From: Eubacteriales bacterium
GTDB taxonomy: Bacteria > Bacillota > Clostridia > Oscillospirales > CAG-272
Length of the DNA: 64,000 nucleotides
Assembly (NCBI GenBank): GCA_045645405.1
Contig: JAZRIQ010000044.1
Coordinates: 12,152 to 76,151 of the forward strand
Direction: 5' to 3'
Position numbers and translations under genes: made by a program. The notes below the pieces were generated by a model. That model ran no database searches, had not been told where the DNA came from, and saw only the letters and a program-made list of their open reading frames with translations. This document shows positions 1-64,000 of the stretch, in pieces. Within the stretch, counting starts at the first letter, position 1. Each line of letters begins with the position of its first letter.

Positions 1-1572
1 ACTTAACAAGGTTATTTAAAAGAATAACGTAGTCAGTTACCATTACAGGAAGTGACGTGTGGTTAAGGTCAAAGCTTGTTATAACCATACGAATACCGTC
101 TGATGTACCTGCAATAAGTGCAGGCTGGTTTCCGTCACAGGAGAAAATCTTTTCGAAGTTATCTCCGTGAGTCATAGTTCTGTAAATACCTAAATCAATT
201 GATTCAAGATTCTTTGTAATAGTTTCAAAGGTATCTGTCTTTGACTGTGAAGCAAGAATCATAGAGTATGCGCCTCTATTGGTTTCTTCACTGATAGTAA
301 CGCCCGGAACCACGTCAGGAATGGTCTTTGGATTTATCATCCATACCGCACCGTCGCTCGGGAAGTCCTCACCTGTTGGAGGCTCAACACATTCAAAGAT
401 ATAAAGGTCGTATCCCTTCAACGCGCCCTTTGTATTAAGCGCTGCTTCAACGCTTGTAAACATATCCTCTGTCTTTACGATAAAGCCATTAGATGCAAGA
501 GCTGTGTGGAAGGTAGTCGGCTTCGTTGTATCAATTCCGCCGCTTTCAGTAGTTTTAAATTTGTTACTGATAAAGAGAATTCTTGGTGATGAAATCTCTT
601 CAGAGAATAAATAGAAGGTGTTATCCGCTTGGATACCGTCGTCTTTAGACTCAGCTATAACCTTTACGCTACTGTAATTTTTAATTTGGTCAATTCTTAC
701 TACTACCTGATTATCAGTTTCTTCTACAAGCAAATCAGGGGTAAATACTACTTTTACAACGCCGCCCTCACTCATATTAGTGTTAGGGAGAACAACGTTT
801 TTAGAGCCCATAAATTTGTCATCAACGAAGATACCAACTGAACAGGTAGAGCCTCTGCCGTAGCTTACAACCTCTGCTGTATATTGGTAATTGCCTGTGA
901 TAAGCTTTTCGTCTGTTACTGACAAAATAGATACGTTAAATTCGCCGGTTCTTGAAATATTAACAACCTCAAGACCGTCTGCATTCTCATAATCCTTGTC
1001 GGTTATGAGCTTAATAGTAGCTCCGGCGTTTTGCTCTTGAATTTTACTTGCTTCCTCAAGAGCGCCCTCAATATCAGAATCACCGTCAGTACAGATGATG
1101 TCCTCAAGGCTGTATCCTAAGCTGATTTTGTTATCGCTTCTTGATATAAGAACATCCTCAGGGTCAACGCTTGAATCGGCGTAAATAACAGAAACTCTGC
1201 TATTGCTGCCTATTCCGCTTGCCTCGTTAACGATATATTCCTTTGCTACATCAAAGCGAGTTTTTCCTTCGTGAAGCGTCTGCATGCTTGCAGAGGCATC
1301 AAGAATGTAAATTGTTTCATTTGATTTTAACGGTTTAACAGTTGGCCTTGCAATGGACAAGCTGCTTGCTACAACCGTTAGTATTTGTAATATGAGCAAT
1401 AATGAAAGAATAATGCTCAGTGGAATTTTACGCTTAACATACTTTAAGCTTCTTTTCCAAATAAACGTACTGGCAACCGGTTTTTGTACGTACCTTGACT
1501 TTATTATGTAAATTATAATAATGATAGGTACGGCAATTAGTCCCAGTAATCCTAAAGGTTGTAAAAAACTCA
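1..1572 (-). CDS. BatA-like von Willebrand factor A (VWA) domain membrane protein, C-terminus cut by window edge
   Basis: Not in the ORF track because it runs off the window. The ATG at 1572-1570 overlaps the DUF58 stop (ATGA). My translation begins MSFLQPLGLLGLIAVPIIIIIYIIKSRYVQKPVASTFIWKRS (Bat-type N-terminal TM). A second TM follows, then IYILDASASMQ (DxSxS MIDAS motif). The frame stays open to position 1. Confidence 0.7.
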
Positions 1573-2457
1573 TTTGATTACTTCCGCTTCAAAGCCCTTT
1601 CCAAAGATTACCTGTTCAATAGCATCACTTGATGATACTGTAAAGAACGTTACGCCTCTTGATGCACAGAAGTCGATAAGTTCCTTTTCATAATCGTCAA
1701 GTGCCTGTTGATAGGCTTGCATTGATTTCTTGGTTACCATCATCTTCATGTTTCTGTCAGCACTCTCGGAGTCCTGCATATCAACACGACCGTCAAAGCC
1801 GGGATATAATTCATCAGGAGATAATACCTGAATCATCATAATCTCTCTACGTCTGTAAACCAAGTAATCTATCATTTTTTTCCAGTTACTCTCTGTAAAA
1901 AAGTCAGAGATAATTATAGTAAGACCGTCGTCATGTCCCGGCTTGGCAATGTTAAGTACCGATCTTTCAAGATCTGTATCGCCCTCAAATTCAGTTGTTT
2001 CAAGAATTTGAGCAGCGCGATAGAACGAATCCTTGCTCGTTACGTCGAAAGGTAACTCTTGAGCTACATTTCCTTTTAAGAGCTTAAAGGATACTTTATC
2101 CATTGAGCAAACCGAAAGGTATCCAAATGCTGCCGCTATTCTCAACGCCGCGGTAGCCTTATCGGGGCTTCCAAACGCCATTGACATTGAGCAGTCAATC
2201 AAAATATGATTTTGCATCTGTCTTTCATCTGTGAACAGCTTGATGAAGTATTTTTCGAAACGCGCATATACGTTCCAGTCAATACGTCTGATATCGTCAC
2301 CGGGGAAATATTCACGGAAGTCTGCAAATTCAACGGTATTACCGTAGCTTCTTGCTTTTCTTGTACCTCCGAAAAATCCCGTCATTTGAGATTTAAGACA
2401 AAGAGCGGCGGCATCAAGACGGTCCAAAAATTCACCGTCTAATATTCTTCTTTTCAT
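1570..2457 (-). CDS. DUF58 family protein (VWA-like, MoxR-associated)
   Basis: 295 aa. Contains FADFREYFPGDDIRRIDWNVYAR, the typical DUF58 signature. Sits between the MoxR ATPase and the VWA protein. Confidence 0.8.
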   Translation of the reverse strand: MKRRILDGEFLDRLDAAALCLKSQMTGFFGGTRKARSYGNTVEFADFREYFPGDDIRRIDWNVYARFEKYFIKLFTDERQMQNHILIDCSMSMAFGSPDKATAALRIAAAFGYLSVCSMDKVSFKLLKGNVAQELPFDVTSKDSFYRAAQILETTEFEGDTDLERSVLNIAKPGHDDGLTIIISDFFTESNWKKMIDYLVYRRREIMMIQVLSPDELYPGFDGRVDMQDSESADRNMKMMVTKKSMQAYQQALDDYEKELIDFCASRGVTFFTVSSSDAIEQVIFGKGFEAEVIK

Positions 2458-2469
2458 TTTTACCGCCTA

Positions 2470-3657
2470 TTATTTCTTCTTTTTGTCAAATACTGCTGCT
2501 GCCTTGCTTACATTGTTAAGCTCTGCGATAATTGAGTTTACTACGTCATCAGCTGACATCTTTGATGTAACTGCTTCGAAGCCAAGCTTAATTCTATGAC
2601 GAAGAACAGGTGCTGCAAGTGTGTTGATATCGTCATAGGAAATATTGTATCTGCCCTTCATAAGAGCGCGAACCTTTGCTGCTGTGATAAGAGCCTGAGC
2701 CGCACGAGGTGAAGCACCGTCACGGATGTATCTCTTAGCTGTTTCTGTTGCCATTTCGCTGTTTGCGTGAGTTGAAGCTACCATTACCATTGCATACTCG
2801 AGAACCTCTGATGCAACCGGAATCTTCTTAGCAACCTCTCTCATTCTGAGAAGTTCTTCGCCGTTACAAGCTGCGCAAGCTGTTTCATCCATGGTCTTCT
2901 GTGTCATTGATACGATCTGACCAAGCTCTTCGGCAGAAGGATTAGGAACTAAAATTTTGAACATGAAACGGTCCATCTGAGCTTCAGGAAGTGGGTATGT
3001 ACCATCTTGCTCAATTGGGTTCTGTGTTGCAAGAACGAAGAATGGCTCGTCCATCTTACGTGTAACGCCCATTACAGTTACCTTATGCTCCTGCATGGCC
3101 TCAAGTAAAGCCGCCTGTGTCTTTGGCGTAGCACGGTTAATTTCGTCGGCAAGAACGATGTTACTGAAGATAGGACCCTTTTGGAATTCGAACTTTGAGT
3201 TACCGTCTTCGTCTCTTGTGATGATGTTTGTACCTGTTACGTCGGCTGGCATAAGGTCAGGTGTAAACTGGATACGTGAGAATGGAAGATCGAAAACTTG
3301 ACCGAGTGAACGAACAAGACGAGTCTTACCAAGACCTGGCGCACCTTCGAGAAGTACGTTACCGCCTGCGATGATAGCGATAATTGTCTGTTGAACAACC
3401 TCTGTTTGACCGATAATATCCTTTTTAACCTCTTGGAAAATCTTTTCGCACTTTTCAGCAAAAAGCTTTAATTCCTTTTCTGCTGCAGCGTCAAGCTTTG
3501 ATACAGGAGCCTTTGGAGCTTCCTTTGTTTCTGCCTTTGTCTCTACCTTTGCATCAGCCTTAGCGTCTTCTTTAACCTCAGCCTTTGCTTCTTCTACAGG
3601 TGCATTTACCTTTTCTTCAGCAATTTTTGCTTCATTATTCTTATTAAATAATCCCAT
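2470..3657 (-). CDS. MoxR-family AAA+ ATPase with a low-complexity K/A/E-rich N-terminal extension
   Basis: Walker A is GAPGLGKT and Walker B is VLADEINRA. The core reads PFFVLATQNPIEQDGTYPLPEAQMDRF. About 60 aa of KAEVKEDAKADAKVETKAETKEAPK precede the core. SD GGAGAAAG lies upstream. Confidence 0.88.
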   Translation of the reverse strand: MGLFNKNNEAKIAEEKVNAPVEEAKAEVKEDAKADAKVETKAETKEAPKAPVSKLDAAAEKELKLFAEKCEKIFQEVKKDIIGQTEVVQQTIIAIIAGGNVLLEGAPGLGKTRLVRSLGQVFDLPFSRIQFTPDLMPADVTGTNIITRDEDGNSKFEFQKGPIFSNIVLADEINRATPKTQAALLEAMQEHKVTVMGVTRKMDEPFFVLATQNPIEQDGTYPLPEAQMDRFMFKILVPNPSAEELGQIVSMTQKTMDETACAACNGEELLRMREVAKKIPVASEVLEYAMVMVASTHANSEMATETAKRYIRDGASPRAAQALITAAKVRALMKGRYNISYDDINTLAAPVLRHRIKLGFEAVTSKMSADDVVNSIIAELNNVSKAAAVFDKKKK

Positions 3658-3749
3658 AATCTTTCTCCGTATATAATATATTATTTTATTTATTATTCTT
3701 AGCCCTCAGGTATGCAAAATGCATATCTGAGAGCTAAATATAACCTAAA

Positions 3750-6700
3750 TTATTGTTCGTCCTGGCTATTTTTGCCTGAAACTGTCTGGAAGTACATTTG
3801 AATAGCGTTGTACTCTTCCTCAGTTAACTGTCTGTCGAACATCTTCTCAAGCTCTTCCTCAAAGTTTTCAGGTGTTAAGGTTGAGAAGTCAATAATGCCT
3901 AAACCGCTAATATAAACAGTTTCCTCATAATCAGAAGGTTGCTTTCCGTCAAGACCGCCCTCTTCAGGATTTTCCGGTGATGGTGTTGGAGCAGGTGTAG
4001 GCTCCTCTTCCTTAGGCTCTTCTTCGCCTTGAGAAGGTTGTTCCTCAGGCTTTTCTTCCGGTGGTGGGGTTGATCCCATCAAGCTTTCCTGAGTTTCTTC
4101 CATTCTGTCAACCATATCCTGTGCTGCATCTTGATTCTGTTGATTCTGCTGCATCTGATTTTCGAGCTTTTCCATAGCATCGTCAAGAGCTTCGTCAGCC
4201 TTATCCTTTGCTTCCTCGTCCTTTTCTTCTGTGCCGTCAGGAATCTTTGATGCATCTAAAAATTCTTTAGCCAATTCATCGAAAACTCCGGACATCTCCT
4301 TGTCTTCCATTTCATTAGCAGCATCCTTGAAGTCATTAGCCATATCTTCAAGCTTTTCTTGAAGCTCTGATCCGGAAAGATCCTCATACTCGCTCTTAAG
4401 GTCGTTCATAGCGTCCTTCATAGCGTCAGTATCGTTCTTTTCCATTGCGTCTGCAAGATTTTCGAATTTATCCTTAAGAGCGTCGCTTGCATCGTCCTGC
4501 TTTGCTTGCTCCTGGTCAAGGATATCTTGAATTTCTTGCTTTGCATCGTTGATAGCGCTGTTGATTTCCATGTTGGAAGCGTCGTTCTCAAGCATGTTTT
4601 CAAGGTCTTGCTTAAGGTCGTCAAGAACGCTTTCCATCTTGTCGTGTGCTTCCTCGCTTACTTTATCCTCAGCGTCTTTTACGATTTCCTCAAGGTCCTC
4701 GATAAGGTCGCTAACTTCCTTCTTTGTTTCGCCAACTAATTGGTCACGAAGATCATCAAGACTTTCGTAAACATCCTCAAGAACCTCTTCCTTTTCCATA
4801 GCGTCGGTAATTTCATCCTTAGCCTGTTCAAAGGTGTCCTCGATGGTCTGGTCAACTTCTTCCTGTGATGCGTTGCTCTCTGCCTTTTCCGCTACGTTTT
4901 CGAGGTTTTCCTTGAAGTTTTCAAGAGCGTCCTTCATATCGGAATCTTGAACGTCCTTCATAGCGTCCTCGATCATATCAGCCATATCCTGAGAGTCCTT
5001 AGCTTGGTCTGTGGACTGAAGAAGGTCTTCCTTCATTTGGTCAAGAGCCTCTTCAACCTTTTCCTTGTCGCCTGACTCAATAGCGTCAGCCAAGTCCTTC
5101 ATATCTTCCTTTGTTTGCTCTTCAGCGCTTTCATTCTTGTCTGCGGCATCCTTCATGTTTTCAGCGATTTCTTCACGCTTTTCTTCTTCCTGCTTTAATG
5201 CCTCGTCAATCTTATCCTGCGCATCCTTAACAGCCTCTTCCTTAGCCTCTGTCTTTTCCTCGTCAGTCTTTGTTTCATCCTTCTTGATTTCATCAACTGT
5301 GCTTTCGAGGTCCTCAAGTACGTCGTTTAACTCGTCCTTTTCGGATTGATCAAGCTCGGAATCTGCGATTTCTTCTTTATTGTCTTGGATTGTATCGTCA
5401 ATAGCCTTATCCTCTTCGCCAACCAAGTCTTCCTGGAGCTGGTCAAGAGTATCGGCAATTTCTTCCTTCAATTGGTTTTCGTCAACGATTTCCTGAAGGT
5501 CCTTGTTTGCTTCCATCATCGCATCGTTGATTTCTTGCTTATAGTCGTCCTCTGTCTTGTTAGGATCGTTTAAGGATTCCTTTGCCTCCTCAAGGTTCTG
5601 CTTGAGGTCCTCAAGAGCTTGCTCAAGATTTGACTTATCTTGGTCGATAGCCTCTTCCATCTGCTCCTGCTTTTCCTGCTCGGTAAGGTTTTCATCCTTC
5701 ATAATCTCTTCGAGTTGATCCTTAAGCTCAGGGCTTTCATTACGAATGGCTTCCTCTATTTGCTCCTGCTTTTCCTGCTCGGTAAGAGTGTCATTTTGCA
5801 TAATGTCCTGAATTTGCTCTTTAAGCTCTTGCTCGTCCTTATTGATAGCATCCTCGATTGCGTCTTGAATCTGGTCAATAAGCTCTTGCTTTTCTTCGTT
5901 TGTAAGATTTTCGTCAGTTAACTGCTCTTCCATCTTTTCAAGAGCGTCGGAAATTTCCTGCTTATCCTGCTGGTCAAGAGCATCTGCCAAGTCCTCAGTG
6001 GTTTCATCCTTCTTAAGCTCGTCGATAATCTCTTGGTCCTTTTGAAGCTCGTCTTGAAGCTCCTCTTCTTTTTCTCTGATTTCCTCGTAAACCTCTTCAA
6101 GCTTATCCTCGATTGTTTCTTCTTTTTCAAGTGGATCGTTTAACATATCCTCGAGTTCCTGCTTGAAATCTTCAAACTCCTCTTGAAGCTCCTCTTTGGT
6201 TTCCTCGTCAACCTCTGACTCCTCGATTTCCTTTTGAATTTCTTCAATAGCCTGTTCGATTTTTTCAAGATAGTCCTGAATTTCTTCAACTTCTTCCGCC
6301 TTAACGGGGATTAAGAAAAGAAGCAAGATAGCAACTATCATCGCTACACAAGAAATAAGTGTTCTGTTAGGTGTTTTCACCTTAAGATTCTTGGAATCTA
6401 ATTTCTCAAGTCTTTTCTGTGTGTCTTCTCTTTGCACCTTTGCAACGTATGATTTATCCTTACGGTACTCCATCATAGTTGTGAAACGCTCGTCAAGACC
6501 TAAAGAGTCAATTCTCTTCGCAACCTTGTCTGCGTTTGTGGCATAACGTTTTTTGTAGGTGATTACGCCCATTGTCAGCATGCAAGCAACGCCTGCACCG
6601 ATTGATAACCAGATTGTAAGCGGCGACTTCATATCTGATTTCAAAATAAATCTGAAAAATGCCGCAAGCACCATTGTTAAAGCTGAACCGAAGAACAAAC

Positions 6701-6776
6701 CTGTTGCACAAGCTCTAACTAAAGCCTCAAGGACAACCTTTCTTTTAAAGGGCTTCATCAAATTCTTAAAATCCAT
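3750..6776 (-). CDS. Giant acidic (E/D/K-rich) coiled-coil membrane protein, function unknown
   Basis: The ORF track gives 3750-6800. I prefer the second ATG (MDFKNLMKPF) because AAGGAGG lies 6 nt upstream. It has three predicted TM segments near the N-terminus and then about 800 aa of charged low-complexity repeats. A P/E-rich linker and a small C-terminal globular tail follow. Confidence 0.6.
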   Translation of the reverse strand: MDFKNLMKPFKRKVVLEALVRACATGLFFGSALTMVLAAFFRFILKSDMKSPLTIWLSIGAGVACMLTMGVITYKKRYATNADKVAKRIDSLGLDERFTTMMEYRKDKSYVAKVQREDTQKRLEKLDSKNLKVKTPNRTLISCVAMIVAILLLFLIPVKAEEVEEIQDYLEKIEQAIEEIQKEIEESEVDEETKEELQEEFEDFKQELEDMLNDPLEKEETIEDKLEEVYEEIREKEEELQDELQKDQEIIDELKKDETTEDLADALDQQDKQEISDALEKMEEQLTDENLTNEEKQELIDQIQDAIEDAINKDEQELKEQIQDIMQNDTLTEQEKQEQIEEAIRNESPELKDQLEEIMKDENLTEQEKQEQMEEAIDQDKSNLEQALEDLKQNLEEAKESLNDPNKTEDDYKQEINDAMMEANKDLQEIVDENQLKEEIADTLDQLQEDLVGEEDKAIDDTIQDNKEEIADSELDQSEKDELNDVLEDLESTVDEIKKDETKTDEEKTEAKEEAVKDAQDKIDEALKQEEEKREEIAENMKDAADKNESAEEQTKEDMKDLADAIESGDKEKVEEALDQMKEDLLQSTDQAKDSQDMADMIEDAMKDVQDSDMKDALENFKENLENVAEKAESNASQEEVDQTIEDTFEQAKDEITDAMEKEEVLEDVYESLDDLRDQLVGETKKEVSDLIEDLEEIVKDAEDKVSEEAHDKMESVLDDLKQDLENMLENDASNMEINSAINDAKQEIQDILDQEQAKQDDASDALKDKFENLADAMEKNDTDAMKDAMNDLKSEYEDLSGSELQEKLEDMANDFKDAANEMEDKEMSGVFDELAKEFLDASKIPDGTEEKDEEAKDKADEALDDAMEKLENQMQQNQQNQDAAQDMVDRMEETQESLMGSTPPPEEKPEEQPSQGEEEPKEEEPTPAPTPSPENPEEGGLDGKQPSDYEETVYISGLGIIDFSTLTPENFEEELEKMFDRQLTEEEYNAIQMYFQTVSGKNSQDEQ

Positions 6777-6809
6777 ATTTACCTCCTTCAAGTAAACCAT
6801 TTCTTATAT

Positions 6810-6838
6810 ATTATAGCACTTTAATTTGTCGTTTGCAA
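6810..6838 (-). promoter_or_regulatory. Sigma-70-like promoter for the acidic-protein/MoxR operon
   Basis: Minus strand reads TTGCAA, 17 nt, TATAAT. It ends about 35 nt upstream of the ATG at 6776. Confidence 0.5.
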
Positions 6839-7267
6839 CAATTATTGATTTTTGTTGCCGACATTGAAAAAATTTTGGCAAATTGCACAATCTTTCGATT
6901 TGATTTGCTTTTTTTAGATTTTGGTAATTGTGAAATTTAACCAAAAGCTGTGTTTGATGAATGAACTAAAACGTCATTTTGCGTCTTGCTTTGCAAAAAT
7001 GCTCAAGGGACGCCGCCTTGGCACTCTGTATTTTTCGTAATCACCTCTTTGCTCGCATTTTCGTTATACGGATTTTCACGGAACGCAGCTTTATGGGCTG
7101 CTGCGTTCCTCGCACTAACAATATATCACAAAAAAGTCACAAATTGTTGATTTTGGAAAAACATTCAAGACCAATTCACCTCTTTTTCAGCTTGTTCACA
7201 TTTCTTTCACATAACACTAAAAAATTGCCCCTATTTTTTCGTTCAAAGCACTTTTTTCGAACAAAAA

Positions 7268-7308
7268 AGCTCATATTTTTTGCAGTCTAAGCGCAAAAAA
7301 TATGAGCA
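7268..7308 (-). terminator. Rho-independent terminator after fnlC
   Basis: 15-bp stem GCTCATATTTTTTGC / GCAAAAAATATGAGC. On the minus strand it is followed by TTTTTTG. Confidence 0.7.
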
Positions 7309-7314
7309 ATTTTA

Positions 7315-8499
7315 TTAGAATTTTCTCCAAACCATCTTATTCACTACTCCTGTGTAGGACTGAATAATTTTAACAACCTTTGTTGAAACGTTTTCGTCAG
7401 TATAGTCGGGAACGGGAATACCGTTATCGCCGCTATCGTTCAAATCTACGGCTGTCGTAACTGCCTGAAGGAGAGATTTTTCATCAATTCCCGCAAGCAC
7501 GAAGCAAGCCTTATCAAGTGCCTCGGGGCGCTCCGTTGAGGTTCTTATGCAAACTGCAGGGAAGGGATTTCCAACGCTTGTAAAGAAGCTGCTTTCCTCC
7601 GGAAGCGTTCCGCTGTCTGACACTACGCAGTATGCGTTCATTTGAAGATTATTGTAATCGTGGAAGCCTAAAGGCTCGTTGCGGATTACGCGCTCATCAA
7701 GAACAAAGCCCGTTGCTTCAAGGCGTTTTCTTGAGCGAGGATGGCAGGAGTAAAGAATAGGCATATCATACTTCTTTGCAAGCGCGTTAATTGCGTTAAA
7801 AAGGGATAGAAAATTCTTTTCAGTATCAATATTTTCCTCTCTGTGAGCGGATAAAAGAATGTATTTTTTCTTCTCAAGTCCCAATTTTTCAAGTATATTT
7901 GATGCCTTGATTTCCTCAAGATTACTATGCAAAACCTCTGCCATAGGAGAGCCTGTTACATAAGTTCTTTCCTTTGGCAAGCCACATTCGTGAAGATATT
8001 TTCTTGCATGCTCGGAATACGCCAGGTTAACGTCGGAAATAATATCTACAATACGTCTGTTTGTTTCCTCGGGCAAGCACTCGTCCTTACAACGATTTCC
8101 CGCCTCCATATGAAAAATAGGGATATGCAATCTTTTTGCGGAAATTGCAGACAAGCAGGAGTTTGTGTCCCCAAGTATCAAAAGAGCATCGGGCTTGATT
8201 TGGTTCATAAGCTTATAGGAGCAATTGATGATATTGCCAACCGTCGCACCAAGGTCGTCACCCACTGCGTCCATATAAACCTCGGGATTGTCAAGCTTCA
8301 AATCTCTGAAGAAAATTCCGTTAAGATTGTAATCATAGTTTTGTCCGGTGTGCGCAAGAATGCAATCAAAATGCCTTCTGCACTTGTTAATAACGGCGGC
8401 AAGACGGATGATTTCAGGTCTTGTTCCTACAATAATAAGTAACTTTAATCTACCGTCATTCTTAAATTGAATATCTGAATAGTCTAATTTTATATCCAT
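7315..8499 (-). CDS. fnlC: UDP-N-acetylglucosamine 2-epimerase (non-hydrolysing), FnlC/Cap5G type
   Basis: 394 aa. N-terminus LLIIVGTRPEIIRLAAVI, plus HTGQNYD and LGDTNS epimerase motifs. Lies in a cluster with the CapE- and CapF-like genes. Confidence 0.8.
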   Translation of the reverse strand: MDIKLDYSDIQFKNDGRLKLLIIVGTRPEIIRLAAVINKCRRHFDCILAHTGQNYDYNLNGIFFRDLKLDNPEVYMDAVGDDLGATVGNIINCSYKLMNQIKPDALLILGDTNSCLSAISAKRLHIPIFHMEAGNRCKDECLPEETNRRIVDIISDVNLAYSEHARKYLHECGLPKERTYVTGSPMAEVLHSNLEEIKASNILEKLGLEKKKYILLSAHREENIDTEKNFLSLFNAINALAKKYDMPILYSCHPRSRKRLEATGFVLDERVIRNEPLGFHDYNNLQMNAYCVVSDSGTLPEESSFFTSVGNPFPAVCIRTSTERPEALDKACFVLAGIDEKSLLQAVTTAVDLNDSGDNGIPVPDYTDENVSTKVVKIIQSYTGVVNKMVWRKF

Positions 8500-8526
8500 T
8501 TGTATTTACTCCTTCGTCGTAAAACA

Positions 8527-8566
8527 GCCGTCAGCCGTTAGCCGTCAGCCGTTAGCAAGATTTGAT
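8527..8566 (+). repeat. Solo heptamer-repeat arm (copy A)
   Basis: Reads GCCGTCA GCCGTTA GCCGTCA GCCGTTA then GCAAGATTTGATTATTGAT. No partner arm is detected nearby. Confidence 0.75.
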
Positions 8567-8582
8567 TATTGATTTTCTAACC

Positions 8583-8667
8583 CTAATCACGCAAAGCGTG
8601 TATGGAATCAATGCAAAGCGTTGTATGAAATCCGCACGTGGTGCGGTGTGGAATCAACCAAAGATTG
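8583..8667 (+). repeat. Array of four about 22-nt hairpin-plus-linker units
   Basis: Opens with CTAATCACG. The hairpins are CACGC-aaa-GCGTG, CAATGC-aaa-GCGTTG, CCGCAC-gtg-GTGCGG and a weak CAAcc-aaa-gaTTG. Linkers are TATGGAAT, TATGAAAT and TGTGGAAT. Confidence 0.7.
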
Positions 8668-8669
8668 TA

Positions 8670-9878
8670 TTAAACCGGTTCGCCGAAGGTATCGGGATGA
8701 CTTGCATCAAATTCCTCGTTTGCGTACATTACGGTTACAAGATCCTCTGTTTCGGAAAGGTTTATTATATTGTGAGTATAGCCCGGAAGCATATAAATCG
8801 CCTCAATTTTATCACCGCTCACCTCAAAATTAAGCACCTCGTCAGAGCCGATTTTGCGCATCTGTATAAGTCCGTGTCCCCTTACAACTATAAAAATCTC
8901 CCATTTTGAGTTGTGCCAATGCTGTCCCTTCGTTATGGACGGCTTTGATATGTTTACGGATACCTGCCCGCAGTTTTTCATCTTGATAAGCTCTGTAAAG
9001 CTTCCTCTTGCGTCCACGTTCATTTTAAGCGGGAATGAGGCTTTTTCTTTAGGCAAATACGATAAATAGGTGGAATAAAGCTTCTTTGCAAAGGAGTTTT
9101 TCGGTATTTCGGGGAGCATAAGGGTGCTTGGCTGATTTTTAAATTGGTTGAGCAAGTCAACGATTTCTCCAAGCGTTACCTTATGTGTGATTGGAGCGAC
9201 ACAGTACCGTCCGTTTTCGCAAATAACGGGGTTTAATCCGTCATATTCACAGCGATGCTCCTTGCCCTCAAGGGCGTTTAGCATTTCTTCCACAAGGTCG
9301 TCAATATAGAGAAGCTCCAGCATTACGCTTGGGTCGTTTACCTGAATTGGCAAATCGTTTGCAATATTGTTACAGAAGGTGGCAACTGCGCTATTATAGT
9401 TGGGTCTTGACCATTTTCCAAACAAATTCGGGAAACGGTAAACGAGAACCTTTGCCCCTGTTTCCTTTCCGTAGTTGAAAATAAGCTCCTCGCCTGCCAG
9501 CTTGCTTTTTCCATAATCGGACTCCCCATATCTGCCGATAAGGGTAGCCTGAACGGATGAGGAAATCATAACGGGACATTTGTTTTTGCTTGCCTTAAGA
9601 CATTCAAGAAGCCTTGAGGCAAAGCCAAAATTGCCCTCCATAAATTCCTTTTCATCCTTCGGTCTGTTTACGCCTGCAAGATTAAATACAAAATCTGCCG
9701 AGGACGCGTACAAATCAAGATACTCCTTTGGGGTATCTATATCGTATTCGTATATTTCGTCGATTACTATACTTCTTGTTCTGTCCTTGCCCTCTTTGAT
9801 ATTTTTAAGAGATTGACACAGATTTTTACCAACGAAGCCATAAGCTCCTGTTACAAGTATTTTCATTTTATTCCTCAA
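8670..9878 (-). CDS. fnlB: CapF/FnlB-type bifunctional reductase/epimerase (N-terminal SDR, C-terminal cupin)
   Basis: 402 aa. N-terminus MKILVTGAYGFVGKNL is a Rossmann motif. The C-terminal part is cupin-like (GQHWHNSKWEIFIVVRGHG). It lies between CapE-like and Cap5G-like genes. Confidence 0.75.
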   Translation of the reverse strand: MRNKMKILVTGAYGFVGKNLCQSLKNIKEGKDRTRSIVIDEIYEYDIDTPKEYLDLYASSADFVFNLAGVNRPKDEKEFMEGNFGFASRLLECLKASKNKCPVMISSSVQATLIGRYGESDYGKSKLAGEELIFNYGKETGAKVLVYRFPNLFGKWSRPNYNSAVATFCNNIANDLPIQVNDPSVMLELLYIDDLVEEMLNALEGKEHRCEYDGLNPVICENGRYCVAPITHKVTLGEIVDLLNQFKNQPSTLMLPEIPKNSFAKKLYSTYLSYLPKEKASFPLKMNVDARGSFTELIKMKNCGQVSVNISKPSITKGQHWHNSKWEIFIVVRGHGLIQMRKIGSDEVLNFEVSGDKIEAIYMLPGYTHNIINLSETEDLVTVMYANEEFDASHPDTFGEPV

Positions 9879-11049
9879 AATTAAAATCTAATCCGACAAA
9901 GTCAAGCTCTGCTTGACATTCGTCTATATTTTCTTCGTTTATTTCGTCCAATTTTTCGTTAATTATTTTGATTTTTTTGCGTTTAAAAATCAAAGCAATC
10001 AAAATGCGCCAAATCCACAAAAACGGAAGCATTATCGGGCATTTTTTAAGCCACGGATAAATAAGGCACATATTTTTGTATTTTGGAAAAAGAAGCCTTG
10101 TGTATTTTTTCTTTTTAGCGTTTTTGGCATCGCTTCCCTTGGATAGCTTCAACGCCTCGGATTTTAAGCCTGCAAGTCTTGTTCCGTAAACTCCGCTTTC
10201 AAAAATTTTTGCGGTTATAAATTCGGAAACCTCGTCACATTCTGCATCTCTAAACCATACGTCAAGTGTCTTTTTCACGTTATGATAGAACTTCAAAAGC
10301 CCTAATTTTTCAAAAACGGAATACACGTATTCCATATTCAAATCGGGATACGACTCTAAAAACAGGTAGATATCCGTCAAATGCTTAATTCCGATTCCCG
10401 CATCTCTGTAATGCTTGGAAAGATGAGTAAAGAGGTATATAAACTCATCCTCCAAATTCATTACGTACTCGCAGTTGACGTCATTCTTTCTGTGAGCCAG
10501 GTTCCAGCCGTCTTTAAAGTACGCGTAAAAATCCTTTTGATAAGACGCAATTATTCTTTTATGTAGCTCAAGAGGTAAAATATCCCCCTTCCAAATCCAC
10601 TCGTGGTCGCTGCTTTGAATATAGGTATATCCAAGTGTCGGAAGCAAATTTTCAAGCTGCTCCATTTGATTTTCGCGAATGAGAATATCCGCATCGCTCA
10701 TTATACGCATTTCGCCTTGGGGATACAGTCTTTTGATAATAGAGCCCTTCAGCTTCAAATATTCTATTCCGTTTTTATCAAACTCCTTGCATACACGGTC
10801 AATTTCCAGCATCTGATTTTCACTTACAGCAGTTAACGACATAGTTGCTAAAAGCATTTTCCCGTCAACGTCGCTGCAAACAAACTTAGGATTGTTAGCT
10901 CCTCCGTAGTAAAGAAGCGGTAAAATTTGATGCTTTTTGCCGAATTCATACACTGCCGAATAGTCAAAATCCTCAGGGAGTGGCTTGTTTTCGCCCTTTA
11001 GTCCGTTATTTATTAAGGTAATAATACCCGTTTCAAAGCTTGATAGCAT
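9868..11049 (-). CDS. Uncharacterised nucleotidyltransferase-family protein (NTP_transf_5-like)
   Basis: 393 aa. The IMSDADILI and LELHKRI regions resemble the uncharacterised nucleotidyltransferase family. It shares 1 nt with fnlA at its start and overlaps fnlB by 11 nt at its end. Confidence 0.45.
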   Translation of the reverse strand: MLSSFETGIITLINNGLKGENKPLPEDFDYSAVYEFGKKHQILPLLYYGGANNPKFVCSDVDGKMLLATMSLTAVSENQMLEIDRVCKEFDKNGIEYLKLKGSIIKRLYPQGEMRIMSDADILIRENQMEQLENLLPTLGYTYIQSSDHEWIWKGDILPLELHKRIIASYQKDFYAYFKDGWNLAHRKNDVNCEYVMNLEDEFIYLFTHLSKHYRDAGIGIKHLTDIYLFLESYPDLNMEYVYSVFEKLGLLKFYHNVKKTLDVWFRDAECDEVSEFITAKIFESGVYGTRLAGLKSEALKLSKGSDAKNAKKKKYTRLLFPKYKNMCLIYPWLKKCPIMLPFLWIWRILIALIFKRKKIKIINEKLDEINEENIDECQAELDFVGLDFNFEE

Positions 11050-12104
11050 TATTTTGCGTCCTTTTCAAGTTCTTCTCTGATGTATGACAAGGAGAGTAGC
11101 TTTTCCTTAACACCGTCAATATCTAATCTTGTTGTATTATTTGAGTTAAATTCGGTTAAGGTATTTCTCTTTTTATCACCGTCTTTAACGTATTTATCAT
11201 AGTTAAGTCCGCGCTTATCAGAAGGTACACGGTAGAAATTGCCCATATCAATAGCGTTTGCGCACTCCTCGTTTGTAAGAAGAGTTTCGTACATTTTTTC
11301 GCCGTGACGGATACCGATAACCTTGATTTCGCTTCTGTTATCCTTATCAAAAAGCTCCATTACAGCCTTTGCCTGTGTTTCAATTGTGCAAGCAGGCGCT
11401 TTTTGAACGAGAATATCACCGCTCGTACCATGCTCGAAGGCGAAAAGCACAAGGTCAACAGCCTCGTCAAGGGACATAATAAAGCGCGTCATTGTTGGGT
11501 CTGTTATAGTAATTGGCTTACCTTGGCGGATTTGATCAATCCAAAGAGGAATAACCGAGCCGCGGGAGCACATTACGTTGCCGTATCTTGTACAGCAAAT
11601 TTTTGTCTTTGCAGGGTCAACTGTTCTTGACTTGGCAACAATAACCTTCTCCATCATAGCCTTGGATGTCCCCATAGCGTTTACAGGATATGCAGCCTTG
11701 TCCGTTGAAAGACAAATAACTGTTTTTACGCCCTCCTCGATAGCGGCGGTAAGCACGTTATCAGTACCAAGCACGTTGGTTTTTACTGCTTCGATTGGGA
11801 AAAACTCGCAGGACGGCACTTGCTTTAAAGCCGCCGCGTGAAATATGTAATCAACACCGTGCATAGCGTTCTTTACGCTGGCAAGGTCTCTTACGTCGCC
11901 TATGTAAAATTTAATTTTCTCTGCAACCTCGGGCATTTTAGCCTGAAATTCGTGACGCATATCGTCCTGCTTCTTCTCATCACGGGAGAAAACGCGGATT
12001 TCTCCGATATCCGTTCTTAAAAATCTGTTAAGCACAGCATTACCGAATGAGCCTGTGCCGCCCGTAATCATTAGCGTTTTACCGCAAAAAATTGACTTTT
12101 CCAT
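11049..12104 (-). CDS. fnlA: UDP-GlcNAc 4,6-dehydratase/5-epimerase, CapE/FnlA type
   Basis: 351 aa. N-terminus GKTLMITGGTGSFGNAVLNRFL. Also has FHAAALKQVP and CLSTDKAAYPVNAMGTSKAMMEK, which carry the polysaccharide dehydratase catalytic motifs. Confidence 0.82.
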   Translation of the reverse strand: MEKSIFCGKTLMITGGTGSFGNAVLNRFLRTDIGEIRVFSRDEKKQDDMRHEFQAKMPEVAEKIKFYIGDVRDLASVKNAMHGVDYIFHAAALKQVPSCEFFPIEAVKTNVLGTDNVLTAAIEEGVKTVICLSTDKAAYPVNAMGTSKAMMEKVIVAKSRTVDPAKTKICCTRYGNVMCSRGSVIPLWIDQIRQGKPITITDPTMTRFIMSLDEAVDLVLFAFEHGTSGDILVQKAPACTIETQAKAVMELFDKDNRSEIKVIGIRHGEKMYETLLTNEECANAIDMGNFYRVPSDKRGLNYDKYVKDGDKKRNTLTEFNSNNTTRLDIDGVKEKLLSLSYIREELEKDAK

Positions 12105-12126
12105 TTTATACCTCTTTAGCTTGTCC

Positions 12127-12555
12127 TTATTTTTTCAGTTCTTTATTCAATATTTCCGTTATAATTGTTGACGATGTTCCGTCAGTGTGAGGCAGATATA
12201 CTATATCTACTCCGCAAGCCTTAAATTCCTCTTCGAACTTGTTCCACTGAGGCGTTCCTTGCCAGTCGCTGCCAACAAACATAGCGTCAAACTTGTATTT
12301 TTCGTAGGCTTCCATTTTGTTTTTATTAATTTGTGGCACTACCATATCAACGTATCTTATGGCTTCAACTATTTTGGCGCGTTCTTCAAATGGAATTACG
12401 GGAGTTTTATTTTTTTCTTTTCTTACAAGCTCGTCCGTGCTTACGCCCACTATAAGAAAATCGCAATATTCCTTTGCATTTTTTATTACGTTAAGATGAC
12501 CTATGTGAAATAAATCATAAACGCCCGTCGTATATCCTATTTTGTATTTTTTCAT
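12127..12555 (-). CDS. tagD: Glycerol-3-phosphate cytidylyltransferase-like (TagD family)
   Basis: 142 aa. GVYDLFHIGHLNVIKNAK carries the HxGH motif, and a C-terminal TDGTSST motif is present. Confidence 0.75.
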   Translation of the reverse strand: MKKYKIGYTTGVYDLFHIGHLNVIKNAKEYCDFLIVGVSTDELVRKEKNKTPVIPFEERAKIVEAIRYVDMVVPQINKNKMEAYEKYKFDAMFVGSDWQGTPQWNKFEEEFKACGVDIVYLPHTDGTSSTIITEILNKELKK

Positions 12556-13379
12556 TGCTCTACCTCATTCAAAGCTGTCGTGTCAAAGCATACTTGCTCG
12601 GGCTTATGCGTAACTCTTTTCTCCACAGGCGGAAGCTCCATATAATTATCCCCGTAAAGTCTATTTAGAAAATAATGCCTCTCTCCAAGCGTATTATACA
12701 TTTTTCCTTCAAATTCGACCTCACTTGACGGCTCAAATTTGGATTTGTGAATAGTCTGCTTTACCGTGTTATAATTGCTACCGTAATTTATATAATACTC
12801 ACAGCTATCATCGCCGTTATATTTAGTCATAAGCTTTAGTCGATGTTTATCTAGCGTCTTTATTGAAAACGGTGCAAAAAAAAGCGCAACAAGCCTTGAC
12901 TTTAAGCTGAATTTAACGTTAAGCTTTCGCTTTATGTAAATAATCGTAGATAACGCCTTTATTCGTTTTGTAAGAAAGCGTTGCTTTCTGCTGTTTTCAC
13001 AGGGAGCGTTATCAAGAGGAAAAATATCTACGTATATTCCCTTTGGAGCGTCAATGGTACTTACATTTTTTTCATCGAAAATCGTGTTCTTTTTTCTAAC
13101 CTTAGCAAAAATAAGCCAATATTTATTATCACAGTTGATATCGTGCAAATAATATTTTTCATCAAGCTCGCTTTTACAAAGCTGACGAAATTTATCATAA
13201 TCAGCTCGTGGCATAACGATATCAAGGTCATCATCCCAAGGAATAAAACCCTTGTGTCTTACTGCTCCCAAAAGCGTTCCGCCGATAAGATAGTATTTCA
13301 AGTCGTGCTTCTGACAAATTCTTACTATTTCATCTAATATTTCTACCTCAGTTTTATGAAGCTGCTCCAAATATTCCAT
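12552..13379 (-). CDS. LicD-family phosphotransferase
   Basis: 275 aa. YYLIGGTLLGAVRHKGFIPWDDDLDIVMPRADY is the LicD signature. The C-terminus has YMELPPVEKRVTH. Confidence 0.8.
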   Translation of the reverse strand: MEYLEQLHKTEVEILDEIVRICQKHDLKYYLIGGTLLGAVRHKGFIPWDDDLDIVMPRADYDKFRQLCKSELDEKYYLHDINCDNKYWLIFAKVRKKNTIFDEKNVSTIDAPKGIYVDIFPLDNAPCENSRKQRFLTKRIKALSTIIYIKRKLNVKFSLKSRLVALFFAPFSIKTLDKHRLKLMTKYNGDDSCEYYINYGSNYNTVKQTIHKSKFEPSSEVEFEGKMYNTLGERHYFLNRLYGDNYMELPPVEKRVTHKPEQVCFDTTALNEVEQ

Positions 13380-13400
13380 ATTATACCTTTCTTAAAGTGT

Positions 13401-14420
13401 TTATCTGTTACCGTACATTCTGTCGTAGTAGTTTTTATATTCTCCGGAAATGATAGTTTCCCACCATTCCTTATTTTCTAAATACCACTTAATTGTAAGC
13501 TCAATTCCGTCTGCAAATTTTGTTTCGGGAAGCCAGCCAAGCTCCCTGTGGATTTTAGTAGGATCAATAGCGTAACGCATATCGTGTCCCTTTCTGTCTG
13601 CCACGTAGGTAATTAAGCTTTCGGGCTTGCCAAGCTTTTTGCAAATCAGCTTTACGATGTCGATGTTTGCCATTTCGTTATGACCGCCAACGTTGTAAAC
13701 CTCACCGATTTTACCGTTATGTATAATCAAATCAATAGCCTTACAGTGGTCGGTTACGTATAGCCAGTCACGAACGTTTTCACCTGTTCCGTAAACAGGA
13801 AGCGGCTTATCGTTAAGCGCGTTTGCAATCATTAAAGGGATAAGCTTTTCAGGAAAATGGTAAGGACCGTAATTGTTTGAGCAACGGCTTATAGTTACGG
13901 GTAAGCCGAAGGTTCTGTGATATGCCAAAACGAGAAGATCAGCGCCCGCCTTAGATGAGCTATACGGTGAGCTTGTGTGAATAGGTGTTTCCTCAGTAAA
14001 GAAAAGGTCGGGACGGTCAAGGGGTAAATCTCCGTAAACCTCGTCTGTTGAAACCTGGTGATAACGGATATTACCGTATTTACGGCAAGCGTCCATTAAA
14101 ACCTGTGTTCCGAGAATATTCGTTTGTAAGAAAACCTCGGGATTTTCAATAGAACGGTCAACGTGGCTCTCTGCCGCAAAGTTTACAACCACATTGGGCT
14201 TTTCGTTCTCGAAAATCTCGTAAATACCTGCTCTGTCGCAGATATTGGTCTTGTAGAACTTAAAATTAGGATTTTCCATAGCGTCCTTAAGAGTTGACAT
14301 ATTGCCTGCATAAGTAAGACAGTCAACGCAAACCACCTTGTAATCCTTATATTTTTCCAGTATATGATAAACGAAGTTTGAGCCTATAAAGCCTGCTCCG
14401 CCGGTTACTAATATCGTCAT
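13401..14420 (-). CDS. rfbB: dTDP-glucose 4,6-dehydratase
   Basis: 339 aa. Motifs ILVTGGAGFIGSNF, YSSSKAGADLL and the HVDRS region. Confidence 0.9.
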   Translation of the reverse strand: MTILVTGGAGFIGSNFVYHILEKYKDYKVVCVDCLTYAGNMSTLKDAMENPNFKFYKTNICDRAGIYEIFENEKPNVVVNFAAESHVDRSIENPEVFLQTNILGTQVLMDACRKYGNIRYHQVSTDEVYGDLPLDRPDLFFTEETPIHTSSPYSSSKAGADLLVLAYHRTFGLPVTISRCSNNYGPYHFPEKLIPLMIANALNDKPLPVYGTGENVRDWLYVTDHCKAIDLIIHNGKIGEVYNVGGHNEMANIDIVKLICKKLGKPESLITYVADRKGHDMRYAIDPTKIHRELGWLPETKFADGIELTIKWYLENKEWWETIISGEYKNYYDRMYGNR

Positions 14421-15293
14421 TTATTTGCCCTCCTTGGCTATTGAAATAAGATACTGTCCGTATTCTGTCATTTTTAGTCTTTCACCTATTTGTAAAAGCT
14501 GTTCTGCTGTTATAAAACCGCGTCTGTACGCAATTTCCTCAATGCAGGATATGTAAAAGCCCTGGCATTCCTGTACTATTTGTACGAATTCCGACGCCTT
14601 AAGCATTCCCTCCGGTGTTCCCGTATCAAGCCAAGCCATACCTCTGCCAAAAAGCGTTACGTTTAATTCGCCCATTTCAAGATAAGCGTTATTCACCGCT
14701 GTAATTTCGATTTCTCCTCTTGCTGAGGGCTTTACGTTCTTTGCAATTTCAACTACTCTGTTATCATAGAAATAAAGTCCCGGAACCGCATAGCTTGACT
14801 TTGGCTCCTTTGGCTTTTCCTCAATGGAAACAACCTTATGATTTTCATCAAATTCAACAACACCAAACGCTCTTGGGTCCTTTACAGGATAGCCGAAAAT
14901 TGTAGCTCCTGTCTTATTTCCCATAGCGTTTTGAAGCGTTTTCGTAAGGTTAGGACCGTAGAATACGTTATCGCCAAGAACAAGACATACGCTGTCATCG
15001 CCGATAAACTCCTCACCTAAAATGAACGCATCTGCAAGTCCTCTTGGAGTTGCCTGTACCTTATACTGAATTGAAATGCCGATTTCCTCACCTGTACCGA
15101 GCAATTTTTCATACACAGGAGTATCCTCAGGTGTGGAAATTATCAAGATTTCTCTTATTCCCGCAAGCAATAGAATTGATAGCGGATAATAAACAAGTGG
15201 CTTATCATAAATTGGTAAAAGCTGCTTAGAAACTGCCTTCGTCATTGGATAAAGTCTCGTTCCCTTACCGCCTGCTAAAATTATACCTTTCAC
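14421..15293 (-). CDS. rfbA: Glucose-1-phosphate thymidylyltransferase
   Basis: 290 aa. N-terminus [18 protein letters not shown], and LGDNVFYG is present. Confidence 0.9.
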
Positions 15294-15317
15294 TTTTTAT
15301 CTCCTTGTTATGCTAAA

Positions 15318-16424
15318 TTACTTTAGTATGATATCACAAATATAGTCAACCTCTTCCACTGTTAAGTCAGCAAACATAGGTAGAGTTAGCACTGTTTCAG
15401 CTGCGTGCTTTGCTACTGGTGTGTTTTCTACAGAGTATCCGTAGTCCTTCGCATAGCATTCAAGCTCGTTTGTAAGTGGGTAAAAATACTTTCTTGCAAA
15501 AACCTTGTTTTCTGCTAGCTTAGCTTGAACTTGGTTTCTGTCTAGCTTATAGCCATCGAAAAATACAGGGAAGTATGAATAATTTTGTGTAACGCCCTTT
15601 TGTGGAGCAATCAATTTAATGCCATCAACATTTGATAGTCTTTCTACATATCTTTCTGCTGCAAGTCTTCTCTTTGAAATTTCATCATCAATGTGGCGAA
15701 GATTGCAAATACCCATAGCTGCCTCGTATTCATTCATTCTTGCATTTGTGCTTACATAAGCAACTGACTCATGACTTGTAAAGCCAAAGTTTGTTAGCTG
15801 GTCAACCTTTGAGTAAACATTCTTATCCTTAAATGCAGTAATTCCACCCTCGATTGTATGGAAAACCTTTGTTGCATGACAGCTAAACATAGCTGCATCT
15901 CCAAAATTAGCAACGCCCTTGCCATCAATAGTTACGCCAAATGCGTGAGCTGCATCATAAATTACCTTTAAATTGTGCTTGTCTGCAATCTCTTGGATTT
16001 TCTTAACATCACATACATAGCCATATACATGTGTTGCAACAATAGCACAGGTTTTATCTGTGATTAGCTCCTCTATTTTAGAAGCATCAATAGTGTAATC
16101 TGTATCGTTAATATCACAGAAAACAGGGATTAAGCCGTTTCTTGCGATCGCGTGAGTTGTGGAGCAGTGTGTGTATGGAGTTGTAATAACCTCACTACCC
16201 TTTTCAAAGCCGAATGCATCAATTGCAACCTCTAGGGCAACATGTCCATTTGCGAATAGAGCTACATTTTCAGTATCTAAATACTTTTGTAGCATTTCTT
16301 CAAATTCTCTGTGCTTCATTCCTCTGTTTGAAAGCCATCTAGAATCCCAAAGGCTTTTTATTTCCTCGCAATACTCCTCGTATGTTGGCATTGATGATCT
16401 TGTTACATTAATTTGCTTGTTCAT
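15318..16424 (-). CDS. DegT/DnrJ/EryC1/StrS-family PLP-dependent sugar aminotransferase
   Basis: 368 aa. Contains DAAHAFG and SCHATKVFHTIEGG, the latter holding the PLP lysine context. Confidence 0.8.
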   Translation of the reverse strand: MNKQINVTRSSMPTYEEYCEEIKSLWDSRWLSNRGMKHREFEEMLQKYLDTENVALFANGHVALEVAIDAFGFEKGSEVITTPYTHCSTTHAIARNGLIPVFCDINDTDYTIDASKIEELITDKTCAIVATHVYGYVCDVKKIQEIADKHNLKVIYDAAHAFGVTIDGKGVANFGDAAMFSCHATKVFHTIEGGITAFKDKNVYSKVDQLTNFGFTSHESVAYVSTNARMNEYEAAMGICNLRHIDDEISKRRLAAERYVERLSNVDGIKLIAPQKGVTQNYSYFPVFFDGYKLDRNQVQAKLAENKVFARKYFYPLTNELECYAKDYGYSVENTPVAKHAAETVLTLPMFADLTVEEVDYICDIILK

Positions 16425-16456
16425 TTCTTTTTTCTCCTGTTATTTTTTGTCTTGAA

Positions 16457-16999
16457 TTAAAAATTGCAATCTGAATCCTGAAGCTTTGGTGCGTTTTTAT
16501 CCTTGTCAGATAACACAAGCTCATCAAAGCCCCAATCAATATTGATTGTTTTATCTAAAGGGCTGATAGAGCGATCACAGCTTGGCTCATATAAGCTATC
16601 TACTAAATATTCTATTTCTGAATTTTCTGTTAGGCTAATAACTGCATGAGCAAATCCCTTTGGAATAAATAGCTGTTTTTTGTTTTCTTCTGTTAATTCT
16701 ACACAAGCATATTGTAAATATGTTGGCGAGGATTTTCTTAAATCAATGGCATAATCCCTAACTCTTCCCTTTGTGCAACGCACTAGCTTTGCTTGTGCAT
16801 GGGGGTTGTTTTGAAAATGTATGCCTCTTACAGTGCCAGGCTTTAATGAAAATGCGCAATTTTCCTGAACAGGCTTAAAGTCTATTCCGTTCTTTTCAAG
16901 CTCTCTTACACTAAAAACCTCGTTAAATGAGCCTCTATCATCACAAAAAACTCGTGGCTCAATAAGCTTTACCTCTTTAATGTTAGTATCAAATATCAT
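16457..16999 (-). CDS. rfbC: dTDP-4-dehydrorhamnose 3,5-epimerase-like (RmlC cupin)
   Basis: 180 aa. Motifs DDRGSFNEVF, VRGIHFQ and IPKGFAHA. No rfbD is present in the window. Confidence 0.7.
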   Translation of the reverse strand: MIFDTNIKEVKLIEPRVFCDDRGSFNEVFSVRELEKNGIDFKPVQENCAFSLKPGTVRGIHFQNNPHAQAKLVRCTKGRVRDYAIDLRKSSPTYLQYACVELTEENKKQLFIPKGFAHAVISLTENSEIEYLVDSLYEPSCDRSISPLDKTINIDWGFDELVLSDKDKNAPKLQDSDCNF

Positions 17000-17042
17000 T
17001 TTTTCTCGTTTTCCTTTTGCATTTACTATATGCTTTAGTTAT

Positions 17043-17390
17043 TTATTTAACATCTTTGCTTTCATCAATTTTTGAAGCTTCATCATTTACTTTGCTATTT
17101 TCTTGGTTGCTTTCGCTGTTATCATTTTTCTTTTTCATCCAAGAAGGAAGGCTAAATGTGATACGCTTGCCAATATACATAGCTACTATACCAACGATAA
17201 CAGCAAAGGCTGACAATACTGCTACCCAAGGATAATATTGCTTGTATATAAATACAGACATATTAGCACCGAAATCTCCACCTATAATTATTGCTATTAT
17301 AAACGGAATAACAGGTAAGCAGCCTGCAAAAAGCGATACAAGTATGGCTATGCCGTATATTTTGTTTAAAACATTATATATTTTTTCTTT
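17043..17390 (-). CDS. Small membrane protein with a charged C-terminal tail
   Basis: The ORF track starts at 17435. I prefer the internal ATG (MKEKIYNV) because AAGAGG lies 7 nt upstream and this start avoids overlapping the upstream gene. It has about 3 TM segments. Confidence 0.4.
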   Translation of the reverse strand, partial: KEKIYNVLNKIYGIAILVSLFAGCLPVIPFIIAIIIGGDFGANMSVFIYKQYYPWVAVLSAFAVIVGIVAMYIGKRITFSLPSWMKKKNDNSESNQENSKVNDEASKIDESKDVK

Positions 17391-17403
17391 CATAAGCAAC
17401 CTC

Positions 17404-18792
17404 TTATACCAATCCAAACAGTAAATACTGTCCAAATAAAATCATTATAACTGAAAGTATATAATGTATTGATATCCACACACCGCAGTTTACTAACGTT
17501 GGCTTTGTTTCCGATTCTGCTATACCCATAGCGGTATATACGCAAGCGCAATACGGTGGAGTAACACCGTGCATAGCTCCGCAGATGCAAGGGAGCATAG
17601 CGGCAGCAAGAAGAGGACTTCCGCCCGCTCCGGCGATAATAGTAATAACAATTCCGCCGAAAATTTTCACCTGCGTTGAGCCCGGTAAAAGCATACCTAA
17701 AACCGCCATAAATAACGGCAAAATAAGAGCTAATGCCCAAAGTGGCATATTCATATTGTCAAAAACCTCTTTTACCGCGCCGTTTATATCCGTATCAGCT
17801 AAAACATTACTTACAAAGTAAGCGAACATAACAAGCGCAGAGGTTGGAACAACACTCTTCATACCCTTACAAGCAGCTTCGAGCATAAACTTCGGTGTCA
17901 TTTTTTTCATTGTTTCCTTGCCTGAAAGCAAAATACCGAAAATTACTATAAGGGCAGGAATAATAAGAATTATAGAGTCATTAAGCGCTTTTGTTCCGTT
18001 TACAACAACTTCATTTGTTACTTTATCAACAATGTTAAGTCTTGATTGGAAGAACTTTTCGAACACGCTTGTCATAAGAAACGGTGCAAATACAATCACC
18101 GGTAAGAATATTGCGCGCCAGCCCTTTTTCAAGGTTTCTTTGAAACTCGGCAGGTCCTCTTTTTTCATTGGTTCAACCTTGTAATAGCGACACATCAAAT
18201 AAAGAGTAATTATACGCTGAACAATAAACCAAATGGCAAGAATCCAAAGAACTATCCAATATTGAGAATATGAATATTGATTAGGGTATAGCCCGTCAAG
18301 CGCCGCAAAAGCAATTGCAATCATTCCGGCAGGAGGTATCATATTTCCCATTGTGCTTGCATGAGCCTCTACGTTTGCAGCCAAGTGAGGTGGGAATTTT
18401 GACCTCTTCATTGCAGGAATTGTAAATACACCTGTTGTTGCAACGTTACCGGGACCGCTTCCGGATAATGAGCCCATATAGGTTGAGCCGATTATAGCTA
18501 CGTAGCCGGCGCCGCCTCTTAATCTGCCAAATATAGATAATATCAAGGCTACACAATCATCAATTACCGTAGTTTTTGAAAGCAAGGATGCGGATACAAC
18601 AAATACTATAATTACATATAGACTTGGTTCTGTTAGGGCATCCCATAAATATTTGCCCAAGCTTGCCCACTTACCGCTTACGCATAAAAGCACAATAAAA
18701 GCAGCTAACATGCTTTCATGAAGCGGTCTTTTAATCACACAGAAGAATAATATTGCAACAGCAAATACTACTCCTAAATACAAAAATTCCAT
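17404..18792 (-). CDS. TRAP-transporter DctM-like large permease (orphan, with no DctP or DctQ seen)
   Basis: 462 aa polytopic protein. GSLSGSGPGNVATTGVFTIPAMKRSKFPPHLAANVEAHASTMGNMIPP aligns with the conserved DctM region. The C-terminal region LLPGSTQVKIFGG also fits. Confidence 0.6.
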   Translation of the reverse strand: MEFLYLGVVFAVAILFFCVIKRPLHESMLAAFIVLLCVSGKWASLGKYLWDALTEPSLYVIIVFVVSASLLSKTTVIDDCVALILSIFGRLRGGAGYVAIIGSTYMGSLSGSGPGNVATTGVFTIPAMKRSKFPPHLAANVEAHASTMGNMIPPAGMIAIAFAALDGLYPNQYSYSQYWIVLWILAIWFIVQRIITLYLMCRYYKVEPMKKEDLPSFKETLKKGWRAIFLPVIVFAPFLMTSVFEKFFQSRLNIVDKVTNEVVVNGTKALNDSIILIIPALIVIFGILLSGKETMKKMTPKFMLEAACKGMKSVVPTSALVMFAYFVSNVLADTDINGAVKEVFDNMNMPLWALALILPLFMAVLGMLLPGSTQVKIFGGIVITIIAGAGGSPLLAAAMLPCICGAMHGVTPPYCACVYTAMGIAESETKPTLVNCGVWISIHYILSVIMILFGQYLLFGLV

Positions 18793-18799
18793 TGTCAGA

Positions 18800-20119
18800 T
18801 TATTTCTCCCTCTTTAGACGCTCTTGCCGTTCATCAAATACTGATGTATCATAATTTGACACTATCATACTGTTACCGTTTTCGTCTGAAATCTTAATAG
18901 TTGAATAAATTTTATCCACTACATTCTTCATTTCCGTTTCGTTTTTACATACTAAATCAATTTCGCAAAAGCGTTGGCTTACATTGTGTGTTTCCTCAAT
19001 AATGTCGCCTATGCTATATCTATCAAATACAGCAACAACATTTTGCATTTCTCTTATTTTATCTAAGCCTTCAATTTTAGATATTTTGCCACCTCTTAAG
19101 GTTGGTAGCACCTGTCCTACTACTTGTCCTTTTAAATACACATCGTTTTTATCAAAGCTTTGTGCGTATTTTTCAACCTTTCCTGTAAGTGCGAACTCGA
19201 TAAGAGGATACATTGGATTCTTGTCCATAGCCACAGTGAACATTCTCTCATATTCACCACCAGGCAAGCGAAGTCCTGGGTCGTAGAATCTTACTGTGTC
19301 GCCATCCACAAAGCCTTGCATAAACACAGGAGCATTGACAAGTCCTATATCTATATATAGCTTCTCAACTTTTTCGTGAACATTCTTCATATAAAGGTCA
19401 GTAAATACAGATGGTGATGCTGAGCCTACTGCTAATTTATCTAGCTTGTCCTCGTATTTACCTAAAAATCTGTCAACTGTTCTAATTGGATAGGCTTTAC
19501 CGTTTATCATAAGTATTGTCATTGAGAAATCATTAGCCTGACCCATATACTTTTCAATAACAGCCTGTCCGTTTGAGCTAACCTCTTTTGCAAATTCGAT
19601 TGCAGAGGCTGTTTCCTCATAGGAATAGCAAATTGTTTGTCCACGAGAGCCGCGGCTTTCACCAGGCTTTACAAGTATTGGAAAACTAACATTTCTTTCG
19701 CATACATCCTTACTTGCAAAATCAGACTCTTTATATTCTGGAATAACATCTACGCCATTTTTTCGGCAGTATTGCTTAAATAGATTTTTGTCGGTGAGGA
19801 TATCAAATTGCTCCCTTGTACCAAAGCAAGGAACGCCTAAGCTTTCGCAAATTTGCTGATATGGCTTTTGACAAGCATCTAAGGATGTGGAAATTACGCC
19901 ATCAATTCCCTCCTCCTTGCACATTTCTACAATTTCGCTTATATCGGTTATATTGTGCATAAAATACTTGTCTGCTATTTGCTTTGCAGGTGCCTTTTCA
20001 CGAGGCAAATAATCTGTTACATAGGTTATAACGCCTAAATTTTTGGCTGCCTCAACAAGCTTACAATGCTGAAACGCACCACCTATAACTAAAAGCTTTT
20101 TTCCTTTTAAAGTTCCCAT
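18800..20119 (-). CDS. ATP-grasp domain protein
   Basis: 439 aa. Rossmann-like N-terminus KKLLVIGGAFQHCKLVEAAK. ATP-grasp core with FPILVKPGESRGSRG. Confidence 0.65.
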   Translation of the reverse strand: MGTLKGKKLLVIGGAFQHCKLVEAAKNLGVITYVTDYLPREKAPAKQIADKYFMHNITDISEIVEMCKEEGIDGVISTSLDACQKPYQQICESLGVPCFGTREQFDILTDKNLFKQYCRKNGVDVIPEYKESDFASKDVCERNVSFPILVKPGESRGSRGQTICYSYEETASAIEFAKEVSSNGQAVIEKYMGQANDFSMTILMINGKAYPIRTVDRFLGKYEDKLDKLAVGSASPSVFTDLYMKNVHEKVEKLYIDIGLVNAPVFMQGFVDGDTVRFYDPGLRLPGGEYERMFTVAMDKNPMYPLIEFALTGKVEKYAQSFDKNDVYLKGQVVGQVLPTLRGGKISKIEGLDKIREMQNVVAVFDRYSIGDIIEETHNVSQRFCEIDLVCKNETEMKNVVDKIYSTIKISDENGNSMIVSNYDTSVFDERQERLKREK

Positions 20120-20129
20120 AAAAACATCC

Positions 20130-21134
20130 TCATACTACTGTTATTGATAATTCCTTGTAAGCCAATATTCCTATTTTTGCTTCAAGTACATTATTTTCTA
20201 TTTTTTCGTTTTTGTGCCAAGCCACAAGGGCTTTTGGTAAATTACAGCCACCCATATGACTAAATGGATATCCACCACCAAAGCGAGCGTTCATTTCAAG
20301 AATGTATGGCTTACCATCTACCAAGAATATATCTGTGTCCATATTGCCTATATGCTTTGTTAACTTGCCTAAACGAGTTACTTCATCTAAAATCTTTGGC
20401 TCATTTACTATTTCGGCAATATCCGTTTCTCCTGCTCGCATAGCAATTTTCTTTTTAACTATTGCGTTTTGAAATTCACCCTTTAAGTCACTTATTATAT
20501 CCGCACCATATTCTTGTCCCTTAAGACACTCCTGATAAATAATTTTATCCTCAACGGATGCAGACTCATATTTCAAATATGATTTATTTATTGTTCTTGT
20601 ATTTCTTCTAAAATAGTAAAGCAGTGCCATTTCATCCTCGGCTATTGAAAGGGCTATTGAGCCACATCCAAAACGGGGCTTTACAACTACAGGATAGCTT
20701 ATTTCTCCCCTGTCAAGAGCATTTATTGTATCCTCTAAGGTCAGATAGGTTTTTGGCACGTTAAATCCGTTATCCCTTAAAAACTCATAGGTTTTCCACT
20801 TATCGTTGCAAATCTCGATAATCTCCTTATCAGATACTATTACGCTCGTGCCTATTTCCTTAAATCTTTCCTTGTTTTTTGCAAGGACTAAAAGGTCAAT
20901 ATCGAAAAGAGATAAGAGCATATCTATTTTGTTTTCCTTGCAATAATTCAAAAGGAACGGTATATAATTTTCGTCATAAATAAGAGGTGAAATTACGCTT
21001 TTGTCAGCGTAATGAAACGCCACGGTTTTATCGTCAGAGTTGCAAACGTGAACCTGTCCGCCCTCTCCTACTGCTTCCTTAAAATACTTAACCATATAGG
21101 CTCTTCTGCCTACTGATGTTAGAAGAACATTCAT
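20130..21134 (-). CDS. ATP-grasp domain protein (CPSase-like pre-ATP-grasp N-terminus)
   Basis: 334 aa. Contains MNVLLTSVGRRAYMVKYFKEA, YPVVVKPRFGCGS and LEMNARFGGGYP. Confidence 0.7.
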   Translation of the reverse strand: MNVLLTSVGRRAYMVKYFKEAVGEGGQVHVCNSDDKTVAFHYADKSVISPLIYDENYIPFLLNYCKENKIDMLLSLFDIDLLVLAKNKERFKEIGTSVIVSDKEIIEICNDKWKTYEFLRDNGFNVPKTYLTLEDTINALDRGEISYPVVVKPRFGCGSIALSIAEDEMALLYYFRRNTRTINKSYLKYESASVEDKIIYQECLKGQEYGADIISDLKGEFQNAIVKKKIAMRAGETDIAEIVNEPKILDEVTRLGKLTKHIGNMDTDIFLVDGKPYILEMNARFGGGYPFSHMGGCNLPKALVAWHKNEKIENNVLEAKIGILAYKELSITVV

Positions 21135-21135
21135 T

Positions 21136-21573
21136 TTATTTTTCCTTTATGTAATATATAAGATGCAAATCATCAGGTCTTGGCTCATTTTCCATCACAT
21201 ATTCTTTAAATCCAAGCTTTTTGTATAAATTAACTGCTGATATGTTTGTTGCCACAGTATATAGATGAACTGCGTCTATACTTTTCTTTATGCAAATTTC
21301 TATAAATTCCTTAACTAATGCTTTAGAATAGCCCTTACATCTTGAACCTTCTAAGGTGGCTACAACCGATATATATGCTATATTATCGGCTAAATTTTCA
21401 GTGTAGCCTGCCACCATAGATACAATCTCGCCATTTTCCTCTTTTGTGCAAAGAGTCGCCTTTTCACTTAGCTTAATTGCAAATTCACTTAAATTTTGCT
21501 TCTTTGAAAGTGGAATAGGAAAGGATTTATCTACCTTAGTTAAAAAGTCTTCTATTTTCTCTACTTGTATCAT
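21136..21573 (-). CDS. GNAT-family N-acetyltransferase
   Basis: 145 aa. The acetyl-CoA binding region is RCKGYSKALVKEF, with YKKLGF at the C-terminus. Confidence 0.75.
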   Translation of the reverse strand: MIQVEKIEDFLTKVDKSFPIPLSKKQNLSEFAIKLSEKATLCTKEENGEIVSMVAGYTENLADNIAYISVVATLEGSRCKGYSKALVKEFIEICIKKSIDAVHLYTVATNISAVNLYKKLGFKEYVMENEPRPDDLHLIYYIKEK

Positions 21574-22599
21574 TTATTTTTCTATTTTGTTTTTTCTTAT
21601 TTTCTTTCTTTTCAATTTTCTTACAATTCCCTTAAAGCCCTTGTACTTAATAGCCAAAAGAATCGTTTCTATTCTTCTGAAAAATTTAAGAACGGGATAG
21701 CCTCTGCCAAGACTCTTATCCTCATATCTTCTGTAATTCTGGTCAGGTATTACATACTTTGGATGCTTTAGAGGAAATTCAAGCTCGTAGGTTTTCATAT
21801 TGAATAGCCTTTTTGTGGCTCTTGGCAACAAGTTATATTCGTCTGCGTGAGCAGAATCGGGCGTACAGCCTATATTGCACATCATATTGTATTTAGGCAC
21901 AATGTAAAGCTGATTTTGAGAATAAACCGCCATTCGGTTATAAAATTCTCCACCTGCTGTGTGATTATTGTAAAAAGGATTATTTGCATATCCCTCTATT
22001 GTTTCGTACATATATTTTACGTGCTTGGTTCTTTCCTTAAGTAGACTCATTACGTAAGGATCCTTGCCGTAGCTGTGGCTCGGATCACGTGCCTCGTGTG
22101 AGCGTTTCCAGCTTGCAAGCGCCCAAATTGCGCCTCTTTCACAGAAAAAGTAATCCGAGGTACATTCCTTCCATTCTCCTGCGTGGTTCATAGAGGCAAT
22201 AGCCACAATTCTTGTGTCGTCCTTGTATTTTTCAAGAAGCTCTGCGCAAAATCTGAAATAGCTTACGGAAACAAGGTGGTCGTCCTCTAAAAATATACAT
22301 CTGTCAACCTTGGACCATATAAGCTCGCTTCCCTTTCTTGACATTGTATAAAGACCTCTGTTTTCGTCCTCATACAGCTTATAAACGGTACAGTCCCAAT
22401 CTATTTCATTGTCAAAAAGCGCCCTGTTTTGTTTAATAGCATCCCATTCTCTTTCGTTTCTTCCCCCGTCGGAGATTAAAAACATTATGGAAGGGCGGGC
22501 CTCTTTTAATATTTCGAATTGCTTTCTTTGGCTTTCGGGACGTATCCATATATTTACTCTTACAGGCACATCAACCAAATAGGGCTTTAATTCACTCAT
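21574..22599 (-). CDS. Putative GT-A-fold glycosyltransferase-like protein
   Basis: 341 aa. Weak resemblance to GNT-I/HlpA-like proteins found in CPS loci (LISDGGRNE, FLEDDH acidic motif). The call rests mainly on context. Confidence 0.3.
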   Translation of the reverse strand: MSELKPYLVDVPVRVNIWIRPESQRKQFEILKEARPSIMFLISDGGRNEREWDAIKQNRALFDNEIDWDCTVYKLYEDENRGLYTMSRKGSELIWSKVDRCIFLEDDHLVSVSYFRFCAELLEKYKDDTRIVAIASMNHAGEWKECTSDYFFCERGAIWALASWKRSHEARDPSHSYGKDPYVMSLLKERTKHVKYMYETIEGYANNPFYNNHTAGGEFYNRMAVYSQNQLYIVPKYNMMCNIGCTPDSAHADEYNLLPRATKRLFNMKTYELEFPLKHPKYVIPDQNYRRYEDKSLGRGYPVLKFFRRIETILLAIKYKGFKGIVRKLKRKKIRKNKIEK

Positions 22600-22614
22600 T
22601 TTATGTCCTTTCGT

Positions 22615-24120
22615 TTATTTGCGCTTTAATTTAGCAAATAACATTTTTTTCTCGTCTTTAGTTATGTATGTGAAAAATACGCTTATTGCAAACACAATAC
22701 ATATAAGTAGCGCCTTAATAGCAAGACCAAGCCAACCTTGTATCGAAACATAATATGCTATAATCAAGCCTAACGCCAGCGTAATGACAAAATACGGTAT
22801 AGCTGTTAAGTACGCCTTTTTATAAAATGTAAATACATTTATTCCGGCCTTGCGCTTATAGATGAAATTCATGTAAACAATATTAGCAAGAGATGTTACT
22901 GCTGTTCCGATACATACTCCCAATGCGCCTATATACAATGATAAAACGTAAGACAAAGCAAGACCGAGAGTTCCCGTTATTGTCATACAAATCGCCTGAT
23001 AGTTTATAAGCTTCTTTGCAATTACGGCAGTTTTAGCTATTTGTTGAGTACAAGATATAAGCGTAGGGAACAAAATAATCATAGTGCAATAATAAGTTTT
23101 TGTATAGTCCGGTCCCATCCATAAGGTCATAAACTCCTTACCGACGCAAACAAAGCCTATAAACACCAAGCCTAAAATCACCATTTGGTACCTGCCTACG
23201 TTTATCATCAGCTTTAATATGTTTTCTTCCTTTTTGTCTGCTATATATTTTGAAACTCTCGGTAAAAACATACCGTTTATAGCTGTAGCAAGCGTGTAAA
23301 AATACGCTTCAAGGGTTACCGCAGGAGCATATAATGCAATCTCCACGCTACTTGATGTCATACCTAAAACAGACGGCGCAAAGCTGTGGGTAAAGCGTTG
23401 CATTATACTAATAATCGTAGTCCACAAAGTAAAGGCAAACAAGGTTTTATATAAATCCTTACCGCCCGCTTTAAAGTTTATCCTTATTGGTACTTGTGTT
23501 TTTACGATAATCAGCTTTATCAAAAGAACCAAAAGTCCGCTTGCTATATTTGCAAACACCACAGACACAACGTTTGCGGAAAAGCTGAGAGCTAAAACGA
23601 CGAACAATACCGTTGAAAATTTAGATACTAAATCACATATTTTTAACTGTATAAATTTCTCGTGAGAGTTTAAAATTCCGTTTAAGGGCGCAAATGGGAA
23701 GGATACAAGATGAAATCCTGCAACCATTACGTACAAAACTCTAAACTGCTCTATTTCCGCAGGTGTCAGCTTTGTATAAATAGAGCCGAGGAAAAAGAAC
23801 AATACGGCAAATATCACGACCACAACAGCGTCTATGGCTATATATAGCTTGAAAATTATACCAAGTATATTATTTATGCCCTCTTGATTTTTCTCTGCGC
23901 GGTACTTCGATACGAAGCGTGATACCGCAGAGCCCAAACCAAAGTCAAGCATAAAGATATTTATAAGAGATGTAGCAAGAGTATATAAGCCGTAATTTTC
24001 CTTACCTATACTGCTAACCATCCAAGGAGTGTAAATAAGCCCCATAACGATGCTTACAGCCATCGCTACGTATGATATTACAGCTCCTATCTTGATTTGA
24101 TTTAATTTAATTTTCTTCAT
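22615..24120 (-). CDS. wzx: Wzx-type oligosaccharide flippase (MOP superfamily)
   Basis: 501 aa with about 12-14 TM segments. It has the polysaccharide-biosynthesis-protein N-terminal pattern. It sits next to the Wzy-like gene. Confidence 0.7.
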   Translation of the reverse strand: MKKIKLNQIKIGAVISYVAMAVSIVMGLIYTPWMVSSIGKENYGLYTLATSLINIFMLDFGLGSAVSRFVSKYRAEKNQEGINNILGIIFKLYIAIDAVVVVIFAVLFFFLGSIYTKLTPAEIEQFRVLYVMVAGFHLVSFPFAPLNGILNSHEKFIQLKICDLVSKFSTVLFVVLALSFSANVVSVVFANIASGLLVLLIKLIIVKTQVPIRINFKAGGKDLYKTLFAFTLWTTIISIMQRFTHSFAPSVLGMTSSSVEIALYAPAVTLEAYFYTLATAINGMFLPRVSKYIADKKEENILKLMINVGRYQMVILGLVFIGFVCVGKEFMTLWMGPDYTKTYYCTMIILFPTLISCTQQIAKTAVIAKKLINYQAICMTITGTLGLALSYVLSLYIGALGVCIGTAVTSLANIVYMNFIYKRKAGINVFTFYKKAYLTAIPYFVITLALGLIIAYYVSIQGWLGLAIKALLICIVFAISVFFTYITKDEKKMLFAKLKRK

Positions 24121-24196
24121 TTCCCATTCCTATTGCATTTATTTGCAACTGTTTTCGTAATTAAGAGACGTTTAAATCGGCTTTCTCGTGTATCTG

Positions 24197-25420
24197 CTAA
24201 GCAACCAACGCTTCTTCCTCGTTTTCCTCTTTCTCTTCATAGAAGCCAAAGGAAAAGAGCAAGCACACCGGCAAATATATTCCTGCCGCGCCTACAATAA
24301 AGCCCGCCTCTCCCAAGCCTATGAACCATACTCCAAAGAAGCAGAGCATGCCTATATTAAGCTTGTCTTTACTGTAATTTGAAGCATGCGTCAGCATTCT
24401 CATCAGATAAATAATAACTAAAGCATATACGATAACGCCGTAGGATGCCAGCAAGTCAAGAGCAACGTTATGAAGCTGGAAGTCGCCGTCACCGTTACTT
24501 GCTCCATAATAGTCACCGGTTATAAGGTGATTTCCTTTAAGTGTATTAAAAGCCTTTTGCCAAATAACAACTCGGGAGTCAAGCTCCTTACCCTCAGATA
24601 CAAGGAACTCAAGGTTGTCAGCAAATGGCGTATCAATAACCGAATAATATACTCCTACGAAAATAAGAGGCGCAAGCAGTACAATCAGTAAAACCAATGC
24701 GCTGAATTTTTTGTTTCTTTTAAATTTATAAATTAACCACATTACTAAAAACAAAAACAATGAAAAGAGAGAGTTTCTACTTTCAGTAATTGTAATCATA
24801 TAAACAAGTAGTCCGATAAAGACGATAGACGTTAACCTAAAGAATTTATTTTTCATCTTGCCCATTGCAAAAAATACAAAATAAATTACAGTTGTCAGCC
24901 ACATTCCCGTAAGGTTAGGATTACTGAAGCCCATTGTTATAGCAGTAGAAAATCTATCTCCGTTTGTTTTTCTGTTTCCTCCCATAAAGAAGAAGAAAAT
25001 TATAAAGAACACAGCCAACGTATAAAATATAACGATTACCGCCTTCATCGTCGACTTGTTTATTTTTTGCTCGGAAGCAATAAATATAAGCAAGAAAATC
25101 GTACAGAAAATGATAAATTTCTTCAAATAGTTAAAGCCCATTCCGCCATGGGTTACTATTGATACCGATGTAAATGCTATAGCGACTATCAAGACGAATA
25201 AAATCAGGTTGGCAAAGCCTCTTCTGTAAATTCTTTTAGTCAAAATATGTATAAAAAAGTGAGATGCAACAAGGATAAATGATGCATAGAAAAGTCTACT
25301 CGTATAGGTTCCCTTATCAAGAACAGTAAATACGGGAGCCAAGGCTCCGCAAAGAGCCTCTAAAAGATAAAATATATTTATTTTTTCGTCATTGTCTTTT
25401 GCTGATATGGTAAAGTTCAT
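24197..25420 (-). CDS. O-antigen ligase/polymerase-like membrane protein (Wzy-like)
   Basis: 407 aa polytopic protein. It has a larger loop (TESRNSLFS, HLITGDYYGASNGDGDFQLHNVALD) typical of the O-antigen polymerase/ligase family. Confidence 0.6.
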   Translation of the reverse strand: MNFTISAKDNDEKINIFYLLEALCGALAPVFTVLDKGTYTSRLFYASFILVASHFFIHILTKRIYRRGFANLILFVLIVAIAFTSVSIVTHGGMGFNYLKKFIIFCTIFLLIFIASEQKINKSTMKAVIVIFYTLAVFFIIFFFFMGGNRKTNGDRFSTAITMGFSNPNLTGMWLTTVIYFVFFAMGKMKNKFFRLTSIVFIGLLVYMITITESRNSLFSLFLFLVMWLIYKFKRNKKFSALVLLIVLLAPLIFVGVYYSVIDTPFADNLEFLVSEGKELDSRVVIWQKAFNTLKGNHLITGDYYGASNGDGDFQLHNVALDLLASYGVIVYALVIIYLMRMLTHASNYSKDKLNIGMLCFFGVWFIGLGEAGFIVGAAGIYLPVCLLFSFGFYEEKEENEEEALVA

Positions 25421-25421
25421 T

Positions 25422-26630
25422 TTATCCTAACATCTCCTTGTATGTATTTACGTAGCCCTCGGTCATTACCGCCTTGGCGTACGCTTTGTGCGCCGCTTGT
25501 GAAATTTCAGCCTTATTATGCTTAATATCCAAGCGATTTTTGGCAAGAGCGTAAAGAGCCTCAACGTCGCCAAACTCCGCAAAATCGCTATAATCCTTTA
25601 TGGCAATAGTTTCAGGTCCGCCTGCAAAAAATCCTACCACAGGCGTTCCGCAAGCCATACTCTCTGCCAAAATCATTGAGAAGGTTTCTTTTCTGCCCGT
25701 TATTACGGTTAAATCTGCCATAGAATAATATTTTGCAAGCTCAGTTTGATTAGACACTCTGCCAAGCAAAATCATATTGTCGGGAACCTTTATTCCCTCC
25801 GTATAATTTCCCGCAACGATAAATTTTACGTTCGGAAGCTTTTTTGCAAGCTCGATTACGTAATAACCGCCCTTTTGGTGCTTAATATCATCGCTGAAAA
25901 CAGGCGTTGCGTGAAACACTACCTTTTCGTCCTTTATCCCATGCTTTTCTCTTAAATCTTGAGTGTCGTAAATTTTGAATATTTCCGTATCAAGACCGTT
26001 CATTACCACAACGTGTCTCTTGTCCGATAAAATCGGAGATTGCACAGCGCGCCCCATAAGCCAAGGGGAAACCGAGGTAACTATTAAATTATCGTTAAAG
26101 GTGTCAAAGGCCTTTTTCATTTTTTTCCAGGACCTGCCCGTGCCGTCGATAAGGTAAGAGCCTGTTTCCTTTCTTAATCTTGGACACTTACCGCAGCCGC
26201 TTTTCCATTTTTCACACTCGTATGCGTGACCGCAATTAGCCGTATGCATAAATTCTGCGTGAAGCGTTAATACGGTTTTTATTCCGCTTTTTTTAAGGAA
26301 GGAAATCAGCCTATATATATTGACAAAATATCCGTTTATACAGTGCAAATGAACTATATCGGGCTTCTCCTTCTTTATTTTGGAAATAAGCTTGTTGGTC
26401 GAGAAGAAAAGACCTCCGTACATAAGACCTGTAAATCTGCTCAAAAGATTATTAAGCTTTGAATAAAGCTCAGAGCAGGTTTTATATACGTTTCTATCGG
26501 TGGTTTTTTCTCCTCTGCCGTATAAAATTACGCTGTCTATTCCATTTTCAAGTAAAACGTTGTGTACATCATACATAATTTTACCGGTGCTACCCTTGTT
26601 GTATACACAATTTACTTGCAAAATCTTCAT
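25422..26630 (-). CDS. GT4-family glycosyltransferase
   Basis: The ORF track starts at 26672. I prefer MKILQVN, which forms an ATGA overlap with the upstream stop. The C-terminal ESMACGTPVV resembles the E-x7-E region. Confidence 0.75.
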   Translation of the reverse strand: MKILQVNCVYNKGSTGKIMYDVHNVLLENGIDSVILYGRGEKTTDRNVYKTCSELYSKLNNLLSRFTGLMYGGLFFSTNKLISKIKKEKPDIVHLHCINGYFVNIYRLISFLKKSGIKTVLTLHAEFMHTANCGHAYECEKWKSGCGKCPRLRKETGSYLIDGTGRSWKKMKKAFDTFNDNLIVTSVSPWLMGRAVQSPILSDKRHVVVMNGLDTEIFKIYDTQDLREKHGIKDEKVVFHATPVFSDDIKHQKGGYYVIELAKKLPNVKFIVAGNYTEGIKVPDNMILLGRVSNQTELAKYYSMADLTVITGRKETFSMILAESMACGTPVVGFFAGGPETIAIKDYSDFAEFGDVEALYALAKNRLDIKHNKAEISQAAHKAYAKAVMTEGYVNTYKEMLG

Positions 26631-27904
26631 TTTTCTAAAATCTCCCTGATTACATCTCTTATCATTAAGCAATTCTTTTCACTGTCGTGATTTTTTCCTG
26701 CTAACGAAAGAGCATTATTTATTATTTCATTTCGCTTATCTGCGTTTTCAATAAGCTCAGTTAAACCTTTTTCAAGCTCACTTTCGCTTGTTACACAGTA
26801 AGCAGCGTTATTTTCGTTCAAATATTCAACGGATGCTATCTCGCCGGGTCCGTAAGCCAAAATAGGAGTTCCGCTTGCCAAGCTATCGGCAATCTTTGTA
26901 GAAACAGAATACGCAACACATTTTCTGGTTCTGTCATTAAAGGACTCCGTATGAATTACCGCCATACTCTGTCCCATAACTTTTAAAACCTCATCCGCAG
27001 ATATTTTGCCGTGGAAATTTATGCCGTTTTCTTTGTTTAAATCCTTTAAAATTTCCTCGCGGCTCTCTGCAGAATATACGTCTATATACTGTGGCTTTTT
27101 ATCGCTCACAACGTTTAAAAGCGCGCGCCCTATGCTCACTATTTGCTCATTTCTCTTATATCCCAAATTGCCTATATAGGAAATTGCATTCGTTTTTTCC
27201 TCGCAAAGCGGCTCTCTAATTGTTGATGGAGTAGGAAGCGTATGGCACGGCTTGTTAAATAGCTTACCGTAGTCCTTGCTCATTTTTTCACAAATAGGAA
27301 AAATGCATGAGGCGTAATTCATGGTTTTTCTTACGTGACGCATAAAGCCTCGATGCACTGCTTTTCCAAAAAGCTTCTTCTCATTCTTATTATAGAAATA
27401 GTAATCATCCATACAGGATATAACAAGAGGAATGTTCTTGTATTTTGCAAGCTTCAATGCAATATCGTAAATAAAGGAGTAATCACCGGACGCTAAAAAT
27501 ATGACGTCGGGATTAAATTCATCAATCCATGAAAGAAGCTTCTTTGTTTTCCATTTTCCAAGCCTCCACCACATATTTCTGGCAAAATATATGAAAGGCG
27601 TTCTTTTTCTTGCCTTTTGATAAAGCTCCGCCGTCTTTCCCGTATCCGTGCGAGATTCAGTTGCGTTTTCTTTTATGTCTTTCTCCTTGAGAACTGTGCC
27701 GCTCTTTCGCGAGAAAACGGACTTTATCATTTCCTTATCGGTTATTCTGTAATAATTTTTGCAAATCGTATCGGTAGGAATTTCAATATGTACGTAAAGC
27801 TGAGCCAAATCCTCACTGTCCCAATCCTTAAAATAGGACATCAGCGTTTTTCCCATGCTTGATGTTTTGCAAAAAACATTATGGCTTATAACAAGTAATT
27901 TCAT
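26627..27904 (-). CDS. Glycosyltransferase (GT-B/GT4-like)
   Basis: 425 aa. N-terminus MKLLVISHNVF, and the C-terminal half contains DSLASGTPILAYGP. Confidence 0.55.
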   Translation of the reverse strand: MKLLVISHNVFCKTSSMGKTLMSYFKDWDSEDLAQLYVHIEIPTDTICKNYYRITDKEMIKSVFSRKSGTVLKEKDIKENATESRTDTGKTAELYQKARKRTPFIYFARNMWWRLGKWKTKKLLSWIDEFNPDVIFLASGDYSFIYDIALKLAKYKNIPLVISCMDDYYFYNKNEKKLFGKAVHRGFMRHVRKTMNYASCIFPICEKMSKDYGKLFNKPCHTLPTPSTIREPLCEEKTNAISYIGNLGYKRNEQIVSIGRALLNVVSDKKPQYIDVYSAESREEILKDLNKENGINFHGKISADEVLKVMGQSMAVIHTESFNDRTRKCVAYSVSTKIADSLASGTPILAYGPGEIASVEYLNENNAAYCVTSESELEKGLTELIENADKRNEIINNALSLAGKNHDSEKNCLMIRDVIREILEK

Positions 27905-27910
27905 TTTCCT

Positions 27911-28159
27911 CTATTCATCCAAGTAATACGCTTTGAACATGTGATGAGAAACTCTTTTTTCCTCCGGTGGAAGCTCCATATAATTTCTGTATATGTGAGA
28001 TAAATACTTATCGTATTCCTTAAGTCCTTTGAAAACAGAATCCTCAAATTTAACGTCAACGTACTCCTCGTATATAGACCTTTCCATTATTTCCTTTTCA
28101 CGATATGAACCACAAAGCGTGCCTACATAACGACTTTCGTCGCATCTCTTAATCTTAAA
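27911..28159 (-). pseudogene. LicD C-terminal remnant (5'-truncated)
   Basis: 82 stop-free codons with a TAA immediately upstream. My translation is FKIKRCDESRYVGTLCGSYREKEIMERSIYEEYVDVKFEDSVFKGLKEYDKYLSHIYRNYMELPPEEKRVSHHMFKAYYLDE. This aligns with the C-terminus of the LicD at 29353-30177 (...NIYGNYMELPPENKRVSHHSFEAYFKED). Confidence 0.8.
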
Positions 28160-28174
28160 TTATTCTGCGATTTT

Positions 28175-29332
28175 TTACTTATTGGTTTTATTTGATATGC
28201 AATTTCTGATTTGCGTGCTACTTGTACCTTTTGTATAAGGAAAGTACACAATTTCTACACATTTATCAGCAAAAAACTGCTCATATTTTGCAAAACGCTC
28301 GGAGCCCTTATAATCACTACCCACAAAAAGCTTGTCAAATTTATGTAAGCACCAAGCATCGCTATCCTCTTTACAGGATACTACAACCTTATCAACATAT
28401 TTGCAAGCGCCCACAATTTCCATTCTTTCCTCAAACGGAATAAACGTTTCTTTTCCCTTATGAGAAGCATCAGGATGAACGCCAACAATAAGATAATCGC
28501 ATTGTGCCTTCGCCTTGCGGAGCAAATTCAAATGTCCTATATGAAACAAATCAAAGGTTCCTGATAAATATCCAACCTTTATAGCGCGCTCAGACCTTAT
28601 TCTGCCCGATTGTTGCTTGTATTGATAGCTTTCCACTCCAAATTTGTGCGGATTTTCATTATACCTTGCTATCACTCCGTTGTACACCTCACCGTTAGGC
28701 ACAAAGAGCGTTTCTCTATCCTTTATCTTGCTTATAATTTCCGTAGCAAGCTCACTCAAGACAGATAAATCATTTTCTCCACCGTTAAACCTGGTTCCCT
28801 TAATAGAGCCCGGGCTGACATTCAATATGCGATTATTTATGCCGGCGCACTCAAGCTCAATATTCAAGCCTTCAACAAATTTGCATACTCCTGCCTTGGA
28901 TGCGGAATATACAGAAAACATAGGAGAGCTTACAAGTCCGGCTATTGAGCCCATTACTCCACAGTAAAAATCATTCTCATTTTTTATTCTGTCATAAAAT
29001 GCGCGAATTATTTTTAGAGTAGCGATTGTGTTTATTTTTATAACTCTGTCTATTTCAACAGGATGTAAGCACTCTAAATTCGCAATTCTTCCTATTCCTG
29101 CGGTTACAATCAAAAGCTTTACATTGTCATCCTTGCTTAATTCCTCAAACTTTTCATAAGGAAAGTCACACAAGTCGCAGTACATAAAGCTTCCTTGACT
29201 TTCTTCAAACTCCGTTGCCGGCTCACACTTGTCGATTATTGTCACATAATACTCTTGCTTTATCAACTCATTTACTATCGCAAGTCCTATCCCATTGCTT
29301 CCGCCAACAACGACGGCTTTGTTTTTACTCAT
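28175..29332 (-). CDS. Fusion protein: N-terminal short-chain dehydrogenase/reductase plus C-terminal TagD-type cytidylyltransferase
   Basis: 385 aa. The SDR half has VVVGGSNGIGLAI and YSASKAG (YxxxK). The cytidylyltransferase half has GTFDLFHIGHLNLLRKAK (HxGH) and TKGTSSTQIR. Confidence 0.75.
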   Translation of the reverse strand: MSKNKAVVVGGSNGIGLAIVNELIKQEYYVTIIDKCEPATEFEESQGSFMYCDLCDFPYEKFEELSKDDNVKLLIVTAGIGRIANLECLHPVEIDRVIKINTIATLKIIRAFYDRIKNENDFYCGVMGSIAGLVSSPMFSVYSASKAGVCKFVEGLNIELECAGINNRILNVSPGSIKGTRFNGGENDLSVLSELATEIISKIKDRETLFVPNGEVYNGVIARYNENPHKFGVESYQYKQQSGRIRSERAIKVGYLSGTFDLFHIGHLNLLRKAKAQCDYLIVGVHPDASHKGKETFIPFEERMEIVGACKYVDKVVVSCKEDSDAWCLHKFDKLFVGSDYKGSERFAKYEQFFADKCVEIVYFPYTKGTSSTQIRNCISNKTNK

Positions 29333-29352
29333 ACAAATTTCTCCATTAAACG

Positions 29353-30177
29353 TTAGTCTTCCTTGAAATACGCCTCAAATGAATGATGAGAAACTCTTTT
29401 ATTCTCAGGTGGCAATTCCATATAGTTTCCGTATATGTTTGAAAGGTAAGCGTGATAATTCTTGAACGCCTTAAAGGTTTTTCCCTCAAATGCCATATCT
29501 ATGTATTCCTTGAAAATTTCCGTTTCCATTATGTCCTTCTTTCTATACGAGCTACTTATACAAGCAGAGTACAGGCATTGCTCAAAGGAATTTTTTCTGA
29601 ACCTTTTATTCAAGGATTTGATAATTCTTTGAGAAGACACAAAACGGCTCATTACAAAAAACGCAAATCTTATCGGCTCATATTTCCAAGAACGCGTCTT
29701 GCTTCTTTTGAATTTTTTCCAATTCTTTGCCACAAGAAGCTCTCTTTTAAAGCTCGTTTTACTGAATTCCTTTTTAGCAGCCTCATACGTATCTGCCAAG
29801 CCATCTACAGGGAATACGTCAATATAAACTCCCATCTCAATATTGTCAGGATTACTGAAATCCTCTATAATGACAGTGTCCTTTGCCATTGCCTTCGCAA
29901 ACACGTATTTGTACTTGTCGTTTGTTTCTGCGCAAAGCATATTGAACGGTACCGGATTGGACTTACAGTATTCAATAAATCTGTCATAATCCGGTCTTGG
30001 CATAAAAATATCAATATCGTCATCCCAAGGTATAAATCCTCCGTGACGAACTGCGCCAAGTAACGTACCTGCCGCTAACGAGTATCTTATGTTTTGCTGT
30101 TGGCAAATATCGTGTATCTTACAAAGAACATCCAGCTCTATTTTCTTAAGCTCTGCTAAATCTATTTTTTTCATCAT
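29353..30177 (-). CDS. LicD-family phosphotransferase
   Basis: 274 aa. Contains LAAGTLLGAVRHGGFIPWDDDIDIFMPRPDY. Confidence 0.8.
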   Translation of the reverse strand: MMKKIDLAELKKIELDVLCKIHDICQQQNIRYSLAAGTLLGAVRHGGFIPWDDDIDIFMPRPDYDRFIEYCKSNPVPFNMLCAETNDKYKYVFAKAMAKDTVIIEDFSNPDNIEMGVYIDVFPVDGLADTYEAAKKEFSKTSFKRELLVAKNWKKFKRSKTRSWKYEPIRFAFFVMSRFVSSQRIIKSLNKRFRKNSFEQCLYSACISSSYRKKDIMETEIFKEYIDMAFEGKTFKAFKNYHAYLSNIYGNYMELPPENKRVSHHSFEAYFKED

Positions 30178-30257
30178 TCAATTACCTTTCCTAAAACATC
30201 TATGTCCGCCGATTGATAAAACCAGCCTTATCACTCTTAAGTCCGCAGGATAGCATA

Positions 30258-31088
30258 CTACGCTTTTTTCGCCTTGCTTCTTGCCAGTTTTTTGTAAAGG
30301 AAGCCTCTTATCTTGTTTGGCAAAAGCACGCATTGTACAAGGCGTATGAAAATATTCTTCGAGTATTTGAAGAAGCCTATCATACCGTTCTTTCTTTTGA
30401 ATTTTTCAAGCTCCTTAAGCGCCTTAAAGTACGCATATCCACCTCTGCGTGAGTACATATCATAGCCTACTCTTACGTAAACCAGCGTGTCGGGCAGGTT
30501 CATAAATCTGCATCCGCAAAGCATCATTCTACACCACATATAGTAGTCCTCAACGAAGTGCAATTCGATATAGTTTCCCGCCTTTAAAACAGCGCTTTTT
30601 CTAAACATAGCAGATACGTTGTTAATTGCGCTTCTGCTCTTCATATATTCCTTTATTTCTTCTTCCTCAAGAACGGTTTCTCTTATGCATACCACGTTAT
30701 CAACGTCGTCAACAAACTCTGCAATAGCACCGCCTACTACGTCTAAATAAGGCTTCTCCTCAAATACCTTTAGCTGAAGCTCAAATCTGTTAGGTACGGA
30801 AATATCGTCAGAGTCCATTCTGGCAATAATCTCGTGCTTTGCCATTTCCACTCCTACTCTGGATGCATTTCCCGAGCCGCCGTTTACCTCCAGCGGATAG
30901 TAGGATATAATCTTTTCATTTTCCACGTACTCGTCAATACAAGCCTGAAGCTCGCTTGGCACAGGACCGTCTCTTACCAACACAATTTCAGACGGCATTA
31001 CGGTTTGATTCAAAATGCTATCCATAGCCTGTTTAAAATGCTCAACCGTTTCCTTTTTATAAACTGTCATAAGAACAGAAAATTCCAT
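30258..31088 (-). CDS. GT2-family glycosyltransferase
   Basis: 276 aa. N-terminus FSVLMTVYKKE, and an acidic RMDSDD motif (DxD-like) is present. Confidence 0.75.
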   Translation of the reverse strand: MEFSVLMTVYKKETVEHFKQAMDSILNQTVMPSEIVLVRDGPVPSELQACIDEYVENEKIISYYPLEVNGGSGNASRVGVEMAKHEIIARMDSDDISVPNRFELQLKVFEEKPYLDVVGGAIAEFVDDVDNVVCIRETVLEEEEIKEYMKSRSAINNVSAMFRKSAVLKAGNYIELHFVEDYYMWCRMMLCGCRFMNLPDTLVYVRVGYDMYSRRGGYAYFKALKELEKFKRKNGMIGFFKYSKNIFIRLVQCVLLPNKIRGFLYKKLARSKAKKA

Positions 31089-31198
31089 ATTCTCTACCTC
31101 TTGTCTAAAGTGTTTTTCTTCTTCTCCGCCGCCAAATAAAGCCTAAATGAAATCAAATAAAATAATAAATATATATGCGGTCTATGTTATAATAACAT

Positions 31199-31227
31199 TT
31201 TTTAAAATATTTGTCAATACAAAACGC
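31199..31227 (-). promoter_or_regulatory. Candidate promoter of the polysaccharide locus
   Basis: Minus strand reads TTGACA, 17 nt, TATTAT. It ends about 110 nt upstream of the GT2 start. Confidence 0.45.
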
Positions 31228-31240
31228 CAAAAAACAAAAT

Positions 31241-31268
31241 TTCAAGCGCCAATAAATTGACGCTTGAA
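31241..31268 (-). terminator. Terminator after the cyclophilin gene
   Basis: Stem TTCAAGCG / CGCTTGAA with a 12-nt loop. A T-rich run follows on the minus strand. Confidence 0.45.
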
Positions 31269-31270
31269 AA

Positions 31271-31882
31271 TCATTTTTCAATTATGGTTATTTTTTCAAT
31301 AATGGGCTTATTATCGTCAGTAACGGTAAGGGCGGAAATAATATCCATTCCCTCTGTAACCTCGCCAAAGGCTGTACAAGTCTTATCAAGAGAAGCATCG
31401 TCCTTTACAGTTATGAAGAATTCAGCGGGATTTACGTAATCGCTCATCTCCAGCTCCATTGAAATAACACCCTTGCTATGTGTAATACCGTTGTCCTTTT
31501 CTCCGTAAATTCTTACAGCATCGCTTCTTTCCTCACCGCCGAAAATTTGACCTTCGGTGGACTTGAAAAAGCACTCTCCGTCATAAGCACCGTTTCTTGC
31601 AAGCTCCACGAATTTAGCTACGGTTTTAGGAGCTTTTTCGCTATTTAACTTAACCGTAACAACTCCCTTATCCTTGATTTGAATTTGCGCCGTGTATTTT
31701 GGTGGCGGAGCTTCGTAATTTGCCACGATTATCCAAGTGGTTAAACCACCCACAAGCAAAACCGCAAGAACGATTGACACTATAGACACTATATGCAAAA
31801 TCTTTCTTTTTTTCTTTGCCCTTTGCGCCTCTTTTTCCATCTGGGCTTTTCTTTTTTTAGTCAAAGGTTTTTTATTTGCCAT
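31271..31882 (-). CDS. Membrane-anchored cyclophilin-type peptidyl-prolyl isomerase
   Basis: 203 aa. A basic N-terminus and one TM are followed by a cyclophilin fold (KTVAKFVELARNGAYDG, GVISME, AFGEVTEGMDII). Confidence 0.75.
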   Translation of the reverse strand: MANKKPLTKKRKAQMEKEAQRAKKKRKILHIVSIVSIVLAVLLVGGLTTWIIVANYEAPPPKYTAQIQIKDKGVVTVKLNSEKAPKTVAKFVELARNGAYDGECFFKSTEGQIFGGEERSDAVRIYGEKDNGITHSKGVISMELEMSDYVNPAEFFITVKDDASLDKTCTAFGEVTEGMDIISALTVTDDNKPIIEKITIIEK

Positions 31883-31976
31883 AATTACCTCACAAAATTT
31901 ATTCGCAATACTATTTTAGCACAAATACGGCAATAAATCAACTGCTTTTTACCTTTCAAAAAATCTTAATAACGTA

Positions 31977-32005
31977 TTGACTTTAGAGAATTTTTGTGCT
32001 ATACT
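31977..32005 (+). promoter_or_regulatory. Promoter of the SCIFF operon
   Basis: Reads TTGACT, 17 nt, TATACT. It ends 35 nt upstream of the scfA ATG. SD GGAGGA lies at about 32026. Confidence 0.55.
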
Positions 32006-32039
32006 TTTCTCAACTAAATGTTAATCGGAGGATTTCATA

Positions 32040-32180
32040 ATGGAACACATTAAGACACTCAATACAGGTAATCTTTGCGAAAGCGCTAAGAACGGTGGCT
32101 GTGGTGAATGCCAAACATCCTGCCAATCTGCTTGCAAAACAAGCTGTGGTATCGCAAATCAGCAGTGCGAAAACAAATAA
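32040..32180 (+). CDS. scfA: SCIFF (six-cysteines-in-forty-five) ribosomal peptide precursor
   Basis: Not in the ORF track because it is under 60 aa. My translation is MEHIKTLNTGNLCESAKNGGCGECQTSCQSACKTSCGIANQQCENK. The GGCGECQTSCQSACKTSC core is the SCIFF signature. A good SD is present and the gene lies directly upstream of the radical-SAM maturase. Confidence 0.9.
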   Translation: MEHIKTLNTGNLCESAKNGGCGECQTSCQSACKTSCGIANQQCENK

Positions 32181-32188
32181 TTGATTTT

Positions 32189-32216
32189 AAAAAGGCTGCT
32201 ACGAAGCAGCTTTTTT
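32189..32216 (+). terminator. Intra-operon terminator/attenuator after scfA
   Basis: Stem GGCTGCT-acga-AGCAGCT, followed by TTTTTT. Confidence 0.6.
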
Positions 32217-32221
32217 AATTA

Positions 32222-32350
32222 GTGACCGGTGGTCAGTGACTAGTGGTCAGTAATTAGATATTTTTTCAAATTCACAAACGCTATGAAAGGATTGTCAGTT
32301 CGTTTTTAGCAGTCGTAGCTATCTACTAGCCACTAACCACTGACCACTGA
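32222..32350 (+). repeat. Complete heptamer-armed palindromic element (copy B)
   Basis: 5' arm GTGACCG GTGGTCA GTGACTA GTGGTCA GTAATTA GAT. A 61-nt core follows. 3' arm ATCTAC TAGCCAC TAACCAC TGACCAC TGA. Confidence 0.85.
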
Positions 32351-32352
32351 AT

Positions 32353-33735
32353 ATGATACATCAATATAAATTAAACGGCTACAACGTTGTAATCGACGTA
32401 TGCTCCGGAGGAGTACACGTGGTTGACGATATTGCCTACGATATAATAGAAAAATTCGAAAATCAAACACAGGATGCGGTAATTTCGTCGATTTACGGAA
32501 AATACGCGTCTGAAAAGGACGTAACTAAGGAAGAGATTGAAGCTCTTTACAATGAAATTTTAGGAATGAAAAAAGCAGGTCAGCTTTTTACTCCCGACAC
32601 CTTTGAGCCAATGGCAGACAAGCTTAAGCAAAAGACCTCGGGCGTTATTAAAGCTCTGTGCCTGCACGTGGCTCATACCTGCAACTTAAATTGCTCCTAC
32701 TGCTTTGCTTCACAGGGCAAATATCACGGTGAAAGAGCAATAATGTCTTTAGACGTGGCTAAAAGAGCCCTTGATTTCTTAATTGAAAATTCCGGCACGC
32801 GCCGCAATTTGGAGGTTGACTTCTTCGGCGGAGAGCCGCTTATGAATTTTCAAATGCTCAAGGATTTAGTTAAATATGCAAGAGAAATCGAAAAGAAGCA
32901 CAACAAAAATTTCCGTTTTACTCTTACGACAAACGGAGTTCTTATTGACGATGACGTAATTGATTTTGCCAACCGTGAAATGAGCAACGTTGTCCTCAGC
33001 CTTGACGGCCGAAAAGAAGTTCACGACAGATACAGGGTAGACTATGCAGGCAACGGAAGCTGGGAGAAAATCGTTCCCAAGTTCCAAAAGCTTGTTGATG
33101 CACGCGGCGGCAAAAACTACTATATGCGCGGCACCTTCACTCACGCAAACCCTGACTTTTTAGAGGATATTAAGGTCATGCTTGACCTTGGCTTTAATGA
33201 GCTTTCAATGGAGCCTGTAGTTTGCGCAAAGGGTGACAAGGAGGAATTAACCGAGGCTGATTTTCCTATCGTTTGTCAGCAGTACGAGGAGCTTGCAAAA
33301 TTGATGCTTAAAAAAGATAAGGAAAAGAAGCCGTTTACATTCTATCACTATATGATTGACCTGAAGGGCGGCCCCTGTATCTATAAAAGAATATCCGGCT
33401 GCGGCTCAGGAACAGAATATATGGCTGTTACTCCTTGGGGCGACCTTTACCCCTGCCACCAGTTCGTAGGCGAGGAAAAATACAAGCTTGGCGACATTTA
33501 TAACGGTGTTACAAACAAGGAGGCTCAAAATGAATTTGCTTCCTGCAACGTTTATGCCCGTCCCGACTGTAAGGATTGCTGGGCAAAGCTATATTGCTCC
33601 GGCGGATGCGCGGCAAACGCTTACCACGCAACAGGCTCTGTAAGAGGCGTATATAAATACGGCTGTGAGCTGTTCAAAAAGCGTATGGAATGCGCAATAA
33701 TGGTTGCAGCAGCCAGAGCATTAGAGGAAAACTAA
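32353..33735 (+). CDS. scfB: SCIFF radical-SAM/SPASM thioether-forming maturase
   Basis: 460 aa. N-terminus MIHQYKLNGYNVVIDV. The radical-SAM motif is CNLNCSYC, and the C-terminal region is Cys-rich and SPASM-like (CGSG...CxxCWAKLYCSGGC). Confidence 0.9.
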   Translation: MIHQYKLNGYNVVIDVCSGGVHVVDDIAYDIIEKFENQTQDAVISSIYGKYASEKDVTKEEIEALYNEILGMKKAGQLFTPDTFEPMADKLKQKTSGVIKALCLHVAHTCNLNCSYCFASQGKYHGERAIMSLDVAKRALDFLIENSGTRRNLEVDFFGGEPLMNFQMLKDLVKYAREIEKKHNKNFRFTLTTNGVLIDDDVIDFANREMSNVVLSLDGRKEVHDRYRVDYAGNGSWEKIVPKFQKLVDARGGKNYYMRGTFTHANPDFLEDIKVMLDLGFNELSMEPVVCAKGDKEELTEADFPIVCQQYEELAKLMLKKDKEKKPFTFYHYMIDLKGGPCIYKRISGCGSGTEYMAVTPWGDLYPCHQFVGEEKYKLGDIYNGVTNKEAQNEFASCNVYARPDCKDCWAKLYCSGGCAANAYHATGSVRGVYKYGCELFKKRMECAIMVAAARALEEN

Positions 33736-35066
33736 TGAAAACTCCTATTTGTCATTTTATTGAAAAGTACAAAAGAACCAAATCGGTAAGAATGCACGTA
33801 CCCGGACACAAGGGGAAATTTTATCCAAACGATATTACGGAAATTGACGGTGCAGACGCATTATACACAGCCGACGGCATAATAAAGGAAAGCGAAAATA
33901 ACGCCTCATACCTATTTGGCAGTTATATGACCTGCTATTCCGCCGAAGGCTCGTCACAATGCATTAAAACGATGCTTCACCTTGCCAAAATGTACAAAAA
34001 AGTGGCAGGACGTGGCTATGTAATAGCAGGACGCAACGCGCATTCTTCATTTATTTCCGCATCAATTCTTGCGGATTTTGACGTAAAATGGATATACCCA
34101 AAAAACTACAAATCCTATTTAAGCTGTGAAATAAACCCAAGCGAGCTTGACGTTATGCTTTCAAAAGAAGAAGCTTCTCCCTTTGCCGTTTACGTAACAA
34201 GCCCCGATTATCTCGGAAACGTGAGCGATATTAAAGGGATAAGCGAGGTTTGCAAAAAGCACGGCGTAATTCTCATTGTGGACAATGCACACGGAGCGTA
34301 TTTGCGGTTTTTAGAAAAATCTGCCCACCCTCTTGATTTGGGTGCGGATATGTGCTGTGATTCCGCTCATAAAACCTTGCCCGCGCTAACAGGGGCAGCT
34401 TATTTGCACATTTCAAAAAATGCCCCTGCATTTTTTAGCCAACACGTAAAAAGCGTAATGTGCCTTTACGGCTCAACAAGCCCGTCGTATCTTATTTTAA
34501 AATCTCTCGACAAGGTCAATAAATATATCGAAAACGGATACAGGGAACGACTTTCTTCTGTTTTGAATAAAATTTCAAGCATTAAAAGCCATCTTCAAAA
34601 TTTAGGGTATAGCTTTGTTGGTAACGAAGGATTAAAGATAACAATTGATACGAAGGCTTATGGATATAACGGCAAGGATTTTGCAAAAACGCTTATGGAC
34701 GTAAAAATCTATCCCGAGTTTTACGACGATGATTTCGTTGTTCTTATGGCATCGAGCGAAACAAGCGACTACGAGCTTGACTACCTTTTTGGTGTTCTTT
34801 ACGCCACACAAAAAAAGGAAGCTATCAAAAAGCCTCGCTTTAGCTATACACCACTTGACACGCAAATTTGCCCAAGAGAAGCGTATTTTTCAGAAAAAGT
34901 CCTTGTAAGTGTGGATAATTCATTGGATAGTATTTATGCGGATACAACCGTTTCCTGCCCTCCTGCCGTTTCAATAGCGGTATGCGGTGAAAAAATCAAC
35001 CAAAGCGCAATAGACCTTTTTAAATACTACGGTATTGAAAACGTTTACGTAATTAAAAATAATTAA
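33735..35066 (+). CDS. PLP-dependent Orn/Lys/Arg decarboxylase-family protein
   Basis: The ORF track starts at 33690. I prefer the ATG at 33735 (MKTPICHF), which overlaps the scfB stop as TAATG. Motifs MHVPGHKG, DNAHGAY and SAHKTLPALTG (PLP lysine) are present. Confidence 0.75.
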   Translation: MKTPICHFIEKYKRTKSVRMHVPGHKGKFYPNDITEIDGADALYTADGIIKESENNASYLFGSYMTCYSAEGSSQCIKTMLHLAKMYKKVAGRGYVIAGRNAHSSFISASILADFDVKWIYPKNYKSYLSCEINPSELDVMLSKEEASPFAVYVTSPDYLGNVSDIKGISEVCKKHGVILIVDNAHGAYLRFLEKSAHPLDLGADMCCDSAHKTLPALTGAAYLHISKNAPAFFSQHVKSVMCLYGSTSPSYLILKSLDKVNKYIENGYRERLSSVLNKISSIKSHLQNLGYSFVGNEGLKITIDTKAYGYNGKDFAKTLMDVKIYPEFYDDDFVVLMASSETSDYELDYLFGVLYATQKKEAIKKPRFSYTPLDTQICPREAYFSEKVLVSVDNSLDSIYADTTVSCPPAVSIAVCGEKINQSAIDLFKYYGIENVYVIKNN

Positions 35067-35070
35067 ATAA

Positions 35071-35107
35071 AAAAACCGGAAATTCCTTTGAATTTCCGGT
35101 TTTTTAT
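35071..35107. terminator. Bidirectional terminator between convergent genes
   Basis: 12-bp stem AACCGGAAATTC-cttt-GAATTTCCGGTT, flanked by an A-run and a T-run. Confidence 0.75.
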
Positions 35108-35114
35108 TAAAATT

Positions 35115-36881
35115 TTATTTTTGTCCCCACTCTACGTTGCTTTCGCCGTTCCAGTCGTTGTTCCAGCCCTCAGGCTTTGCGTCAAGCTCGCATTTTATTG
35201 TAAGCTGTGGGCAATTGGCAAAGGCGTTTGTGTAAATTTTCTCCACGTCCTTGGAAATTTTAACGCTTACAAGAGAGGTACAACCGTCAAACGAATTCGA
35301 ACCGACGTATGTTTCCTTTGTAAGTACGATTTCACTTGCAAGAGATACGCAACCCTTGAATGCGTCGTTTCCTATTACCTCAAGCGCCGTTGGCAAAACA
35401 ACGCTTTCAAGGGCAACGCAACCGAAAAAGGCTTCTCTGCCGATTTCCTTAACAGCAGTTCCAAGAATTACCTTTTCAAGAGAAGTACACTCCTTAAATG
35501 CATAAGCACCTATATATGGCGCACTATTATTTATTATAACCGTTTTCAACCCACAACGGTAAAATGCGTTAATATCTATTTTTTCAACTTTTTTGGGTAT
35601 CGTAACTCTTTCAAGATAGGTACAGCCCTTGAATGCCTCCTCACATATTATGCGAGTGTTTTCGTGTATCTTAACCGTTGTAATATCATTACTCTTTGCT
35701 TTAACAAGAAATGCATAAGGATTTGCCGCATCGCCTAAATAGCAGCCGTTTTCATACTCGTTGTAAACAAGTCTATCACAGTTGAGTGATATTCGACCTT
35801 CAATATTTACTATCGTGCTTGGTACAACCAATTTTTCAAGATACTCACACCTGTAAAAAGCGCTTACGCCTATTGATTCTACCGTGCCGGGAAGACACGC
35901 CGTTTTTATTGAGCTGTATGCAAAAGCACTGTATCCTATTTTCTTCAAGCCGTCGTTAAAGGGAAATTCAGTCATTTTAACACAGTAACAAAATGCCTGA
36001 GCGCCTATTTCCTCAATTTCACATTCTCCGGTAACAGATACAAGCTTTTGAGAATTATAGAATGCTCCCTTACCTATTTTCTTAACACCGCTTCCCAAGA
36101 CTACTCTTTCAAGCTGACTGCATTCATAAAACGCTTCCTCGCCTATAACCTCTACGCTGTTTGGAATAACTATTTCCTTTAGTCTTGAGCAATTTTTAAA
36201 GGCTTTACTCATTATGGTGGTAACTCCCTCCGGAATTGTTGCCACCCCGTCAATTATTTGGTTTTGGTTAAAGTGTACGAGAGTTTTTCCGTCCTTTGTA
36301 TAAATACTTCCGTTAACGGATTTGTAATTCTGATTATTCTCGTCAATAATTACCTCGTTAAGGGACCAGCAGCCGAGGAATACTCCGCTTCCGATTTTTT
36401 TAACGGTTGCCGGAATATAAATTTTCTCAAGATGGCTGCAATAGCAAAATGCCTCGTTTTCAATAATCTCAAGCCCGTAGGGAAGCTCTATTTCCGTCAC
36501 CTTTCTGACGCCGTCAAAGGCATTTGCACCTATATAAGTAACGTCTTTTCCAAATTTGATTTTTTTAATATTATCGCAACCGACAAAAGCATTACTGTCG
36601 ATACGGGTTATTCCGTCGGGAATTACCACCTTGGTAACGTAATCAAAGTCGCGAAATGCGTTTGAGCCGATACAGGTTATCGGTTGCCCCGCTATCTTAT
36701 TTGGTATTCTCAAGGTTCCGTCCATATCGCTGTTTCTTCTGCCTGTAATAAAGCTGGTACCGTCGTTGTTATCAACGTATCTGAACACACTCCTCGGTAA
36801 ATTTATAAACACTACTGCGCCTATTATAACCGCAACAATAAATCCTAAAATGCTTAAGCCAATTATCTTACCCTTGGACAT
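35115..36881 (-). CDS. BspA-type leucine-rich-repeat (LRR_5) surface protein with an N-terminal membrane anchor
   Basis: 588 aa. It has many repeats of the type IP.sV..IG..AF..C..L. The C-terminus reads KCELDAKPEGWNNDWNGESNVEWGQK. Confidence 0.75.
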   Translation of the reverse strand: MSKGKIIGLSILGFIVAVIIGAVVFINLPRSVFRYVDNNDGTSFITGRRNSDMDGTLRIPNKIAGQPITCIGSNAFRDFDYVTKVVIPDGITRIDSNAFVGCDNIKKIKFGKDVTYIGANAFDGVRKVTEIELPYGLEIIENEAFCYCSHLEKIYIPATVKKIGSGVFLGCWSLNEVIIDENNQNYKSVNGSIYTKDGKTLVHFNQNQIIDGVATIPEGVTTIMSKAFKNCSRLKEIVIPNSVEVIGEEAFYECSQLERVVLGSGVKKIGKGAFYNSQKLVSVTGECEIEEIGAQAFCYCVKMTEFPFNDGLKKIGYSAFAYSSIKTACLPGTVESIGVSAFYRCEYLEKLVVPSTIVNIEGRISLNCDRLVYNEYENGCYLGDAANPYAFLVKAKSNDITTVKIHENTRIICEEAFKGCTYLERVTIPKKVEKIDINAFYRCGLKTVIINNSAPYIGAYAFKECTSLEKVILGTAVKEIGREAFFGCVALESVVLPTALEVIGNDAFKGCVSLASEIVLTKETYVGSNSFDGCTSLVSVKISKDVEKIYTNAFANCPQLTIKCELDAKPEGWNNDWNGESNVEWGQK

Positions 36882-36911
36882 ACACCTATCTCCTTGACAT
36901 TCATTTATATA

Positions 36912-36940
36912 AGTTTATCACATAAAAAATGAAATGTCAA
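36912..36940 (-). promoter_or_regulatory. Candidate promoter of the LRR gene
   Basis: Minus strand reads TTGACA, 17 nt, TAAACT. It ends about 30 nt upstream of the ATG at 36881. Confidence 0.45.
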
Positions 36941-37001
36941 CAATATAGCAACTCAGTCTTAATTGCATTAAAGTCAAAGGGAGTAATTCTTACTGCAATT
37001 C

Positions 37002-37667
37002 TTATTCTTTTCTCACAATTTCATTTTTGTTTTTGTAAATAACGTTTTCCTTTACGTATCCGCGCACGCACGACAGAGGATAAACCACCGTATTTTTGCC
37101 AATAACCGTTCCGGGATTTAATACGGCATTACAGCCTATTTCAACGCCGTCGCCTAAAATCGCGCCCAGCTTTTTAAGCCCTGTATTTATCTTCTCCTTG
37201 CCTACCGTTATACTTACGGCTGACTTATCACTTTTAAGGTTGGAAATTTTCGCCCCTGCACCTAAATGAGCGCCACAGCCTAAAATACTGTCCCCTACGT
37301 AGTTAAAATGCGGCACTTGACACCTGTTAAAAAGAATACTGTTTTTTATTTCGCTTGAGTTACCTACAACGCACCCTTCTCCGATAATGCAATTGCCCCG
37401 AAGGTATGCGCCCTTTCGCAGCTCCGCGCCTGCGCCGATTATGCACGCGCCCTCTATCCCCACGCTTCCATCTACTTTAGCTTTTCTGGAAATATAGACA
37501 CTCTCCCCTATTTTTTCATATTCTCTTACGTCAAGCACATTTCCTATCAACAAAATGTAGTCCCTTATTTTCGGTATTATATCCCAGGGGTAAACACATT
37601 TTTCAAGCAAATCCTTTGCTAACGTATTTTCAAGATTGAAAAGCTTTTTTACAGTCAGTCTATCCAT
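37002..37667 (-). CDS. Hexapeptide-repeat (left-handed beta-helix) acyltransferase, GlmU C-terminal-domain-like
   Basis: 221 aa. Hexapeptide repeats include IGAGAELRKGAYLRGNCIIGEGCVVGNSSEIKNSIL. It overlaps the glmM 3' end by 8 nt. Confidence 0.6.
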   Translation of the reverse strand: MDRLTVKKLFNLENTLAKDLLEKCVYPWDIIPKIRDYILLIGNVLDVREYEKIGESVYISRKAKVDGSVGIEGACIIGAGAELRKGAYLRGNCIIGEGCVVGNSSEIKNSILFNRCQVPHFNYVGDSILGCGAHLGAGAKISNLKSDKSAVSITVGKEKINTGLKKLGAILGDGVEIGCNAVLNPGTVIGKNTVVYPLSCVRGYVKENVIYKNKNEIVRKE

Positions 37668-39006
37668 TCAGTCCCTCCCTTATTACCGTTTCCTCTACGT
37701 CTTTCAGATAGACGTCTATCCTTTTTTCGTCCTCACATTCTATCATTATTCTTATTTTAGACTCCGTGCCGCTTGCCCTTAAAAGAATCCGTCCGTTATC
37801 CTTAAGCTCTTTTTCAATTTCCTTGCATTTTGTCTGCAACGCGGTGTTTTTCAACGCATCAGCCTTGTTTTTTACGTTTAAATTCAAGGTCTTTTGCGGG
37901 TATGTCCTAAAATCCCTCAAAAGGTACGATAATTTCTGCTTTTTGTCCGCTAAAATATCCATTATTTTTATAGCTGTCAGAATTCCGTCACCCGTGGTAG
38001 CATACTTCCTTAAAATTATATGTCCCGACTCCTCTCCCCCCAGGGAGTGGTTGTTTTTCACTATGCTTTCATAAACAAAGCGATCGCCTACGTCTGTTTT
38101 TTCGTATAAAATTCCCTCTTTGTCAAGAGCCTTGTACAGCCCCATATTTGACATAACCGTGGTAACCACAGTATTTGTCTGCAGCTCTCCCTTTTCCTTT
38201 AGCTCCCTTGCCAATAAATACATAATTTTATCACCGTTCACAACCTCGCCTTTTTCATCAACGCATATACATCTGTCGCCGTCTCCATCAAAGGCAAAGC
38301 CCACGTCAAGACCGTTTTCCTTAACGTACTTTTTCAAAGCCTCAATATGTGTTGAGCCTGCATTTTCGTTTATATTCACTCCGTTTGGCTGATTGTTTAT
38401 TACAAAAACGGTTGCCCCCAACGCCTCAAACACGCTTTTTCCTATCATATTACAGCTTCCGTTTGCCAAATCAAGTCCTACCCTGTATCCCTTAAAGGAG
38501 CATTTGGCGCAAGATATAAGATAGCCTATATATCGGTGTCTACCCTCGTAATAATCTACTATCTTTCCTATATTTTCGTTTTCGCAAAGAGGTAAATGCT
38601 CATTTGAGTCAAGAAACCGCTCTATTTTCGACGTTATTTTATCACCTATCTTCTCGCCTTTTTCATTAAGTATTTTAATTCCGTTATCGTAATAAGGATT
38701 ATGACTTGCGGAAATCATAATTCCAATATCGAATTTATCGGTGGTGACAACGTAGGATACGCCGGGAGTTGGCGTAACGTGCATAAGATAAGCGTCCGCG
38801 CCAACGGAGGCAAGTCCTGATGCTATTGCATACTCCAGCATATAGCTTGACAGTCTTGTGTCCTTACCGATTACTGCGTTGATTTTACGGTTTTTCTCAT
38901 TTTTTAAATAGTAGCCTAAAAACTGACCGATTCTAAAGGCGTGATTTGCGGTCAGCTCCTTACCCGCTACACCTCTGAAGCCGTCAGTTCCGAAATATTT
39001 ACCCAT
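37660..39006 (-). CDS. glmM: Phosphoglucosamine mutase
   Basis: I start it at MGKYFGTDGFRG because AAGGAGG lies 5 nt upstream (the ORF track starts at 39027). The active-site motif is SASHNPYYDNGIK. Confidence 0.88.
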   Translation of the reverse strand: MGKYFGTDGFRGVAGKELTANHAFRIGQFLGYYLKNEKNRKINAVIGKDTRLSSYMLEYAIASGLASVGADAYLMHVTPTPGVSYVVTTDKFDIGIMISASHNPYYDNGIKILNEKGEKIGDKITSKIERFLDSNEHLPLCENENIGKIVDYYEGRHRYIGYLISCAKCSFKGYRVGLDLANGSCNMIGKSVFEALGATVFVINNQPNGVNINENAGSTHIEALKKYVKENGLDVGFAFDGDGDRCICVDEKGEVVNGDKIMYLLARELKEKGELQTNTVVTTVMSNMGLYKALDKEGILYEKTDVGDRFVYESIVKNNHSLGGEESGHIILRKYATTGDGILTAIKIMDILADKKQKLSYLLRDFRTYPQKTLNLNVKNKADALKNTALQTKCKEIEKELKDNGRILLRASGTESKIRIMIECEDEKRIDVYLKDVEETVIREGLNG

Positions 39007-39064
39007 ACTTGCCTCCTTGCGCGACACCGCGCTGTATCCTCAGTTTCGGTTTAAACCGCTAACT

Positions 39065-39115
39065 ATTGTATGCAAAAAAATTTTTCTTGCAATATTTAAT
39101 TGTATATGTTATACT
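39065..39115. promoter_or_regulatory. Divergent promoters sharing one palindromic -35 hexamer
   Basis: Plus strand reads TTGCAA (39087-39092), 17 nt, TATACT (39110-39115). Minus strand uses the same self-complementary TTGCAA, 16 nt, then TACAAT (39065-39070). Confidence 0.45.
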
Positions 39116-39159
39116 GATTATAACTAAAAATTTATTTTTTATACGTTAAGGAGTTTTTT

Positions 39160-41229
39160 ATGGAAAAGTTAGACCAAAAGTATCAGGCGTTATTTACCCC
39201 CTGGAAGATAGGTAACGTTGAAATTAAAAACCGTATTGTGCTTTGCCCAATGGGCGGTACTTCACTTTTCGGTTGGATGAATATGTCAGGCAACAAATTT
39301 AACAAGGAGGCAGCTGAATTCTTCCTTGAAAAAGCGAAGAACAACGTAGGTCTTATCATTCCGGGCATTGCACCTATTAAGAGTACGTACAGAGGTCAAT
39401 GGCTCTATAAAAACAACAAAATGTTTGAGGAGCTAAAGGTGTTTATGGACGAAATCCATAAAACCGGCGCTAAATTATTTATTCAGATTACAGCAGGTAT
39501 GGGCCGCTCATTTGCTATCCCAACTCCACTTGTAAAAATACATAATATGCCCGTTGTTCGCAGCCTCGTTAAGCCAATTATCAACGTTCCTTACTTAAGC
39601 GCTTCCCCTTCCAAGCTTCCATCACGTTGGAGTGACAAGGTTAAGTGCCGTGAGATTACAGTTAAGGAAATTCAAGAAATTGTTGACGCTTTTGCTAAAA
39701 CCGCATTAAAGTGCAAGGAGGCAGGTGTTGACGGCGTTGAGGTACACGCAGTACACGAGGGCTACTTACTTGACCAATTCACAACAGAATATACAAACAA
39801 GCGCGAGGATGAATACGGCGGTTCATTTGAAAACCGCTACCGCTTTGCTACCGATATAGTTAAGGCTATAAAGGAATCCTGCGGTAAGGATTTCCCTGTT
39901 TCTCTCCGTTATTCTGTAACCTCCAAGGTTAAGGATTTCTGCGTTGGCGCAGTTCCCGGCGAGGAGTTTGAGGAAATGGGCAGAAATATGGAGGAAAGCG
40001 AAAAGGCAGTTAAGTATCTTGAGGAAGCGGGCTACGATATGTTAAACGCTGATAACGGTACTTACGACTCCTGGTACTGGGCACACCCACCGATGTATAT
40101 GCCTCAAAACTGCAATCTTGAGGACGTTTCTCACATTAAGAGCTTCGTAAAAATTCCTGTTGTTTGTGCAGGAAGAATGACTCCTGAGGTTGGCGCTCAA
40201 GCAGTTAAGGATAATAAGATTGACGCTATGGGCGTTGCAAGACAGTTCCTTGCAGATAGCGAATGGGTAACAAAGCTTATCGAAAACAGACTTGAGGATA
40301 TTCGTCCTTGTATTTGCTGTCACAACGCTTGCTTCAATATGTCTCACTATAAGGGTGTTGCAAACGCTCAGTCTATTCACGACGCAAGTCATATTGCAAG
40401 ATGCGCTCTTGACCCAAGAGTAATGCAATCAGATAAATACAAAATTGAGCCTGCTAAAACTGTAAAGAACGTTAGCGTAATCGGCGGCGGTATTGGCGGT
40501 ATGGAGGCTGCTTTGGTTCTTGCAAAGCGCGGTCATAACGTTACAATTTATGAAAAGTCAGGCAGTCTTGGCGGCGTATTTATAGCGGCAGCTGCTCCTT
40601 CCTTCAAGGAAAAGGACAAGATGCTTATCGCTTGGTACGAAAGAGAGCTTAAGAAATATCCAAATATTGACGTTCAGCTCCACACCGAGGTTAAGGACGT
40701 TTGGACGTTAGGCGCAGACGAGGTTATTATCGCAACCGGCGCTAAAGCTATTAAGCCAAACATTAAGGGTATGGAAAGAGCTGTTAGCGCTGTTGATTAC
40801 CTCCTTAACAAAGAAATTATCGGACGTGACGTTGTAGTTGTTGGCGGCGGTCTTACAGGCTGTGAAATCGCTTATGACCTTTACTTAAAGGGTAAGAATC
40901 CTATCATCGTTGAAATGAAGGACGATTTAATTGTTTCAGATAAGGTTCCTTTTGCTAACTCAAGCTATTTAAGAGATTTCTTCAAATCAAACGACGTTCC
41001 TGTATATCTTGAAACAAAGCTCATTAACGTTGGTAGCGACGGCGTAATGGTTTCCGATAAAGAGGGTAAATTCAAAATCACCTGTGATACGGTTATTTAT
41101 GCTCTTGGCTACAAGCCTAATCCTATGGTTAAAAAAGGTAAGAACGTTCACGTTATCGGCGACGCAAAAGAGGTTGGTAATTTAAGAACCGTTATTTGGA
41201 ACGCTTGGGACGTTTGTATGAAAATTTAG
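39160..41229 (+). CDS. Old-Yellow-Enzyme-family FMN/FAD/Fe-S oxidoreductase (2-enoate reductase / 2,4-dienoyl-CoA reductase-like)
   Basis: 689 aa. The N-terminal OYE barrel has IKNRIVLCPMGG and GVDGVEVHAVHEGYLLDQF. A Cys cluster CICCHNAC follows. The C-terminal region has Rossmann motifs VIGGGIGGME and VVGGGLTGCE. Confidence 0.8.
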   Translation: MEKLDQKYQALFTPWKIGNVEIKNRIVLCPMGGTSLFGWMNMSGNKFNKEAAEFFLEKAKNNVGLIIPGIAPIKSTYRGQWLYKNNKMFEELKVFMDEIHKTGAKLFIQITAGMGRSFAIPTPLVKIHNMPVVRSLVKPIINVPYLSASPSKLPSRWSDKVKCREITVKEIQEIVDAFAKTALKCKEAGVDGVEVHAVHEGYLLDQFTTEYTNKREDEYGGSFENRYRFATDIVKAIKESCGKDFPVSLRYSVTSKVKDFCVGAVPGEEFEEMGRNMEESEKAVKYLEEAGYDMLNADNGTYDSWYWAHPPMYMPQNCNLEDVSHIKSFVKIPVVCAGRMTPEVGAQAVKDNKIDAMGVARQFLADSEWVTKLIENRLEDIRPCICCHNACFNMSHYKGVANAQSIHDASHIARCALDPRVMQSDKYKIEPAKTVKNVSVIGGGIGGMEAALVLAKRGHNVTIYEKSGSLGGVFIAAAAPSFKEKDKMLIAWYERELKKYPNIDVQLHTEVKDVWTLGADEVIIATGAKAIKPNIKGMERAVSAVDYLLNKEIIGRDVVVVGGGLTGCEIAYDLYLKGKNPIIVEMKDDLIVSDKVPFANSSYLRDFFKSNDVPVYLETKLINVGSDGVMVSDKEGKFKITCDTVIYALGYKPNPMVKKGKNVHVIGDAKEVGNLRTVIWNAWDVCMKI

Positions 41230-41418
41230 TGGTCAGTGACTAGTGGTCAGTGATCAGCGATTAGATTAACTTCCTAACCGAAGAACAACTTTATTCCCCA
41301 CAATCAAATATATAATTAGGGGAGCGTTGCTCCCCTAAAATTAAATTTATTAGCGTTTTAGTGTCGTGTGGCGGTTTGTGTATCTACTAATCACTAGCCA
41401 CTGACCACTGACCACTAA
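41229..41418 (+). repeat. Complete heptamer-armed palindromic element (copy C)
   Basis: 5' arm GTGGTCA GTGACTA GTGGTCA GTGATCA GCGATTA GAT. The core contains the hairpin GGGGAGC-gtt-GCTCCCC. 3' arm ATCTAC TAATCAC TAGCCAC TGACCAC TGACCAC TAA. Confidence 0.85.
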
Positions 41419-41441
41419 AAGCGACTAAAAGGAGTATATTT

Positions 41442-42716
41442 ATGTTATTAACAGAAGAACAAAATGCAATTTTAAACGGCTCAAAGGGCGAAACTCACGC
41501 CAAGGTAATGGAATCCTTGATTCGCTACGGTGAGCTTTTCGGTGCTGAAAAATTAGTACCTATCACCAGCAAATACAATCATTTAGTAACATCTTTTGGT
41601 CTTAAAATGATTGGCCCTATTTATGATTTAATGAATAAGCTCATTGAGGCAGGGGCTGTTTCCGGTCAAAAATTCTCCTGCGACCCACGTCCTGTTGATA
41701 AAAACGTGCCTGCAAATTTCCTTCAAAAGCTTATTTTTAATAAATTTATGTATTCAAAGCAGGATTTCTACGAGGAACAGCTTGAAAAGCTGGGTCTTAT
41801 GGACAAGGACGCATTCACCTGCACCTGTTATATGGACGAGGTTGGCAACAAGCCAAGCAAGGGTGATATTCTTTCTTGGAGTGAGTCAAGCGCTGTTGTT
41901 TACGCCAACTCCGTTTTAGGCGCACGCTGCAACCGTAATTCGGGCATTATTGATATTATGGGTTCCGTTGCCGGCTACGTTCCGTATTTCGGCTTGCTTA
42001 CTGACGAGGGCAGAAAGGCTACTTGGGTAATTGAGCTTAATACAACAAAAAAGCCCGACGCGCAATTACTTGGCTCGGCTATCGGTATGAAGGTAATGGA
42101 GGACGTTCCTTTTGTTAAAGGGCTTGACAAGTATCTCGGCACAGAGTTGAATGACGAGGCTTGTGCATACTTGAAGGATTTCGGTGCTGCTACTGCATCA
42201 AACGGCGCGGTTGGTCTTTACCATATTGAAAATTTAACACCGGAAGCAAAGGAGCTTGGCGAAAGCTTAATTGCCGAAGGCGCGCAGGTTTACGTAATTG
42301 ACGACGCTGAGCTTCAAAGAGTTTACGACAGCTATCCCGTTATTTGGAAAAACAAGGACGCAAAGCCAAAATTATGCTTTATTGGCTGTCCCCATTTGTC
42401 CCTTACACAGTTAAAGGAATGGACTGAAAAGCTTGAAGCAGGTCTTAAGGAAAACGGAAACAAAAAGGTGCTTATTCCTACCGTATTCACCTCTGCTCCA
42501 AATGTTATTGAAAAATTCAAGGAAACCGAATACGCAAAAAGACTTGAAGCAACCGGCGTTATTCTTTCCTATATATGCCCACTTATGTATATGAACAATC
42601 CTCTTTGCAAAAAGATGCCCGTTATCACCTCGTCAAATAAGCTTCGCACTTACACAACCGCAAGATATTATTCCGACGACGAAATTTTAGCACAGCTTAC
42701 AGGAGGTAACAAATAA
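41442..42716 (+). CDS. Aconitase X catalytic subunit (DUF521)
   Basis: 424 aa. The N-terminus LTEEQNAILNGSKGETHAKVMESLIRYGELFGAEKLVPITS is typical of DUF521. Confidence 0.75.
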   Translation: MLLTEEQNAILNGSKGETHAKVMESLIRYGELFGAEKLVPITSKYNHLVTSFGLKMIGPIYDLMNKLIEAGAVSGQKFSCDPRPVDKNVPANFLQKLIFNKFMYSKQDFYEEQLEKLGLMDKDAFTCTCYMDEVGNKPSKGDILSWSESSAVVYANSVLGARCNRNSGIIDIMGSVAGYVPYFGLLTDEGRKATWVIELNTTKKPDAQLLGSAIGMKVMEDVPFVKGLDKYLGTELNDEACAYLKDFGAATASNGAVGLYHIENLTPEAKELGESLIAEGAQVYVIDDAELQRVYDSYPVIWKNKDAKPKLCFIGCPHLSLTQLKEWTEKLEAGLKENGNKKVLIPTVFTSAPNVIEKFKETEYAKRLEATGVILSYICPLMYMNNPLCKKMPVITSSNKLRTYTTARYYSDDEILAQLTGGNK

Positions 42717-43165
42717 TGAAGAAATTTGTTGGTAGAGTTGTAGCACCCGGTGAGGTTAAAGGCGTTGAGGCTCTCGTTTCCCACGGTGGTCTTAACACTC
42801 TTGCTTCCTTCCAAGGCGCATTACAGTTTGGTGACAAAAAGGTAAAATGCGGCGACCAAAGCAATCCTGACCTTTACGATAAGGAAATGGCAGGCAAGGC
42901 TCTTTGCATTCCGCAAACTATCGGCTCAACAACAGGCGGACTTGTATTATACTGCGCATGCTCAATGCGTCGTCAGCCTGCTTGTATGCTCTTTTCAAAG
43001 CCTATTGACTCCCTTGCGGGCGCAGGCGTAATTCTTGCTGACGTTTGGCTTGATGGCGGAGCCAAAATGCCCGTTATCGACTCTTTGGGCGATGAATTTT
43101 TGGAAACCGTCAAAACAGGCGACAAAATCACCGTTGAATTAGACGGCACGGTAATTGTTGAATAG
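42716..43165 (+). CDS. Aconitase X swivel-domain subunit (DUF126)
   Basis: 149 aa. GRVVAPGEVKGVEALVS... and GKALCIPQTIGSTTG are present. The start overlaps the upstream stop as ATAATG. Confidence 0.7.
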   Translation: MKKFVGRVVAPGEVKGVEALVSHGGLNTLASFQGALQFGDKKVKCGDQSNPDLYDKEMAGKALCIPQTIGSTTGGLVLYCACSMRRQPACMLFSKPIDSLAGAGVILADVWLDGGAKMPVIDSLGDEFLETVKTGDKITVELDGTVIVE

Positions 43166-43190
43166 CCAAAAGCTGTTAGCAAATAAAAAA

Positions 43191-43222
43191 ATAACCCATC
43201 ACTAACCAATGTGATGGGTTAT
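43191..43222. terminator. Bidirectional terminator between convergent genes
   Basis: 12-bp stem ATAACCCATCAC-taaccaat-GTGATGGGTTAT, flanked by A and T runs. Confidence 0.65.
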
Positions 43223-43461
43223 TTTATTTCTTGCTCTATATCGTCAAATATTGGGCTGTCAAAAAATTCTCTTAGACTTATTTCAAGTCCGTCGCATAGC
43301 TTCTTAATTGATACAACGCCGGGATTTTGACTTTTTTCGTTTAGCATACTATAAATAGTAGAAGGAGCAACACCTGAAATGTTAGCAAGATTATTTGTTG
43401 CTATGTTTCTCTCTTGACAAAGCTGAATTATTCTTTTAGCAACTGCTTCTTTTGTGTTCAT
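43219..43461 (-). CDS. XRE-family helix-turn-helix transcriptional regulator
   Basis: 80 aa. The HTH region is RIIQLCQERNIATNNLANISGVAPSTIYSMLN. SD GGGGGAG lies upstream. Confidence 0.8.
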   Translation of the reverse strand: MNTKEAVAKRIIQLCQERNIATNNLANISGVAPSTIYSMLNEKSQNPGVVSIKKLCDGLEISLREFFDSPIFDDIEQEIK

Positions 43462-43499
43462 CCGTTCTCCCCCTTCATTGTACTTAACAACATTTTAAC

Positions 43500-43539
43500 C
43501 AAATTTGCGATATATCGTGTGCGATATATCGCAAATTTG
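43500..43539. promoter_or_regulatory. Perfect 18-bp inverted repeat (candidate operator) in the XRE/DUF1273 divergent region
   Basis: Reads CAAATTTGCGATATATCG-tgtg-CGATATATCGCAAATTTG. It ends 10 nt before an extended -10 (TGaTATAAT, 43549-43557). Confidence 0.6.
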
Positions 43540-43591
43540 ATGTTTTTGTGATATAATTATGATATAACGTAATTTTGGCAGGGGTAAAAAT

Positions 43592-44020
43592 ATGGTTTGT
43601 ACATTTTTTGGGCATAAGAACACGAGCGAAGCAATCAAAAACGAACTAAAAAGCTCTATTGAATACTTAATAAACAAAGGCGTAAAAAACTTTTACGTTG
43701 GAAACAACGGTAACTTTGATTTGCTTGTTCAAAATACACTTTTAACGCTACAAAAGGTATATGCGGACATTGACTATAAAATTGTTATATCTTATATTAA
43801 CGAAAAAGCTATAAGCGGTGCTCAAAGTTTAACGATTTTTCCCGAGGGATTAGAAATCATACATCCTAAATTTGCCATATCGAAACGTAACGAATGGCTA
43901 ATAGATAGAGCTGATTATGTTATATCATATTGCACTAACTCCTTTACAAATTGTCATAAATGGATAGAAAAAGCAACAAAGAAAGGTTTAACAATTATAA
44001 ACTTACACCATACAGTGTAA
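43592..44020 (+). CDS. DUF1273/SLOG-family protein
   Basis: 142 aa. The N-terminus MVCTFFGHKNT resembles the CxFTGHR start of DUF1273 proteins, and GNNGNFD resembles the SLOG glycine-rich loop. Confidence 0.5.
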   Translation: MVCTFFGHKNTSEAIKNELKSSIEYLINKGVKNFYVGNNGNFDLLVQNTLLTLQKVYADIDYKIVISYINEKAISGAQSLTIFPEGLEIIHPKFAISKRNEWLIDRADYVISYCTNSFTNCHKWIEKATKKGLTIINLHHTV

Positions 44021-44080
44021 GGTAGACCCAACCTGCCAAAAATTATTTTCTAATGCTATAATTGAGCGAGCTTCATATAC

Positions 44081-44111
44081 AAAAAAGCTATCACAACCGT
44101 GATAGCTTTTC
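44081..44111. terminator. Bidirectional terminator
   Basis: Stem AAAAGCTATCAC-aacc-GTGATAGCTTTT. Confidence 0.65.
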
Positions 44112-44153
44112 AATATTATCGGTGACAGAGGCGCGCTGGATTTTATCATAGAT

Positions 44154-44190
44154 AATCTAATCTTGCTGGCAGCTAACTGCCAACCACTAA
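44154..44190 (+). repeat. Solo 3'-type heptamer arm (copy K)
   Basis: Reads AATCTAATC TTGC TGGCAGC TAACTGC CAACCAC TAA. It abuts and overlaps the azlD stop. Confidence 0.55.
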
Positions 44191-44513
44191 AATACCAACT
44201 GAACAAGCAACATATAAGAAATTGTTCCTGCTACTATACTAAGAAGCGTATTTCTTTTCCACATATATAATGCAGCAACAATGACACAGCCTATTACTGC
44301 AGGCACAAATCCGCCCGCGCTTGCAAAGGAAACGTCCTTCAAGCAATAGACAACGAGCATACCCATAATTGCATAAGGCAGTAGCTTGCCTAACTTATCA
44401 ACAATTTTTGGCGTTTTTCTTCCGCTTGATAGCAATATAAAAGGTAAAAAACGTGTTAGTGCAGTCACCAGAGAAATTACAGCAACGGCGTACCAAACTT
44501 GTGTATCATTCAT
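44187..44513 (-). CDS. azlD: Branched-chain amino acid exporter small subunit AzlD
   Basis: 108 aa with about 3-4 TM segments. It overlaps the AzlC gene. Confidence 0.7.
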   Translation of the reverse strand: MNDTQVWYAVAVISLVTALTRFLPFILLSSGRKTPKIVDKLGKLLPYAIMGMLVVYCLKDVSFASAGGFVPAVIGCVIVAALYMWKRNTLLSIVAGTISYMLLVQLVF

Positions 44514-45198
44514 TGTTCTTTACCTCCTTATCCAAGGGATAAAGACATAGGGAAATAGCGATAATCATCATAGAAGGAATTAGAAAGCTATCCTTGCCAA
44601 AAATCATAAGGCAAGCAACTGATGCCAATACACCTACAATGGCAGAAAAATGCTTTTTGGAGTTTAGCCATTGGTCAACAAAAACCGTAACAAAAAGTGC
44701 GGTTAGCGCAAACTCAATTCCCTCGCTGTTAAACTTAACAAAAGAGCCTACAAGCGCTCCAATAACCGAGCCTGAAATCCAATAAAAATGGTTTAAAAGC
44801 GACACGAAAAGATAATATTTTTTTCTGTCGTTTTCTTCTATTTTAGGATTATCAGTACAAACGAGGGAATATGTCTCATCCGTCAGCGCAAATATCAAAT
44901 AGGGCTTTTTATTGCCTGTATTTTTGTATTTGTCTATCATTGAAATTCCGTAAAATAAATGCCTTGCATTTACCATAAGTGTAGTAAGTGCCACAGTAAT
45001 CAAGGAGGCGCCACCTGTAAAAAGTCCTATGGCGGCATACTGCATTGAGCCTGCATAAACGCAAAGGCTCATTAAAAAAGCATGCAGAAAGCCATAGCCG
45101 TTTACCTTGATTATAATTCCAAAGCCGAAGCCAAGAACCAAATATCCCGTCATAACGGGGAGTGTGTCAATAAATGACTGCTTTAAAACCTTTTTCAT
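44506..45198 (-). CDS. azlC: Branched-chain amino acid exporter AzlC
   Basis: 230 aa. Contains GSMQYAAIGL and LTDETYS, the AzlC family motifs. Confidence 0.75.
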   Translation of the reverse strand: MKKVLKQSFIDTLPVMTGYLVLGFGFGIIIKVNGYGFLHAFLMSLCVYAGSMQYAAIGLFTGGASLITVALTTLMVNARHLFYGISMIDKYKNTGNKKPYLIFALTDETYSLVCTDNPKIEENDRKKYYLFVSLLNHFYWISGSVIGALVGSFVKFNSEGIEFALTALFVTVFVDQWLNSKKHFSAIVGVLASVACLMIFGKDSFLIPSMMIIAISLCLYPLDKEVKNNE

Positions 45199-45230
45199 GT
45201 TTCGCTCCTTTGTGGTTCGCGCCCCTCACA

Positions 45231-45268
45231 GCCGATAGTAGTTAGCCGCCAGCCGTTAGTAAGGTTAG
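45231..45268 (+). repeat. 5'-type heptamer arm (copy D)
   Basis: Reads GCCGATA GTAGTTA GCCGCCA GCCGTTA GTAAGGTTAG. Confidence 0.7.
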
Positions 45269-45340
45269 TTTTTTGATTTATGTAATTATAGCATAGATTT
45301 TGTAACAATTCAATTAAAGCCATATTTTTTTCATTTACTG

Positions 45341-45369
45341 TTTACTTTTTTGGTTTCATGTTATATAAT
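45341..45369 (+). promoter_or_regulatory. Candidate promoter of the collagen-like LRR gene
   Basis: Reads TTTACT, 17 nt, TATAAT. Confidence 0.45.
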
Positions 45370-45401
45370 GAACTCAACAAGTATTTTTTCAAGGAGAGAT
45401 T

Positions 45402-46175
45402 ATGAAAAAATTTTTAGTTTTACTTTTAGTTTTCGTTTTGATGTTTACTCTTGTTTCCTGTATGGGTGAGCAAGGTCCACAGGGCGAAAAGGGAGATAAG
45501 GGAGACCAAGGTATTCAAGGTGAGCAAGGTCTCCAAGGCGTACAGGGTGTACAAGGATCTCAGGGTGTACAAGGCGTTCAAGGTGAGCAAGGTCCACAGG
45601 GTGATAAGGGCGAGGACGGCAGAGGTATTCTAAAGACAGAAGTAATTGACGGTTGCCTTTGGATTACATATACCGACGCACCAAACACTCCAGTAAATGT
45701 AGGAAAGATACTTGAGGAAAGCAGTGACCTTGATTACTATCCTCTTGATGACGGCACATATGCTGTTGCCTGTGGAAATTCCAAGTATTTAAGCACTATT
45801 ATAATACCGGAAAAGCACAATGGAAAACCCGTATCTACCATATTAGAAAACGGTTTTAAGGATTGTCCAAGTCTTAAAAGTATAACGATTCCAAGTAGCG
45901 TTACAAGTATTGGTGACGATGCGTTTTACGGTTGTTCAAGTCTTACAAGCGTTGAAATACCAAGTAGCGTTACAAGTATTGGTCAATATGCGTTTAGTGG
46001 GTGTTCAAGTCTTACAAGCATTGTAATTCCAAATAGCGTTACATCTATTGGTTTCGGTGCGTTTGGATATTGTTCAAGCTTGACTATTTACTGTGAAGCC
46101 ACAAGCAAGCCAAGTGGATGGAATTATAGCTGGAATTATTCTAATCGTCCCGTTCAGTGGGGTTATACTGAATAA
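45402..46175 (+). CDS. Lipoprotein with a collagen-like Gly-X-Y tract and a BspA-type LRR C-terminal domain
   Basis: 257 aa. The signal peptide carries lipobox LVSC. Eighteen uninterrupted GXY triplets (GEQGPQGEKGDKGDQ...GEDGRG) occupy 45465-45626. LRR_5 repeats follow (IPSSVTSIG..AF.GCSSLTS). The C-terminus reads IYCEATSKPSGWNYSWNYSNRPVQWGY. Confidence 0.75.
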   Translation: MKKFLVLLLVFVLMFTLVSCMGEQGPQGEKGDKGDQGIQGEQGLQGVQGVQGSQGVQGVQGEQGPQGDKGEDGRGILKTEVIDGCLWITYTDAPNTPVNVGKILEESSDLDYYPLDDGTYAVACGNSKYLSTIIIPEKHNGKPVSTILENGFKDCPSLKSITIPSSVTSIGDDAFYGCSSLTSVEIPSSVTSIGQYAFSGCSSLTSIVIPNSVTSIGFGAFGYCSSLTIYCEATSKPSGWNYSWNYSNRPVQWGYTE

Positions 46176-46190
46176 TTTTGATTAAAAGCA

Positions 46191-46222
46191 AAACACACTC
46201 TCTTATGAGGGTGTGTTTTCTT
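46191..46222 (+). terminator. Terminator after the collagen-like LRR gene
   Basis: Stem AAACACACTC / GAGgGTGTGTTT, followed by TTCTTTGCTTTT. Confidence 0.55.
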
Positions 46223-46240
46223 TGCTTTTCACGGACAAGC

Positions 46241-46356
46241 CACTAATCACGATGTTGCCGTTGGCAAATGAAGTTGAGCTACGCTCAAATGAAGTTGTCC
46301 TTTCGGACAAATGAAGTCGCTACGCGAATGATGTTGAGGCTACGCCTCAAATGGGA
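46241..46356 (+). repeat. Array of five about 21-nt hairpin-plus-linker units
   Basis: Opens with CACTAATCACG. The hairpins are TTGCC-gtt-GGCAA, TGAGC-tac-GCTCA, TGTCC-tttc-GGACA, CGC-tac-GCG and TGAGGC-tac-GCCTCA. Linkers are ATGAAGT or AATGAAGT (three times), AATGATGT (once), then a terminal AATGGGA. Confidence 0.8.
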
Positions 46357-46445
46357 CACGCACCCCGTTCCCTGTCGCCGTCGTTTCTTCTGGCGGGATG
46401 CCGAGGGCGCCATCCCCTACGGGTTTGTGCGTTTATGTATCCCGC

Positions 46446-46476
46446 TAACTGCTAACTGCTGGCGGCTGACGGCTAA
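46446..46476 (+). repeat. 3'-type heptamer arm (copy E)
   Basis: Reads TAACTGC TAACTGC TGGCGGC TGACGGC TAA. Confidence 0.75.
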
Positions 46477-46480
46477 AATA

Positions 46481-46502
46481 AAAAAGCACCGAAGTGCTTT
46501 TT
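46481..46502 (-). terminator. Terminator of the pyr operon
   Basis: Stem AAAAAGCAC-cgaa-GTGCTTTTT directly after the pyrI stop. A T-run follows on the minus strand. Confidence 0.75.
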
Positions 46503-46919
46503 TTATTTTGCTTTTGTTTCGCAGTATAGGCATCTATACACGCGGTTTTCTCTGTCGGTGAGCTTGAAGATATGTGGAAGCTCCTGCTCACAGGAGGAGA
46601 TACAGCGTGGGTTTTTGCAGGATATAACGTTTTTAAGCATTTCGGGCAAGCTGGCGTGCTTCTTTTCTACGATTTCGCCGTTTTTAATGATGTTTACTGT
46701 AACGTCCGGGTCAATGTAGCCTAAAATATCAAAATTAAGCTCAATGTCAGCATCAATTTTGATTATATCCTTTTTGCCAAGGCGGTTGCTTGGCGCATTT
46801 TTGATAATTGCAATAGGACAATCAAGCTCATCAAGCTTTAAAAGTCCTACGATTTCCATAGCCTTGCCTGCGGTAATATGGTCGATTACAAGACCGTTTT
46901 TGATTGCATCTACTCTCAT
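46503..46919 (-). CDS. pyrI: Aspartate carbamoyltransferase regulatory subunit
   Basis: 138 aa. N-terminus MRVDAIKNGLVIDHI. The C-terminal zinc motif is CKNPRCIS...YRCLYC. Confidence 0.88.
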   Translation of the reverse strand: MRVDAIKNGLVIDHITAGKAMEIVGLLKLDELDCPIAIIKNAPSNRLGKKDIIKIDADIELNFDILGYIDPDVTVNIIKNGEIVEKKHASLPEMLKNVISCKNPRCISSCEQELPHIFKLTDRENRVYRCLYCETKAK

Positions 46920-46930
46920 AATCTTCCTCC

Positions 46931-47845
46931 TTATTTGATGCCAAGGAGCTTTAAAATAAGCGCCATACGCATATATTTTCCGTTTAATGCCTGCTCAAAA
47001 TAGCATGCTCTTGGGTCGTCGTCAACGCTTACGCTGATTTCGTTTACTCTTGGGAGTGGATGCATAATGCAAAGGTCGTCCTTTGCATTTGTAAGCTTTG
47101 ACGGTGTTAAGATATAGCTATCCTTTAAGCGTAGGTAGTCCTCCTCGTTGAAGAATCTTTCCTTTTGTACTCTTGTCATATAAAGAATATCAAGAGATGG
47201 CATTGCTCCAACTAAATCGGTTGTTTCTACGTATTCAATACCGTTTTTGTCAAGAACGTCTGTCTTAACGTAGCCCGGTATTTTAAGCTCATCCGGAGAG
47301 ATAAGCACGAACTTGATATTAGCGTATCTTGACATTGCGGCAATAAGAGAGTGTACGGTTCTTCCGAACTTTAAGTCGCCGCAAAGACCGATTGTCAAAT
47401 TGTCAAATCTTCCCTTCTTACGCTTGATTGTAAGTAAGTCTGCAAGAGTTTGTGTTGGGTGGTTATGTCCGCCGTCACCTGCATTTACAACAGGGATTGT
47501 GGCATTCATAGCAGCAACAAGTGGCGCACCCTCCTTAGGATGGCGCATAGCCATAATATCTGCATAGCAGGATATCATTTTAGCAGTATCCGCAACGCTC
47601 TCTCCCTTTGCAGAGCTTGAGCTTGAAGCCTCCGAAAAGCCTAAAACGTTACCGCCAAGCTCATACATAGCCGCCTCAAAGCTTAAGCGTGTTCTTGTTG
47701 ACGGTTCAAAAAATAGCGTTGCTAATTTCTTACCGCGACACTTTTCGCTGTACTTTGATGGATTTGCAATTATATCAAGTGCGGTTTCGGTAAGCTCATC
47801 AAGCTCCTCTAATGAAAGCTCCTTAATATCAATTAAACTTCTCAT
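46931..47845 (-). CDS. pyrB: Aspartate carbamoyltransferase catalytic subunit
   Basis: 304 aa. Motifs [17 protein letters not shown] and HPLPR. Confidence 0.92.
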
Positions 47846-47850
47846 AAATT

Positions 47851-47869
47851 CCTTTCGCTTTGCGGAAGG
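47851..47869 (-). promoter_or_regulatory. Hairpin overlapping the pyrB ribosome-binding site
   Basis: The minus-strand RNA reads CCUUCCGC-aaa-GCGAAAGG-AAUUU-AUG. The 3' half of the 8-bp stem carries the only SD-like sequence (GAAAGGA). Confidence 0.45.
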
Positions 47870-47872
47870 ATA

Positions 47873-48018
47873 GTGGTCAGTGGTCAGTGGTCAGTGGTCA
47901 GCAGTTAGCTTATCACCATACTCACTACAACACCTACACTTTCTTTCGCTTTTATATTTTGTAGTTTACTTCAATAATCTAATCGTCTAGCCACTGATCA
48001 CTGACCACTGACCACTAA
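47873..48018 (-). repeat. Complete heptamer-armed palindromic element (copy F), pyrE-pyrB gap
   Basis: On the plus strand: GTGGTCA four times plus GCAGTTA, then a 65-nt core, then AATCTAATC GTC TAGCCAC TGATCAC TGACCAC TGACCAC TAA. Polarity follows the minus-strand mRNA. Confidence 0.88.
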
Positions 48019-48028
48019 TTTACGGTGC

Positions 48029-48679
48029 TTACGCTCCGTAAACCTCACGATACTTCTTAATTCTTGCAACGTTTTCAGCGTTTGCCGGGTCCTCTTCAAG
48101 GTACTCGATAATGTCGTAAACGTCAACAACTGAGTAAACAGGGAAGCCGAATTCCTCTTCAAGCTCAACCATTGCGCCCTTTTCGCCCTGACCCTTTTCC
48201 TTACGGTCAACCATTACGAAGCAAGCCGCAACCTTTACGCCATCAAGTCCCTTCATAATTTCCATTGTTTCACGAATAGCTGTTCCCGCTGTGATAACGT
48301 CCTCAACGATTACAACCTCCTCGCCTGATTGTGGCTTGTAGCCTACGAATACACCACCCTCGCCGTGGTCCTTAGCTTCCTTTCTGTTAAAGAAGAATGG
48401 CACGTCAAGACCGTTCTTTGAAAGTGCGATTGATGATGAAACTGCAATTGAAATACCTTTGTATGCAGGGCCAAACAATGCAGTACGCTTGTTACCTACC
48501 TTGTCAAGGTATGCCTTAGCATAGAATTCGCCAAGCTTAGCAATATGCTCGCCTGTCTTAATTTCGCCTGCGTTAATGAAATATGGGATTTTTCTACCGC
48601 TCTTTGCAGTAAAATCACCAAACTTTAATACACCTGCGCTTTGTAAAAACTGTATAAATTCTCTTTTGTATTGTTCCAT
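48029..48679 (-). CDS. pyrE: Orotate phosphoribosyltransferase
   Basis: 216 aa. Contains FGDFTAKSGRKIPYFIN and the PRPP loop VVIVEDVITAGTA. Confidence 0.9.
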   Translation of the reverse strand: MEQYKREFIQFLQSAGVLKFGDFTAKSGRKIPYFINAGEIKTGEHIAKLGEFYAKAYLDKVGNKRTALFGPAYKGISIAVSSSIALSKNGLDVPFFFNRKEAKDHGEGGVFVGYKPQSGEEVVIVEDVITAGTAIRETMEIMKGLDGVKVAACFVMVDRKEKGQGEKGAMVELEEEFGFPVYSVVDVYDIIEYLEEDPANAENVARIKKYREVYGA

Positions 48680-48691
48680 GATATTTCACAA

Positions 48692-48855
48692 GTGGTCAGT
48701 GTTCAGTGATCAGTGGTCAGCAATTTGCTTTTTGCCCACTTACAATAAACACACACTTACTCCTATTTAATATTTTCTTTTATTTCGATATAATCGTTAG
48801 TCTAGCCATCTGATCACTGACCACTGACGGCTGACCGCTGACGGCTGACCGCTGA
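48692..48855 (-). repeat. Complete heptamer-armed palindromic element (copy G), pyrF-pyrE gap
   Basis: On the plus strand: GTGGTCA GTGTTCA GTGATCA GTGGTCA GCAATTTGC, then the core, then TAATCGTTAG TC TAGCCATC TGATCAC TGACCAC TGACGGC TGACCGC TGACGGC TGACCGC TGA. Confidence 0.88.
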
Positions 48856-48863
48856 TGAATTCG

Positions 48864-49562
48864 TTATCCAACGAATTCAGCTACACAGCGTCTGTACGCC
48901 GCAACAGGGTCGCTAGCGCCTGTAATTGGTCTGCCTACTACGATATAGTCGCTTCCGATTTTCTTTGCCTCGGCAGGGGTCATAACACGAACTTGGTCGC
49001 CCTTATCGCCGTCTGCAAATCTAACGCCGGGAGTTACTGTTACGAAGTCCTTACCGCATACGCTATGAACCTTTTCTGCTTCAAGCGGTGAGCAAACGAT
49101 ACCTGCAAGACCTGCCTTTTTAGCGTTTGACGCGTAGTGCATTACAACCTTGTCCATTGGCTCGTTAATAAGAAGGTCATCTCTCATTCTTTCCTCACTT
49201 GTTGAGGTTAATTGAGTTACTGCAATAAGAAGCGGGCATGTGCCGTCCTCGCGTGTTAATCCCTCTAAAGCTGCTTCCATCATAGCGATTGTACCTGATG
49301 CGTGAACGTTTGTCATATCAACGTCAAGACGTGAAAGCACCGCCATTGCTTTTTTAACTGTATTCGGAATGTCGTGTAGCTTCAAATCAAGGAATATTTT
49401 ATGTCCTCTGCGCTTTATTTCTCTTACGATTTCCGGTCCTTCAGCGTTGAAAAGCTCCATACCGATTTTTACAAAGGGCTTTTCCTCCTGAAACTTATCA
49501 AGAAAACTGAAAACCTGCTCCTTGCTTGCAAAATCACAAGCGATAATTACGTCCTTTCCCAT
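48864..49562 (-). CDS. pyrF: Orotidine-5'-phosphate decarboxylase
   Basis: 232 aa. Motifs [12 protein letters not shown] and VVGRPIT. Confidence 0.9.
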
Positions 49563-50482
49563 TAGTGTGCTTCTCCTATAATATCCTTCAAATTTTTAAT
49601 ACCGTATTTTTCCATTACCCTTGGTAAGTCCTCAATGATTTTTGGACAAGCCATTGGGTCAACTAAGTTATGTGCGCCAATTTCAACCGCACTTGCGCCT
49701 GCAAGCATCATTTCAATTACGTCCTCGGCACAGGAAATTCCGCCGCCGCCAACGATTGGAATATTAACAGCCTCGTAAACCTGATATACCATTCTTATTG
49801 CCACAGGCTTAATGGCAGGACCTGAAAAGCCGCCCATTTTATTTGCCACAACCGGCTTCTTGCTCTTTAAATCTATTTTCATACCGAGTAAGGTGTTTAT
49901 AAGGCTTATACCGTCTGCTCCGTTTTCCTCGCAAGCCTTGGCAATTGTAACTATATCCGTTACGTTTGGCGAAAGCTTAATGATTACAGGCTTATTTGTA
50001 ACTGCCTTAACTGCCCTCGTTACCGCGCCCGCATTTTCGGGAGATACACCGAAGCTCATTCCACCACCGTGTACGTTAGGGCAGGATATGTTGATTTCAA
50101 ACCAACCGATAATATCCTCTTTATCTAATTTTTTAACTGTTTCAACGTATTCCTCAATGGAAAATCCGCTTACGTTTGCCATTACCTTCTTATTAAAGCA
50201 GGCTTTAAGCTTAGGAAGCTCCTCTGAAATTACCTTATCAACACCCGGATTTTGAAGTCCTACGGAGTTAATCATACCTCTTTCGCACTCTGCAATTCTC
50301 GGTGTGGGATTACCGAAGCGCGGATTTAACGTTGTTCCCTTAAACGAAAATGAGCCAAGACAGTTAATGTCGTATATTTCATTGAATTCGTAGCCGAAGC
50401 CAAAGGTGCCGCTGGCAGGAATCAAGGGATTATCAAGCTCAATACCGCAAAGCTCGGTTTTTAAAGCGTCATTCTTTACCAT
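49562..50482 (-). CDS. pyrD: Dihydroorotate dehydrogenase B, catalytic subunit
   Basis: 306 aa. Motifs [20 protein letters not shown] and GGGGI. Confidence 0.9.
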
Positions 50483-51204
50483 ATAATCTCCTCCTTCACC
50501 AAAACAGGTCCGTCCTTACAAATTCTCTTGTTTCCGTATTTGGTTTTGCAGGAGCAGCCCATACACGCGCCAAAGCCACAGCCCATTCTTTCCTCAAAGG
50601 AGAATTGACCGCTTGTTTTAGTGTTATTGTAAACCGCCTTAAGCATTGGCTCAGGTCCGCAGGTGTAAAAATATGTATAATCTACCATTTCAAAGGCGTT
50701 TGTTACAAAGCCCTTTACACCGTAGCTTCCGTCTGCGGTTGTCACAAATACGTTTGCTCCCAGCTTTTTAAATTCGTCCTCGTAAAAGACCTCGTCCTTT
50801 GAGTTGAAGCCCAAAATTACGCTTGGCTTTTTGCCCTCTCTTACAAGCTCACGGCAAAGCTGATACATAGGTGGAACACCTGCGCCGCCGCCTATTAAGA
50901 GTGGCTTTTCTCCGCTTAAAGAAATATCGTAGCCGTTACCAAGACCCGTTAAAACTAAAAGCTCTGTGTCCTTACCCATTTTAGCCATAGCCTCAGTGCC
51001 TTGCCCTACTACCTTGTATATAAGAGTTAAACTGCTACCGTCAACGCTACATACTGAGATAGGACGGCGTAAATAAAAGCCGTCAAGCTTTATATTTACA
51101 AACTGTCCGCACTTAATATCGGTGCAATCTCCCAAAAGCACCATTTCATAGGTGTTTTTAGCAATTTCCTTGTTTGTTAAAATCTTAAAAACTAAATCCT
51201 TCAT
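50476..51204 (-). CDS. pyrK: Dihydroorotate dehydrogenase B, electron-transfer (FAD/2Fe-2S) subunit
   Basis: 242 aa. Contains RRPISV and the C-terminal CGFGACMGCSC cluster motif. Confidence 0.88.
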   Translation of the reverse strand: MKDLVFKILTNKEIAKNTYEMVLLGDCTDIKCGQFVNIKLDGFYLRRPISVCSVDGSSLTLIYKVVGQGTEAMAKMGKDTELLVLTGLGNGYDISLSGEKPLLIGGGAGVPPMYQLCRELVREGKKPSVILGFNSKDEVFYEDEFKKLGANVFVTTADGSYGVKGFVTNAFEMVDYTYFYTCGPEPMLKAVYNNTKTSGQFSFEERMGCGFGACMGCSCKTKYGNKRICKDGPVLVKEEIIW

Positions 51205-51231
51205 TATTTACCTCGCTTTGCTCGGTTTTTA

Positions 51232-51357
51232 GCTGTTAGACGTTAGCCGCCAGCGGTCAGCAAAATTAGCAAATGCATTACTTTTAACGAATAGTACCGT
51301 ACGTAATGCAATCAATAATCAAATCTCGCTAACTGCTGACTGCTAATTGCTAACTGC
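51232..51357 (-). repeat. Complete heptamer-armed palindromic element (copy H), carB-pyrK gap
   Basis: On the plus strand: GCTGTTA GACGTTA GCCGCCA GCGGTCA GCAAAATTAGC. The core contains the GCATTAC...GTAATGC hairpin. Then CAATAATCAAATCTCGC TAACTGC TGACTGC TAATTGC TAACTGC. Confidence 0.88.
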
Positions 51358-51360
51358 TAT

Positions 51361-51381
51361 CGAAAGCGGAAACCGCTTTCG
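51361..51381 (-). other. Perfect 9-bp hairpin directly after the carB stop
   Basis: Reads CGAAAGCGG-aaa-CCGCTTTCG. No U-tract follows on the minus strand, so it is not a canonical terminator. Confidence 0.5.
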
Positions 51382-51382
51382 G

Positions 51383-54300
51383 TTATGCATCGATTGTGGA
51401 TATTGTAAGTGTGATTTCCTCTAAAACGTCAAGTAAAATTCTTACTGTATCAAGAGACGTAAAGAGCGAGATATTGTTTTCAATTGCAAGATGACGGATT
51501 TCGTAGCCGTCCTTTTGGTGTGAGCCGTGGCTTGAAGAAGCGTCGCTTGTGTTAATTACGTAAGCAATATGTCCTTGACGCATTGTTTCCGGAATATCAT
51601 TTGAGCCTTCGCCGATTTTGTGCTTTACTCTTGTTCTTATGCCATGCTCCTTTAAGAACTTAGCAGTGCCCTCGGTTGCCTCAATATTAAAGCCGAGGTT
51701 GTAGAAGCGGCGGATAAGCGGAAGCGCCTCCTCCTTATCGTCCTCTGCAATTGTTGCAAGAATTGTGCCGTAGTTCTGTACCTGCATACCCGATGCCTGA
51801 AGCGCCTTATAGAATGCGCGGTTCAAGGTGTCGTCATAACCGATTGCCTCACCGGTTGACTTCATTTCCGGGGAAAGGTAAGCGTCAATGCCGCTGATTT
51901 TCTTGTATGAGAATACAGGAACCTTACAGTACCATCTCTTCTTTTCCTGTGGATAGAGGTCGAAAATTCCAAGCTCCTTAAGTGACTTGCCAAGGATAAC
52001 CTCTGTTGCGATGTCTGCAAGTGAGTATCCTGTAGACTTAGAAAGGAACGGAACAGTTCTTGATGAACGCGGGTTAACCTCAATGATATAAACGTCATCG
52101 TTTTGGTCAACGATAAACTGAATGTTGAAAAGACCTATAATGCCAATTCCAAGACCGAGCTTCTTTGAGTAGGTCAAAATCTTGCCCTTAACCTTATCTG
52201 AAATTGAGAATGACGGATAAACGGAAATTGAGTCACCTGAGTGAACGCCCGTTCTTTCAACAAGCTCCATAATACCTGCAACGAATACGTCGCGTCCGTC
52301 GCAAATTGCGTCTACCTCAACCTCCTTGCCCTTGATATAGTGGTCAACGAGAACAGGCTTGTCAACGTCAATTTCAACAGCTGTCTTAAGGTACTGACGA
52401 AGCTGCTTTTCGTTACCTACAAGCTGCATTGCGCGTCCACCAAGAACGAAGGAAGGACGAACAAGAACAGGATAGCCAACCTCTTTAGCAACTCTTACGC
52501 CGTCCTCAATATTCGTAACGGCTTGTCCCTTTGGCTGTGGAATATCAAGCTCCTCAAGAATCTTCTCAAAGGAATCTCTGTTTTCTGCTCTGTCAATAGC
52601 TTCGCAATCTGTACCGATAAGCTTAACTCCGCGCTCAGCAAGGGGAGCTGCTAAGTTGATAGCTGTCTGTCCGCCAAGAGAAGCAATAACGCCGTCGGGC
52701 TTTTCAAACTCAATAACCTCCATTACGTCCTCTACTGTAAGCGGCTCAAAATAGAGCTTATCAGAGGTTGTATAGTCGGTGGAAACGGTTTCGGGGTTAT
52801 TGTTGATAATGATAGCCTCGTAGCCGGACTCCTTAATAGTCTTTACCGCATGAACGGTTGAGTAGTCAAACTCAACGCCTTGACCGATACGGATAGGACC
52901 TGCGCCTAAAACGATAATTTTCTTTCTGTCTGTCAAGATTGACTCGTTTTCACCCTCGTTTGATGAGTAGAAATAAGGAATGTACGCACCAACGTGAGCA
53001 GTATCAACCATTTTGAAGATTGGTACAATCTTATTTTCGTGACGGAAATTGTAAACGTCAATTTCCTTTGTATTCCAAAGCTTTGCAATATACTTATCGC
53101 TAAAGCCCATTTTCTTTGCTGCTCTTAAAATTTCAACGCTTCTTACGTTGTCTGAAAGAGTTTTTTCCATATCGGTAATCTTTTTGAAGGATTCCAGGAA
53201 GTAAGACGTAATCTTTGTTACGTTATGAAGCTCCTCAACAGTTGCACCGTGACGGAAAAGCTGACAAATTGCAAAAATATTGTCGTCGTGGAACTCCTCA
53301 ACGTACTCGTAAAGCTCCTTGTCGCTGTAAGAATCGAATTTAGCCATATACAAGTGGCAAACGCCGATTTCAAGAGAACGAACCGATTTAAGCAAGCATT
53401 CCTCAAGGTTAGCGCCGATACCCATACACTCGCCCGTTGCCTTCATCTGTGTGCCGAGTTTATTTGGAACTGTTGTAAATTTATCGAATGGAAAGCGTGG
53501 GAATTTAGCAACAACGTAGTCAAGCTTTGGCTCGAAGGACGCCTTTGTTCCCGCAACCTCAATCTCATCAAGAGTCATACCAACAGCAATTTTAGCAGTT
53601 ACTCTTGCAATAGGATATCCGCTGGCTTTGGAAGCAAGTGCGCTGGAACGTGAAACTCTCGGATTTACCTCAATTAAGTAATACTCGCTTGTTTCCGGAT
53701 TCAATGCAAACTGTACGTTACAGCCACCCTCAATCTTTAATGCACGGATAAGTCTTATAGCGCTGTCGTTAAGCATCTTCAAATCGTGGTCGTTGAGAGT
53801 CATAATAGGAGCTACAACTATTGAGTCACCTGTATGAACGCCAACGGGGTCTATATTTTCCATACCGCAAATTGTAATTGCATTATCCGCACCGTCACGC
53901 ATAACCTCAAATTCGATTTCCTTAAAGCCCTTTACGCTCTTTTCAACAAGCACCTGGTGAACAGGAGATGCATCAAGCGCGCCCTGAGCAAGCTCTACGT
54001 ACTCTTCCATATTGTATGCAAAGCCACCGCCTGTGCCACCGAGGGTAAATGCAGGACGTAAAACAACAGGGAAGCCGATTTTTTCAATAGCAACCATAGC
54101 CTCGTCCATATTGTTAGCGATTTCGGAAGGAATTACAGGCTCGCCGATTGACTCGCAAAGCTCCTTAAATAATTCTCTGTCCTCTGCTCTTTCAATGGAA
54201 GCGCTTGACGTACCGAGAAGCTCTACTCCGCTCTCTTTAAGAACGCCCTTCTTTTCAAGAAGCATAGCCATATTAAGTCCTGTCTGACCGCCGATACCGG

Positions 54301-54562
54301 GAACGATTGCATCAGGACGCTCGTGTCTTATAATTTTCGCAACGTATTCAAGTGTAAGCGGCTCCATATAAACCTTGTCCGCAATAACAGTATCAGTCAT
54401 AATGGTTGCAGGGTTAGAGTTTACAAGAATAACCTCGTAGCCCTCCTCGCGAAGAGCAAGGCAAGCCTGTGTACCTGCATAGTCAAATTCTGCCGCTTGA
54501 CCGATAACGATAGGGCCTGAGCCTATAATCATAACTCTTTTAATGTCTTTTCTTTTTGCCAT
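51383..54562 (-). CDS. carB: Carbamoyl-phosphate synthase large subunit
   Basis: 1059 aa. It has duplicated ATP-grasp halves (IIGSGPIVIGQAAEFDYAGTQA, and LGAGPIRIGQGVEFDY) and an MGS-like C-terminal domain. Confidence 0.95.
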   Translation of the reverse strand: MAKRKDIKRVMIIGSGPIVIGQAAEFDYAGTQACLALREEGYEVILVNSNPATIMTDTVIADKVYMEPLTLEYVAKIIRHERPDAIVPGIGGQTGLNMAMLLEKKGVLKESGVELLGTSSASIERAEDRELFKELCESIGEPVIPSEIANNMDEAMVAIEKIGFPVVLRPAFTLGGTGGGFAYNMEEYVELAQGALDASPVHQVLVEKSVKGFKEIEFEVMRDGADNAITICGMENIDPVGVHTGDSIVVAPIMTLNDHDLKMLNDSAIRLIRALKIEGGCNVQFALNPETSEYYLIEVNPRVSRSSALASKASGYPIARVTAKIAVGMTLDEIEVAGTKASFEPKLDYVVAKFPRFPFDKFTTVPNKLGTQMKATGECMGIGANLEECLLKSVRSLEIGVCHLYMAKFDSYSDKELYEYVEEFHDDNIFAICQLFRHGATVEELHNVTKITSYFLESFKKITDMEKTLSDNVRSVEILRAAKKMGFSDKYIAKLWNTKEIDVYNFRHENKIVPIFKMVDTAHVGAYIPYFYSSNEGENESILTDRKKIIVLGAGPIRIGQGVEFDYSTVHAVKTIKESGYEAIIINNNPETVSTDYTTSDKLYFEPLTVEDVMEVIEFEKPDGVIASLGGQTAINLAAPLAERGVKLIGTDCEAIDRAENRDSFEKILEELDIPQPKGQAVTNIEDGVRVAKEVGYPVLVRPSFVLGGRAMQLVGNEKQLRQYLKTAVEIDVDKPVLVDHYIKGKEVEVDAICDGRDVFVAGIMELVERTGVHSGDSISVYPSFSISDKVKGKILTYSKKLGLGIGIIGLFNIQFIVDQNDDVYIIEVNPRSSRTVPFLSKSTGYSLADIATEVILGKSLKELGIFDLYPQEKKRWYCKVPVFSYKKISGIDAYLSPEMKSTGEAIGYDDTLNRAFYKALQASGMQVQNYGTILATIAEDDKEEALPLIRRFYNLGFNIEATEGTAKFLKEHGIRTRVKHKIGEGSNDIPETMRQGHIAYVINTSDASSSHGSHQKDGYEIRHLAIENNISLFTSLDTVRILLDVLEEITLTISTIDA

Positions 54563-54603
54563 TTTCCTTTTCTCCTATATATTAAGTTAAATTTTAAACG
54601 CTT

Positions 54604-55788
54604 TTATTTGCTCGCATTGTAAGCTTCGTTACCGTCGCATACTGTCATCAAGCATTTACCAAAGATCTCTTTTCCCTCAAAAGGCGTTTTCTTGCCCATT
54701 GATAAGAAGCTATCGGGATTTACTGTATATTTACTTCCAAGATCGAACACCGTATAGCCGTTATCCTTAATTCCAAATCTCTTGCGAGGATTTATTGCCA
54801 TAAGCTCAATCAGTTTTTCCATAGTTATAACGCCTGTTTTCACAAAATGGGTGTACATTACGCTAAACGCGGTTTCAAGTCCCACAACTCCCATTTTACT
54901 TCCCTTAAGCCCTTGGGATTTTTCCTCAAGACTGTGAGGGGCATGGTCCGTTGCAATCATATCTATGGTACCGTCTATAATGCCCTCAACAAGAGCAAGG
55001 CGGTCGCTTTCATCTCTTATAGGCGGATTCATTTTAAATCTGCCGTCGTCCTCTATATCCATATCGTTGAGAACTAAATAGTGCGGCGCCGTTTCACAAG
55101 TGATATTAACTCCCTCTTTCTTTGCTTTACGTATTAACGCAACGCTTTCCTTTGTGGAAATGTGGCAAACGTGGTAAGCACAGCCCGTTTCCTTGACAAG
55201 CTCAATATCTCTTGCTATCTGCTCCCATTCGCTTCGGGATGAAATTCCCTTCATTCCGTTAAGGGCACAGAAAAGTCCGTCGTGAATATATCCTCCAAAC
55301 AGCAAGCTATCAACCTCACAGTGAGCTACAATGATTTTCTCAAGGCTTTTTGCCTTAAGCATAGCCTTGCGCATCATTTCTTCATTCTGTACGCCCCTGC
55401 CGTCATCGGAATAGGCAATACACAAATCGCAAAGCTCATCAAAATCAGATAGCTCCTGTCCCTTCTGCTCTTTTGTAATAGAAGCGTAGGGATATACGGC
55501 AATTTTGGCATCTTTTTTAATAATATCGAGCTGCTTGCTTATGCTTTCTTTGCTGTCGGGTACAGGGTCTAAATTAGGCATTGTGCATACTGCGGTATAT
55601 CCGCCGTGAGCTGCACATAAGGAGCCTGATTTAATTGTTTCCTTGTACGAAAAACCCGGCTCTCTGAAATGCACATGCACATCACAAAATCCGGGCAAAA
55701 TAACAATATTATTTTCGTCAACGCCAAAAGCATTAGATAAAGAATCTATGAACGTTTTATCAAACTGTGTTGTAGTATAGTTTTTCAT
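54604..55788 (-). CDS. pyrC: Dihydroorotase
   Basis: I start it at MKNYTTTQF because AGGAGAG lies 7 nt upstream (the ORF track starts at 55809). Motifs are DVHVHFREPG (metal-binding HxH), ATDHAPH and HVCHIS. Confidence 0.88.
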   Translation of the reverse strand: MKNYTTTQFDKTFIDSLSNAFGVDENNIVILPGFCDVHVHFREPGFSYKETIKSGSLCAAHGGYTAVCTMPNLDPVPDSKESISKQLDIIKKDAKIAVYPYASITKEQKGQELSDFDELCDLCIAYSDDGRGVQNEEMMRKAMLKAKSLEKIIVAHCEVDSLLFGGYIHDGLFCALNGMKGISSRSEWEQIARDIELVKETGCAYHVCHISTKESVALIRKAKKEGVNITCETAPHYLVLNDMDIEDDGRFKMNPPIRDESDRLALVEGIIDGTIDMIATDHAPHSLEEKSQGLKGSKMGVVGLETAFSVMYTHFVKTGVITMEKLIELMAINPRKRFGIKDNGYTVFDLGSKYTVNPDSFLSMGKKTPFEGKEIFGKCLMTVCDGNEAYNASK

Positions 55789-55817
55789 AATATTCTCTCC
55801 TGCTTTCATACCGATTT

Positions 55818-55851
55818 CAAAAAAACACCTTATCTTTCGACAAGATAAGGT
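55818..55851 (-). terminator. Leader (attenuator) terminator upstream of pyrC
   Basis: The minus-strand RNA reads ACCUUAUCUU-gucga-AAGAUAAGGU, a perfect 10-bp stem, then G plus U7. It ends about 30 nt before the pyrC ATG and lies downstream of the promoter at 55915-55943. Confidence 0.65.
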
Positions 55852-55914
55852 TATATTATTCCTGCCGAAAAAACAGTCTTATTTGAAACCGCAGTTTTGG
55901 TTTTATCGCTCTAT

Positions 55915-55943
55915 ATTATAGCAAATATATATTACTTTGTCAA
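55915..55943 (-). promoter_or_regulatory. Consensus promoter of the pyr operon
   Basis: Minus strand reads TTGACA, 17 nt, TATAAT. Confidence 0.65.
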
Positions 55944-56111
55944 TAATATATTTTCATTTTTTGATATATTATTATATTCCACAACAGAAAAAGGCTTTTT
56001 TTAGTCTCTTTTGTATTATTTGTCAAAAAAAGCTTGCGACTCATTTTTAAGATAAGTATGAATAAACGTCAATTTTTTGTGCAAAAATATCAAAAAATAT
56101 TACTGCCATTA

Positions 56112-56140
56112 TTGACATTTTTATGTAAATGTGCTATTAT
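56112..56140 (+). promoter_or_regulatory. Candidate promoter of mgsA
   Basis: Reads TTGACA, 17 nt, TATTAT. Confidence 0.5.
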
Positions 56141-56193
56141 TATCTTAGAAACAGGTGTTTTGTATCCAATTTGTTTTCTTGGAGGTGTTACCA

Positions 56194-56646
56194 TTGGAAA
56201 TTGCAATCATAGCAGATGATTCTAAGAAAGAGCTTATTACACAGTTTTGTATAGCATACTGCGGTATTTTGAGTAAGCACTCCATTTGTGCCACAAGCAC
56301 AACGGGAACCTACATTTCAGAAGCCACAGGATTAAAAATAGAAAAATTGCTTTCAGGCGCTCACGGCGGAGAGCAACAAATTGCATCAAGAATCGCTTTT
56401 GATGAAATTGATATTCTCTTCTATTTCCGTGCCAACACTCCGCAAAACACGTCAATTTACGGAGAAGGCTCAGCTACTGAGCAAACTCTGCTCCGCTTAT
56501 GTGACGTTCACAACGTGCTTCTTGCCACTAACATTGCTACTGCAGAAACTATTGTCAGCGCTCTTGACAGAGGCGACCTTGGATACCGTGACTTTATAAA
56601 TCCACGCTCCGAATACAATCTCAAAAAGAAGAAGCGCAAAATATAA
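56194..56646 (+). CDS. mgsA: Methylglyoxal synthase
   Basis: I prefer the TTG start at 56194, 6 nt after GGAGGTG, giving (M)EIAIIADDSKKEL. The sequence ...ATSTTGTYISEATGLKIEKLLSGAHGGEQQIASRIAFDEIDILFYFR...LLRLCDVHNVLLATN matches the MGS family. The ORF track start at 56155 is probably too far upstream. Confidence 0.8.
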   Translation: MEIAIIADDSKKELITQFCIAYCGILSKHSICATSTTGTYISEATGLKIEKLLSGAHGGEQQIASRIAFDEIDILFYFRANTPQNTSIYGEGSATEQTLLRLCDVHNVLLATNIATAETIVSALDRGDLGYRDFINPRSEYNLKKKKRKI

Positions 56647-56840
56647 ACAACCGAAAACAAATACGCTCTGAAAGGTCCCTATGCCTGTCGGAGCTGTTTT
56701 ATTTTCGGAATATTTCCCTTTGCGGCTTCAAAAATCATTTTTTTGCAAGGGAGTGTCGTTTTTTATGTTTTGCGGCACTTTCTTAAAGCCGCTTTTATCG
56801 ACACATTATCCGCTTTTTTACATTTTGCGAATTATTTGTA

Positions 56841-56869
56841 TTTACAATTTTGCTTTTGCGTGTTATAAT
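56841..56869 (+). promoter_or_regulatory. Candidate promoter of the LRR lipoprotein gene
   Basis: Reads TTTACA, 17 nt, TATAAT. Confidence 0.5.
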
Positions 56870-56900
56870 TGTATATATTGAAAAATCAAAGGAGCTTATT

Positions 56901-58217
56901 ATGAAAAAAATTTCTGTTTTACTTTTGATTATAGCCACGGTGCTTTTTGCCGGAATGGCTCTTTCTTCCTGCAATAAAGCTACTGAGGGACTTGAATTTT
57001 ATCCTTACGGCGACGAGGGGTATTCCGTTGGAATTGAAAACGGTAAAGCTCTTAAGAAAATTGTAATTCCCAAGGAGCATGACGGAAAGCCCGTTGTTGC
57101 TATTGCAAAAAAAGGATTTTTAGGTTGCGAAAACGCTCAATCAGTTTATATTCCCGACTCCGTTAAAATAATAGGGGAAAATGCCTTTCAAAACTGCTAC
57201 AAGCTTGAAAAGCTCACTTTGCCCGGCTCCGTTACCGAAATTGGAAGCAACGCTTTCAAGGGCTGTAAGGCTTTAACCTCTCTTAACCTACCTGAAGGAA
57301 CGGTATCCGTTGGTGAATTTGCGTTTAGTAACTGCAAGGGTATTACGAACATCAGCTTCTCAAGCACGGTTACAACTATTGGTGCTTGTGCATTCGAGGG
57401 CTGTACCTCTCTTACCTCTGTTTCGATTCCGAAAAACGTAACCGCTATCGGTGACGGTGCGTTTCAGAACTGCTCCTCACTTACCGTTATTTCTGTTGAT
57501 GAAAACAGCGAAAGCTATAAAACTGATGACAATATTCTTTACAGTAAGGACGGCTGTACGCTCATTCAGCACCCTGCAGGAAAATCAGTCTTTGAATTTA
57601 TCGTTCCCGACACAGTTACAAGAGTAGGCGCCCACGCCTTTGCAGGCTGTAACGGTCTTATTCGCATAACAATACCTAAAACAGCCACATCAGTTGGTGA
57701 AAAGGCATTTGATAAATGTCCTATTGAAAACGCCACCGTTCCGACCTGTGCCCTTTCTGAGCTTCCAAAGAACACAATTAAGCTTCTTGAAATTAACGGC
57801 GGTGAGAAAATAGAGAAGGAAGCCTTCAAAGACTGTGATACGCTCAAGCGTCTCACCATTGCGGGAAGCGTTAAGGAAATCGGCGACAGCGCATTTTACG
57901 GCTGTAACGATTTAAGAAACGTAATTATTTCCGAAGAGGGGCTTGAGGTTATTGACGAATACGCATTTAAGGGCTGTCCTTATCTTGAAAAAATCGACCT
58001 TCCCGAATCACTTAAAACCATCGGCTCTTCTGCATTTAAGGACTGCATTCGAATTGCAAAAATTATTATTCCCGAGGGTGTAACCAAAATTGACAGATTT
58101 GCCTTTGAGGGTTGCTTGTCCTTAAGAATATATTGCAGAGGCACAATGGGCTCAGGCTGGAACGACTGGTGGAACAGCTCAGACTGCCCCGTTACCTGGC
58201 GCTACGTGGGTAAATAA
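56901..58217 (+). CDS. BspA-type LRR (LRR_5) lipoprotein
   Basis: I start it at MKKISVLLL, with AAAGGAG upstream (the ORF track starts at 56850). Lipobox is LSSC. LRR_5 repeats run throughout. The C-terminus reads IYCRGTMGSGWNDWWNSSDCPVTWRY. Confidence 0.75.
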   Translation: MKKISVLLLIIATVLFAGMALSSCNKATEGLEFYPYGDEGYSVGIENGKALKKIVIPKEHDGKPVVAIAKKGFLGCENAQSVYIPDSVKIIGENAFQNCYKLEKLTLPGSVTEIGSNAFKGCKALTSLNLPEGTVSVGEFAFSNCKGITNISFSSTVTTIGACAFEGCTSLTSVSIPKNVTAIGDGAFQNCSSLTVISVDENSESYKTDDNILYSKDGCTLIQHPAGKSVFEFIVPDTVTRVGAHAFAGCNGLIRITIPKTATSVGEKAFDKCPIENATVPTCALSELPKNTIKLLEINGGEKIEKEAFKDCDTLKRLTIAGSVKEIGDSAFYGCNDLRNVIISEEGLEVIDEYAFKGCPYLEKIDLPESLKTIGSSAFKDCIRIAKIIIPEGVTKIDRFAFEGCLSLRIYCRGTMGSGWNDWWNSSDCPVTWRYVGK

Positions 58218-58227
58218 AAGCCCTCTG

Positions 58228-58256
58228 TTGACAAAACGTTTAGTGTATGATAAAAT
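58228..58256 (+). promoter_or_regulatory. Candidate promoter
   Basis: Reads TTGACA, 17 nt, TAAAAT. Confidence 0.5.
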
Positions 58257-58304
58257 ATAGACGTTACTTTTTCATTGGTTACTTAAATCTATAGGAGAAT
58301 TATT

Positions 58305-59360
58305 ATGAAAAAAATACTCATTTTGCTTTTAGCTTTTGCAATTTTTACTGCGATGATGTTGGTTTCCTCATCATGCTCCTGCAACAATCAGGGTGATGAC
58401 TCGTCCGATACCGGCTCTGTACCCGACTCAAGCAATGCTGATACAGGCTCCGAGCAGGATACAGGCAGTACTGACTCAAATAATCAAGACAAGCCAAGCG
58501 ACGATACTCAAAATCAAAAGCCCGAGCTTTTATTTGCGTTACTTGATGATGGCACGTACGAGGTTTCATGCGGCTCTGCTATCAATTCAACCGAAATTAC
58601 AGTTCCAGAGTCCTACGAGGGCAAGGCTGTTACTTCCGTTGCGGAATTTGGCTTTGCAGACTGCTCCAGCTTAAAGACAATCGTATTACCAAGCACCATT
58701 AAAGAAATCAAAGCGTCTGCCTTTTACGGATGCAGCGCTCTTACCTCTTTGGAAATTCCAAATAGTGTTACCGTAATAGGTAAGGAGGCGTTTTTGCTTT
58801 GCAGCAGTCTTAAAACTATCACCATTCCGACAGGCGTTACAGAAATCGGTCAATATGCATTTACAGGCTGCTATTGTCTTGAAAGCATTTCAGTTGACGA
58901 AAATAACGCAAACTACAAATCAATAGACGGCAATTTATATTCCGCTGATGAAAAAACTCTTATTAAGTACGCTCAAGGCAAGCTTGATACCTCATTTACA
59001 GTTCCAAGCTCCGTTACAAAAATAGACGGAAGAGCCTTTATAGACTCTCACTCGCTTTTGACAATTGAAATTCCAAACGGAGTTACAAGTATAGGTGATG
59101 AGGCTTTTACTAACTGTATTTTACTCTCGACCATTAACATTCCGACAAGCGTAACAAGCATTGGCAAAAGCGCATTTAATAACTGCTCATTGCTTCAATC
59201 CATTGTGATTCCAAACTCAGTTACCGAGATTGGTGAATCTACTTTCGCTAACTGCTCCAAGCTGACAATTTATTGCGAGGCTGAAAACGCACCGCTGGGC
59301 TGGAGCAATCTTTGGAACTACTCTGAAAGACCTGTTGAATGGGGCTACACAGGCGAGTAA
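58305..59360 (+). CDS. BspA-type LRR (LRR_5) lipoprotein with an S/D/T-rich linker
   Basis: 351 aa. Lipobox-like SSSCSC, then a low-complexity segment DDSSDTGSVPDSSNADTGSEQDTGSTDS, then LRR_5 repeats. The C-terminus reads IYCEAENAPLGWSNLWNYSERPVEWGY. Confidence 0.75.
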   Translation: MKKILILLLAFAIFTAMMLVSSSCSCNNQGDDSSDTGSVPDSSNADTGSEQDTGSTDSNNQDKPSDDTQNQKPELLFALLDDGTYEVSCGSAINSTEITVPESYEGKAVTSVAEFGFADCSSLKTIVLPSTIKEIKASAFYGCSALTSLEIPNSVTVIGKEAFLLCSSLKTITIPTGVTEIGQYAFTGCYCLESISVDENNANYKSIDGNLYSADEKTLIKYAQGKLDTSFTVPSSVTKIDGRAFIDSHSLLTIEIPNGVTSIGDEAFTNCILLSTINIPTSVTSIGKSAFNNCSLLQSIVIPNSVTEIGESTFANCSKLTIYCEAENAPLGWSNLWNYSERPVEWGYTGE

Positions 59361-59373
59361 ATCATAAAATTTC

Positions 59374-59402
59374 AAGGAGAGCTAAATCGGCTCTCCTTTT
59401 TC
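59374..59402 (+). terminator. Rho-independent terminator
   Basis: Stem AAGGAGAGC-taaatcg-GCTCTCCTT, followed by TTTTT. Confidence 0.7.
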
Positions 59403-59450
59403 TTGGTCATAAAAAATCTCTTTGATAATATTATTAAATGAGGTGATTTT

Positions 59451-59927
59451 ATGAAAAAGCTGATTTTAATTTTTCCCTTGCTTGTTTTATTTTTTGCTTC
59501 CTGCAAGCAGGAATATGATATTTTGTCCTATCAAGCAAACGATTTGGAGGCGCACTGCACAGTAAATGAAAATTATGAGGTTATAATATCGAAAAATAGT
59601 TCTTCTCTTTCCCTTCACGTTTTGTCCCCTGACAGTTTAAACGGTGTAAGCTTCGAAATTACTGACAATACAGCCTGTATTCTTAAGGACGATATGAAAA
59701 TTGACGTAAAGAAGGATAGCCTTGCGGGAATTTGCGCCATTTTAAATTCATTTTCATTAAGAGAGGAAGCAATTACAACGGTAAATCAAAATAACGTTAT
59801 TTCCTTCGATACCGATTACGGTATTTACACAGTCACTTATGGCGAAAACAATTTACCTTATCTGATTTCCATAACAGGTGAGGCGTACGAATATCAAATA
59901 AAGGTAAATTCCATTAAAATTCAATAA
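59451..59927 (+). CDS. Hypothetical lipoprotein
   Basis: 158 aa. The signal peptide carries lipobox FFASC. I recognise no other motif. Confidence 0.5.
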   Translation: MKKLILIFPLLVLFFASCKQEYDILSYQANDLEAHCTVNENYEVIISKNSSSLSLHVLSPDSLNGVSFEITDNTACILKDDMKIDVKKDSLAGICAILNSFSLREEAITTVNQNNVISFDTDYGIYTVTYGENNLPYLISITGEAYEYQIKVNSIKIQ

Positions 59928-59942
59928 AATCATTGACAAAGC

Positions 59943-59971
59943 ATTTTAAGCGTGATATACTCTCTACATAA
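59943..59971 (+). promoter_or_regulatory. Promoter upstream of the lysine riboswitch
   Basis: Reads TTGACA, 17 nt, TATACT. Confidence 0.6.
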
Positions 59972-59981
59972 AAATAGAGGT

Positions 59982-60126
59982 TGCGGATATTATGATAAAC
60001 GCAGACAGGGCTAAGGTCTGCGCGGTAAAGGAATGTCCGCCGAAAGTATGCTTTTTCCCAAGGAAGCATATTTGGGGATTGCGAGAATATCGCAATAACT
60101 GTCACCAACACGGTGGAGTGCTATTA
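59982..60126 (+). promoter_or_regulatory. Lysine riboswitch (L-box) aptamer
   Basis: It contains the L-box landmarks in order. These are AUAGAGGUUGCG (5' P1/P2), GUCCGCCGAAAG, UUUGGGG, the AUUGCGA-gaau-AUCGCAAU stem, and AACUGUCACC-aacac-GGUGGAGUGCUAU (3' P1). Confidence 0.8.
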
Positions 60127-60142
60127 AAGGTTATGATTTTTT

Positions 60143-60175
60143 AATCACGGCATTTGATAGTGCCGTGATTTTTAT
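60143..60175 (+). terminator. Riboswitch expression-platform terminator
   Basis: Stem AATCACGGCA-tttgatag-TGCCGTGATT, followed by TTTTAT. Confidence 0.7.
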
Positions 60176-60239
60176 ATTGCAGCACAAGGTGCTGCAATCC
60201 ACTCTTCCATTCAAAAAAATAAAAATTTAGGAGGAAAAT

Positions 60240-61805
60240 ATGGAAGGCACATTTTGGGCGTTTTTGCCCGCAATTATTGCCATAGTGCTCGCTCTCGTTT
60301 CAAAGCAGGTTTACATTTCCCTGTTCTTTGGAATCTTTGTTGGCGCTATGATGTACGCAGGTGGTAATCCACTTGAAGCGTTATTCACTCTCTTTAGCGT
60401 AATGAGTGAAAAGGTAGGAGGTAACGTTCCTATTATCGTATTCCTCGTTGTTCTTGGAATACTTGTAGTTCTTATGCAAAAATCCGGCGGAGCGAAGGCT
60501 TATGGCGACTGGGCAGGTAAAAAAATAAAGACCAAGGGCGGCGCTTTAGCTGCAACCGCAGGTCTTGGCTGTCTAATTTTCGTTGACGACTATTTTAACT
60601 GCTTAACCGTTGGCTCGGTTATGCGTCCTGTTACAGACAAGTTCAAGGTTTCAAGAAGCAAGCTTGCTTACATAATTGACGCAACTGCTGCACCTATATG
60701 TATCATAGCCCCGATTTCAAGCTGGGCTGCCGCTGTTACAGGTGAGCTTGAGGGCAACGGTCTTGTTATGTTTATTAAGACTATTCCTTTTAACGTTTAC
60801 GCACTTTTAACCATCGCTATGGTATTTGCTCTTTGCTTCTTCAAGTTCGACTTCGGCAAAATGAAGAAGAACGACGATATAGCCGAGCAAACAGGTGACG
60901 TTCATTCAGGTGTTTCCTCTGACAACTCTAACGGAAACGAAATTCAGGCAAATCCACGCGGCACAGTTAAGCACCTTTTAATACCGGTTATTATTCTTAT
61001 TGCTTGCTGTATCGGCGGTATGATTTACACAGGCTTCTTCTACAACTGGGATACCGGACTTATTGATAGCGAGCTTCAATCCGCTAACGTAATCGAAGCG
61101 TTTTCTAACTGTGACGCAGGTATGTCACTTGCCATTGGCTCAATTATTGCTCTCTTTATAATTTCCATATACTATATGGTAACAAAGGTTGTTTCCTTTA
61201 AGGATATTATGGGCAGCTTTACAGACGGCTTTAAGGCTATGGTTCCTGCTATTCTTATTCTTACCTTTGCTTGGACAATTTCAGGCATTATGGGCGCAAA
61301 GGGCGGCTATCTTGACGCTCAGTCTTTCGTTGAAAACAACCTTGCGGGAAGCAGCTTCCCTCAATTCATTTTCCCTGCAATATTCTTTATTTTAGCAGGC
61401 TTAATCGCATTTGCAACAGGCACGTCCTGGGGAACCTTCGGTGTTCTCGTTCCGATTGCAGTAACACTTTTGGGCGGTAGCGCAAACGTAACAACCCTTA
61501 TGCTTTTAACCGTTTCCGCAACTCTTGGCGGCGCAGTATTCGGCGACCATATTTCACCGATTTCAGATACAACTATTCTTGCTTCCGCAGGTGCAGAATG
61601 TAACCACGTTGAGCATGTAAACACTCAGCTTCCGTACGCATCACTCGTTGCGGTAATTGCGGCAATTTCCTACTTAATTGCAGGCGCTTGCGCTTCACTT
61701 GGCGGGGTTCTTTGCGCTCTTATTATGTGGATAGCTACCGCTATACTCTTTGTCGGCGCTATATTCCTAATTAAGTACCTTGGCAATAAAAAGACAACAA
61801 AATAA
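60240..61805 (+). CDS. NhaC-family transporter (probable lysine-regulated transporter)
   Basis: 521 aa polytopic protein. The N-terminus FWAFLPAIIAIVLALVSKQVYISLFFGIF is typical of the Na+/H+ antiporter NhaC family. It lies directly downstream of the L-box. Confidence 0.75.
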   Translation: MEGTFWAFLPAIIAIVLALVSKQVYISLFFGIFVGAMMYAGGNPLEALFTLFSVMSEKVGGNVPIIVFLVVLGILVVLMQKSGGAKAYGDWAGKKIKTKGGALAATAGLGCLIFVDDYFNCLTVGSVMRPVTDKFKVSRSKLAYIIDATAAPICIIAPISSWAAAVTGELEGNGLVMFIKTIPFNVYALLTIAMVFALCFFKFDFGKMKKNDDIAEQTGDVHSGVSSDNSNGNEIQANPRGTVKHLLIPVIILIACCIGGMIYTGFFYNWDTGLIDSELQSANVIEAFSNCDAGMSLAIGSIIALFIISIYYMVTKVVSFKDIMGSFTDGFKAMVPAILILTFAWTISGIMGAKGGYLDAQSFVENNLAGSSFPQFIFPAIFFILAGLIAFATGTSWGTFGVLVPIAVTLLGGSANVTTLMLLTVSATLGGAVFGDHISPISDTTILASAGAECNHVEHVNTQLPYASLVAVIAAISYLIAGACASLGGVLCALIMWIATAILFVGAIFLIKYLGNKKTTK

Positions 61806-61813
61806 TAACGATA

Positions 61814-61844
61814 AAAGCTGTGCGTCTTGGCGCACAGCTTTTTG
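61814..61844 (+). terminator. Rho-independent terminator
   Basis: Stem AAAGCTGTGCG-tcttgg-CGCACAGCTTT, followed by TTTG. Confidence 0.7.
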
Positions 61845-61890
61845 TTGCAAAATGAAAAGTTTTGTTTTATAATATTTGCGAGGTGATATT

Positions 61891-62928
61891 ATGAAAATTT
61901 CAGAAATAGATAAAAACTTTAAAATTGAAACAAAATTAAATAAAAATGATATTGTGTTTTTTGACGCAAAGGACGAGCCGTTTAAGATTTACGGCGTTTT
62001 TTACGAAAGCGGAAAATTCAGACGCATGCCGGAAAACGTTGCAAAAATCGTAAGCGACGGGGTGCATTGGCTACACTCCAACACCGCGGGCGGCAGAGTA
62101 CGCTTTAAAACGAACAGCCCCTATATTGCTATAAACACAAAAATGTCCAACGTAGGCAAAATGCCCCATTTTGCTTTGAGTGGCTCATCAGGGTTTGATT
62201 TATATATAGGCGAAAGCTATCGCGCCTCCTTTATTCCGCCCTTCGACCTTAACGACGGATATGAGAGCGTAATTGATTTCGGAAGCAAAAAAATGCGTGA
62301 AATTACAATAAATTTTCCTCTTTACAGCGACGTAAACGAGCTTTACGTTGGGCTTTCCAAGAATGCGAAAATCGAAGAAGCAACGCCATACAAGTATGAT
62401 TTGCCGATAGTTTACTACGGTTCTTCAATTACCCAAGGCGGTTGCGCCTCCCGTCCCGGAAGCTCTTATCAAGCGATAATTTCCAGAGAATTAAAGGTTG
62501 ACCATATAAACCTTGGCTTTTCCGGAAATGCAAAAGCCGAAAAGGAAATTTCTCAATATATATGCTCTCTTGATATGTGCGCTTTCGTTTATGATTACGA
62601 CCATAACGCACCAACGGTTGAGCATTTGGAAGCAACTCACGAAAGAATGTTCAAGGAAATCAGAAAAGCCAAGCCAAATTTGCCCATAATTATGATGTCA
62701 AGACCGAAATATAATTTAACAAAGGAAGAAAAAACAAGGCTTGAAATTATACAGCGCACCTACGAAAACGCTAAAGCCAACGGAGATAATAACGTTTATC
62801 TCATTGACGGTAAAGCTCTTATGCGTCTTTGTCTAAGCGAGGGTACAGTTGATAACTGCCATCCCACCGACCTTGGCTTTTTCTCTATGGCAAGGGCGCT
62901 TGTTAAAGTGTTGAAAGAAATTATTTAG
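61891..62928 (+). CDS. SGNH/GDSL-family hydrolase
   Basis: I start it at MKISEIDK, with GAGGTGA upstream (the ORF track starts at a TTG at 61876). YYGSSITQGG holds the catalytic Ser block. GFSGNAK is present, and DNCHPTD is the DxxH block. Confidence 0.7.
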   Translation: MKISEIDKNFKIETKLNKNDIVFFDAKDEPFKIYGVFYESGKFRRMPENVAKIVSDGVHWLHSNTAGGRVRFKTNSPYIAINTKMSNVGKMPHFALSGSSGFDLYIGESYRASFIPPFDLNDGYESVIDFGSKKMREITINFPLYSDVNELYVGLSKNAKIEEATPYKYDLPIVYYGSSITQGGCASRPGSSYQAIISRELKVDHINLGFSGNAKAEKEISQYICSLDMCAFVYDYDHNAPTVEHLEATHERMFKEIRKAKPNLPIIMMSRPKYNLTKEEKTRLEIIQRTYENAKANGDNNVYLIDGKALMRLCLSEGTVDNCHPTDLGFFSMARALVKVLKEII

Positions 62929-62959
62929 CCGCCAACCGTTAGCGGTCAGCAGATTAGAT
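62928..62959 (+). repeat. 5'-type heptamer arm (copy I)
   Basis: Reads GCCGCCA ACCGTTA GCGGTCA GCAGATTAGAT. Its first G is the last base of the upstream TAG stop. Confidence 0.75.
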
Positions 62960-63054
62960 TTACGCACAACTTGCAAAGAATAAAAGAATAAGCACCGAAA
63001 GGAGTGCCTACCATAAAGCAGGTGCGCCAATCGGTGCTTATTTTCTATTATGTT

Positions 63055-63525
63055 TTATTCCCAATTTTTGCAAACGTCAATCCAATCAATATAGCCGGAA
63101 TACATTTCAAGTTCGAGAATGGCCAGCTCTATTGCGCTATTACTGCTGCCACAGGCGGGAAAGACGGTTTCGAAGCGTTTTAACGACACGTCAAGGTATA
63201 TTTTTACTCCTTCTTTTACGGCAAAGGGGCAAATTCCGCCAACGGCGTGACCTATAAGTTCAAGCGCCTCGTCGGCAGTCAACATTTTTGCTTTTTTGCC
63301 GAAGTATGCTTTATATTTTGCGTTGTCTATCTTGGCATCTCCTGCGGTAACCACTAAAACGGCGCTTTCGTCAAGCATAAATGAAATTGTTTTGGCTATT
63401 CGGCAAGGCTCACAATTAAGCGCCTGCGCTGCAAGCTCCACCGTTGCGCTTGAAACGTCAAACTCCTGTATGCGCTCCTCTATGCCCAACACGGTAAAAT
63501 ATTTTTTAACTTTTTCTATTGACAT
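63055..63525 (-). CDS. YbaK/EbsC-type aminoacyl-tRNA deacylase
   Basis: I start it at MSIEKVKKYF because AGGAGA lies 6 nt upstream (the ORF track starts at 63570). Contains IAKTISFM, VVTAGDAKIDNAKYK and GHAVGGICPF. Confidence 0.7.
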   Translation of the reverse strand: MSIEKVKKYFTVLGIEERIQEFDVSSATVELAAQALNCEPCRIAKTISFMLDESAVLVVTAGDAKIDNAKYKAYFGKKAKMLTADEALELIGHAVGGICPFAVKEGVKIYLDVSLKRFETVFPACGSSNSAIELAILELEMYSGYIDWIDVCKNWE

Positions 63526-63550
63526 TTTATTTCTCCTAATCAAGTACGCT

Positions 63551-63591
63551 ATCTGCTGTTGGCTGTCCAATGACTACTGACCGCTAACACC
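63551..63591 (+). repeat. 3'-type heptamer arm (copy J), degenerate
   Basis: Reads ATCTGC TGTTGGC TGTCCAA TGACTAC TGACCGC TAACACC. It contains CTGACCGCTAAC, the exact complement of GTTAGCGGTCAG in copy I. Confidence 0.6.
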
Positions 63592-63643
63592 TCACCACAG
63601 CTACGCGGAGCCTCCCCTCAAGGGAAAGCATAGTTACTGACAA

Positions 63644-64000
63644 CTACTGCAACGTTGGAAAGTCTTTAAACTCAACGTAAGGGTCGCCCTTTAAGCCGTC
63701 GCCCTCAAATACGATAATCTCGTTTTCGCCCTCGTTAAGTAGTGAAGCAGGAACGTATAAGCTCCTTTGCGGTCCGATTTCCCAATATCTTCCGATGTTA
63801 AATCCGTTTATTAAAACAAAACCCTTTTTGAAATTGTCAAGATAAAGGAAGGTGTCCGCTTTTTTATCTACCGTAAATTTGCCACGATAGAAGCATGACG
63901 GCTCGGTAACGTTGTCAGTATATACGAGCTTATCAAGATTATCCATTGGGAGTGGATATGCGTTCCAGTTAAAGTGAATTTTACCGCCGTCAAGAAGCAA
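63644..64000 (-). CDS. GH35 beta-galactosidase, C-terminal fragment (N-terminus outside the window)
   Basis: FYRGKFTVDKKADTFLYLDNFKKGFVLINGFNIGRYWEIGPQRSLYVPASLL matches the C-terminal beta-sandwich of GH35 enzymes. The frame is open to the window edge. Confidence 0.7.
   Translation of the reverse strand: MLLDGGKIHFNWNAYPLPMDNLDKLVYTDNVTEPSCFYRGKFTVDKKADTFLYLDNFKKGFVLINGFNIGRYWEIGPQRSLYVPASLLNEGENEIIVFEGDGLKGDPYVEFKDFPTLQ

Follow-up and report, generated by a model that had tools for sequence, protein, structure and literature searches.

A heptamer-armed hairpin in place of the Shine-Dalgarno sequence of the SCIFF maturase gene scfB, as judged from array-free relatives

In an uncultured gut Clostridia bacterium, which belongs to a lineage that depends on Shine-Dalgarno (SD) sequences, the gene for the SCIFF maturase starts directly behind a large hairpin and lacks an SD. 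Was the SD lost, and how could the maturase be made without it? The two genes concerned form a recognizable SCIFF ranthipeptide system: the TIGR03973 precursor gene scfA (78.9 bits against a cut-off of 50) adjoins the TIGR03974 maturase gene scfB (749.6 bits, also above its cut-off). On the plus strand the order is scfA, terminator, hairpin (copy B of a repeat) and the ATG of scfB. An initial annotation had described this arrangement, with the arm of copy B ending just before the start codon, and both the coordinates and the predicted fold agree (Table 1). Positions are those of the window, that is, the whole stretch of 64,000 nucleotides that was analyzed.

Table 1. Positions of the features discussed in the text (positions preceded by C12 lie outside the window).
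Feature	Position	Strand	Description
Promoter-like site for scfA	31977-32005	+	TTGACT-17-TATACT with TG extension; consensus scan, 10/12 matches
scfA	32040-32180	+	SCIFF precursor peptide, 46 aa; ORF; TIGR03973; GGAGGA SD upstream
Intrinsic terminator	32187-32218	+	GC-core stem, A-run and T-run, bidirectional look
Copy B hairpin (scfA-scfB)	32221-32350	+	arms of tandem AGYNGYY heptamers; about 130 nt
Copy B, F arm	32221-32262	+	six AGYNGYY heptamers, the last two degenerate; ends in TTAGATATTT
Copy B, loop	32263-32313	+	about 50 nt; holds GAAAGGA at 32285-32291
Copy B, R arm	32314-32350	+	..ATCTACT AGCCACT AACCACT GACCACT GA
scfB	32353-33735	+	SCIFF radical-SAM/SPASM maturase, 460 aa; TIGR03974; conserved ATG, no SD
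In-frame GGAGGA-N6-GTG in scfB	32407-32421	+	codons 19-23; GTG is codon 23 (32419)
pyrE	48029-48679	-	orotate phosphoribosyltransferase; TIGR00336; ATG at 48679, no SD
Copy G, heptamer-armed hairpin upstream of pyrE	48691-48856		arms 48691-48727 and 48805-48856
Full-length cassette	C12:13825-14315		arms 13825-13860 and 14280-14315, AGTGGTC class; encloses a PF05635 gene
PF05635 gene in the full-length cassette	C12:13941-14258		136 bits

The F arm of copy B reads AGTGACC GGTGGTC AGTGACT AGTGGTC AGTAATT AGATATT, and together with the inverted R arm it is predicted to form a long stem of 12 + 7 + 4 + 3 bp, with bulges. The minimum free energy is −44.1 kcal/mol (z = −4.8), and none of 200 shuffled sequences folds equally well. 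The G-U strand asymmetry, a test for selection at the RNA level, is −43.7 versus −41.0 kcal/mol. The last paired base is 32349, and 2 to 4 nt separate the R arm from the ATG of scfB. The terminator in front of copy B has a stem of 14 bp (32187-32200/32205-32218) with a GC core, followed by six T. A consensus scan found a single good plus-strand promoter-like site 5' of scfA and no promoter inside copy B, where the loop motif TTGTCA is without a usable −10 hexamer in all variants. At gathering thresholds, Rfam has a single match in the whole window, a lysine riboswitch at 59967-60131; there is no match at copy B and no rRNA.

That scfB has no SD, as had been noted before, is borne out by the predicted pairing of the 20 nt upstream of its ATG with the anti-SD: the duplex dG is +0.4 kcal/mol, compared with −9.5 for scfA, and falls into the bottom 2–5% of the genome. 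As a baseline we used 109 ORFs with unambiguous starts. A core SD precedes 81% of them, dG is −4 or lower in 94%, and 0 or higher in 1.8%. The start codon itself also appears to have been assigned correctly. The TIGR03974 profile aligns from its first position to residue 2 of ScfB, and all ScfB orthologues start with M(I/V)HQ(Y/F)K. In 12 sister sequences, 19 of the 21 codons from 2 to 22 vary, 16 of these synonymously only, and amino acid changes are limited to I/V at three codons. Because change in this stretch is almost solely synonymous, the ATG must be in use, and the comparison shows that it is the right start.

One could also argue that scfB is translated from the GTG at codon 23 and that the annotated N-terminus is not made. 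This GTG has a perfect GGAGGA six bases upstream (dG −9.5), and gene callers chose the equivalent GTG in four sister contigs (437–438-aa products). We consider this reading extremely unlikely and reject it on three grounds. First, codons 2–22 are under strong purifying selection. Second, the TIGR03974 profile begins at residue 2, so that a start at codon 23 would cost the peptide-recognition domain its first strand. Third, GGA-GGA is found in this genome only; other SD-less species have GGT GGC and similar, and their codon 23 is GTA, GTT or GCT. By this comparison, the GGAGGA-N6-GTG is an SD-like coding coincidence that is peculiar to this genome. The initial annotation had named a different, SD-preceded start, used by orthologues and available here, as the finding that would speak against it. 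Such a start does exist here, but the orthologues do not use another one.

Translational coupling, another route suggested at the outset, would require ribosomes to finish a small upstream ORF at the TGA that precedes the ATG of scfB by two bases, and then to reinitiate. The R arm does close each of the three frames shortly before the ATG (TAG at 32327, TAA at 32334, TGA at 32341 and 32348), and L031, L032 and L038 have a 20-codon ORF (MKGLSVRF...) that ends at this TGA. In our window, however, the MKGLSVRF ORF, which is SD-less, already stops at 32309, and scfA ends 172 nt and two hairpins upstream of scfB. We give coupling next to no chance and reject it for this window, because no ORF with a start codon ends at 32348-32350. 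These scans show that scfB has neither another usable start nor an upstream ORF or internal promoter to draw on.

Was there ever an SD at this start? To answer this, we turned to related genomes, a comparison that had been proposed with the initial annotation. In 16 array-free congeners and in other families, the terminator is followed by a spacer of 53–123 nt and an SD at the same scfB start. Among 33 distinct intergenic regions from metagenomes, none contains arrays and nearly all have an SD, together with an M(I/V)HQ start. The terminator sits at the same place in every locus examined, and in the 16 congeners and 33 metagenome variants the spacer measures 53–244 nt, mostly 53–112 nt. The congeners' spacers are free of the repeat, and the earlier description of copy B as an inserted element is supported. 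Since relatives have a short spacer and an SD at the same start, this comparison shows that the SD of scfB was lost in this genome and that the SD-less state is derived.

Looking up the ScfA record led to sister species with 80–87% nucleotide identity in scfB. An exact-protein look-up returned no record for ScfB or the neighboring PPIase, so the scfB comparison is one between sister species and not between strains. What precedes scfB in these varies: some have arms of other classes, others a single (solo) arm or none at all, and in each of these states an SD may be present or absent; the element of L033 even combines two arms from different, non-complementary classes. Sister species also carry SD modules at scfB (either CGACTGAAAGGAG or an SD-sequestering hairpin), but copy B has neither.

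A similar loss has occurred at pyrE. Its ATG lies 12 nt from an R-type arm, that of copy G, the upstream sequence reads ..CACTTGTGAAATATC, and dG is −2.1 kcal/mol. All array-free congeners have an SD at this position (−6.6 to −11.4 kcal/mol), and it is absent only in G000 and G007. The parallel that had been drawn between pyrE and scfB therefore stands. Two further derived SD losses beside arms are found at tsaD and lysA. By comparison with relatives, the SD loss is derived at all four genes (scfB, pyrE, tsaD and lysA), where an arm abuts the start.

Arrays of at least three units occur 59 times in the genome and not once in a shuffled genome, and the two-unit pattern has 20 matches in the window where 0.03 are expected. 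Among 31 relatives, only G000, G002 and G007 have arrays. The polarity of the hairpins is constant: genome-wide there are 15 of the type F..R and none of the type R..F, with (AGYNGYY)n always as the left arm and its complement always as the right arm. SD-less starts are commoner beside arrays (5/20 vs 5/109; odds ratio 6.9, p = 0.008). About three quarters of the roughly 20 credible element-adjacent genes do have an SD, often supplied by the element, so an SD-less start is not general behind elements.

These data could mean that initiation requires a positive signal, either the R arm with its CCACUGA-type heptamers or the hairpin as a whole, which is bound by a protein or the ribosome and replaces the SD. 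Genes behind bare arms would then depend on the element. A translational role has been proposed for the TAACTGA repeats of marine Beggiatoaceae, some Cyanobacteria and Bacteroidetes, where heptamer arrays abut the starts of genes that mostly lack an SD (MacGregor 2015, PMC4679880). As in Beggiatoaceae, a sense, stop-rich heptamer array here ends a few nucleotides before an SD-less start and housekeeping genes are among those affected. The units are alike too: TAACTGC, TGACCAC and TAACGGC (TRACNRC) are 1–2 bases from TAACTGA. In addition to the enrichment of SD-less starts beside arrays, a positive signal would fit the loss of the SD at four housekeeping genes, essential tsaD included, where an arm abuts the start. 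It would also fit the conservation of two junctions: that of pyrE between G000 and G007, and that of scfB, where CCACTGAAT-ATG is common to this genome, L031, L032 and L038.

Nevertheless, we regard a required positive signal as unlikely. Most arms are followed by an ordinary SD or an SD module. The arms in front of scfB in sister species vary in class, in presence and in whether they go with an SD, and hence there is no constant relationship between arm and start. In the read-through RNA, the R arm is predicted to be paired and not displayed, and it has no complementarity to the anti-SD. The Beggiatoaceae repeats, furthermore, are direct and predicted to be unstructured, whereas the arrays here are paired into hairpins; the array of copy B (units ACTRRCC/TGACCAC) is the 3' arm of one and is thus no unstructured direct repeat. 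About 25% of genes in the Beggiatoaceae genome use an SD, compared with about 80–95% here, and here the loss is demonstrably derived, as orthologues bear an SD.

Other heptamer repeats share fewer features with copy B. The STRR/Nostoc heptamers of cyanobacteria and the GGGNATC repeats of Xanthomonas are likewise intergenic, variable in copy number and near starts, and their suspected effects on transcription or translation are unproven (10.1101/2022.06.06.494920; PMC4692102). Their units are different, for the most part they are direct arrays or form G-quadruplexes, and neither PF05635 cassettes nor SD replacement has been reported in connection with them. A match between the arm units and the 3' tail of 16S rRNA (GAUCAC) was set aside as a 6-mer coincidence; the 16S gene is absent from the assembly.

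The loop of copy B deserves separate attention. Of 12 distinct subclade scfA-scfB regions, 11 retain its GAAAGGA (L035 alone lacks it, and in L039 it is degenerate), while the arms and the remainder of the loop are completely different between regions. The motif was not found in the loops of the other copies in the window, and in L008, L037 and L039 it is the functional SD of scfB. The motif may be a stranded remnant of the ancestral SD. One could also argue that it is a ribosome standby site or long-range SD, on which the 30S subunit would load before sliding to the AUG as the R arm breathes. This is distinctly unlikely in our view: some 61 nt and a stem of about 26 bp lie between GAAAGGA and the AUG, the predicted fold pairs part of the motif, and shared ancestry alone can explain its retention over such short distances. 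We count the conservation of GAAAGGA against the explanation that we consider best (below), which leaves the motif unaccounted for.

What kind of element is copy B? Full-length cassettes with heptamer arms enclose a small four-helix-bundle gene (PF05635, "23S rRNA IVS protein"). This genome itself has such a full-length cassette at C12, with arms of the class seen in copy B. The F side of copy B aligns to the F side of the C12 cassette, inner TTAGATATTT included. Judged by its arms and this alignment, copy B is a gene-less member or relative of the heptamer-armed PF05635 cassettes, a kinship that the initial annotation had not recognized; its sole small ORF has 8 codons, and a PF05635 ORF is absent from it. 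Gene-less copies may result from deletion between direct repeats (GGCTGACCACTnATTCGACCGAAGGGAG). Cassettes around the high-scoring PF05635 subtype are also present in three other families of the order (G075, G038 and G076). Usually they give the downstream gene a standard SD module, CGACTGAAAGGAG or the SD-sequestering hairpin, and one portable module (CGACTGAAAGGAG) is identical to the ribosome-binding site of the cassette's own PF05635 gene. In a young sub-lineage of this gut Clostridia genus, cassettes have filled many intergenic gaps between a stop codon or terminator and the next ribosome-binding site.

The full-length cassettes resemble the IVS in the 23S rRNA of Coxiella burnetii, Leptospira and Salmonella (PMC4990558). 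Both have terminal inverted repeats that form a long stem, both have arms of tandem heptamers (in IVS, beside the start of the ORF and in strain-variable number), and both enclose a PF05635 four-helix-bundle gene. RNase III cuts the 28-bp IVS stems of Coxiella, Salmonella and Leptospira, which contain tandem heptamers, in the middle (PMC4990558). RNase III is encoded in our genome (TIGR02191, 249 bits), and by analogy the stem of copy B would be the kind of substrate it cuts. Unlike IVS, copy B has no ORF, its loop is short, its site is the scfA-scfB gap instead of helix 25 or 45 of 23S rRNA, an SD has been overwritten by it, and sister copies of it have portable SD modules. Since copy B lacks the PF05635 gene and lies outside rRNA, RNase III cutting is an analogy only; the bulges in its stem are a further reservation.

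The elements could also be thought of as REP/REPIN-type hairpins mobilized by a RAYT (REP-associated tyrosine transposase). Like REPINs, they are inverted doublets confined to a lineage and to intergenic regions, which fold into hairpins and number in the tens per genome, and a RAYT-like gene (NF047646, 77.6 bits) occurs only in G000, G002 and G007 among the 31 relatives. These three genomes belong to one clade, however, and hence the co-occurrence amounts to a single event, and the gene falls short of the curated cut-off of 80 bits. Unlike those of REPs, the arms here are tandem heptamers and the loops are locus-specific. No arrays flank the RAYT-like gene in G000, G002 or G007, and G075 has 83 array matches but no homologue. 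We therefore reject the link as very unlikely. MITEs were dismissed as well, with no target-site duplications at the outer flanks of 15 copies and non-complementary arms in L033.

For scfB, we favor SD-independent initiation, possibly after RNase III has cut the stem, with low maturase output. In our best explanation, in which we have little better than even confidence, a gene-less cassette displaced the SD, and scfB is now expressed by read-through, with either weak SD-less initiation or an RNase III cut, at a lower maturase-to-precursor ratio. Copy B fills the space from the terminator to the ATG, from which scfB would still be translated, now without SD pairing. Transcription of scfB would be read-through of the scfA terminator. 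In this RNA, positions −20 to −3 of scfB would be locked in the −44 kcal/mol stem; the predicted P(unpaired) for −20 to −1 is 0.20, compared with 0.35–0.83 in relatives, and positions +4 to +20 are predicted to stay open (0.7). With the upstream region locked, initiation would have to rely on the A/U-rich open start region and would be weak, unless RNase III cuts. A cut, as in 23S rRNA IVS, would give scfB a short single-stranded leader on a message of its own, apart from the stable one of scfA. With or without a cut, less maturase relative to precursor would be expected.

There are reservations about this explanation. Clostridia are strongly SD-dependent, and hence one would not expect SD-less starts next to a stable helix to be efficient. 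Because essential tsaD has the same layout, the arm could have a positive role. Lastly, since about three quarters of element-adjacent genes have an SD, the SD-less state may be a tolerated accident instead of a designed setting.

Attenuation by a terminator between precursor and enzyme gene is familiar from RiPP operons. In each scfA-scfB locus examined, a presumably leaky terminator likewise separates the two genes. Unlike in RiPP attenuation, a second, far larger hairpin without a U-tract has been added here and the SD of the maturase gene is gone. It is plausible that the terminator and the hairpin together set the precursor-to-maturase ratio, as the initial annotation proposed.

A broader view, doubtful but conceivable to us, is that IVS-like cassettes are mobile rewriters of translation-initiation regions that either install a ribosome-binding module or strip the SD, while RNase III uncouples the cistrons. 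A cassette would land downstream of a stop codon or terminator and ahead of the next start. scfB, pyrE, tsaD and lysA would then be translated from processed short-leader mRNAs or with the help of a factor that binds the arm. The switching of scfB between no SD, module A and module B across species would be element-driven tuning of operon stoichiometry.

Reports of heptamer repeats beside start codons go back decades and concern cyanobacteria, Beggiatoaceae and the IVS of Coxiella. To our knowledge there has been no explanation for them so far, and most of the reported hosts use few SDs. Hence, it was hard to tell whether the repeats had ever replaced a working ribosome-binding site. In our host, an SD is used by about 80–95% of genes, and congeners free of arrays retain one at the same starts, which makes replacement demonstrable at scfB, pyrE, tsaD and lysA. 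The identity between an SD module and the ribosome-binding site of the cassette's PF05635 gene suggests a route from selfish cassette to host-gene ribosome-binding site. The scfB locus offers a natural series in front of a single conserved gene: SD absent, SD module open or sequestered, arm solitary or absent. This series could address both SD-independent initiation in Firmicutes and the control of the precursor-to-enzyme ratio in RiPP systems.

Copy B is a heptamer-armed hairpin that fills the space between scfA, the gene of the SCIFF precursor, and its maturase gene scfB. The initial annotation had described the element, the terminator before it, the scfB start and the missing Shine-Dalgarno (SD) sequence, and re-examination of the window sequence confirms this description. 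The left arm consists of six AGYNGYY units (AGTGACC GGTGGTC AGTGACT AGTGGTC AGTAATT AGATATT), and the right arm is its complement (..ATCTACT AGCCACT AACCACT GACCACT GA). The predicted fold has -44.1 kcal/mol for the element alone (z = -4.8) and -61 kcal/mol together with the terminator (z = -5.9). Base 32349 is the last paired one, the arm ends 2 nt upstream of the scfB ATG, and over the 20 nt upstream of that ATG anti-SD complementarity is absent (duplex energy dG +0.4 kcal/mol).

Features of the scfA-scfB locus, arm classes of related spacers and SD modules (plain numbers, window positions; C, contigs of this genome, G000; L, scfA-scfB contigs of sister species; G007, an array-bearing relative)
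Feature	Location	Strand	Remarks
Promoter-like site	31977-32005	+	consensus scan
scfA, 46-aa SCIFF precursor	32040-32180	+	TIGR03973, 78.9 bits; strong SD, dG -9.5
Intrinsic terminator	32187-32218	+	
Hairpin element (copy B)	32221-32350	+	
scfB	ATG 32353 to 33735	+	TIGR03974, 749.6 bits, alignment from residue 2
Arms AGTGGTC/AGCCGTC class	this window, L031, L032/L038, L034, L037, L039, G007		scfA-scfB spacer
Solo right arm	L002		scfA-scfB spacer
Arms of other class, GGATGTA/CCTATCC	L035; one arm of L033		scfA-scfB spacer
No recognisable arms	L036, L040		scfA-scfB spacer
CGACTGAAAGGAG SD module	C5:10404-10416, C6:6333-6345, C12:11741-11753, C3:4661-4673, C32:9610-9622, 41421-41434		follows heptamer arrays
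Second SD module, palindromic hairpin TTCCTTYCGC-NNN-GCGAAAGGAA	47848-47871 (C44:60000-60022), C5:24671, C5:26029; L037, L039		

Such a start is unusual in G000 (2.05 Mb, 38.8% GC, 46 contigs). Among 109 long reference ORFs with an unambiguous ATG start, 81% have a core SD motif and 94% a dG of -4 or lower; 4.6% lie above -2.5 and 1.8% at 0 or higher. A rougher count over 1448 ORFs puts the core motif before 58% of first starts vs 10% of internal control codons.

The scfB start is correct. The same M(I/V)HQ(Y/F)K codon is used in 24 other genomes (16 array-free species of the same genus plus other families), and the TIGR03974 match begins at the second residue. Comparing related spacers, as the initial annotation had proposed, shows that they are usually short, with an SD before this same start: in the 24 genomes the spacer measures 65-123 nt in 22 and 241 nt in one, with none in one, and comprises terminator, short spacer and SD (e.g., ACGAGGTAAT-ATG or GAAAGGATTTTTT-ATG). 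AGYNGYY-type arrays are absent from all 33 distinct scfA-scfB spacers taken from metagenomes (53-244 nt), nearly all of which carry an SD before scfB. The orthologues therefore do not use another, SD-preceded start, the observation that would have refuted the idea in the initial annotation. The window does have an in-frame GGAGGA-N6-GTG at codon 23, a nucleotide combination unique to G000. In other SD-less species the corresponding codons read GGT GGC or similar, and codon 23 is GTA, GTT or GCT. Some gene callers nevertheless pick this GTG as the start. In the array-bearing subclade (12 sequences), 19 of the 21 codons from 2 to 22 vary, 16 of them synonymously only, with amino-acid changes limited to I/V at three codons. 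Hence, the N-terminus is translated.

Contigs with identical ScfA represent sister species, in which scfB nucleotide identity is 80-87%. The locus is hypervariable: their spacers and that of G007 are 126-329 nt long and have almost nothing in common apart from the terminator and a GAAAGGA(A/T) motif in the middle. The two arms of L033 are not complementary to each other. An SD precedes scfB in four subclade variants only: L035 and G007 (CGACTGAAAGGAG-N5-ATG), and L037 and L039 (TTCCTTTCGC-NNN-GCGAAAGGAA-TTTT-ATG, a predicted SD-sequestering hairpin of -8 to -13.6 kcal/mol). L002 and L040 are 99% identical in scfB and 100% in scfA, while their spacers are unrelated, terminator stem included. 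Near-identical genes around unrelated spacers argue against mere drift and therefore indicate that recombination exchanges the spacer as a whole. The 329-nt spacer of G007 (contig C268) combines a heptamer hairpin, an array of four mini-hairpins linked by GATATAT, another array made of CCCTATC heptamers, and the CGACTGAAAGGAG SD module.

GAAAGGA(A/T)(T/C)G is kept in the window loop (32285-32291) and in the equivalent loops of L002, L031-L040 and G007 while its surroundings change; in the loops of other copies it was not found. The motif could be the ancestral SD left stranded, or else be functional; a role as a ribosome standby is one of the alternatives to the expression model given below.

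What kind of element is copy B? A profile search finds seven PF05635 ('23S rRNA IVS protein') genes in G000. The highest-scoring of them (C12:13941-14258, 136 bits) sits precisely between two arms of copy B's class, the left one at 13825-13860 (CAGTGGTCAGTGGTCAGTAGTCAGGAGTTAG) and the right one at 14280-14315. The left side of copy B aligns with this cassette through the inner TTAGATATTT. The high-scoring PF05635 subtype (128-138 bits) is also flanked by inverted heptamer arrays in genomes from three other families of the order (G075, G038 and G076). Published work on the Coxiella IVS describes a 28-bp terminal stem, cleaved mid-stem by RNase III, and, ahead of the S23p start, GACAGAT heptamers in tandem, in numbers that differ between strains (PMC4990558). 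Copy B is gene-less and lies outside rRNA, but is otherwise of the same kind. Because of the arm match, the cassettes in other families and the likeness to Coxiella, we conclude that copy B is a gene-less heptamer-armed cassette of the PF05635/IVS type.

One cassette of G075 (C53:28240-28690) opens with the upstream gene's stop codon, which is fused with its first heptamer (..TTG TAG TTGTTAG..), and has arms of two different classes, AGTTGTT/AGTGGTT and CCCCGTC. At four other PF05635 genes of G000 (C22:72200-72400, C36:15770-15970, C29:8030-8230, C9:4850-5047) the upstream repeats are not heptamer arms; they are mini-hairpins with ATGAAGT/CTTCAT linker arrays, a repeat type that also occurs in the window at 46241-46356 and 8527-8667. 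PF05635 cassettes thus seem to include both types of repeat.

We also considered a REPIN/RAYT system. G000 has a gene for a RAYT-like tyrosine transposase whose C-terminus carries an HTH (C11:82133-82885; NF047646, 77.6 bits vs a cut-off of 80), present among 31 relatives only in G000, G002 and G007. We reject this reading because no arrays lie beside the gene and it was not found in array-rich G075.

G000 contains 59 arrays of at least three units (0 in the shuffled genome) and 15 left-right hairpins within 260 nt (0 of opposite polarity). Loops differ from copy to copy; the outer ends lie against a stop codon, a terminator or a ribosome-binding site and show no target-site duplications. Four-unit arrays occur in G000, G002 and G007 only among the 31 relatives, and of 301 sampled genomes of the order only G000 (63 matches) and G075 (83 matches) have them, apart from traces in four more. 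Hence, the expansion is young and patchy. Several G000 contigs end inside heptamer arrays (C8:25-59, C12:15535-15569, C18:1-33, C43:32567-32587, C5:29830-29857). Since the repeats break the assembly, array copy numbers are underestimates.

Beyond the right arm of the C12 cassette, the ribosome-binding site of its PF05635 gene (GGCTGACCACTaATTCGACCGAAGGGAG-aactt-ATG) appears a second time, before the downstream host gene (GGCTGACCACTtATTCGACCGAAGGGAG-aaaaca-ATG). Gene-less hairpins could have arisen by recombination between the two copies of this arm-end-plus-RBS repeat, which would remove the PF05635 gene. The 13-mer CGACTGAAAGGAG, which resembles this site, occurs seven times in G000 with at most one mismatch, six times directly behind arrays and 4-8 nt before a start codon. 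Exact copies number 5, 9 and 15 in G000, G002 and G007, with one in 28 other genomes. The palindromic module, at three G000 loci and always directly behind an array, stands 3-4 nt before the ATG and is predicted to sequester the SD (-8 to -13.6 kcal/mol). As modules follow arrays and precede starts, most genes behind an element receive their SD from it.

The interpretation in the initial annotation is supported in part: sequence comparison shows the SD loss to be real, derived and recurrent, while translation of the genes that follow an element may or may not depend on it, and most of them have an SD. Five array-adjacent genes lack an SD (dG > -2.5): scfB, pyrE, lysA, tsaD and that of a 349-aa zinc-ribbon protein. 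They are 5 of about 20 credible genes whose start is no more than 40 nt away from a right-type array, a numerator curated by hand, vs 5 of 109 in the reference set (odds ratio 6.9, p = 0.008). The parallel drawn with pyrE was right, as pyrE and tsaD have the same start in every array-free congener, and the SD before it ranges from -5.9 to -11.4 kcal/mol; the pyrE junction is common to G000 and G007. In both genomes the array has remodelled the N-terminus of lysA. In congeners lysA begins some codons farther upstream (MNC...), and an SD can be recognised before that start in their sequences (e.g., GAAAGGAG), dG values referring to the tblastn alignment start and not to that ATG. In G000 (C40:12596-12615) the ancestral start (ATGAAT...) adjoins the arm, now out of frame, as a 3-codon mini-ORF (ATG AAT TTA TGA); the stop of this ORF and the new ATG overlap as ATGA. 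A lysine riboswitch (RF00168, 87.5 bits) lies at 59967-60131 of the window.

How, then, could scfB be expressed? The consensus scan finds no promoter-like site inside copy B, no upstream ORF in the window ends at the scfB ATG, and the right arm closes all three reading frames. Positions -20 to -1 are predicted to be paired (P unpaired 0.20 vs 0.35-0.83 in relatives); the AUG (0.35-0.5) and +4 to +20 (0.7) are fairly open. Transcription would come from read-through of the conserved scfA terminator, and initiation would be SD-independent at the A/U-rich start AAU AUG AUA CAU CAA UAU AAA. Either the adjoining helix would keep initiation weak, or RNase III, which G000 encodes, may cut the stem as in the IVS, so that initiation would occur on a short single-stranded leader. 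Alternatively, the arm could activate scfB translation, a role MacGregor has proposed for TAACTGA repeats (PMC4679880). Under weak initiation or a processed leader alike, we would expect the ratio of maturase to precursor to be lower than that of congeners. New here are a demonstrable SD replacement in an SD-dependent Firmicute, a natural allelic series at scfB and ribosome-binding modules carried by cassettes.

What the first reader, a model, noticed from the sequence alone, without database searches (positions are those of the whole stretch)
46241..46356. Tandem array of five mini-hairpins with covarying stems and a conserved AATGAAGT linker
The array reads CACTAATCACG ATGT [TTGCC gtt GGCAA] ATGAAGT [TGAGC tac GCTCA] AATGAAGT [TGTCC tttc GGACA] AATGAAGT [CGC tac GCG] AATGATGT [TGAGGC tac GCCTCA] AATGGGA. 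The stem sequences all differ, yet each keeps perfect Watson-Crick pairing. The linker and the 20-22-nt period are conserved. That pattern of conserved structure, variable stem and conserved single-stranded linker is what an array of RNA or DNA protein-binding modules would produce. It is not what simple duplication produces. The array lies inside the D/E-bracketed segment, downstream of the LRR gene terminator. The repeated ATGs create a spurious 97-aa ORF (46268-46561).
Basis: seen in the sequence. Interest (0 to 1): 0.62.

Follow-up and report, generated by a model that had tools for sequence, protein, structure and literature searches.

The report
Orphan Gut-1-type hairpin-and-linker repeat array
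The five tiny hairpins joined by a constant AATGAAGT linker are real and are one stray copy of a widespread, almost undescribed repeat of uncultured gut Clostridia (a cousin of the orphan Rfam motif Gut-1); the repeat changes very quickly between close relatives and has loops typical of unusually stable single-stranded DNA hairpins.

Summary
Window 46255-46350 holds five perfect 4-7 bp hairpins separated by (A)ATGAAGT, far beyond chance. It is non-coding and lies in a promoter-less gap between two intrinsic terminators (LRR lipoprotein gene and pyrI).

It is not unique. The only Rfam hit is Gut-1 (24 bits, below the cut-off of 50), which has the same architecture. A scan of species genomes found about 22 arrays with the same linker, all in Oscillospirales MAGs. 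A model built from other genomes recovers the window's array (E about 1e-4).

Complete copies are two-armed and sit directly upstream of genes for small Avd-like four-helix-bundle proteins (PF05635). The window copy is single-armed and has no such gene nearby.

Relatives with 93-94% identical PyrI carry different arrays (other linkers), or none, at the same spacer. A homologous array sits at an unrelated locus in one relative.

Loops are strongly strand-biased. On the ACTTCAT strand, 44 of 46 classifiable loops are C(GNA/GNNA)G, the stable DNA mini-hairpin motif.

Best reading: an orphan copy of a fast-turning-over repeat that is folded and recognised at DNA level. Function is unproven. It is a new variant of a known kind, of moderate interest.

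The parts
46236..46254 (+). Leader AAGCCACTAATCACGATGT. It resembles the first 1.7 units of a 3'-type heptamer arm (CCACTAA/CCACTGA). The same CTAATCACG opener precedes the second array at 8583.
   Evidence: CTAATCA occurs only 4 times on the + strand of the window. Three of these sites are at repeat elements (8583, 41387, 46243). GCCACTAATCAC matches GCCACTAACCAC of the arm at 32329 in 11 of 12 positions.
46255..46267 (+). Hairpin H1: TTGCC-GTT-GGCAA (5 bp). On the - strand the loop is AAC, the only unit without a G..A loop.
46268..46273 (+). Linker 1 (ATGAAG, with the following T pairing as the first stem base). Exact ATGAAGT at 46268-46274.
46274..46288 (+). Hairpin H2: TTGAGC-TAC-GCTCAA (6 bp). 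The - strand reads GCGTAGC, which is the GCGNAGC mini-hairpin motif.
   Evidence: The covariance model hit at 46268-46295 scores 27.5 bits, E 1.4e-4.
46289..46294 (+). Linker 2 (exact ATGAAGT at 46289-46295).
46295..46310 (+). Hairpin H3: TTGTCC-TTTC-GGACAA (6 bp). The - strand loop is C(GAAA)G.
   Evidence: The stem is conserved in L111 while the loop differs.
46311..46316 (+). Linker 3 (exact ATGAAGT at 46311-46317).
46317..46327 (+). Hairpin H4: TCGC-TAC-GCGA (4 bp). The - strand reads GCGTAGC. The unit is identical in L111.
   Evidence: model hit at 46311-46334, 16.1 bits.
46328..46333 (+). Linker 4, the variant ATGATG(T).
46334..46350 (+). Hairpin H5: TTGAGGC-TAC-GCCTCAA (7 bp). The - strand reads GCGTAGC.
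   Evidence: L111 has an uncompensated G>A change in this stem.
46351..46356 (+). Degenerate terminal linker AATGGG.
46190..46219 (+). Intrinsic terminator of the LRR/collagen lipoprotein gene (13-bp stem, T-runs on both sides). It bounds the array on the left.
46472..46511 (-). Terminator of pyrI, with A/T runs on both sides, so usable in both directions. It bounds the array-containing spacer on the right.
   Evidence: It is conserved downstream of pyrI in all relatives examined.
46357..46443 (.). GC-rich nested stem-loop module (includes GGGATGCC-GAGG-GCGCCATCCCC-TAC) between the array and the heptamer arm. It is a separate repeat type that co-occurs loosely with arrays.
   Evidence: CCCCTAC-type motifs occur at 0.70 per kb within 250 nt of arrays against 0.26 per kb elsewhere, a weak enrichment.
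46444..46475 (+). Heptamer arm 'E': GCTAACT GCTAACT GCTGGCG GCTGACG GCT.
   Evidence: The same position in relatives carries other heptamer runs (AGCCGYT or AGTGGTC).
8583..8660 (+). Second, related array in the window. It has the same CTAATCACG opener, linkers GTATGGAATCA / GTATGAAATC / TGTGGAATCA, and 4 small hairpins. A homologous array lies downstream of pyrI in relative L123.
   Evidence: It has no Rfam hit.

Best explanation
What it is (confidence about 0.9): a non-coding, single-armed, orphan copy of a dispersed hairpin-and-linker repeat family of gut Oscillospirales. The unit is a constant 7-8-nt linker (here AATGAAGT, or ACTTCATT on the other strand) followed by a perfect 4-7-bp hairpin of essentially free stem sequence. 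The family is a sibling of the orphan Rfam motif Gut-1, which has GUGAAAU linkers. The copy sits in a transcriptionally insulated, hypervariable spacer between the pyrI terminator and the LRR gene terminator, within the larger pyrI-azlC gap.

How it most likely works (confidence about 0.4-0.45, inferred): the element is made, kept and recognised at the DNA level and not as a dedicated RNA. The active form would be the folded single strand or extruded cruciform of the strand that carries ACTTCAT, which is the window's minus strand. There each unit is a C(GNA)G or C(GNNA)G mini-hairpin, and the constant linker is displayed single-stranded between hairpins. A trans-acting factor would read linker plus loop while ignoring stem sequence. 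The best candidate is the small Avd-like four-helix-bundle protein (PF05635), whose genes carry complete two-armed copies directly upstream. Orphan copies such as this one would be dispersed or left-behind non-autonomous copies. They gain, lose and exchange whole units quickly and have no demonstrable effect on the neighbouring genes.

Shown: the architecture, family membership, genomic distribution, turnover, loop and strand bias, adjacency to PF05635 genes in other genomes, and the absence of a promoter or ORF.

Inferred: DNA-level folding, recognition by the PF05635 protein, and the mode of spread.

The single confidence value given for this explanation (0.45) refers to the mechanism, not to the identity.
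For: Architecture and significance.

Kinship with Gut-1:
- Gut-1 is the only Rfam hit with E below 0.05, and its consensus has the same hairpin-linker-hairpin layout.
- Every sampled same-linker array scores 26-40 bits on Gut-1.

Family membership:
- About 22 of 120 genome hits to ATGAAGT x3 are variable-stem hairpin arrays. All are in Clostridia/Oscillospirales MAGs.
- Covariance model R1, built from 11 units of other genomes, ranks the window array first (27.5 bits, E 1.4e-4). Nothing else in the 64 kb is significant.

Strand-specific loops, from 73 distinct units read on the ACTTCAT strand:
- GNA 24 and GNNA 20, against TNC 2 and TNNC 0 (p = 3e-11).
- All 44 are closed by 5'C:G3'.
- The exact motifs GCGNAGC/GCGNNAGC occur 19 times against 0 on the other strand.
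- In the window, 4 of 5 units fit.

Literature on the loops: these motifs form extraordinarily stable DNA mini-hairpins, and their RNA versions are much less stable (PMC13037366). Triloops are as common here as tetraloops. G:T and A:C stem mismatches show no strand bias (4 against 3).

Not an evident transcription unit:
- There is no promoter-like site at 46220-46480 on either strand, and terminators lie on both sides.
- In PF05635 loci L144 and L145 a -10 element lies between the array and the gene.
- Metatranscriptome contigs on L030 cover the PF05635 ORF but not the bulk of the array (weak evidence).

Turnover and mobility (unless noted):
- At the orthologous pyrI-azlC spacer, relatives with 93-94% identical PyrI differ. 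L132 and L123 have ATATCGC-linker arrays, L125 has a TATTTCA-linker array, L123 also has an 8583-type array, and L121 and L126 have none.
- L123 and L132 share the end units of the ATATCGC array but differ in the middle ones.
- The window array is 86% identical over 86 nt to an array next to a serpin gene in L111. L111 comes from the same MAG as L121, which has no array at pyrI.

Link to PF05635:
- Arrays lie upstream of PF05635 genes in L029 and L030.
- They also lie upstream in 3 of 3 sampled PF05635 clusters.

Mechanistic precedent: retrohoming by diversity-generating retroelements (DGRs), whose accessory protein Avd is the homologue of PF05635 proteins, needs a DNA hairpin/cruciform. Its GC-rich stem is free in sequence, but its loop is a conserved, strand-specific 5'-GRNA (PMC3240598).
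Against: - No experiment or read data bear on this copy. No public run holds the window's strain.
- The window has no PF05635 gene. Only 2 of about 24 same-linker array loci have one within the locus fetched (up to 8 kb), so most copies are orphans and any dependence on that protein must be in trans.
- The three PF05635 clusters sampled were chosen by similarity to one already known to have an array, so the 3-of-3 result is biased.
- GNRA-type loops closed by C:G are also classical RNA features. As RNA, the minus strand of the array folds better than shuffles (z -2.5), so an RNA role for the minus strand is not excluded.
- In L134 the array ends 24 nt before the PF05635 start codon and must be in that mRNA.
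- The mini-hairpin strand shows no consistent orientation relative to GC skew or coding strand: the mini-hairpin strand has positive GC skew in 4 of 12 single-armed arrays. A replication-linked ssDNA role is therefore not supported.
- The second array type in the window (8583) does not show G..A loops on the predicted strand.
Confidence: 0.45

Rival explanations
1. RNA-level element. The array is transcribed, either by read-through from the pyr operon on the minus strand or from an unrecognised promoter, and works as RNA. It could be a Gut-1-like small RNA, a sponge or scaffold that presents the repeated single-stranded linker to an RNA-binding protein (CsrB/RsmZ logic), or a stack of hairpins that protects 3' ends from exonucleases.
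For: - Rfam files the sibling motif Gut-1 as a candidate sRNA (PMC2864571).
- C(GNRA)G loops are typical of RNA.
- The minus-strand RNA fold is better than shuffles (z -2.5, 1 of 200).
- The minus strand is the sense strand of pyrBI.
- In L134 and L030 the array abuts the ribosome-binding site of the PF05635 gene and must be part of its mRNA. One metatranscriptome contig reaches 66 nt into the array.
Against: - There is no promoter-like site near the array, and a terminator lies upstream of it on each strand.
- The plus-strand RNA fold is not better than shuffles (z -1.2).
- The linker, the supposed protein-binding word, differs between close relatives at the same spacer (ATATCGC, TATTTCA, ACTTCAT). 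This is hard to square with one conserved RNA-binding partner.
- Triloops of the GNA type closed by C:G are as frequent as tetraloops and match the DNA mini-hairpin motif, whose RNA version is much less stable (PMC13037366).
- G:U tolerance shows no strand bias.
- If the element is RNA, the loop bias puts the functional strand opposite to the one Rfam models for Gut-1.
Confidence: 0.25
2. Self-generated neutral repeat with no dedicated factor. Arrays arise and turn over in terminator-flanked, selection-free spacers by replication slippage of linker-plus-hairpin units. Intramolecular template switching (quasi-palindrome correction) keeps each stem perfectly paired. The G..A loop bias would then reflect which hairpins are stable enough to promote such events.
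For: - Change is unit-wise. It includes a symmetric 2-bp stem shortening (H2 in the window against TTGC-TAC-GCAA in L111), loop-only changes, and the shift of H1 from the first position in the window to the last in L111 (circular permutation).
- Stems are perfectly Watson-Crick, with very few mismatches and no strand bias among those present.
- Arrays lie in non-transcribed gaps.
- Most copies are far from any PF05635 gene.
- Arrays sit side by side with heptamer microsatellite-like arms.
Against: - Slippage does not explain the same linker family appearing at unrelated loci and in many genera.
- It does not explain the regular placement of complete two-armed copies directly upstream of PF05635 genes.
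- It does not explain why linkers stay identical while stems are saturated with change.
Confidence: 0.2
3. Chance pattern, ordinary tandem duplication, a small protein-coding gene (the 97-aa ORF), or a degenerate CRISPR array.
For: An ATG-started 97-aa ORF exists. The layout of a repeat alternating with a variable segment superficially recalls CRISPR.
Against: - Chance is excluded.
- Unit lengths of 21, 22, 17 and 22 nt break any reading frame. The ORF has no Pfam match and is not conserved in L111.
- The variable segments are 11-17-nt perfect palindromes and the constant part is only 7-8 nt, so CRISPR dimensions are not met.
- The units are not copies of one another.
Confidence: 0.02

Closest known systems
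Gut-1 RNA motif (Rfam RF01706; Weinberg et al. 2010, PMC2864571)
   Same: Both are tandem small GC-rich hairpins of variable stem sequence separated by a constant A/U-rich linker (GUGAAAU against AAUGAAGU). Both are confined to uncultured gut bacteria and have no known function. Gut-1 is the only Rfam family hit (24.2 bits here; 26-40 bits for other same-linker arrays). The loop polarity relative to the linker is the same: UUC/UUGC on the modelled strand, which is GAA/GCAA on the opposite strand.
   Different: The score is below Rfam's gathering threshold of 50 bits. The linker word differs, there are five units instead of three, and unit lengths differ. Gut-1 is curated as a stand-alone sRNA, whereas this copy has no promoter and lies between terminators. 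The loop bias suggests the relevant strand is opposite to the one Rfam models.
REP/BIME (REPIN) elements with RAYT transposases of Enterobacteria and Pseudomonas
   Same: Both are extragenic, terminator-proximal clusters of short palindromes with conserved inter-palindrome linkers. Both are dispersed in many copies, are variable between strains, and are thought to be recognised as folded single-stranded DNA by a trans-acting protein.
   Different: REP palindromes are conserved in sequence within a genome and carry a GTAG-type cleavage word. Here the palindromes are free in sequence and only the linker and loop class are constant. No RAYT/Y1 gene was seen in the window. The associated gene in complete copies is a PF05635 four-helix-bundle protein, not a transposase.
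Hairpin/cruciform target element of diversity-generating retroelements (Guo et al. 2011, PMC3240598), with the accessory protein Avd
   Same: Both have a DNA hairpin whose GC-rich stem is free in sequence while the loop is conserved and strand-specific (5'-GRNA there; C(GNA/GNNA)G here). In both, the element is associated with an Avd-family protein.
   Different: DGRs have a single 7-10-bp hairpin next to a variable repeat, plus a reverse transcriptase and a template repeat. Here there are arrays of 4-7-bp hairpins with linkers, mostly triloops, and no RT/TR/VR was seen near the arrays examined.
Mini-hairpin DNA d(GCGNAGC)/d(GCGNNAGC) (Hirao and co-workers; review PMC13037366)
   Same: Three of the five window units (minus strand GCGTAGC) and 19 of 73 family units contain the exact motif. 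All 44 G..A loops are closed by C:G. Such hairpins mark single-strand initiation sites and the single-stranded promoters of phage N4.
   Different: Those are single functional hairpins in phage or plasmid origins and promoters. No arrays with constant linkers have been described, and no replication-orientation rule was found here.
Cyanobacterial STRR and other heptamer tandem repeats, and the heptamer-armed repeats of this same genome
   Same: The linker is a heptamer. Pure (ATGAAGT)n tandem repeats exist in cyanobacteria and Bacteroidota. In this lineage the arrays are physically fused to heptamer arms (leader CCACTAATCACG).
   Different: Here a hairpin of variable sequence is intercalated between successive heptamers. 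No heptamer-only run of ATGAAGT occurs in the window.

Membership tests
Rfam Gut-1 (RF01706) | Covariance-model score at or above the curated gathering threshold (50 bits) | tested here: not met
   24.2 bits, E 0.01-0.036, at 46286-46357 on the + strand. No hit at the gathering threshold.
Rfam Gut-1 (RF01706) | Three consecutive hairpins separated by a conserved GUGAAAU-type single-stranded linker | tested here: inconclusive
   The layout is the same and model positions 1-77 align end to end. However, the linker is AAUGAAGU and one hairpin aligns with gaps.
Rfam Gut-1 (RF01706) | Expressed as a non-coding RNA on the modelled strand | not testable with these tools
   No run holds this strain. 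No promoter-like site lies near the array. The loop bias points to the opposite strand.
ATGAAGT-linker hairpin arrays of Oscillospirales (family defined here) | At least 3 units of ATGAAGT-like linker plus a perfect 4-7-bp hairpin of differing sequence | tested here: met
   Five hairpins, three exact linkers and one 1-mismatch linker.
ATGAAGT-linker hairpin arrays of Oscillospirales (family defined here) | Recognised by a covariance model built only from other genomes' units | tested here: met
   R1 scores 27.5 bits (E 1.4e-4) and 16.1 bits (E 0.08) on the array. The next hit in the window is 12 bits.
ATGAAGT-linker hairpin arrays of Oscillospirales (family defined here) | C(GNA) or C(GNNA)G loops on the strand where the linker reads ACTTCAT | tested here: met
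   On the minus strand of the window the loops are GTA, GTA, GAAA, GTA and AAC, so 4 of 5 units fit. The family count is 44 against 2.
ATGAAGT-linker hairpin arrays of Oscillospirales (family defined here) | Complete form: two inverted arms directly upstream of a PF05635 gene | tested here: not met
   The window copy has a single arm. The window has no PF05635 gene by tblastn or by a family HMM. It is therefore an orphan copy.
REP/BIME-RAYT | Palindrome sequence conserved among copies, with a conserved 5' GTAG-type word | tested here: not met
   Stems differ between units and between copies, and no GTAG word is present.
REP/BIME-RAYT | A RAYT (Y1/HUH) gene in the genome | not testable with these tools
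CRISPR array | Repeats of 23-55 nt alternating with unique non-palindromic spacers of similar length; cas genes nearby | tested here: not met
   The constant part is 7-8 nt and the variable parts are 11-17-nt perfect palindromes. The flanking genes are an LRR lipoprotein gene, pyrI, azlC and azlD.
DGR target hairpin | A single 7-10-bp GC-rich stem with a 4-nt GRNA loop next to a variable repeat, with RT and template repeat nearby | tested here: not met
   The stems are 4-7 bp, only one unit has a GAAA loop, and the units are arrayed. No RT, TR or VR was seen among the neighbours examined. The resemblance is one of logic only.

The most novel reading that the evidence does not exclude
Hairpin-and-linker arrays (Gut-1 included) and the stand-alone Avd-like PF05635 proteins may form an unrecognised two-component system that works on folded DNA. 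On this reading, the pentameric four-helix-bundle protein reads a clade-specific 7-nt linker displayed between C(GNA/GNNA)G mini-hairpins while ignoring stem sequence. This echoes the way DGR machinery, which includes the homologous protein Avd, depends on a GRNA-loop hairpin with a free stem. The recognition would drive the addition, loss and relocation of whole units, making intergenic spacers such as pyrI-azlC hypervariable. Orphan arrays like this one would be its footprints.
Probability: 0.2. Interest if true: 0.8.

Novelty: new variant of a known kind. Interest (0 to 1): 0.58.

Why it matters
Gut-1 has been an orphan motif since 2010, and PF05635 ('23S rRNA intervening-sequence protein', Avd-like) is a very large protein family with no known role outside DGRs. 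This finding adds three testable handles.

1. The arrays form a broad, architecture-defined family whose linker changes between close relatives. Sequence-based catalogues therefore see only fragments of it.
2. The loops are strongly strand-specific and match the DNA mini-hairpin motif. This identifies the strand to test and argues for probing DNA as well as RNA. It also questions the strand that Rfam models for Gut-1.
3. Whole units turn over at a fixed chromosomal spacer among genomes with 93-94% identical PyrI, which makes it a natural system for studying how such repeats are made.

There is also a practical point. These arrays generate spurious ORFs and may break assemblies.

Tried and rejected
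The copy number in this genome and the presence of PF05635 or RAYT genes elsewhere in it are unknown.
- RNA evidence for this copy: no RNA or DNA run holds the strain. The best share of sampled words was 0.12, and those runs hold relatives in which the array region is not matched.
- Exact-word searches for the window's own array subfamily in JGI metagenomes gave 0 hits twice.
- The same ATGAAGT x3 pattern in viral contigs gave 118 loci, none a variable-stem hairpin array. There is no sign of a phage origin.
- Replication or coding orientation rule for the mini-hairpin strand: none found. The mini-hairpin strand has positive GC skew in 4 of 12 cases. In this window the mini-hairpin strand is the G-rich, mostly coding strand.
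- G:T against A:C mismatch asymmetry as an RNA test: 4 against 3, uninformative.
- Association of the GC-rich 'CCCCTAC' module with arrays: only a 2.7-fold enrichment on small numbers. Not pursued.
- PF05635 genes next to pure (ATGAAGT)n heptamer repeats of other phyla: none detected with a Clostridia-derived HMM, which is probably too narrow.
- Coding, CRISPR and chance readings were rejected (see the rival explanations).
- The exact PyrI sequence of the window is not in the protein collection. Orthologous loci were therefore reached through 91-94% identical homologues.
Full report
**1. Observation**

Folding the stretch as DNA or as RNA, on either strand, gives the same five local hairpins:
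- H1 46255-46267: TTGCC-GTT-GGCAA
- H2 46274-46288: TTGAGC-TAC-GCTCAA
- H3 46295-46310: TTGTCC-TTTC-GGACAA
- H4 46317-46327: TCGC-TAC-GCGA
- H5 46334-46350: TTGAGGC-TAC-GCCTCAA

The hairpins are separated by ATGAAG(T) three times and ATGATG(T) once. Start-to-start linker spacing is 21, 22, 17 and 22 nt.

The pattern is beyond chance:
- TRF calls a period-21 array.
- The linker pattern occurs 3 times against 0.01 expected.
- A generic detector of 'repeated 7-mer with different perfect hairpins in between' finds only this site in 64 kb and nothing in 50 shuffles.
- As DNA the array folds with z = -3.8 and -4.0 on the two strands. As RNA it folds with z = -1.2 (+) and -2.5 (-).

The 97-aa ORF has no Pfam match. 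It is broken by the non-triplet unit lengths and is not conserved in the homologous array of a relative.

**2. Setting**

The array lies between convergent genes:
- A collagen-like/LRR_5 lipoprotein gene (45402-46175, + strand), with its terminator at 46190-46219.
- pyrI (46919-46503, - strand), with its terminator at 46472-46511.

Further left are the divergent promoters of the LRR gene and of azlC-azlD. No promoter-like site lies between 46220 and 46480 on either strand. Both flanking terminators have T-runs in both directions.

The array is therefore in a transcriptionally insulated gap. It shares the gap with a GC-rich stem-loop module (46357-46443) and a heptamer arm (46444-46475).

The array opens with GCCACTAATCACG. 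This resembles the start of the 3'-type heptamer arms elsewhere in the window. The same CTAATCACG opener precedes a second, related array at 8583-8660.

**3. Known families**

At Rfam's gathering thresholds only a lysine riboswitch elsewhere in the window is found. In E-value mode the best hit on the array is Gut-1 (RF01706): 24.2 bits against a threshold of 50, E 0.01-0.04, aligned over model positions 1-77.

The Gut-1 consensus is three hairpins separated by GUGAAAU, so the architecture is the same. Gut-1 was reported in 2010 as a candidate non-coding RNA seen only in human gut metagenomes (PMC2864571). I found no later functional work on it.

**4. The family**

I scanned one genome per species for ATGAAGT-N(10-17)-ATGAAGT-N(10-17)-ATGAAGT.

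About 22 of the 120 are arrays of different perfect hairpins. All of these are from Clostridia/Oscillospirales MAGs (Acutalibacteraceae, Ruminococcaceae, Oscillospiraceae, Ca. Fimenecus). The remainder are pure heptamer repeats of cyanobacteria and Bacteroidota, or coding repeats.

Other features of the family:
- Many arrays are two-armed: [ATGAAGT + hairpin]n - core - [hairpin + ACTTCAT]n.
- They fill intergenic gaps right up to stop codons, terminators or ribosome-binding sites.
- All sampled members score 26-40 bits on Gut-1, and none reaches 50.

Covariance model R1 was built from 11 units of other genomes, excluding the window and L111. It finds the window's array as its top hits (27.5 bits, E 1.4e-4; 16.1 bits). 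Nothing else in the 64 kb is significant.

The same pattern in viral contigs gave no hairpin arrays among 118 loci.

**5. Turnover and mobility**

PyrI homologues of 91-94% identity led to orthologous loci. The terminator after pyrI and the azlC promoter are conserved, but the DNA between them differs in every lineage:

| Locus | Content between the pyrI terminator and the next gene |
|---|---|
| L132 | (AGTGGTC)4, an array with ATATCGC linkers, then heptamers |
| L123 | AGCCGYT heptamers, an 8583-type array (opener ATAATCACG, linkers GTATGTAATCA), then an ATATCGC array |
| L125 | An array with TATTTCA linkers, followed by a merR-type gene |
| L126 | No array; AbiEii genes |
| L121 | No array; a convergent gene 24 nt after pyrI |

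L123 and L132 share the first and last ATATCGC units but differ in the middle ones.

L121 comes from the same MAG as L111. L111 carries an array 86% identical over 86 nt to the window's H2-H5, but next to a serpin gene and with unrelated flanks. The differences between the two arrays are:
- a symmetric 2-bp shortening of H2
- a loop change in H3
- an uncompensated G>A in H5
- an H1-like unit placed after H5 instead of before H2. This is either a circular permutation or differential loss from a longer array.

Likewise, the 8583-type array sits in the fucosamine gene cluster in the window but after pyrI in L123.

So arrays change by whole units and occur at non-homologous sites in close relatives. 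The different stems within an array are therefore not classical covariation evidence.

**6. Loop and strand bias**

From 73 distinct units of 27 sources, read on the strand where the linker is ACTTCAT:
- Loops are GNA (24) or GNNA (20), against TNC (2) and TNNC (0); p = 3e-11.
- All 44 are closed by 5'C:G3'.
- The exact words GCGNAGC/GCGNNAGC occur in 19 units and never on the other strand.

In the window this is the minus strand, with loops GTA, GTA, GAAA, GTA and AAC, and three GCGTAGC words. The Gut-1 consensus has the same polarity: UUGC, UUC and UUC on the modelled strand.

d(GCGNAGC) and d(GCGNNAGC) are the 'extraordinarily stable mini-hairpin DNA' motifs. Their RNA counterparts are much less stable, and they occur at single-strand initiation sites and at the single-stranded promoters of phage N4 (PMC13037366).

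Stem mismatches show no G:T against A:C strand bias (4 against 3). I found no rule linking the mini-hairpin strand to GC skew or coding strand.

**7. Link to PF05635**

Earlier notes of this scan suggested that complete arrays precede genes for small Avd-like four-helix-bundle proteins. I re-tested this.
- Two of the pattern-derived loci carry a PF05635 gene just downstream of the array. L030 has two tandem two-armed modules ending 20 nt before the start codon. L029 has a frameshifted copy.
- Homologues of the L030 protein are all PF05635. All three clusters I looked up (P0127, P0171, P0186) have a two-armed RTGAAGY/ACTTCAY array directly upstream. It usually follows a tRNA gene and its terminator.
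- In L144 and L145 a TGnTATAAT -10 element lies between the array and the gene. In L134 there is no room for one.
- Metatranscriptome contigs cover the L030 ORF from about its start codon. One contig reaches 66 nt into the array and none covers the rest. This is weak evidence, since contigs break at repeats.

The window itself has no PF05635 gene. Only 2 of about 24 array loci have one within the locus fetched (up to 8 kb), so most arrays, including this one, are orphans.

The literature search found no description of this association. It did turn up a mechanistic parallel. DGR retrohoming requires a DNA hairpin/cruciform whose GC stem is free in sequence but whose loop is a conserved, strand-specific 5'-GRNA, and DGRs use the PF05635 homologue Avd (PMC3240598).

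**8. Interpretation**

With high confidence, the finding is an orphan, single-armed member of a hairpin-and-linker repeat family related to Gut-1.

For mechanism I favour a DNA-level element, at about 0.4-0.45. On this reading it is folded as single-stranded or cruciform DNA on the ACTTCAT strand. A trans factor, most plausibly a PF05635 protein, would read the linker plus the G..A loop. The grounds are:
- the insulated, promoter-less position
- the DNA-type mini-hairpin signature, with as many triloops as tetraloops
- the lack of any G:U strand bias
- the change of linker word between close relatives
- the unit-wise turnover and relocation

The rivals:
- An RNA role (about 0.25) remains open. 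C(GNRA)G loops and the better minus-strand RNA fold fit it, and some arrays must lie in PF05635 mRNAs.
- A factor-free origin by slippage plus palindrome correction (about 0.2) explains the turnover. It does not explain the spread of one linker family over many loci and genera, or the regular position before PF05635 genes.

**9. Limits**

- No sequencing run holds this strain.
- The PF05635 clusters sampled were chosen by similarity to an array-linked gene.
- No experiment bears on function.

Noticed in passing
window 59967-60131 (+): A lysine riboswitch aptamer (RF00168, 87.5 bits). It is the only Rfam family above its gathering threshold in the window.
   Followed up: no
window 45199-46502, compared with L121, L123, L125, L126, L132: The gap between the pyrI terminator and the next gene is a hotspot of variation. 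Close relatives hold there, in turn, only repeats (L123, L132), a merR-type gene set (L125), an AbiEii pair (L126-L131), a 710-aa convergent gene (L121), or, in the window, a collagen-like LRR lipoprotein gene plus repeats.
   Followed up: partly
Rfam RF01706 consensus as printed: On the strand Rfam models, Gut-1 has UUGC/UUC loops. The opposite strand would carry C(GCAA)G and C(GAA)G loops, as in the family studied here. If the motif acts as a folded single strand, the curated orientation may be the wrong one.
   Followed up: partly
L033 119-258 and L077 571-693: Two arrays have the arms in the opposite mutual order: the ACTTCAT arm comes first, then the ATGAAGT arm. Both lie directly next to a tRNA gene.
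   Followed up: no
L013 2866-3007 and L115 6807-6929 (same MAG, Ca. Fimenecus): Nearly identical two-armed arrays with identical flanking cores occur on two contigs of one genome. Whole composite elements are therefore duplicated or dispersed within a genome.
   Followed up: no
L017, L040, L073 (Nostoc), L001/L011/L022 (Bacteroidales), L055, L089, L095, L100, L116: Pure tandem heptamer repeats (ATGAAGT)n, with the same 7-mer as the linker, are common in cyanobacteria and Bacteroidota. A narrow PF05635 HMM found no such gene beside them.
   Followed up: partly
window 46395-46420, and L004, L013, L046, L067, L115 near their arrays: A GC-rich hairpin ending in CCCCTAC recurs near arrays (0.70 per kb within 250 nt against 0.26 per kb elsewhere). 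It may be a third repeat module of the same spacers.
   Followed up: partly
L029 2049-2400: The PF05635 gene downstream of the array is interrupted after 72 codons. This is a frameshift or an assembly error, and the reading resumes in another frame.
   Followed up: no
L121 1575-2489: In the relative MAG GCA_045533435.1, pyrB is called as two ORFs (77 + 207 aa) instead of one of 304 aa. This is probably a frameshift or an assembly error.
   Followed up: no
L145-L154 (genes at 901-1254 and 1251-1697 of L145): One PF05635 gene overlaps the start of a HIT-family hydrolase gene by 4 nt, which suggests translational coupling. The DNA upstream of the array differs between contigs (TetR gene against tRNA gene).
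   Followed up: no
L132 4343-4423: A further hairpin array with CATATCG linkers lies downstream of azlD in the same relative. It has the same linker family as the array after pyrI in that genome.
   Followed up: no

Follow-up and report, generated by a model that had tools for sequence, protein, structure and literature searches.

Heptamer-periodic inverted-repeat elements in the pyr operon gaps of a gut Eubacteriales bacterium and their likeness to foldback-type repeats

Heptamer repeats were described in cyanobacteria in 1990, and the function and origin of such repeats in bacteria are a long-standing question. The named STRR units are CCCCAGT, TTGGTCA and CAACAGT; Mazel is said to have given TTGGTCA as the STRR2 unit in 1990. 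Heptameric STRR hairpins lie within cyanobacterial operons (e.g. hupS-hupL), where transcript stabilisation or translational coupling has been proposed (PMC2670836). Among long simple repeats of bacteria, a period of seven nucleotides is described as the most frequent (PMC4679880, PMC4692102). The GGGAATC heptamers of Xanthomonas are 89-93% intergenic (Rehm et al. 2015, PMC4692102), with 70-75 convergent pairs per genome, one member of each pair on each strand. The ORF 5' of such an array is ∼28 nt away and the other ORF ∼160 nt away, in any ORF orientation, and the arrays differ in length and sequence between close relatives (PMC4692102). TAACTGA direct repeats occur in Beggiatoaceae, Cyanobacteria and Bacteroidetes (MacGregor 2015, PMC4679880).

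The window analysed here was 64 kb of DNA from an uncultured gut Eubacteriales organism, 90% coding. A sequence-only reading had proposed that heptamer-periodic inverted-repeat elements fill the three ∼180-nt gaps of its pyr operon, and this was confirmed. The gaps measured 183 nt (pyrE-pyrB, 47846-48028), 184 nt (pyrF-pyrE, 48680-48863) and 178 nt (carB-pyrK, 51205-51382). Each was filled by an arm, a core and a complementary arm, and the heptamers that the earlier reading gave for copies F, G and H were found where it had placed them. The remaining pyr junctions were short or overlapping (11 nt for pyrI/pyrB, 41 nt for carB/pyrC) and, as proposed, held no element.

Arms were built of ∼4 GNNGTYA units followed by a common inner motif, GCAAGATTAGAT or GCRAGATTTGATTATTGAT, giving a module of ∼30-45 nt. 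The units fell into two sub-types, GTGGTCA and GCNGTYA, and alignment of the arms gave the inner motif GCAAGATTAG together with a recurring off-pattern unit, GCCGCCA. A scan of the window with four GNNGTYA units, allowing up to 2 mismatches, returned 20 matches vs 0 in 100 shuffles, and 8 period-7 runs were present vs 0-1 for each other period among 4-12. Altogether 16-17 arms were located at 11 non-coding sites in the window, with none inside genes. An HMM derived from the arms recovered its 16 training arms plus 63587-63538 and had no match within genes in the window, in agreement with the earlier count of at least 12 arms, all intergenic. Of the sites then listed, that at 63551 was a weak copy, and that at 46446 was an arm within a spurious ORF extending over a terminator.

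Two convergent arms were found at 5 sites, including all 3 pyr gaps, around an AT-rich core of 55-130 nt unique to each locus, with a total element length of 130-200 nt. The paired arms were 55-134 nt apart and 77-96% complementary, pairing taking place between arms and not inside one arm. Predicted stems were imperfect and 25-45 bp long, and the predicted folds of the arm-core-arm copies (-44 to -69 kcal/mol) were stable beyond dinucleotide shuffles (z -3.7 to -8.8). No core sequence was common to different loci, blastn of the cores returning only orthologues and one 24-nt motif. Arms A and H had a 24-nt match in common (blastn). Arms at different loci are homologous modules and not separate slippage products, because ∼4 units, GCCGCCA, GCAAGATTAG and the A/H match recur and an H/A-type element is present in L332. 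The assignment of all window elements to one family, of arm, AT-rich core and complementary arm, is supported.

The pyr elements all lie on the minus strand and are described here in mRNA sense. Element F (47873..48015 in the pyrE-pyrB gap; dG -67.2, z -8.8) begins with arm 1 (48015-47987), which reads GTGGTCA GTGGTCA GTGATCA GTGGCTA and then GACGATTAGATTA. This is followed by the core (47986-47905) and by arm 2 (47904-47873), which is TGACCAC x4; 27 nt of the arms pair, with 96% complementarity. Element G occupies 48692..48852 in the pyrF-pyrE gap (dG -50.2, z -3.7). Its arm 1 (48852-48810) has 6 units, the outer 4 being GC-type and unpaired, and is followed by the core and by arm 2 (48720-48692). 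Element H occupies 51232..51357 in the carB-pyrK gap (dG -50.8, z -4.8). Its arm 1 (51357-51328) reads GCAGTTA GCAATTA GCAGTCA GCAGTTA and then GCGAGATTTGATTATTGAT (51325-51311), with the core next and arm 2 at 51261-51232. H was 90% identical to L209 across 82 nt.

Small hairpins, also on the minus strand, stand at the edges of these elements. The end of the pyrE CDS and its reverse complement just past the stop form a hairpin at 48019..48042 (TTTACGGAGC GTAA GCACCGTAAA) with the stop codon in the loop, and a paired synonymous position in it co-varies among strains (C-G, U-A, A-U). The hairpin before pyrB (47850..47870; TCCTTCCGC AAA GCGAAAGGA) contains the pyrB ribosome-binding site in its 3' half. 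It was present in all strains with a heptamer element at pyrE-pyrB and missing in L204, L205 and L208. The end of the pyrF CDS forms the hairpin at 48857..48878 (GAATTCG TTGGATAA CGAATTC), which was missing at the empty L201 junction. Right after the carB stop codon lies a small hairpin without a U tract (51361..51382; CCGAAAGCGG TTT CCGCTTTCG). There was no terminator-like site on the minus strand within F, G or H, and the promoter and terminator of the pyr operon were located outside them. The elements are probably co-transcribed with the operon, because they lie inside it and lack a terminator.

Elsewhere in the window, element B (32219..32352, plus strand; dG -44.1, z -4.3) lies between the SCIFF peptide gene terminator and the start codon of the SCIFF maturase gene at 32353, which is without a Shine-Dalgarno sequence. 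Element C (41226..41419, plus strand; dG -68.9, z -7.0) lies between an FMN oxidoreductase gene (39160-41229) and an aconitase X gene. Its arms pair over 33 nt with 82% complementarity, and arm 1 begins within the TAG stop codon of the FMN oxidoreductase gene. Solo arm A (8524..8575, plus strand) carries GATTTGATTATTGAT and lies in the opposite orientation to both flanking minus-strand genes, ∼25 nt upstream of the start codon at 8499. Solo arm D (44147..44190, minus strand) starts at the azlD TAG stop codon, with GATTAGAT and a bidirectional terminator after it. Arm E (45229..45279, plus strand), 33 nt from the azlC start codon, and arm E2 (46425..46477, minus strand), which adjoins the pyrI terminator (46480-46503), form a convergent pair enclosing an LRR_5/collagen-repeat gene (45402-46175). 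Solo arm I (62924..62971, plus strand) starts at the TAG stop codon of a GDSL-lipase gene and then reads GATTAGAT. Arm J (63538..63598, minus strand; HMM E 5.7e-5), which was not among the HMM training arms, is weak and degenerate.

On either strand the G-rich arm lies 5' and the C-rich arm 3', and each arm abuts the neighbouring gene whatever its direction. The window held 5 convergent pairs and 0 divergent, and 5/6 of its solo arms, read from coordinates, obeyed the 5'-gene-proximity rule. In a sample across phyla the G-rich arm came first in 31/33 pairs, convergent vs divergent pairs numbered 9:0 and 8:0, and arrays lay near the gene 5' of them. Period 7 was dominant in many phyla, irrespective of unit sequence. 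The robust rule is this G-rich-first, gene-abutting geometry and not transcriptional polarity. A polarity relative to transcription had been proposed from the motif following the first arm and proved weak: copy A is opposed to its genes, and the inner motif, belonging to the inverted repeat, also stands beside second arms. The motif found after G arm 1 was GATGGCTAGACTAACGATTAT, not GATTAGAT as had been read.

The pyr junctions differed between strains and relatives. Relatives with 80% identical PyrE had array-free junctions of 10-18 nt. Among strains whose PyrE is 96-100% identical, pyrF-pyrE occurred in up to five different states, three of the five among contigs encoding an identical PyrE protein. 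The elements are therefore recent, fast-turnover DNA insertions. The pyrF-pyrE junction of L201 was empty and 26 nt long. G arm 1 had 6 units in the window vs 4 in the L331 and L336 orthologues, second arms were duplicated in L202, L209 and L331, and the H/A-type element of L332 was at another junction, pyrF-pyrE. A homologous core was kept with differing arm units, GTGGTCA in the window vs GCGGTTA/GCCGCCA in L201. Other fillers of the same architecture were found in the species (AGGATAT/ATCCTAT, AGGGGC/CCCCTAT, TGAAAT/ATTTCA and AGCTAAATT/AATTTAGCT). At the element edges the flanking CDS end and ribosome-binding site recurred in reverse complement; the CDS-end copy tracked synonymous changes between strains and was missing at the empty site. 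Two MORN genes were flanked by arms in L202. Homologues of the L202 MORN protein were at most 54% identical, repeat-driven matches, and the one fused PRTase-MORN match was unrelated; these gave no support for movement of the cargo with the arms.

The elements are a counterpart, in a gut Clostridia bacterium, of the cyanobacterial and Xanthomonas heptamer repeats and not a new kind of element. The novelty put forward by the sequence-only reading was not upheld, intergenic heptamer arrays, convergent inverted pairs among them, having been described already (PMC4692102, PMC2670836, PMC4679880), and the 7-nt period it had called unusual is the dominant one in the same literature (PMC4679880, PMC4692102). 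As in heptameric intergenic tandem repeats (STRR or long simple sequence repeats), at least three head-to-tail 7-nt units were present, at many dispersed and predominantly intergenic sites in the window. With cyanobacterial STRR the elements share tandem 7-nt intergenic units and hairpins between genes of one operon. The arm units GTGGTCA and GCNGTYA matched none of the three named STRR units exactly, GTGGTCA being one base away from TTGGTCA. The phylum is different, the arms here are short (∼4 units) with a defined inner motif, and STRR arrays are not described as paired ∼40-nt modules. Convergent pairs and an array near the ORF on its 5' side are shared with Xanthomonas, as are intergenic, gene-abutting placement and variability between close relatives. 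The Xanthomonas unit, however, is unrelated and can form G-quadruplexes, and its repeat sites are reported to be more conserved than control intergenic regions (PMC4692102), whereas the elements here turn over rapidly. TAACTGA fits TRAC-NN-x, as does the C-rich arm unit TAACTGC, and its arrays likewise lie a few nt upstream of start codons and change in 7-nt steps (PMC4679880). Unlike the elements here they are nearly all direct, with 1 inverted set among 170 in the Guaymas genome (PMC4679880).

REP/BIME and REPINs (Bertels and Rainey 2011, PMC3116915) are also extragenic and abundant, forming long hairpins from inverted pairs, occurring as single copies too, and lying between operon genes and at gene 3' ends. 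The REPIN feature of two inverted repeats forming one hairpin was present here, as was the MITE feature of terminal inverted repeats conserved between copies. A REP unit, however, should itself be an imperfect palindrome of 20-40 nt, whereas pairing here is between arms that are not palindromic themselves. The spacers are also not related from one copy to the next, heptamers make up the arms, and the 38 window genes scanned include no RAYT gene. A classical MITE was rejected on blastn of the cores, internal sequence not being common to copies. The sequence-only reading, which had not recognised a REP, BIME, ERIC or MITE family, is supported for REP, BIME, ERIC and classical MITEs. The TA/TAG at the arm boundaries belongs to the unit, and comparison of the empty L201 site with filled sites gave no clear duplication. 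At gathering scores Rfam returned the lysine riboswitch only in the window, and an E-value scan of 47800-51420 gave chance-level matches only. No covariance model, for a PyrR binding site or any other Rfam family, matched the elements.

In integron attC sites the inverse core RYYYAAC precedes the core GTTRRRY on the strand. Here a GTTAG-type arm precedes a CTAAC-type arm, the opposite order, and this identity was rejected. The conserved TRA of the C-rich unit was considered as a three-frame stop codon and rejected, because other filler classes have no stop codons in their arms. Chi-like (AGCGG), DnaA-box and -35-like readings of the unit were rejected because their defining bases fall at variable positions or are mismatched.

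Drosophila foldback elements have inverted arms of short tandem repeats, variable arm length, heterogeneous loops and sometimes cargo genes. The elements here have all of these, cargo being occasional; the likeness is an analogy only, with elements that are eukaryotic, kilobase-sized and moved by a known transposase. We favour, at about even confidence, the reading that the gaps hold members of a lineage-specific dispersed family of foldback-type palindromic repeats, co-transcribed as mRNA hairpins. Two arms converging on a core unique to each locus would have been inserted into permissive stretches of non-coding DNA that separate a stop codon from the following ribosome-binding site. Elements would be gained, lost, duplicated, nested and swapped among strains, and arms would change by slippage of 7 or 14 nt. 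Formation or upkeep might proceed by template-switch (fold-back) synthesis or by near-palindrome correction, to which the left edge, often a reverse-complement copy of the upstream gene end, points. Against the foldback-family reading, cores are unlike between loci, which is not so for ordinary copy-and-paste elements, and a target-site duplication is not readable because the TA at the arm ends belongs to the unit. Also against it, the 38 window genes scanned include no transposase or RAYT gene, and the two variable unit positions, read from the sequences, were often unpaired between arms in H and in the L201-type element, so pairing is not finely maintained.

A rival reading is a purely local origin, in which a 7-nt seed slips and is duplicated in inverted orientation by template switching in place, with no copy moved between loci. 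Arm lengths that differ between strains by 7 or 14 nt, the reverse-complement edges, unique cores, several fillers of the same architecture with other units in the same species and the dominance of period 7 in many phyla whatever the unit all fit this. It is nevertheless unlikely: unrelated loci share non-periodic features (GCCGCCA in the same place, GCAAGATTAGAT, AGATTTGATTATTGATT and the 24 nt of A/H) that independent slippage would not recreate, and H/A-type ends occur at a third locus in L332. Another rival is a classical MITE or REPIN, in which a transposase or RAYT gene elsewhere in the genome would supply the protein that binds the arms as terminal inverted repeats. The arms are indeed TIR-like, ∼40 nt and conserved between loci, the elements have AT-rich cores and measure 130-200 nt, strains differ in the insertions they carry, solo arms occur, and arms flank cargo (the LRR/collagen gene in the window and the two MORN genes in L202). 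We consider this reading improbable too, given cores unrelated from copy to copy, the unreadable target duplication and orthologous copies in which a homologous core is joined to different arm units. No transposase or RAYT gene was found among the 38 window genes scanned, all outside the cluster at 16457-27904.

A selected cis-acting RNA, in which 7-nt YAG arrays bind a HutP-like ring-shaped protein or control downstream translation, is very unlikely. On each face the HutP hexamer recognises three XAG triplets in an RNA of 21 nt (PMC2425495), and the G-rich arms read YAG-NNGU at a HutP-like period. C-rich arms end 5-27 nt ahead of start codons, and pyrE and the SCIFF maturase gene lack a Shine-Dalgarno sequence there, as was found for TAACTGA repeats by MacGregor (PMC4679880). 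The elements are, however, dispensable, since strains encoding the same proteins have unrelated fillers in their place, and their neighbours are unrelated (pyr, SCIFF, azlCD, lipase and polysaccharide genes). Unit G4 and T5 are conserved though HutP-type reading would not need them, and there is no Rfam family match. G-U pairs showed no excess on the sense strand (40 vs 34 on the antisense), so nothing specifically points to selection at the RNA level. In Bacillus, PyrR attenuators sit in long pyr-operon gaps with strong hairpins. The gaps that hold F, G and H are also long, belong to a pyr operon and contain strong hairpins, but intrinsic terminators or PyrR-type attenuators dividing the operon are extremely improbable and are already contradicted by the sequence: the stems have no U tract, no minus-strand terminator-like site is present in F, G or H, no PyrR or other Rfam match was obtained even at E up to 1, and the same elements stand beside unrelated genes.

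Phage T7 early mRNA carries intercistronic RNase III hairpins that, unlike the elements here, are conserved and specific. Both are long stems between cistrons of one transcript, and T7 is a functional model, cleavage here being putative. For the foldback-type family, the likeliest effects on mRNA would be RNase III cleavage, blocking of 3' exonucleases and the uncoupling of adjacent cistrons, probably as dispensable side effects and not as essential regulation.

Any proposed mechanism must explain both the G-rich-first, gene-abutting rule and the reverse-complement gene-end copies. A doubtful but wider proposal is that one undescribed prokaryotic foldback process makes both the heptamer-armed elements and the fillers of the same architecture. 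The gene end would be copied first in reverse complement, a G-rich repeat arm would be laid down and then a C-rich arm, and cargo genes might be enclosed (LRR/collagen in the window, MORN in L202). Such a process, if active in many phyla, would explain the universal G-rich-first order and the gene-abutting arrays. The gut lineage provides natural alleles at one operon, comprising an empty junction, two heptamer sub-types and unrelated fillers, with flanking proteins that share 96% identity or more, some of them being identical. How an element affects transcript processing or expression of the neighbouring cistrons should therefore be readable from metatranscriptomes or reporters.

The 64,000-nt window belongs to an uncultured Clostridia bacterium, has a G+C content of 40% and is 90% coding. 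Its PyrE is 97% identical to that of the 'Eubacteriales bacterium ... SGB_476' MAG (GCA_045533435.1). The pyr genes, named from Pfam matches, form a minus-strand operon in the order pyrC-carB-pyrK-pyrD-pyrF-pyrE-pyrB-pyrI, with a sigma-70-type promoter match at 55943-55915 (minus strand, perfect at 12/12) and a terminator 3' of pyrI at 46503-46480 (minus strand). The sequence-only reading had described repeat elements filling the long gaps of this operon while the short junctions had none; three junctions are indeed 178-184 nt and the remaining ones overlap or are ≤41 nt, and the heptamer units it quoted were located in each long gap. The elements in the pyrE-pyrB, pyrF-pyrE and carB-pyrK gaps are referred to as F, G and H. 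The leader (55810-55943) carries a terminator-like hairpin (55851-55827) ahead of pyrC; no PyrR site was found in it at the Rfam gathering score.

Searching for four GNNGTYA units with ≤2 mismatches gave 20 matches in the window and none in 100 shuffles. Runs were of period 7 in eight cases, against 0-1 at each other period from 4 to 12. An arm profile built from 21 arms recovered the 16 window arms of its training set plus one weak additional arm (63587-63538), and had no match in the coding DNA of the window, so that the claim that every copy lies outside genes held in a stretch that is 90% coding. At five sites with two arms, the arms were 77-96% complementary and spaced 55-134 nt; the predicted folds, -44 to -69 kcal/mol with z of -3.7 to -8.8, bear out the paired structure proposed earlier.

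All arms were aligned in the G-rich orientation. Each consists of ∼4 units with a common motif, GCAAGATTAGAT or GCRAGATTTGATTATTGAT, at the inner end. The innermost unit of the GTGGTCA sub-type is often GTGGCTA, and the GCNGTYA sub-type has a recurrent off-pattern unit, GCCGCCA. The inner motif is present on both arms and therefore belongs to the inverted repeat. The proposed polarity relative to transcription was not upheld, since this marker motif occurs on both arms and the solo arm A (8524-8575, plus strand) is oriented against both of its flanking genes. Of the six occurrences of GATTAGAT in the window, four adjoin an arm.

The pyr locus was compared with loci of relatives and other contigs (L201-L209 and L331-L336, L331 being from the SGB_476 MAG). 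Metagenome relatives with 80% identical PyrE retain the same gene order and have no arrays, their junctions being 10-18 nt or overlapping, and heptamer arms were not found at this locus in a clade with 90-93% identical PyrE. The search of relatives that had been suggested, run for the pyr locus, showed that the elements differ even between strains with ≥96% identical PyrE, in which all three junctions are strikingly variable. The pyrF-pyrE junction holds element G in the window, L331 and L336, a different heptamer element with H/A-type ends in L332, a CCTACAY array in L333 and L334, a AGCTAAATT/AATTTAGCT filler with small hairpins in L202, L209 and L335, and is empty (26 nt) in L201; the PyrE protein is identical in L332, L333/L334 and L335. 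The carB-pyrK junction is of H type, of GTGGTCA type (L336), AGGATAT/ATCCTAT (L331) or AGGGGC/CCCCTAT (L201, L332). Arm 1 of G has six units in the window and four in L331 and L336, and second-arm duplications were present in L202, L209 and L331. Core homology is still recognisable between the window and L201 at pyrE-pyrB, where the arms are GTGGTCA in the former and GCGGTTA/GCCGCCA in the latter. Whole genes are also enclosed: in L202 two H-type arms surround two MORN-repeat genes (5603-7338) at carB-pyrK, and the LRR_5/collagen-repeat gene between the convergent window arms E (45229-45279, plus strand) and E2 (46425-46477, minus strand) replaces a MerR gene and a 178-aa gene of L202. This variation between relatives marks the elements as recent DNA-level insertions with rapid turnover.

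The other filler classes have a common design: a unit is repeated on the left side, its reverse complement on the right, and small hairpins with GAAA, UUCG or GAA loops lie between the two. They comprise the AGCTAAATT/AATTTAGCT, AGGGGC/CCCCTAT, AGGATAT/ATCCTAT and CCTACAY (L333) fillers and a TGAAAT/ATTTCAAG class present in L204; the AGCTAAATT/AATTTAGCT class also occurs in L336. The carB-pyrK junction of L208 (2064-3545) has an inserted 493-aa gene without a Pfam match. In L331 pyrB was called as two ORFs of 77 and 207 aa (6929-7843), which is a frameshift or assembly error. Two PyrE calls, P0001 (328 aa) and P0003 (278 aa), are much longer than 216 aa and may be ORFs extended upstream through a stop-codon-free G-rich arm.

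Many fillers, drawn from several classes, open just 3' of the stop codon by repeating the final 7-11 nt of the upstream gene in reverse complement, so that the stop codon sits in the loop of a hairpin. At the end of pyrE, the copy follows the synonymous third position of a glycine codon, the pairs being GGAGC/GCTCC in L201, GGTGC/GCACC in L202 and L332 and GGCGC/GCGCC in L209 and L331; the covariation involves a single pair, seen as three pair types, and 22 of 500 shuffles scored at least as high. The empty L201 junction has no gene-end copy. On the other side, a hairpin with the pyrB ribosome-binding site as its 3' half accompanies the heptamer element wherever that is present. The flank copies resemble products of template switching or of near-palindrome correction; selection for a 3' hairpin may also play a part. 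No obvious Shine-Dalgarno sequence lies between G arm 2 and the pyrE ATG at 48679 (CTGACCACTTGTGAAATATCATG); where strains carry other fillers, this position reads AAGGAGAAACAAAAATG.

Exact four-unit scans returned at least 120 stretches from GTDB genomes and at least 120 from IMG/VR. The GTDB matches listed include Cyanobacteria, Acidobacteriota, Planctomycetota, Verrucomicrobiota, Chloroflexota, Bacteroidota and Oscillospiraceae. The GTDB loci among the matches listed held 229 period-7 arrays, against ≤12 at any other period from 5 to 11, and 90 of the 229 have other units; the period is thus general and the unit is not. Also among the matches listed, neighbouring opposite-strand arrays were convergent rather than divergent by 9:0 and 8:0, and a unit-agnostic search gave 33 inverted heptamer pairs, the first arm having G>C in 31. 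Solo arrays among the matches listed were more often nearer to the gene that lies 5' on the G-rich strand (58:21 and 70:38; medians 26-29 nt against 90-124 nt), with ORF calls crude enough that the count beside start codons may be inflated. Arrays on the stop-codon side, which this does not affect, were therefore counted too: among the matches listed, the G-rich form lay 3' of the stop codon by 47:14 in genomes (p = 3e-5) and by 31:21, not significant, in viral contigs. The G-rich-first order might be connected with Rho: if the C-rich arm were transcribed first, it would be exposed as unpaired, rut-like RNA on which Rho could load. The 10-kb IMG/VR contig L241 (61% GC) has 12 GTGGTCA arrays, nine on one strand, and L245, L254 and L255 are array-rich too, so heptamer arrays are common on contigs classed as viral.

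Intergenic heptamers, including convergent pairs, have been described, and the novelty claimed for this kind of element is withdrawn. In Xanthomonas, 89-93% of the GGGAATC heptamers are intergenic; 70-75 convergent pairs occur, at a distance of 28 nt from the 5'-side ORF and 160 nt from the downstream one (Rehm et al., PMC4692102). Hairpins of STRR heptamers separate hupS from hupL in cyanobacteria and were proposed to act in transcript stability or translational coupling (PMC2670836), and TAACTGA repeats lie just upstream of start codons without canonical ribosome-binding sites (PMC4679880). A 2022 preprint (bioRxiv 10.1101/2022.06.06.494920) still called the function of heptamer repeats unknown. 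Given these precedents the elements belong to a known kind; new here are the phylum, the unit and the ∼40-nt arm module.

We give about even chances to the overall reading that these are dispersed foldback-type repeats, inserted and remodelled in DNA and transcribed as stems. Insertion would be followed by remodelling through slippage, inverted copying and between-strain exchange, and elements would be tolerated only in slots from a stop codon to the next ribosome-binding site. Purely local growth is a rival to this dispersal. So is a true MITE or REPIN. Unlike in a MITE, however, cores compared between loci had nothing in common except in orthologues and in a 24-nt stretch of A and H, and no target duplication was readable; the arms are not self-palindromic, unlike REP units, and no transposase was encoded among the 38 window genes scanned. 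The arm order is reversed relative to an attC site.

As dispersed foldback repeats, the elements are probably co-transcribed with the operon, folding into long imperfect stems, and their likeliest effect would be RNase III cleavage or an exonuclease barrier separating cistrons. A bias of G-U pairs to the sense strand was looked for and not seen (40 sense against 34 antisense), and close relatives can do without the elements. At the RNA level, a HutP-like array of protein-binding sites (PMC2425495) is a further rival. The Rfam check that had been proposed matched the elements to no family, PyrR included, and F, G and H contain no terminator-like site.

Several other features of the window were recorded. 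A SCIFF (six-cysteine type) peptide gene (32040-32180, MEHIKTLNTGNLCESAKNGGCGECQTSCQSACKTSCGIANQQCENK) is encoded with a radical-SAM maturase (region 32040-33735); a terminator-like hairpin (32194-32216) and the two-arm element B (32219-32352, plus strand) lie in that order between them, and 5 nt separate the C-rich arm from the maturase ATG (32353), which lacks a Shine-Dalgarno sequence. A lysine riboswitch (RF00168, 87.5 bits, 59967-60131) precedes a Na+/H+ antiporter-family gene (60240-61805). A 1016-aa ORF within 3750-6800, without a Pfam match, has internal tandem repeats of 99 nt (5646-5859). Four BspA-type LRR_5 proteins are encoded in the 64 kb (35115-36881, 45402-46175, 56850-59360), that at 45402-46175 also having collagen-like GXY repeats and 69-nt DNA repeats. 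A filler of a second kind at 8580-8690, with a period of ∼22 nt, consists of AATCA, a small hairpin (CGCAAAGCG, ATGCAAAGCGTT, CCGCACGTGGTGCGG) and GTATGG; a 26-nt stretch of it is a 92% match to L029, another locus of the SGB_476 MAG.
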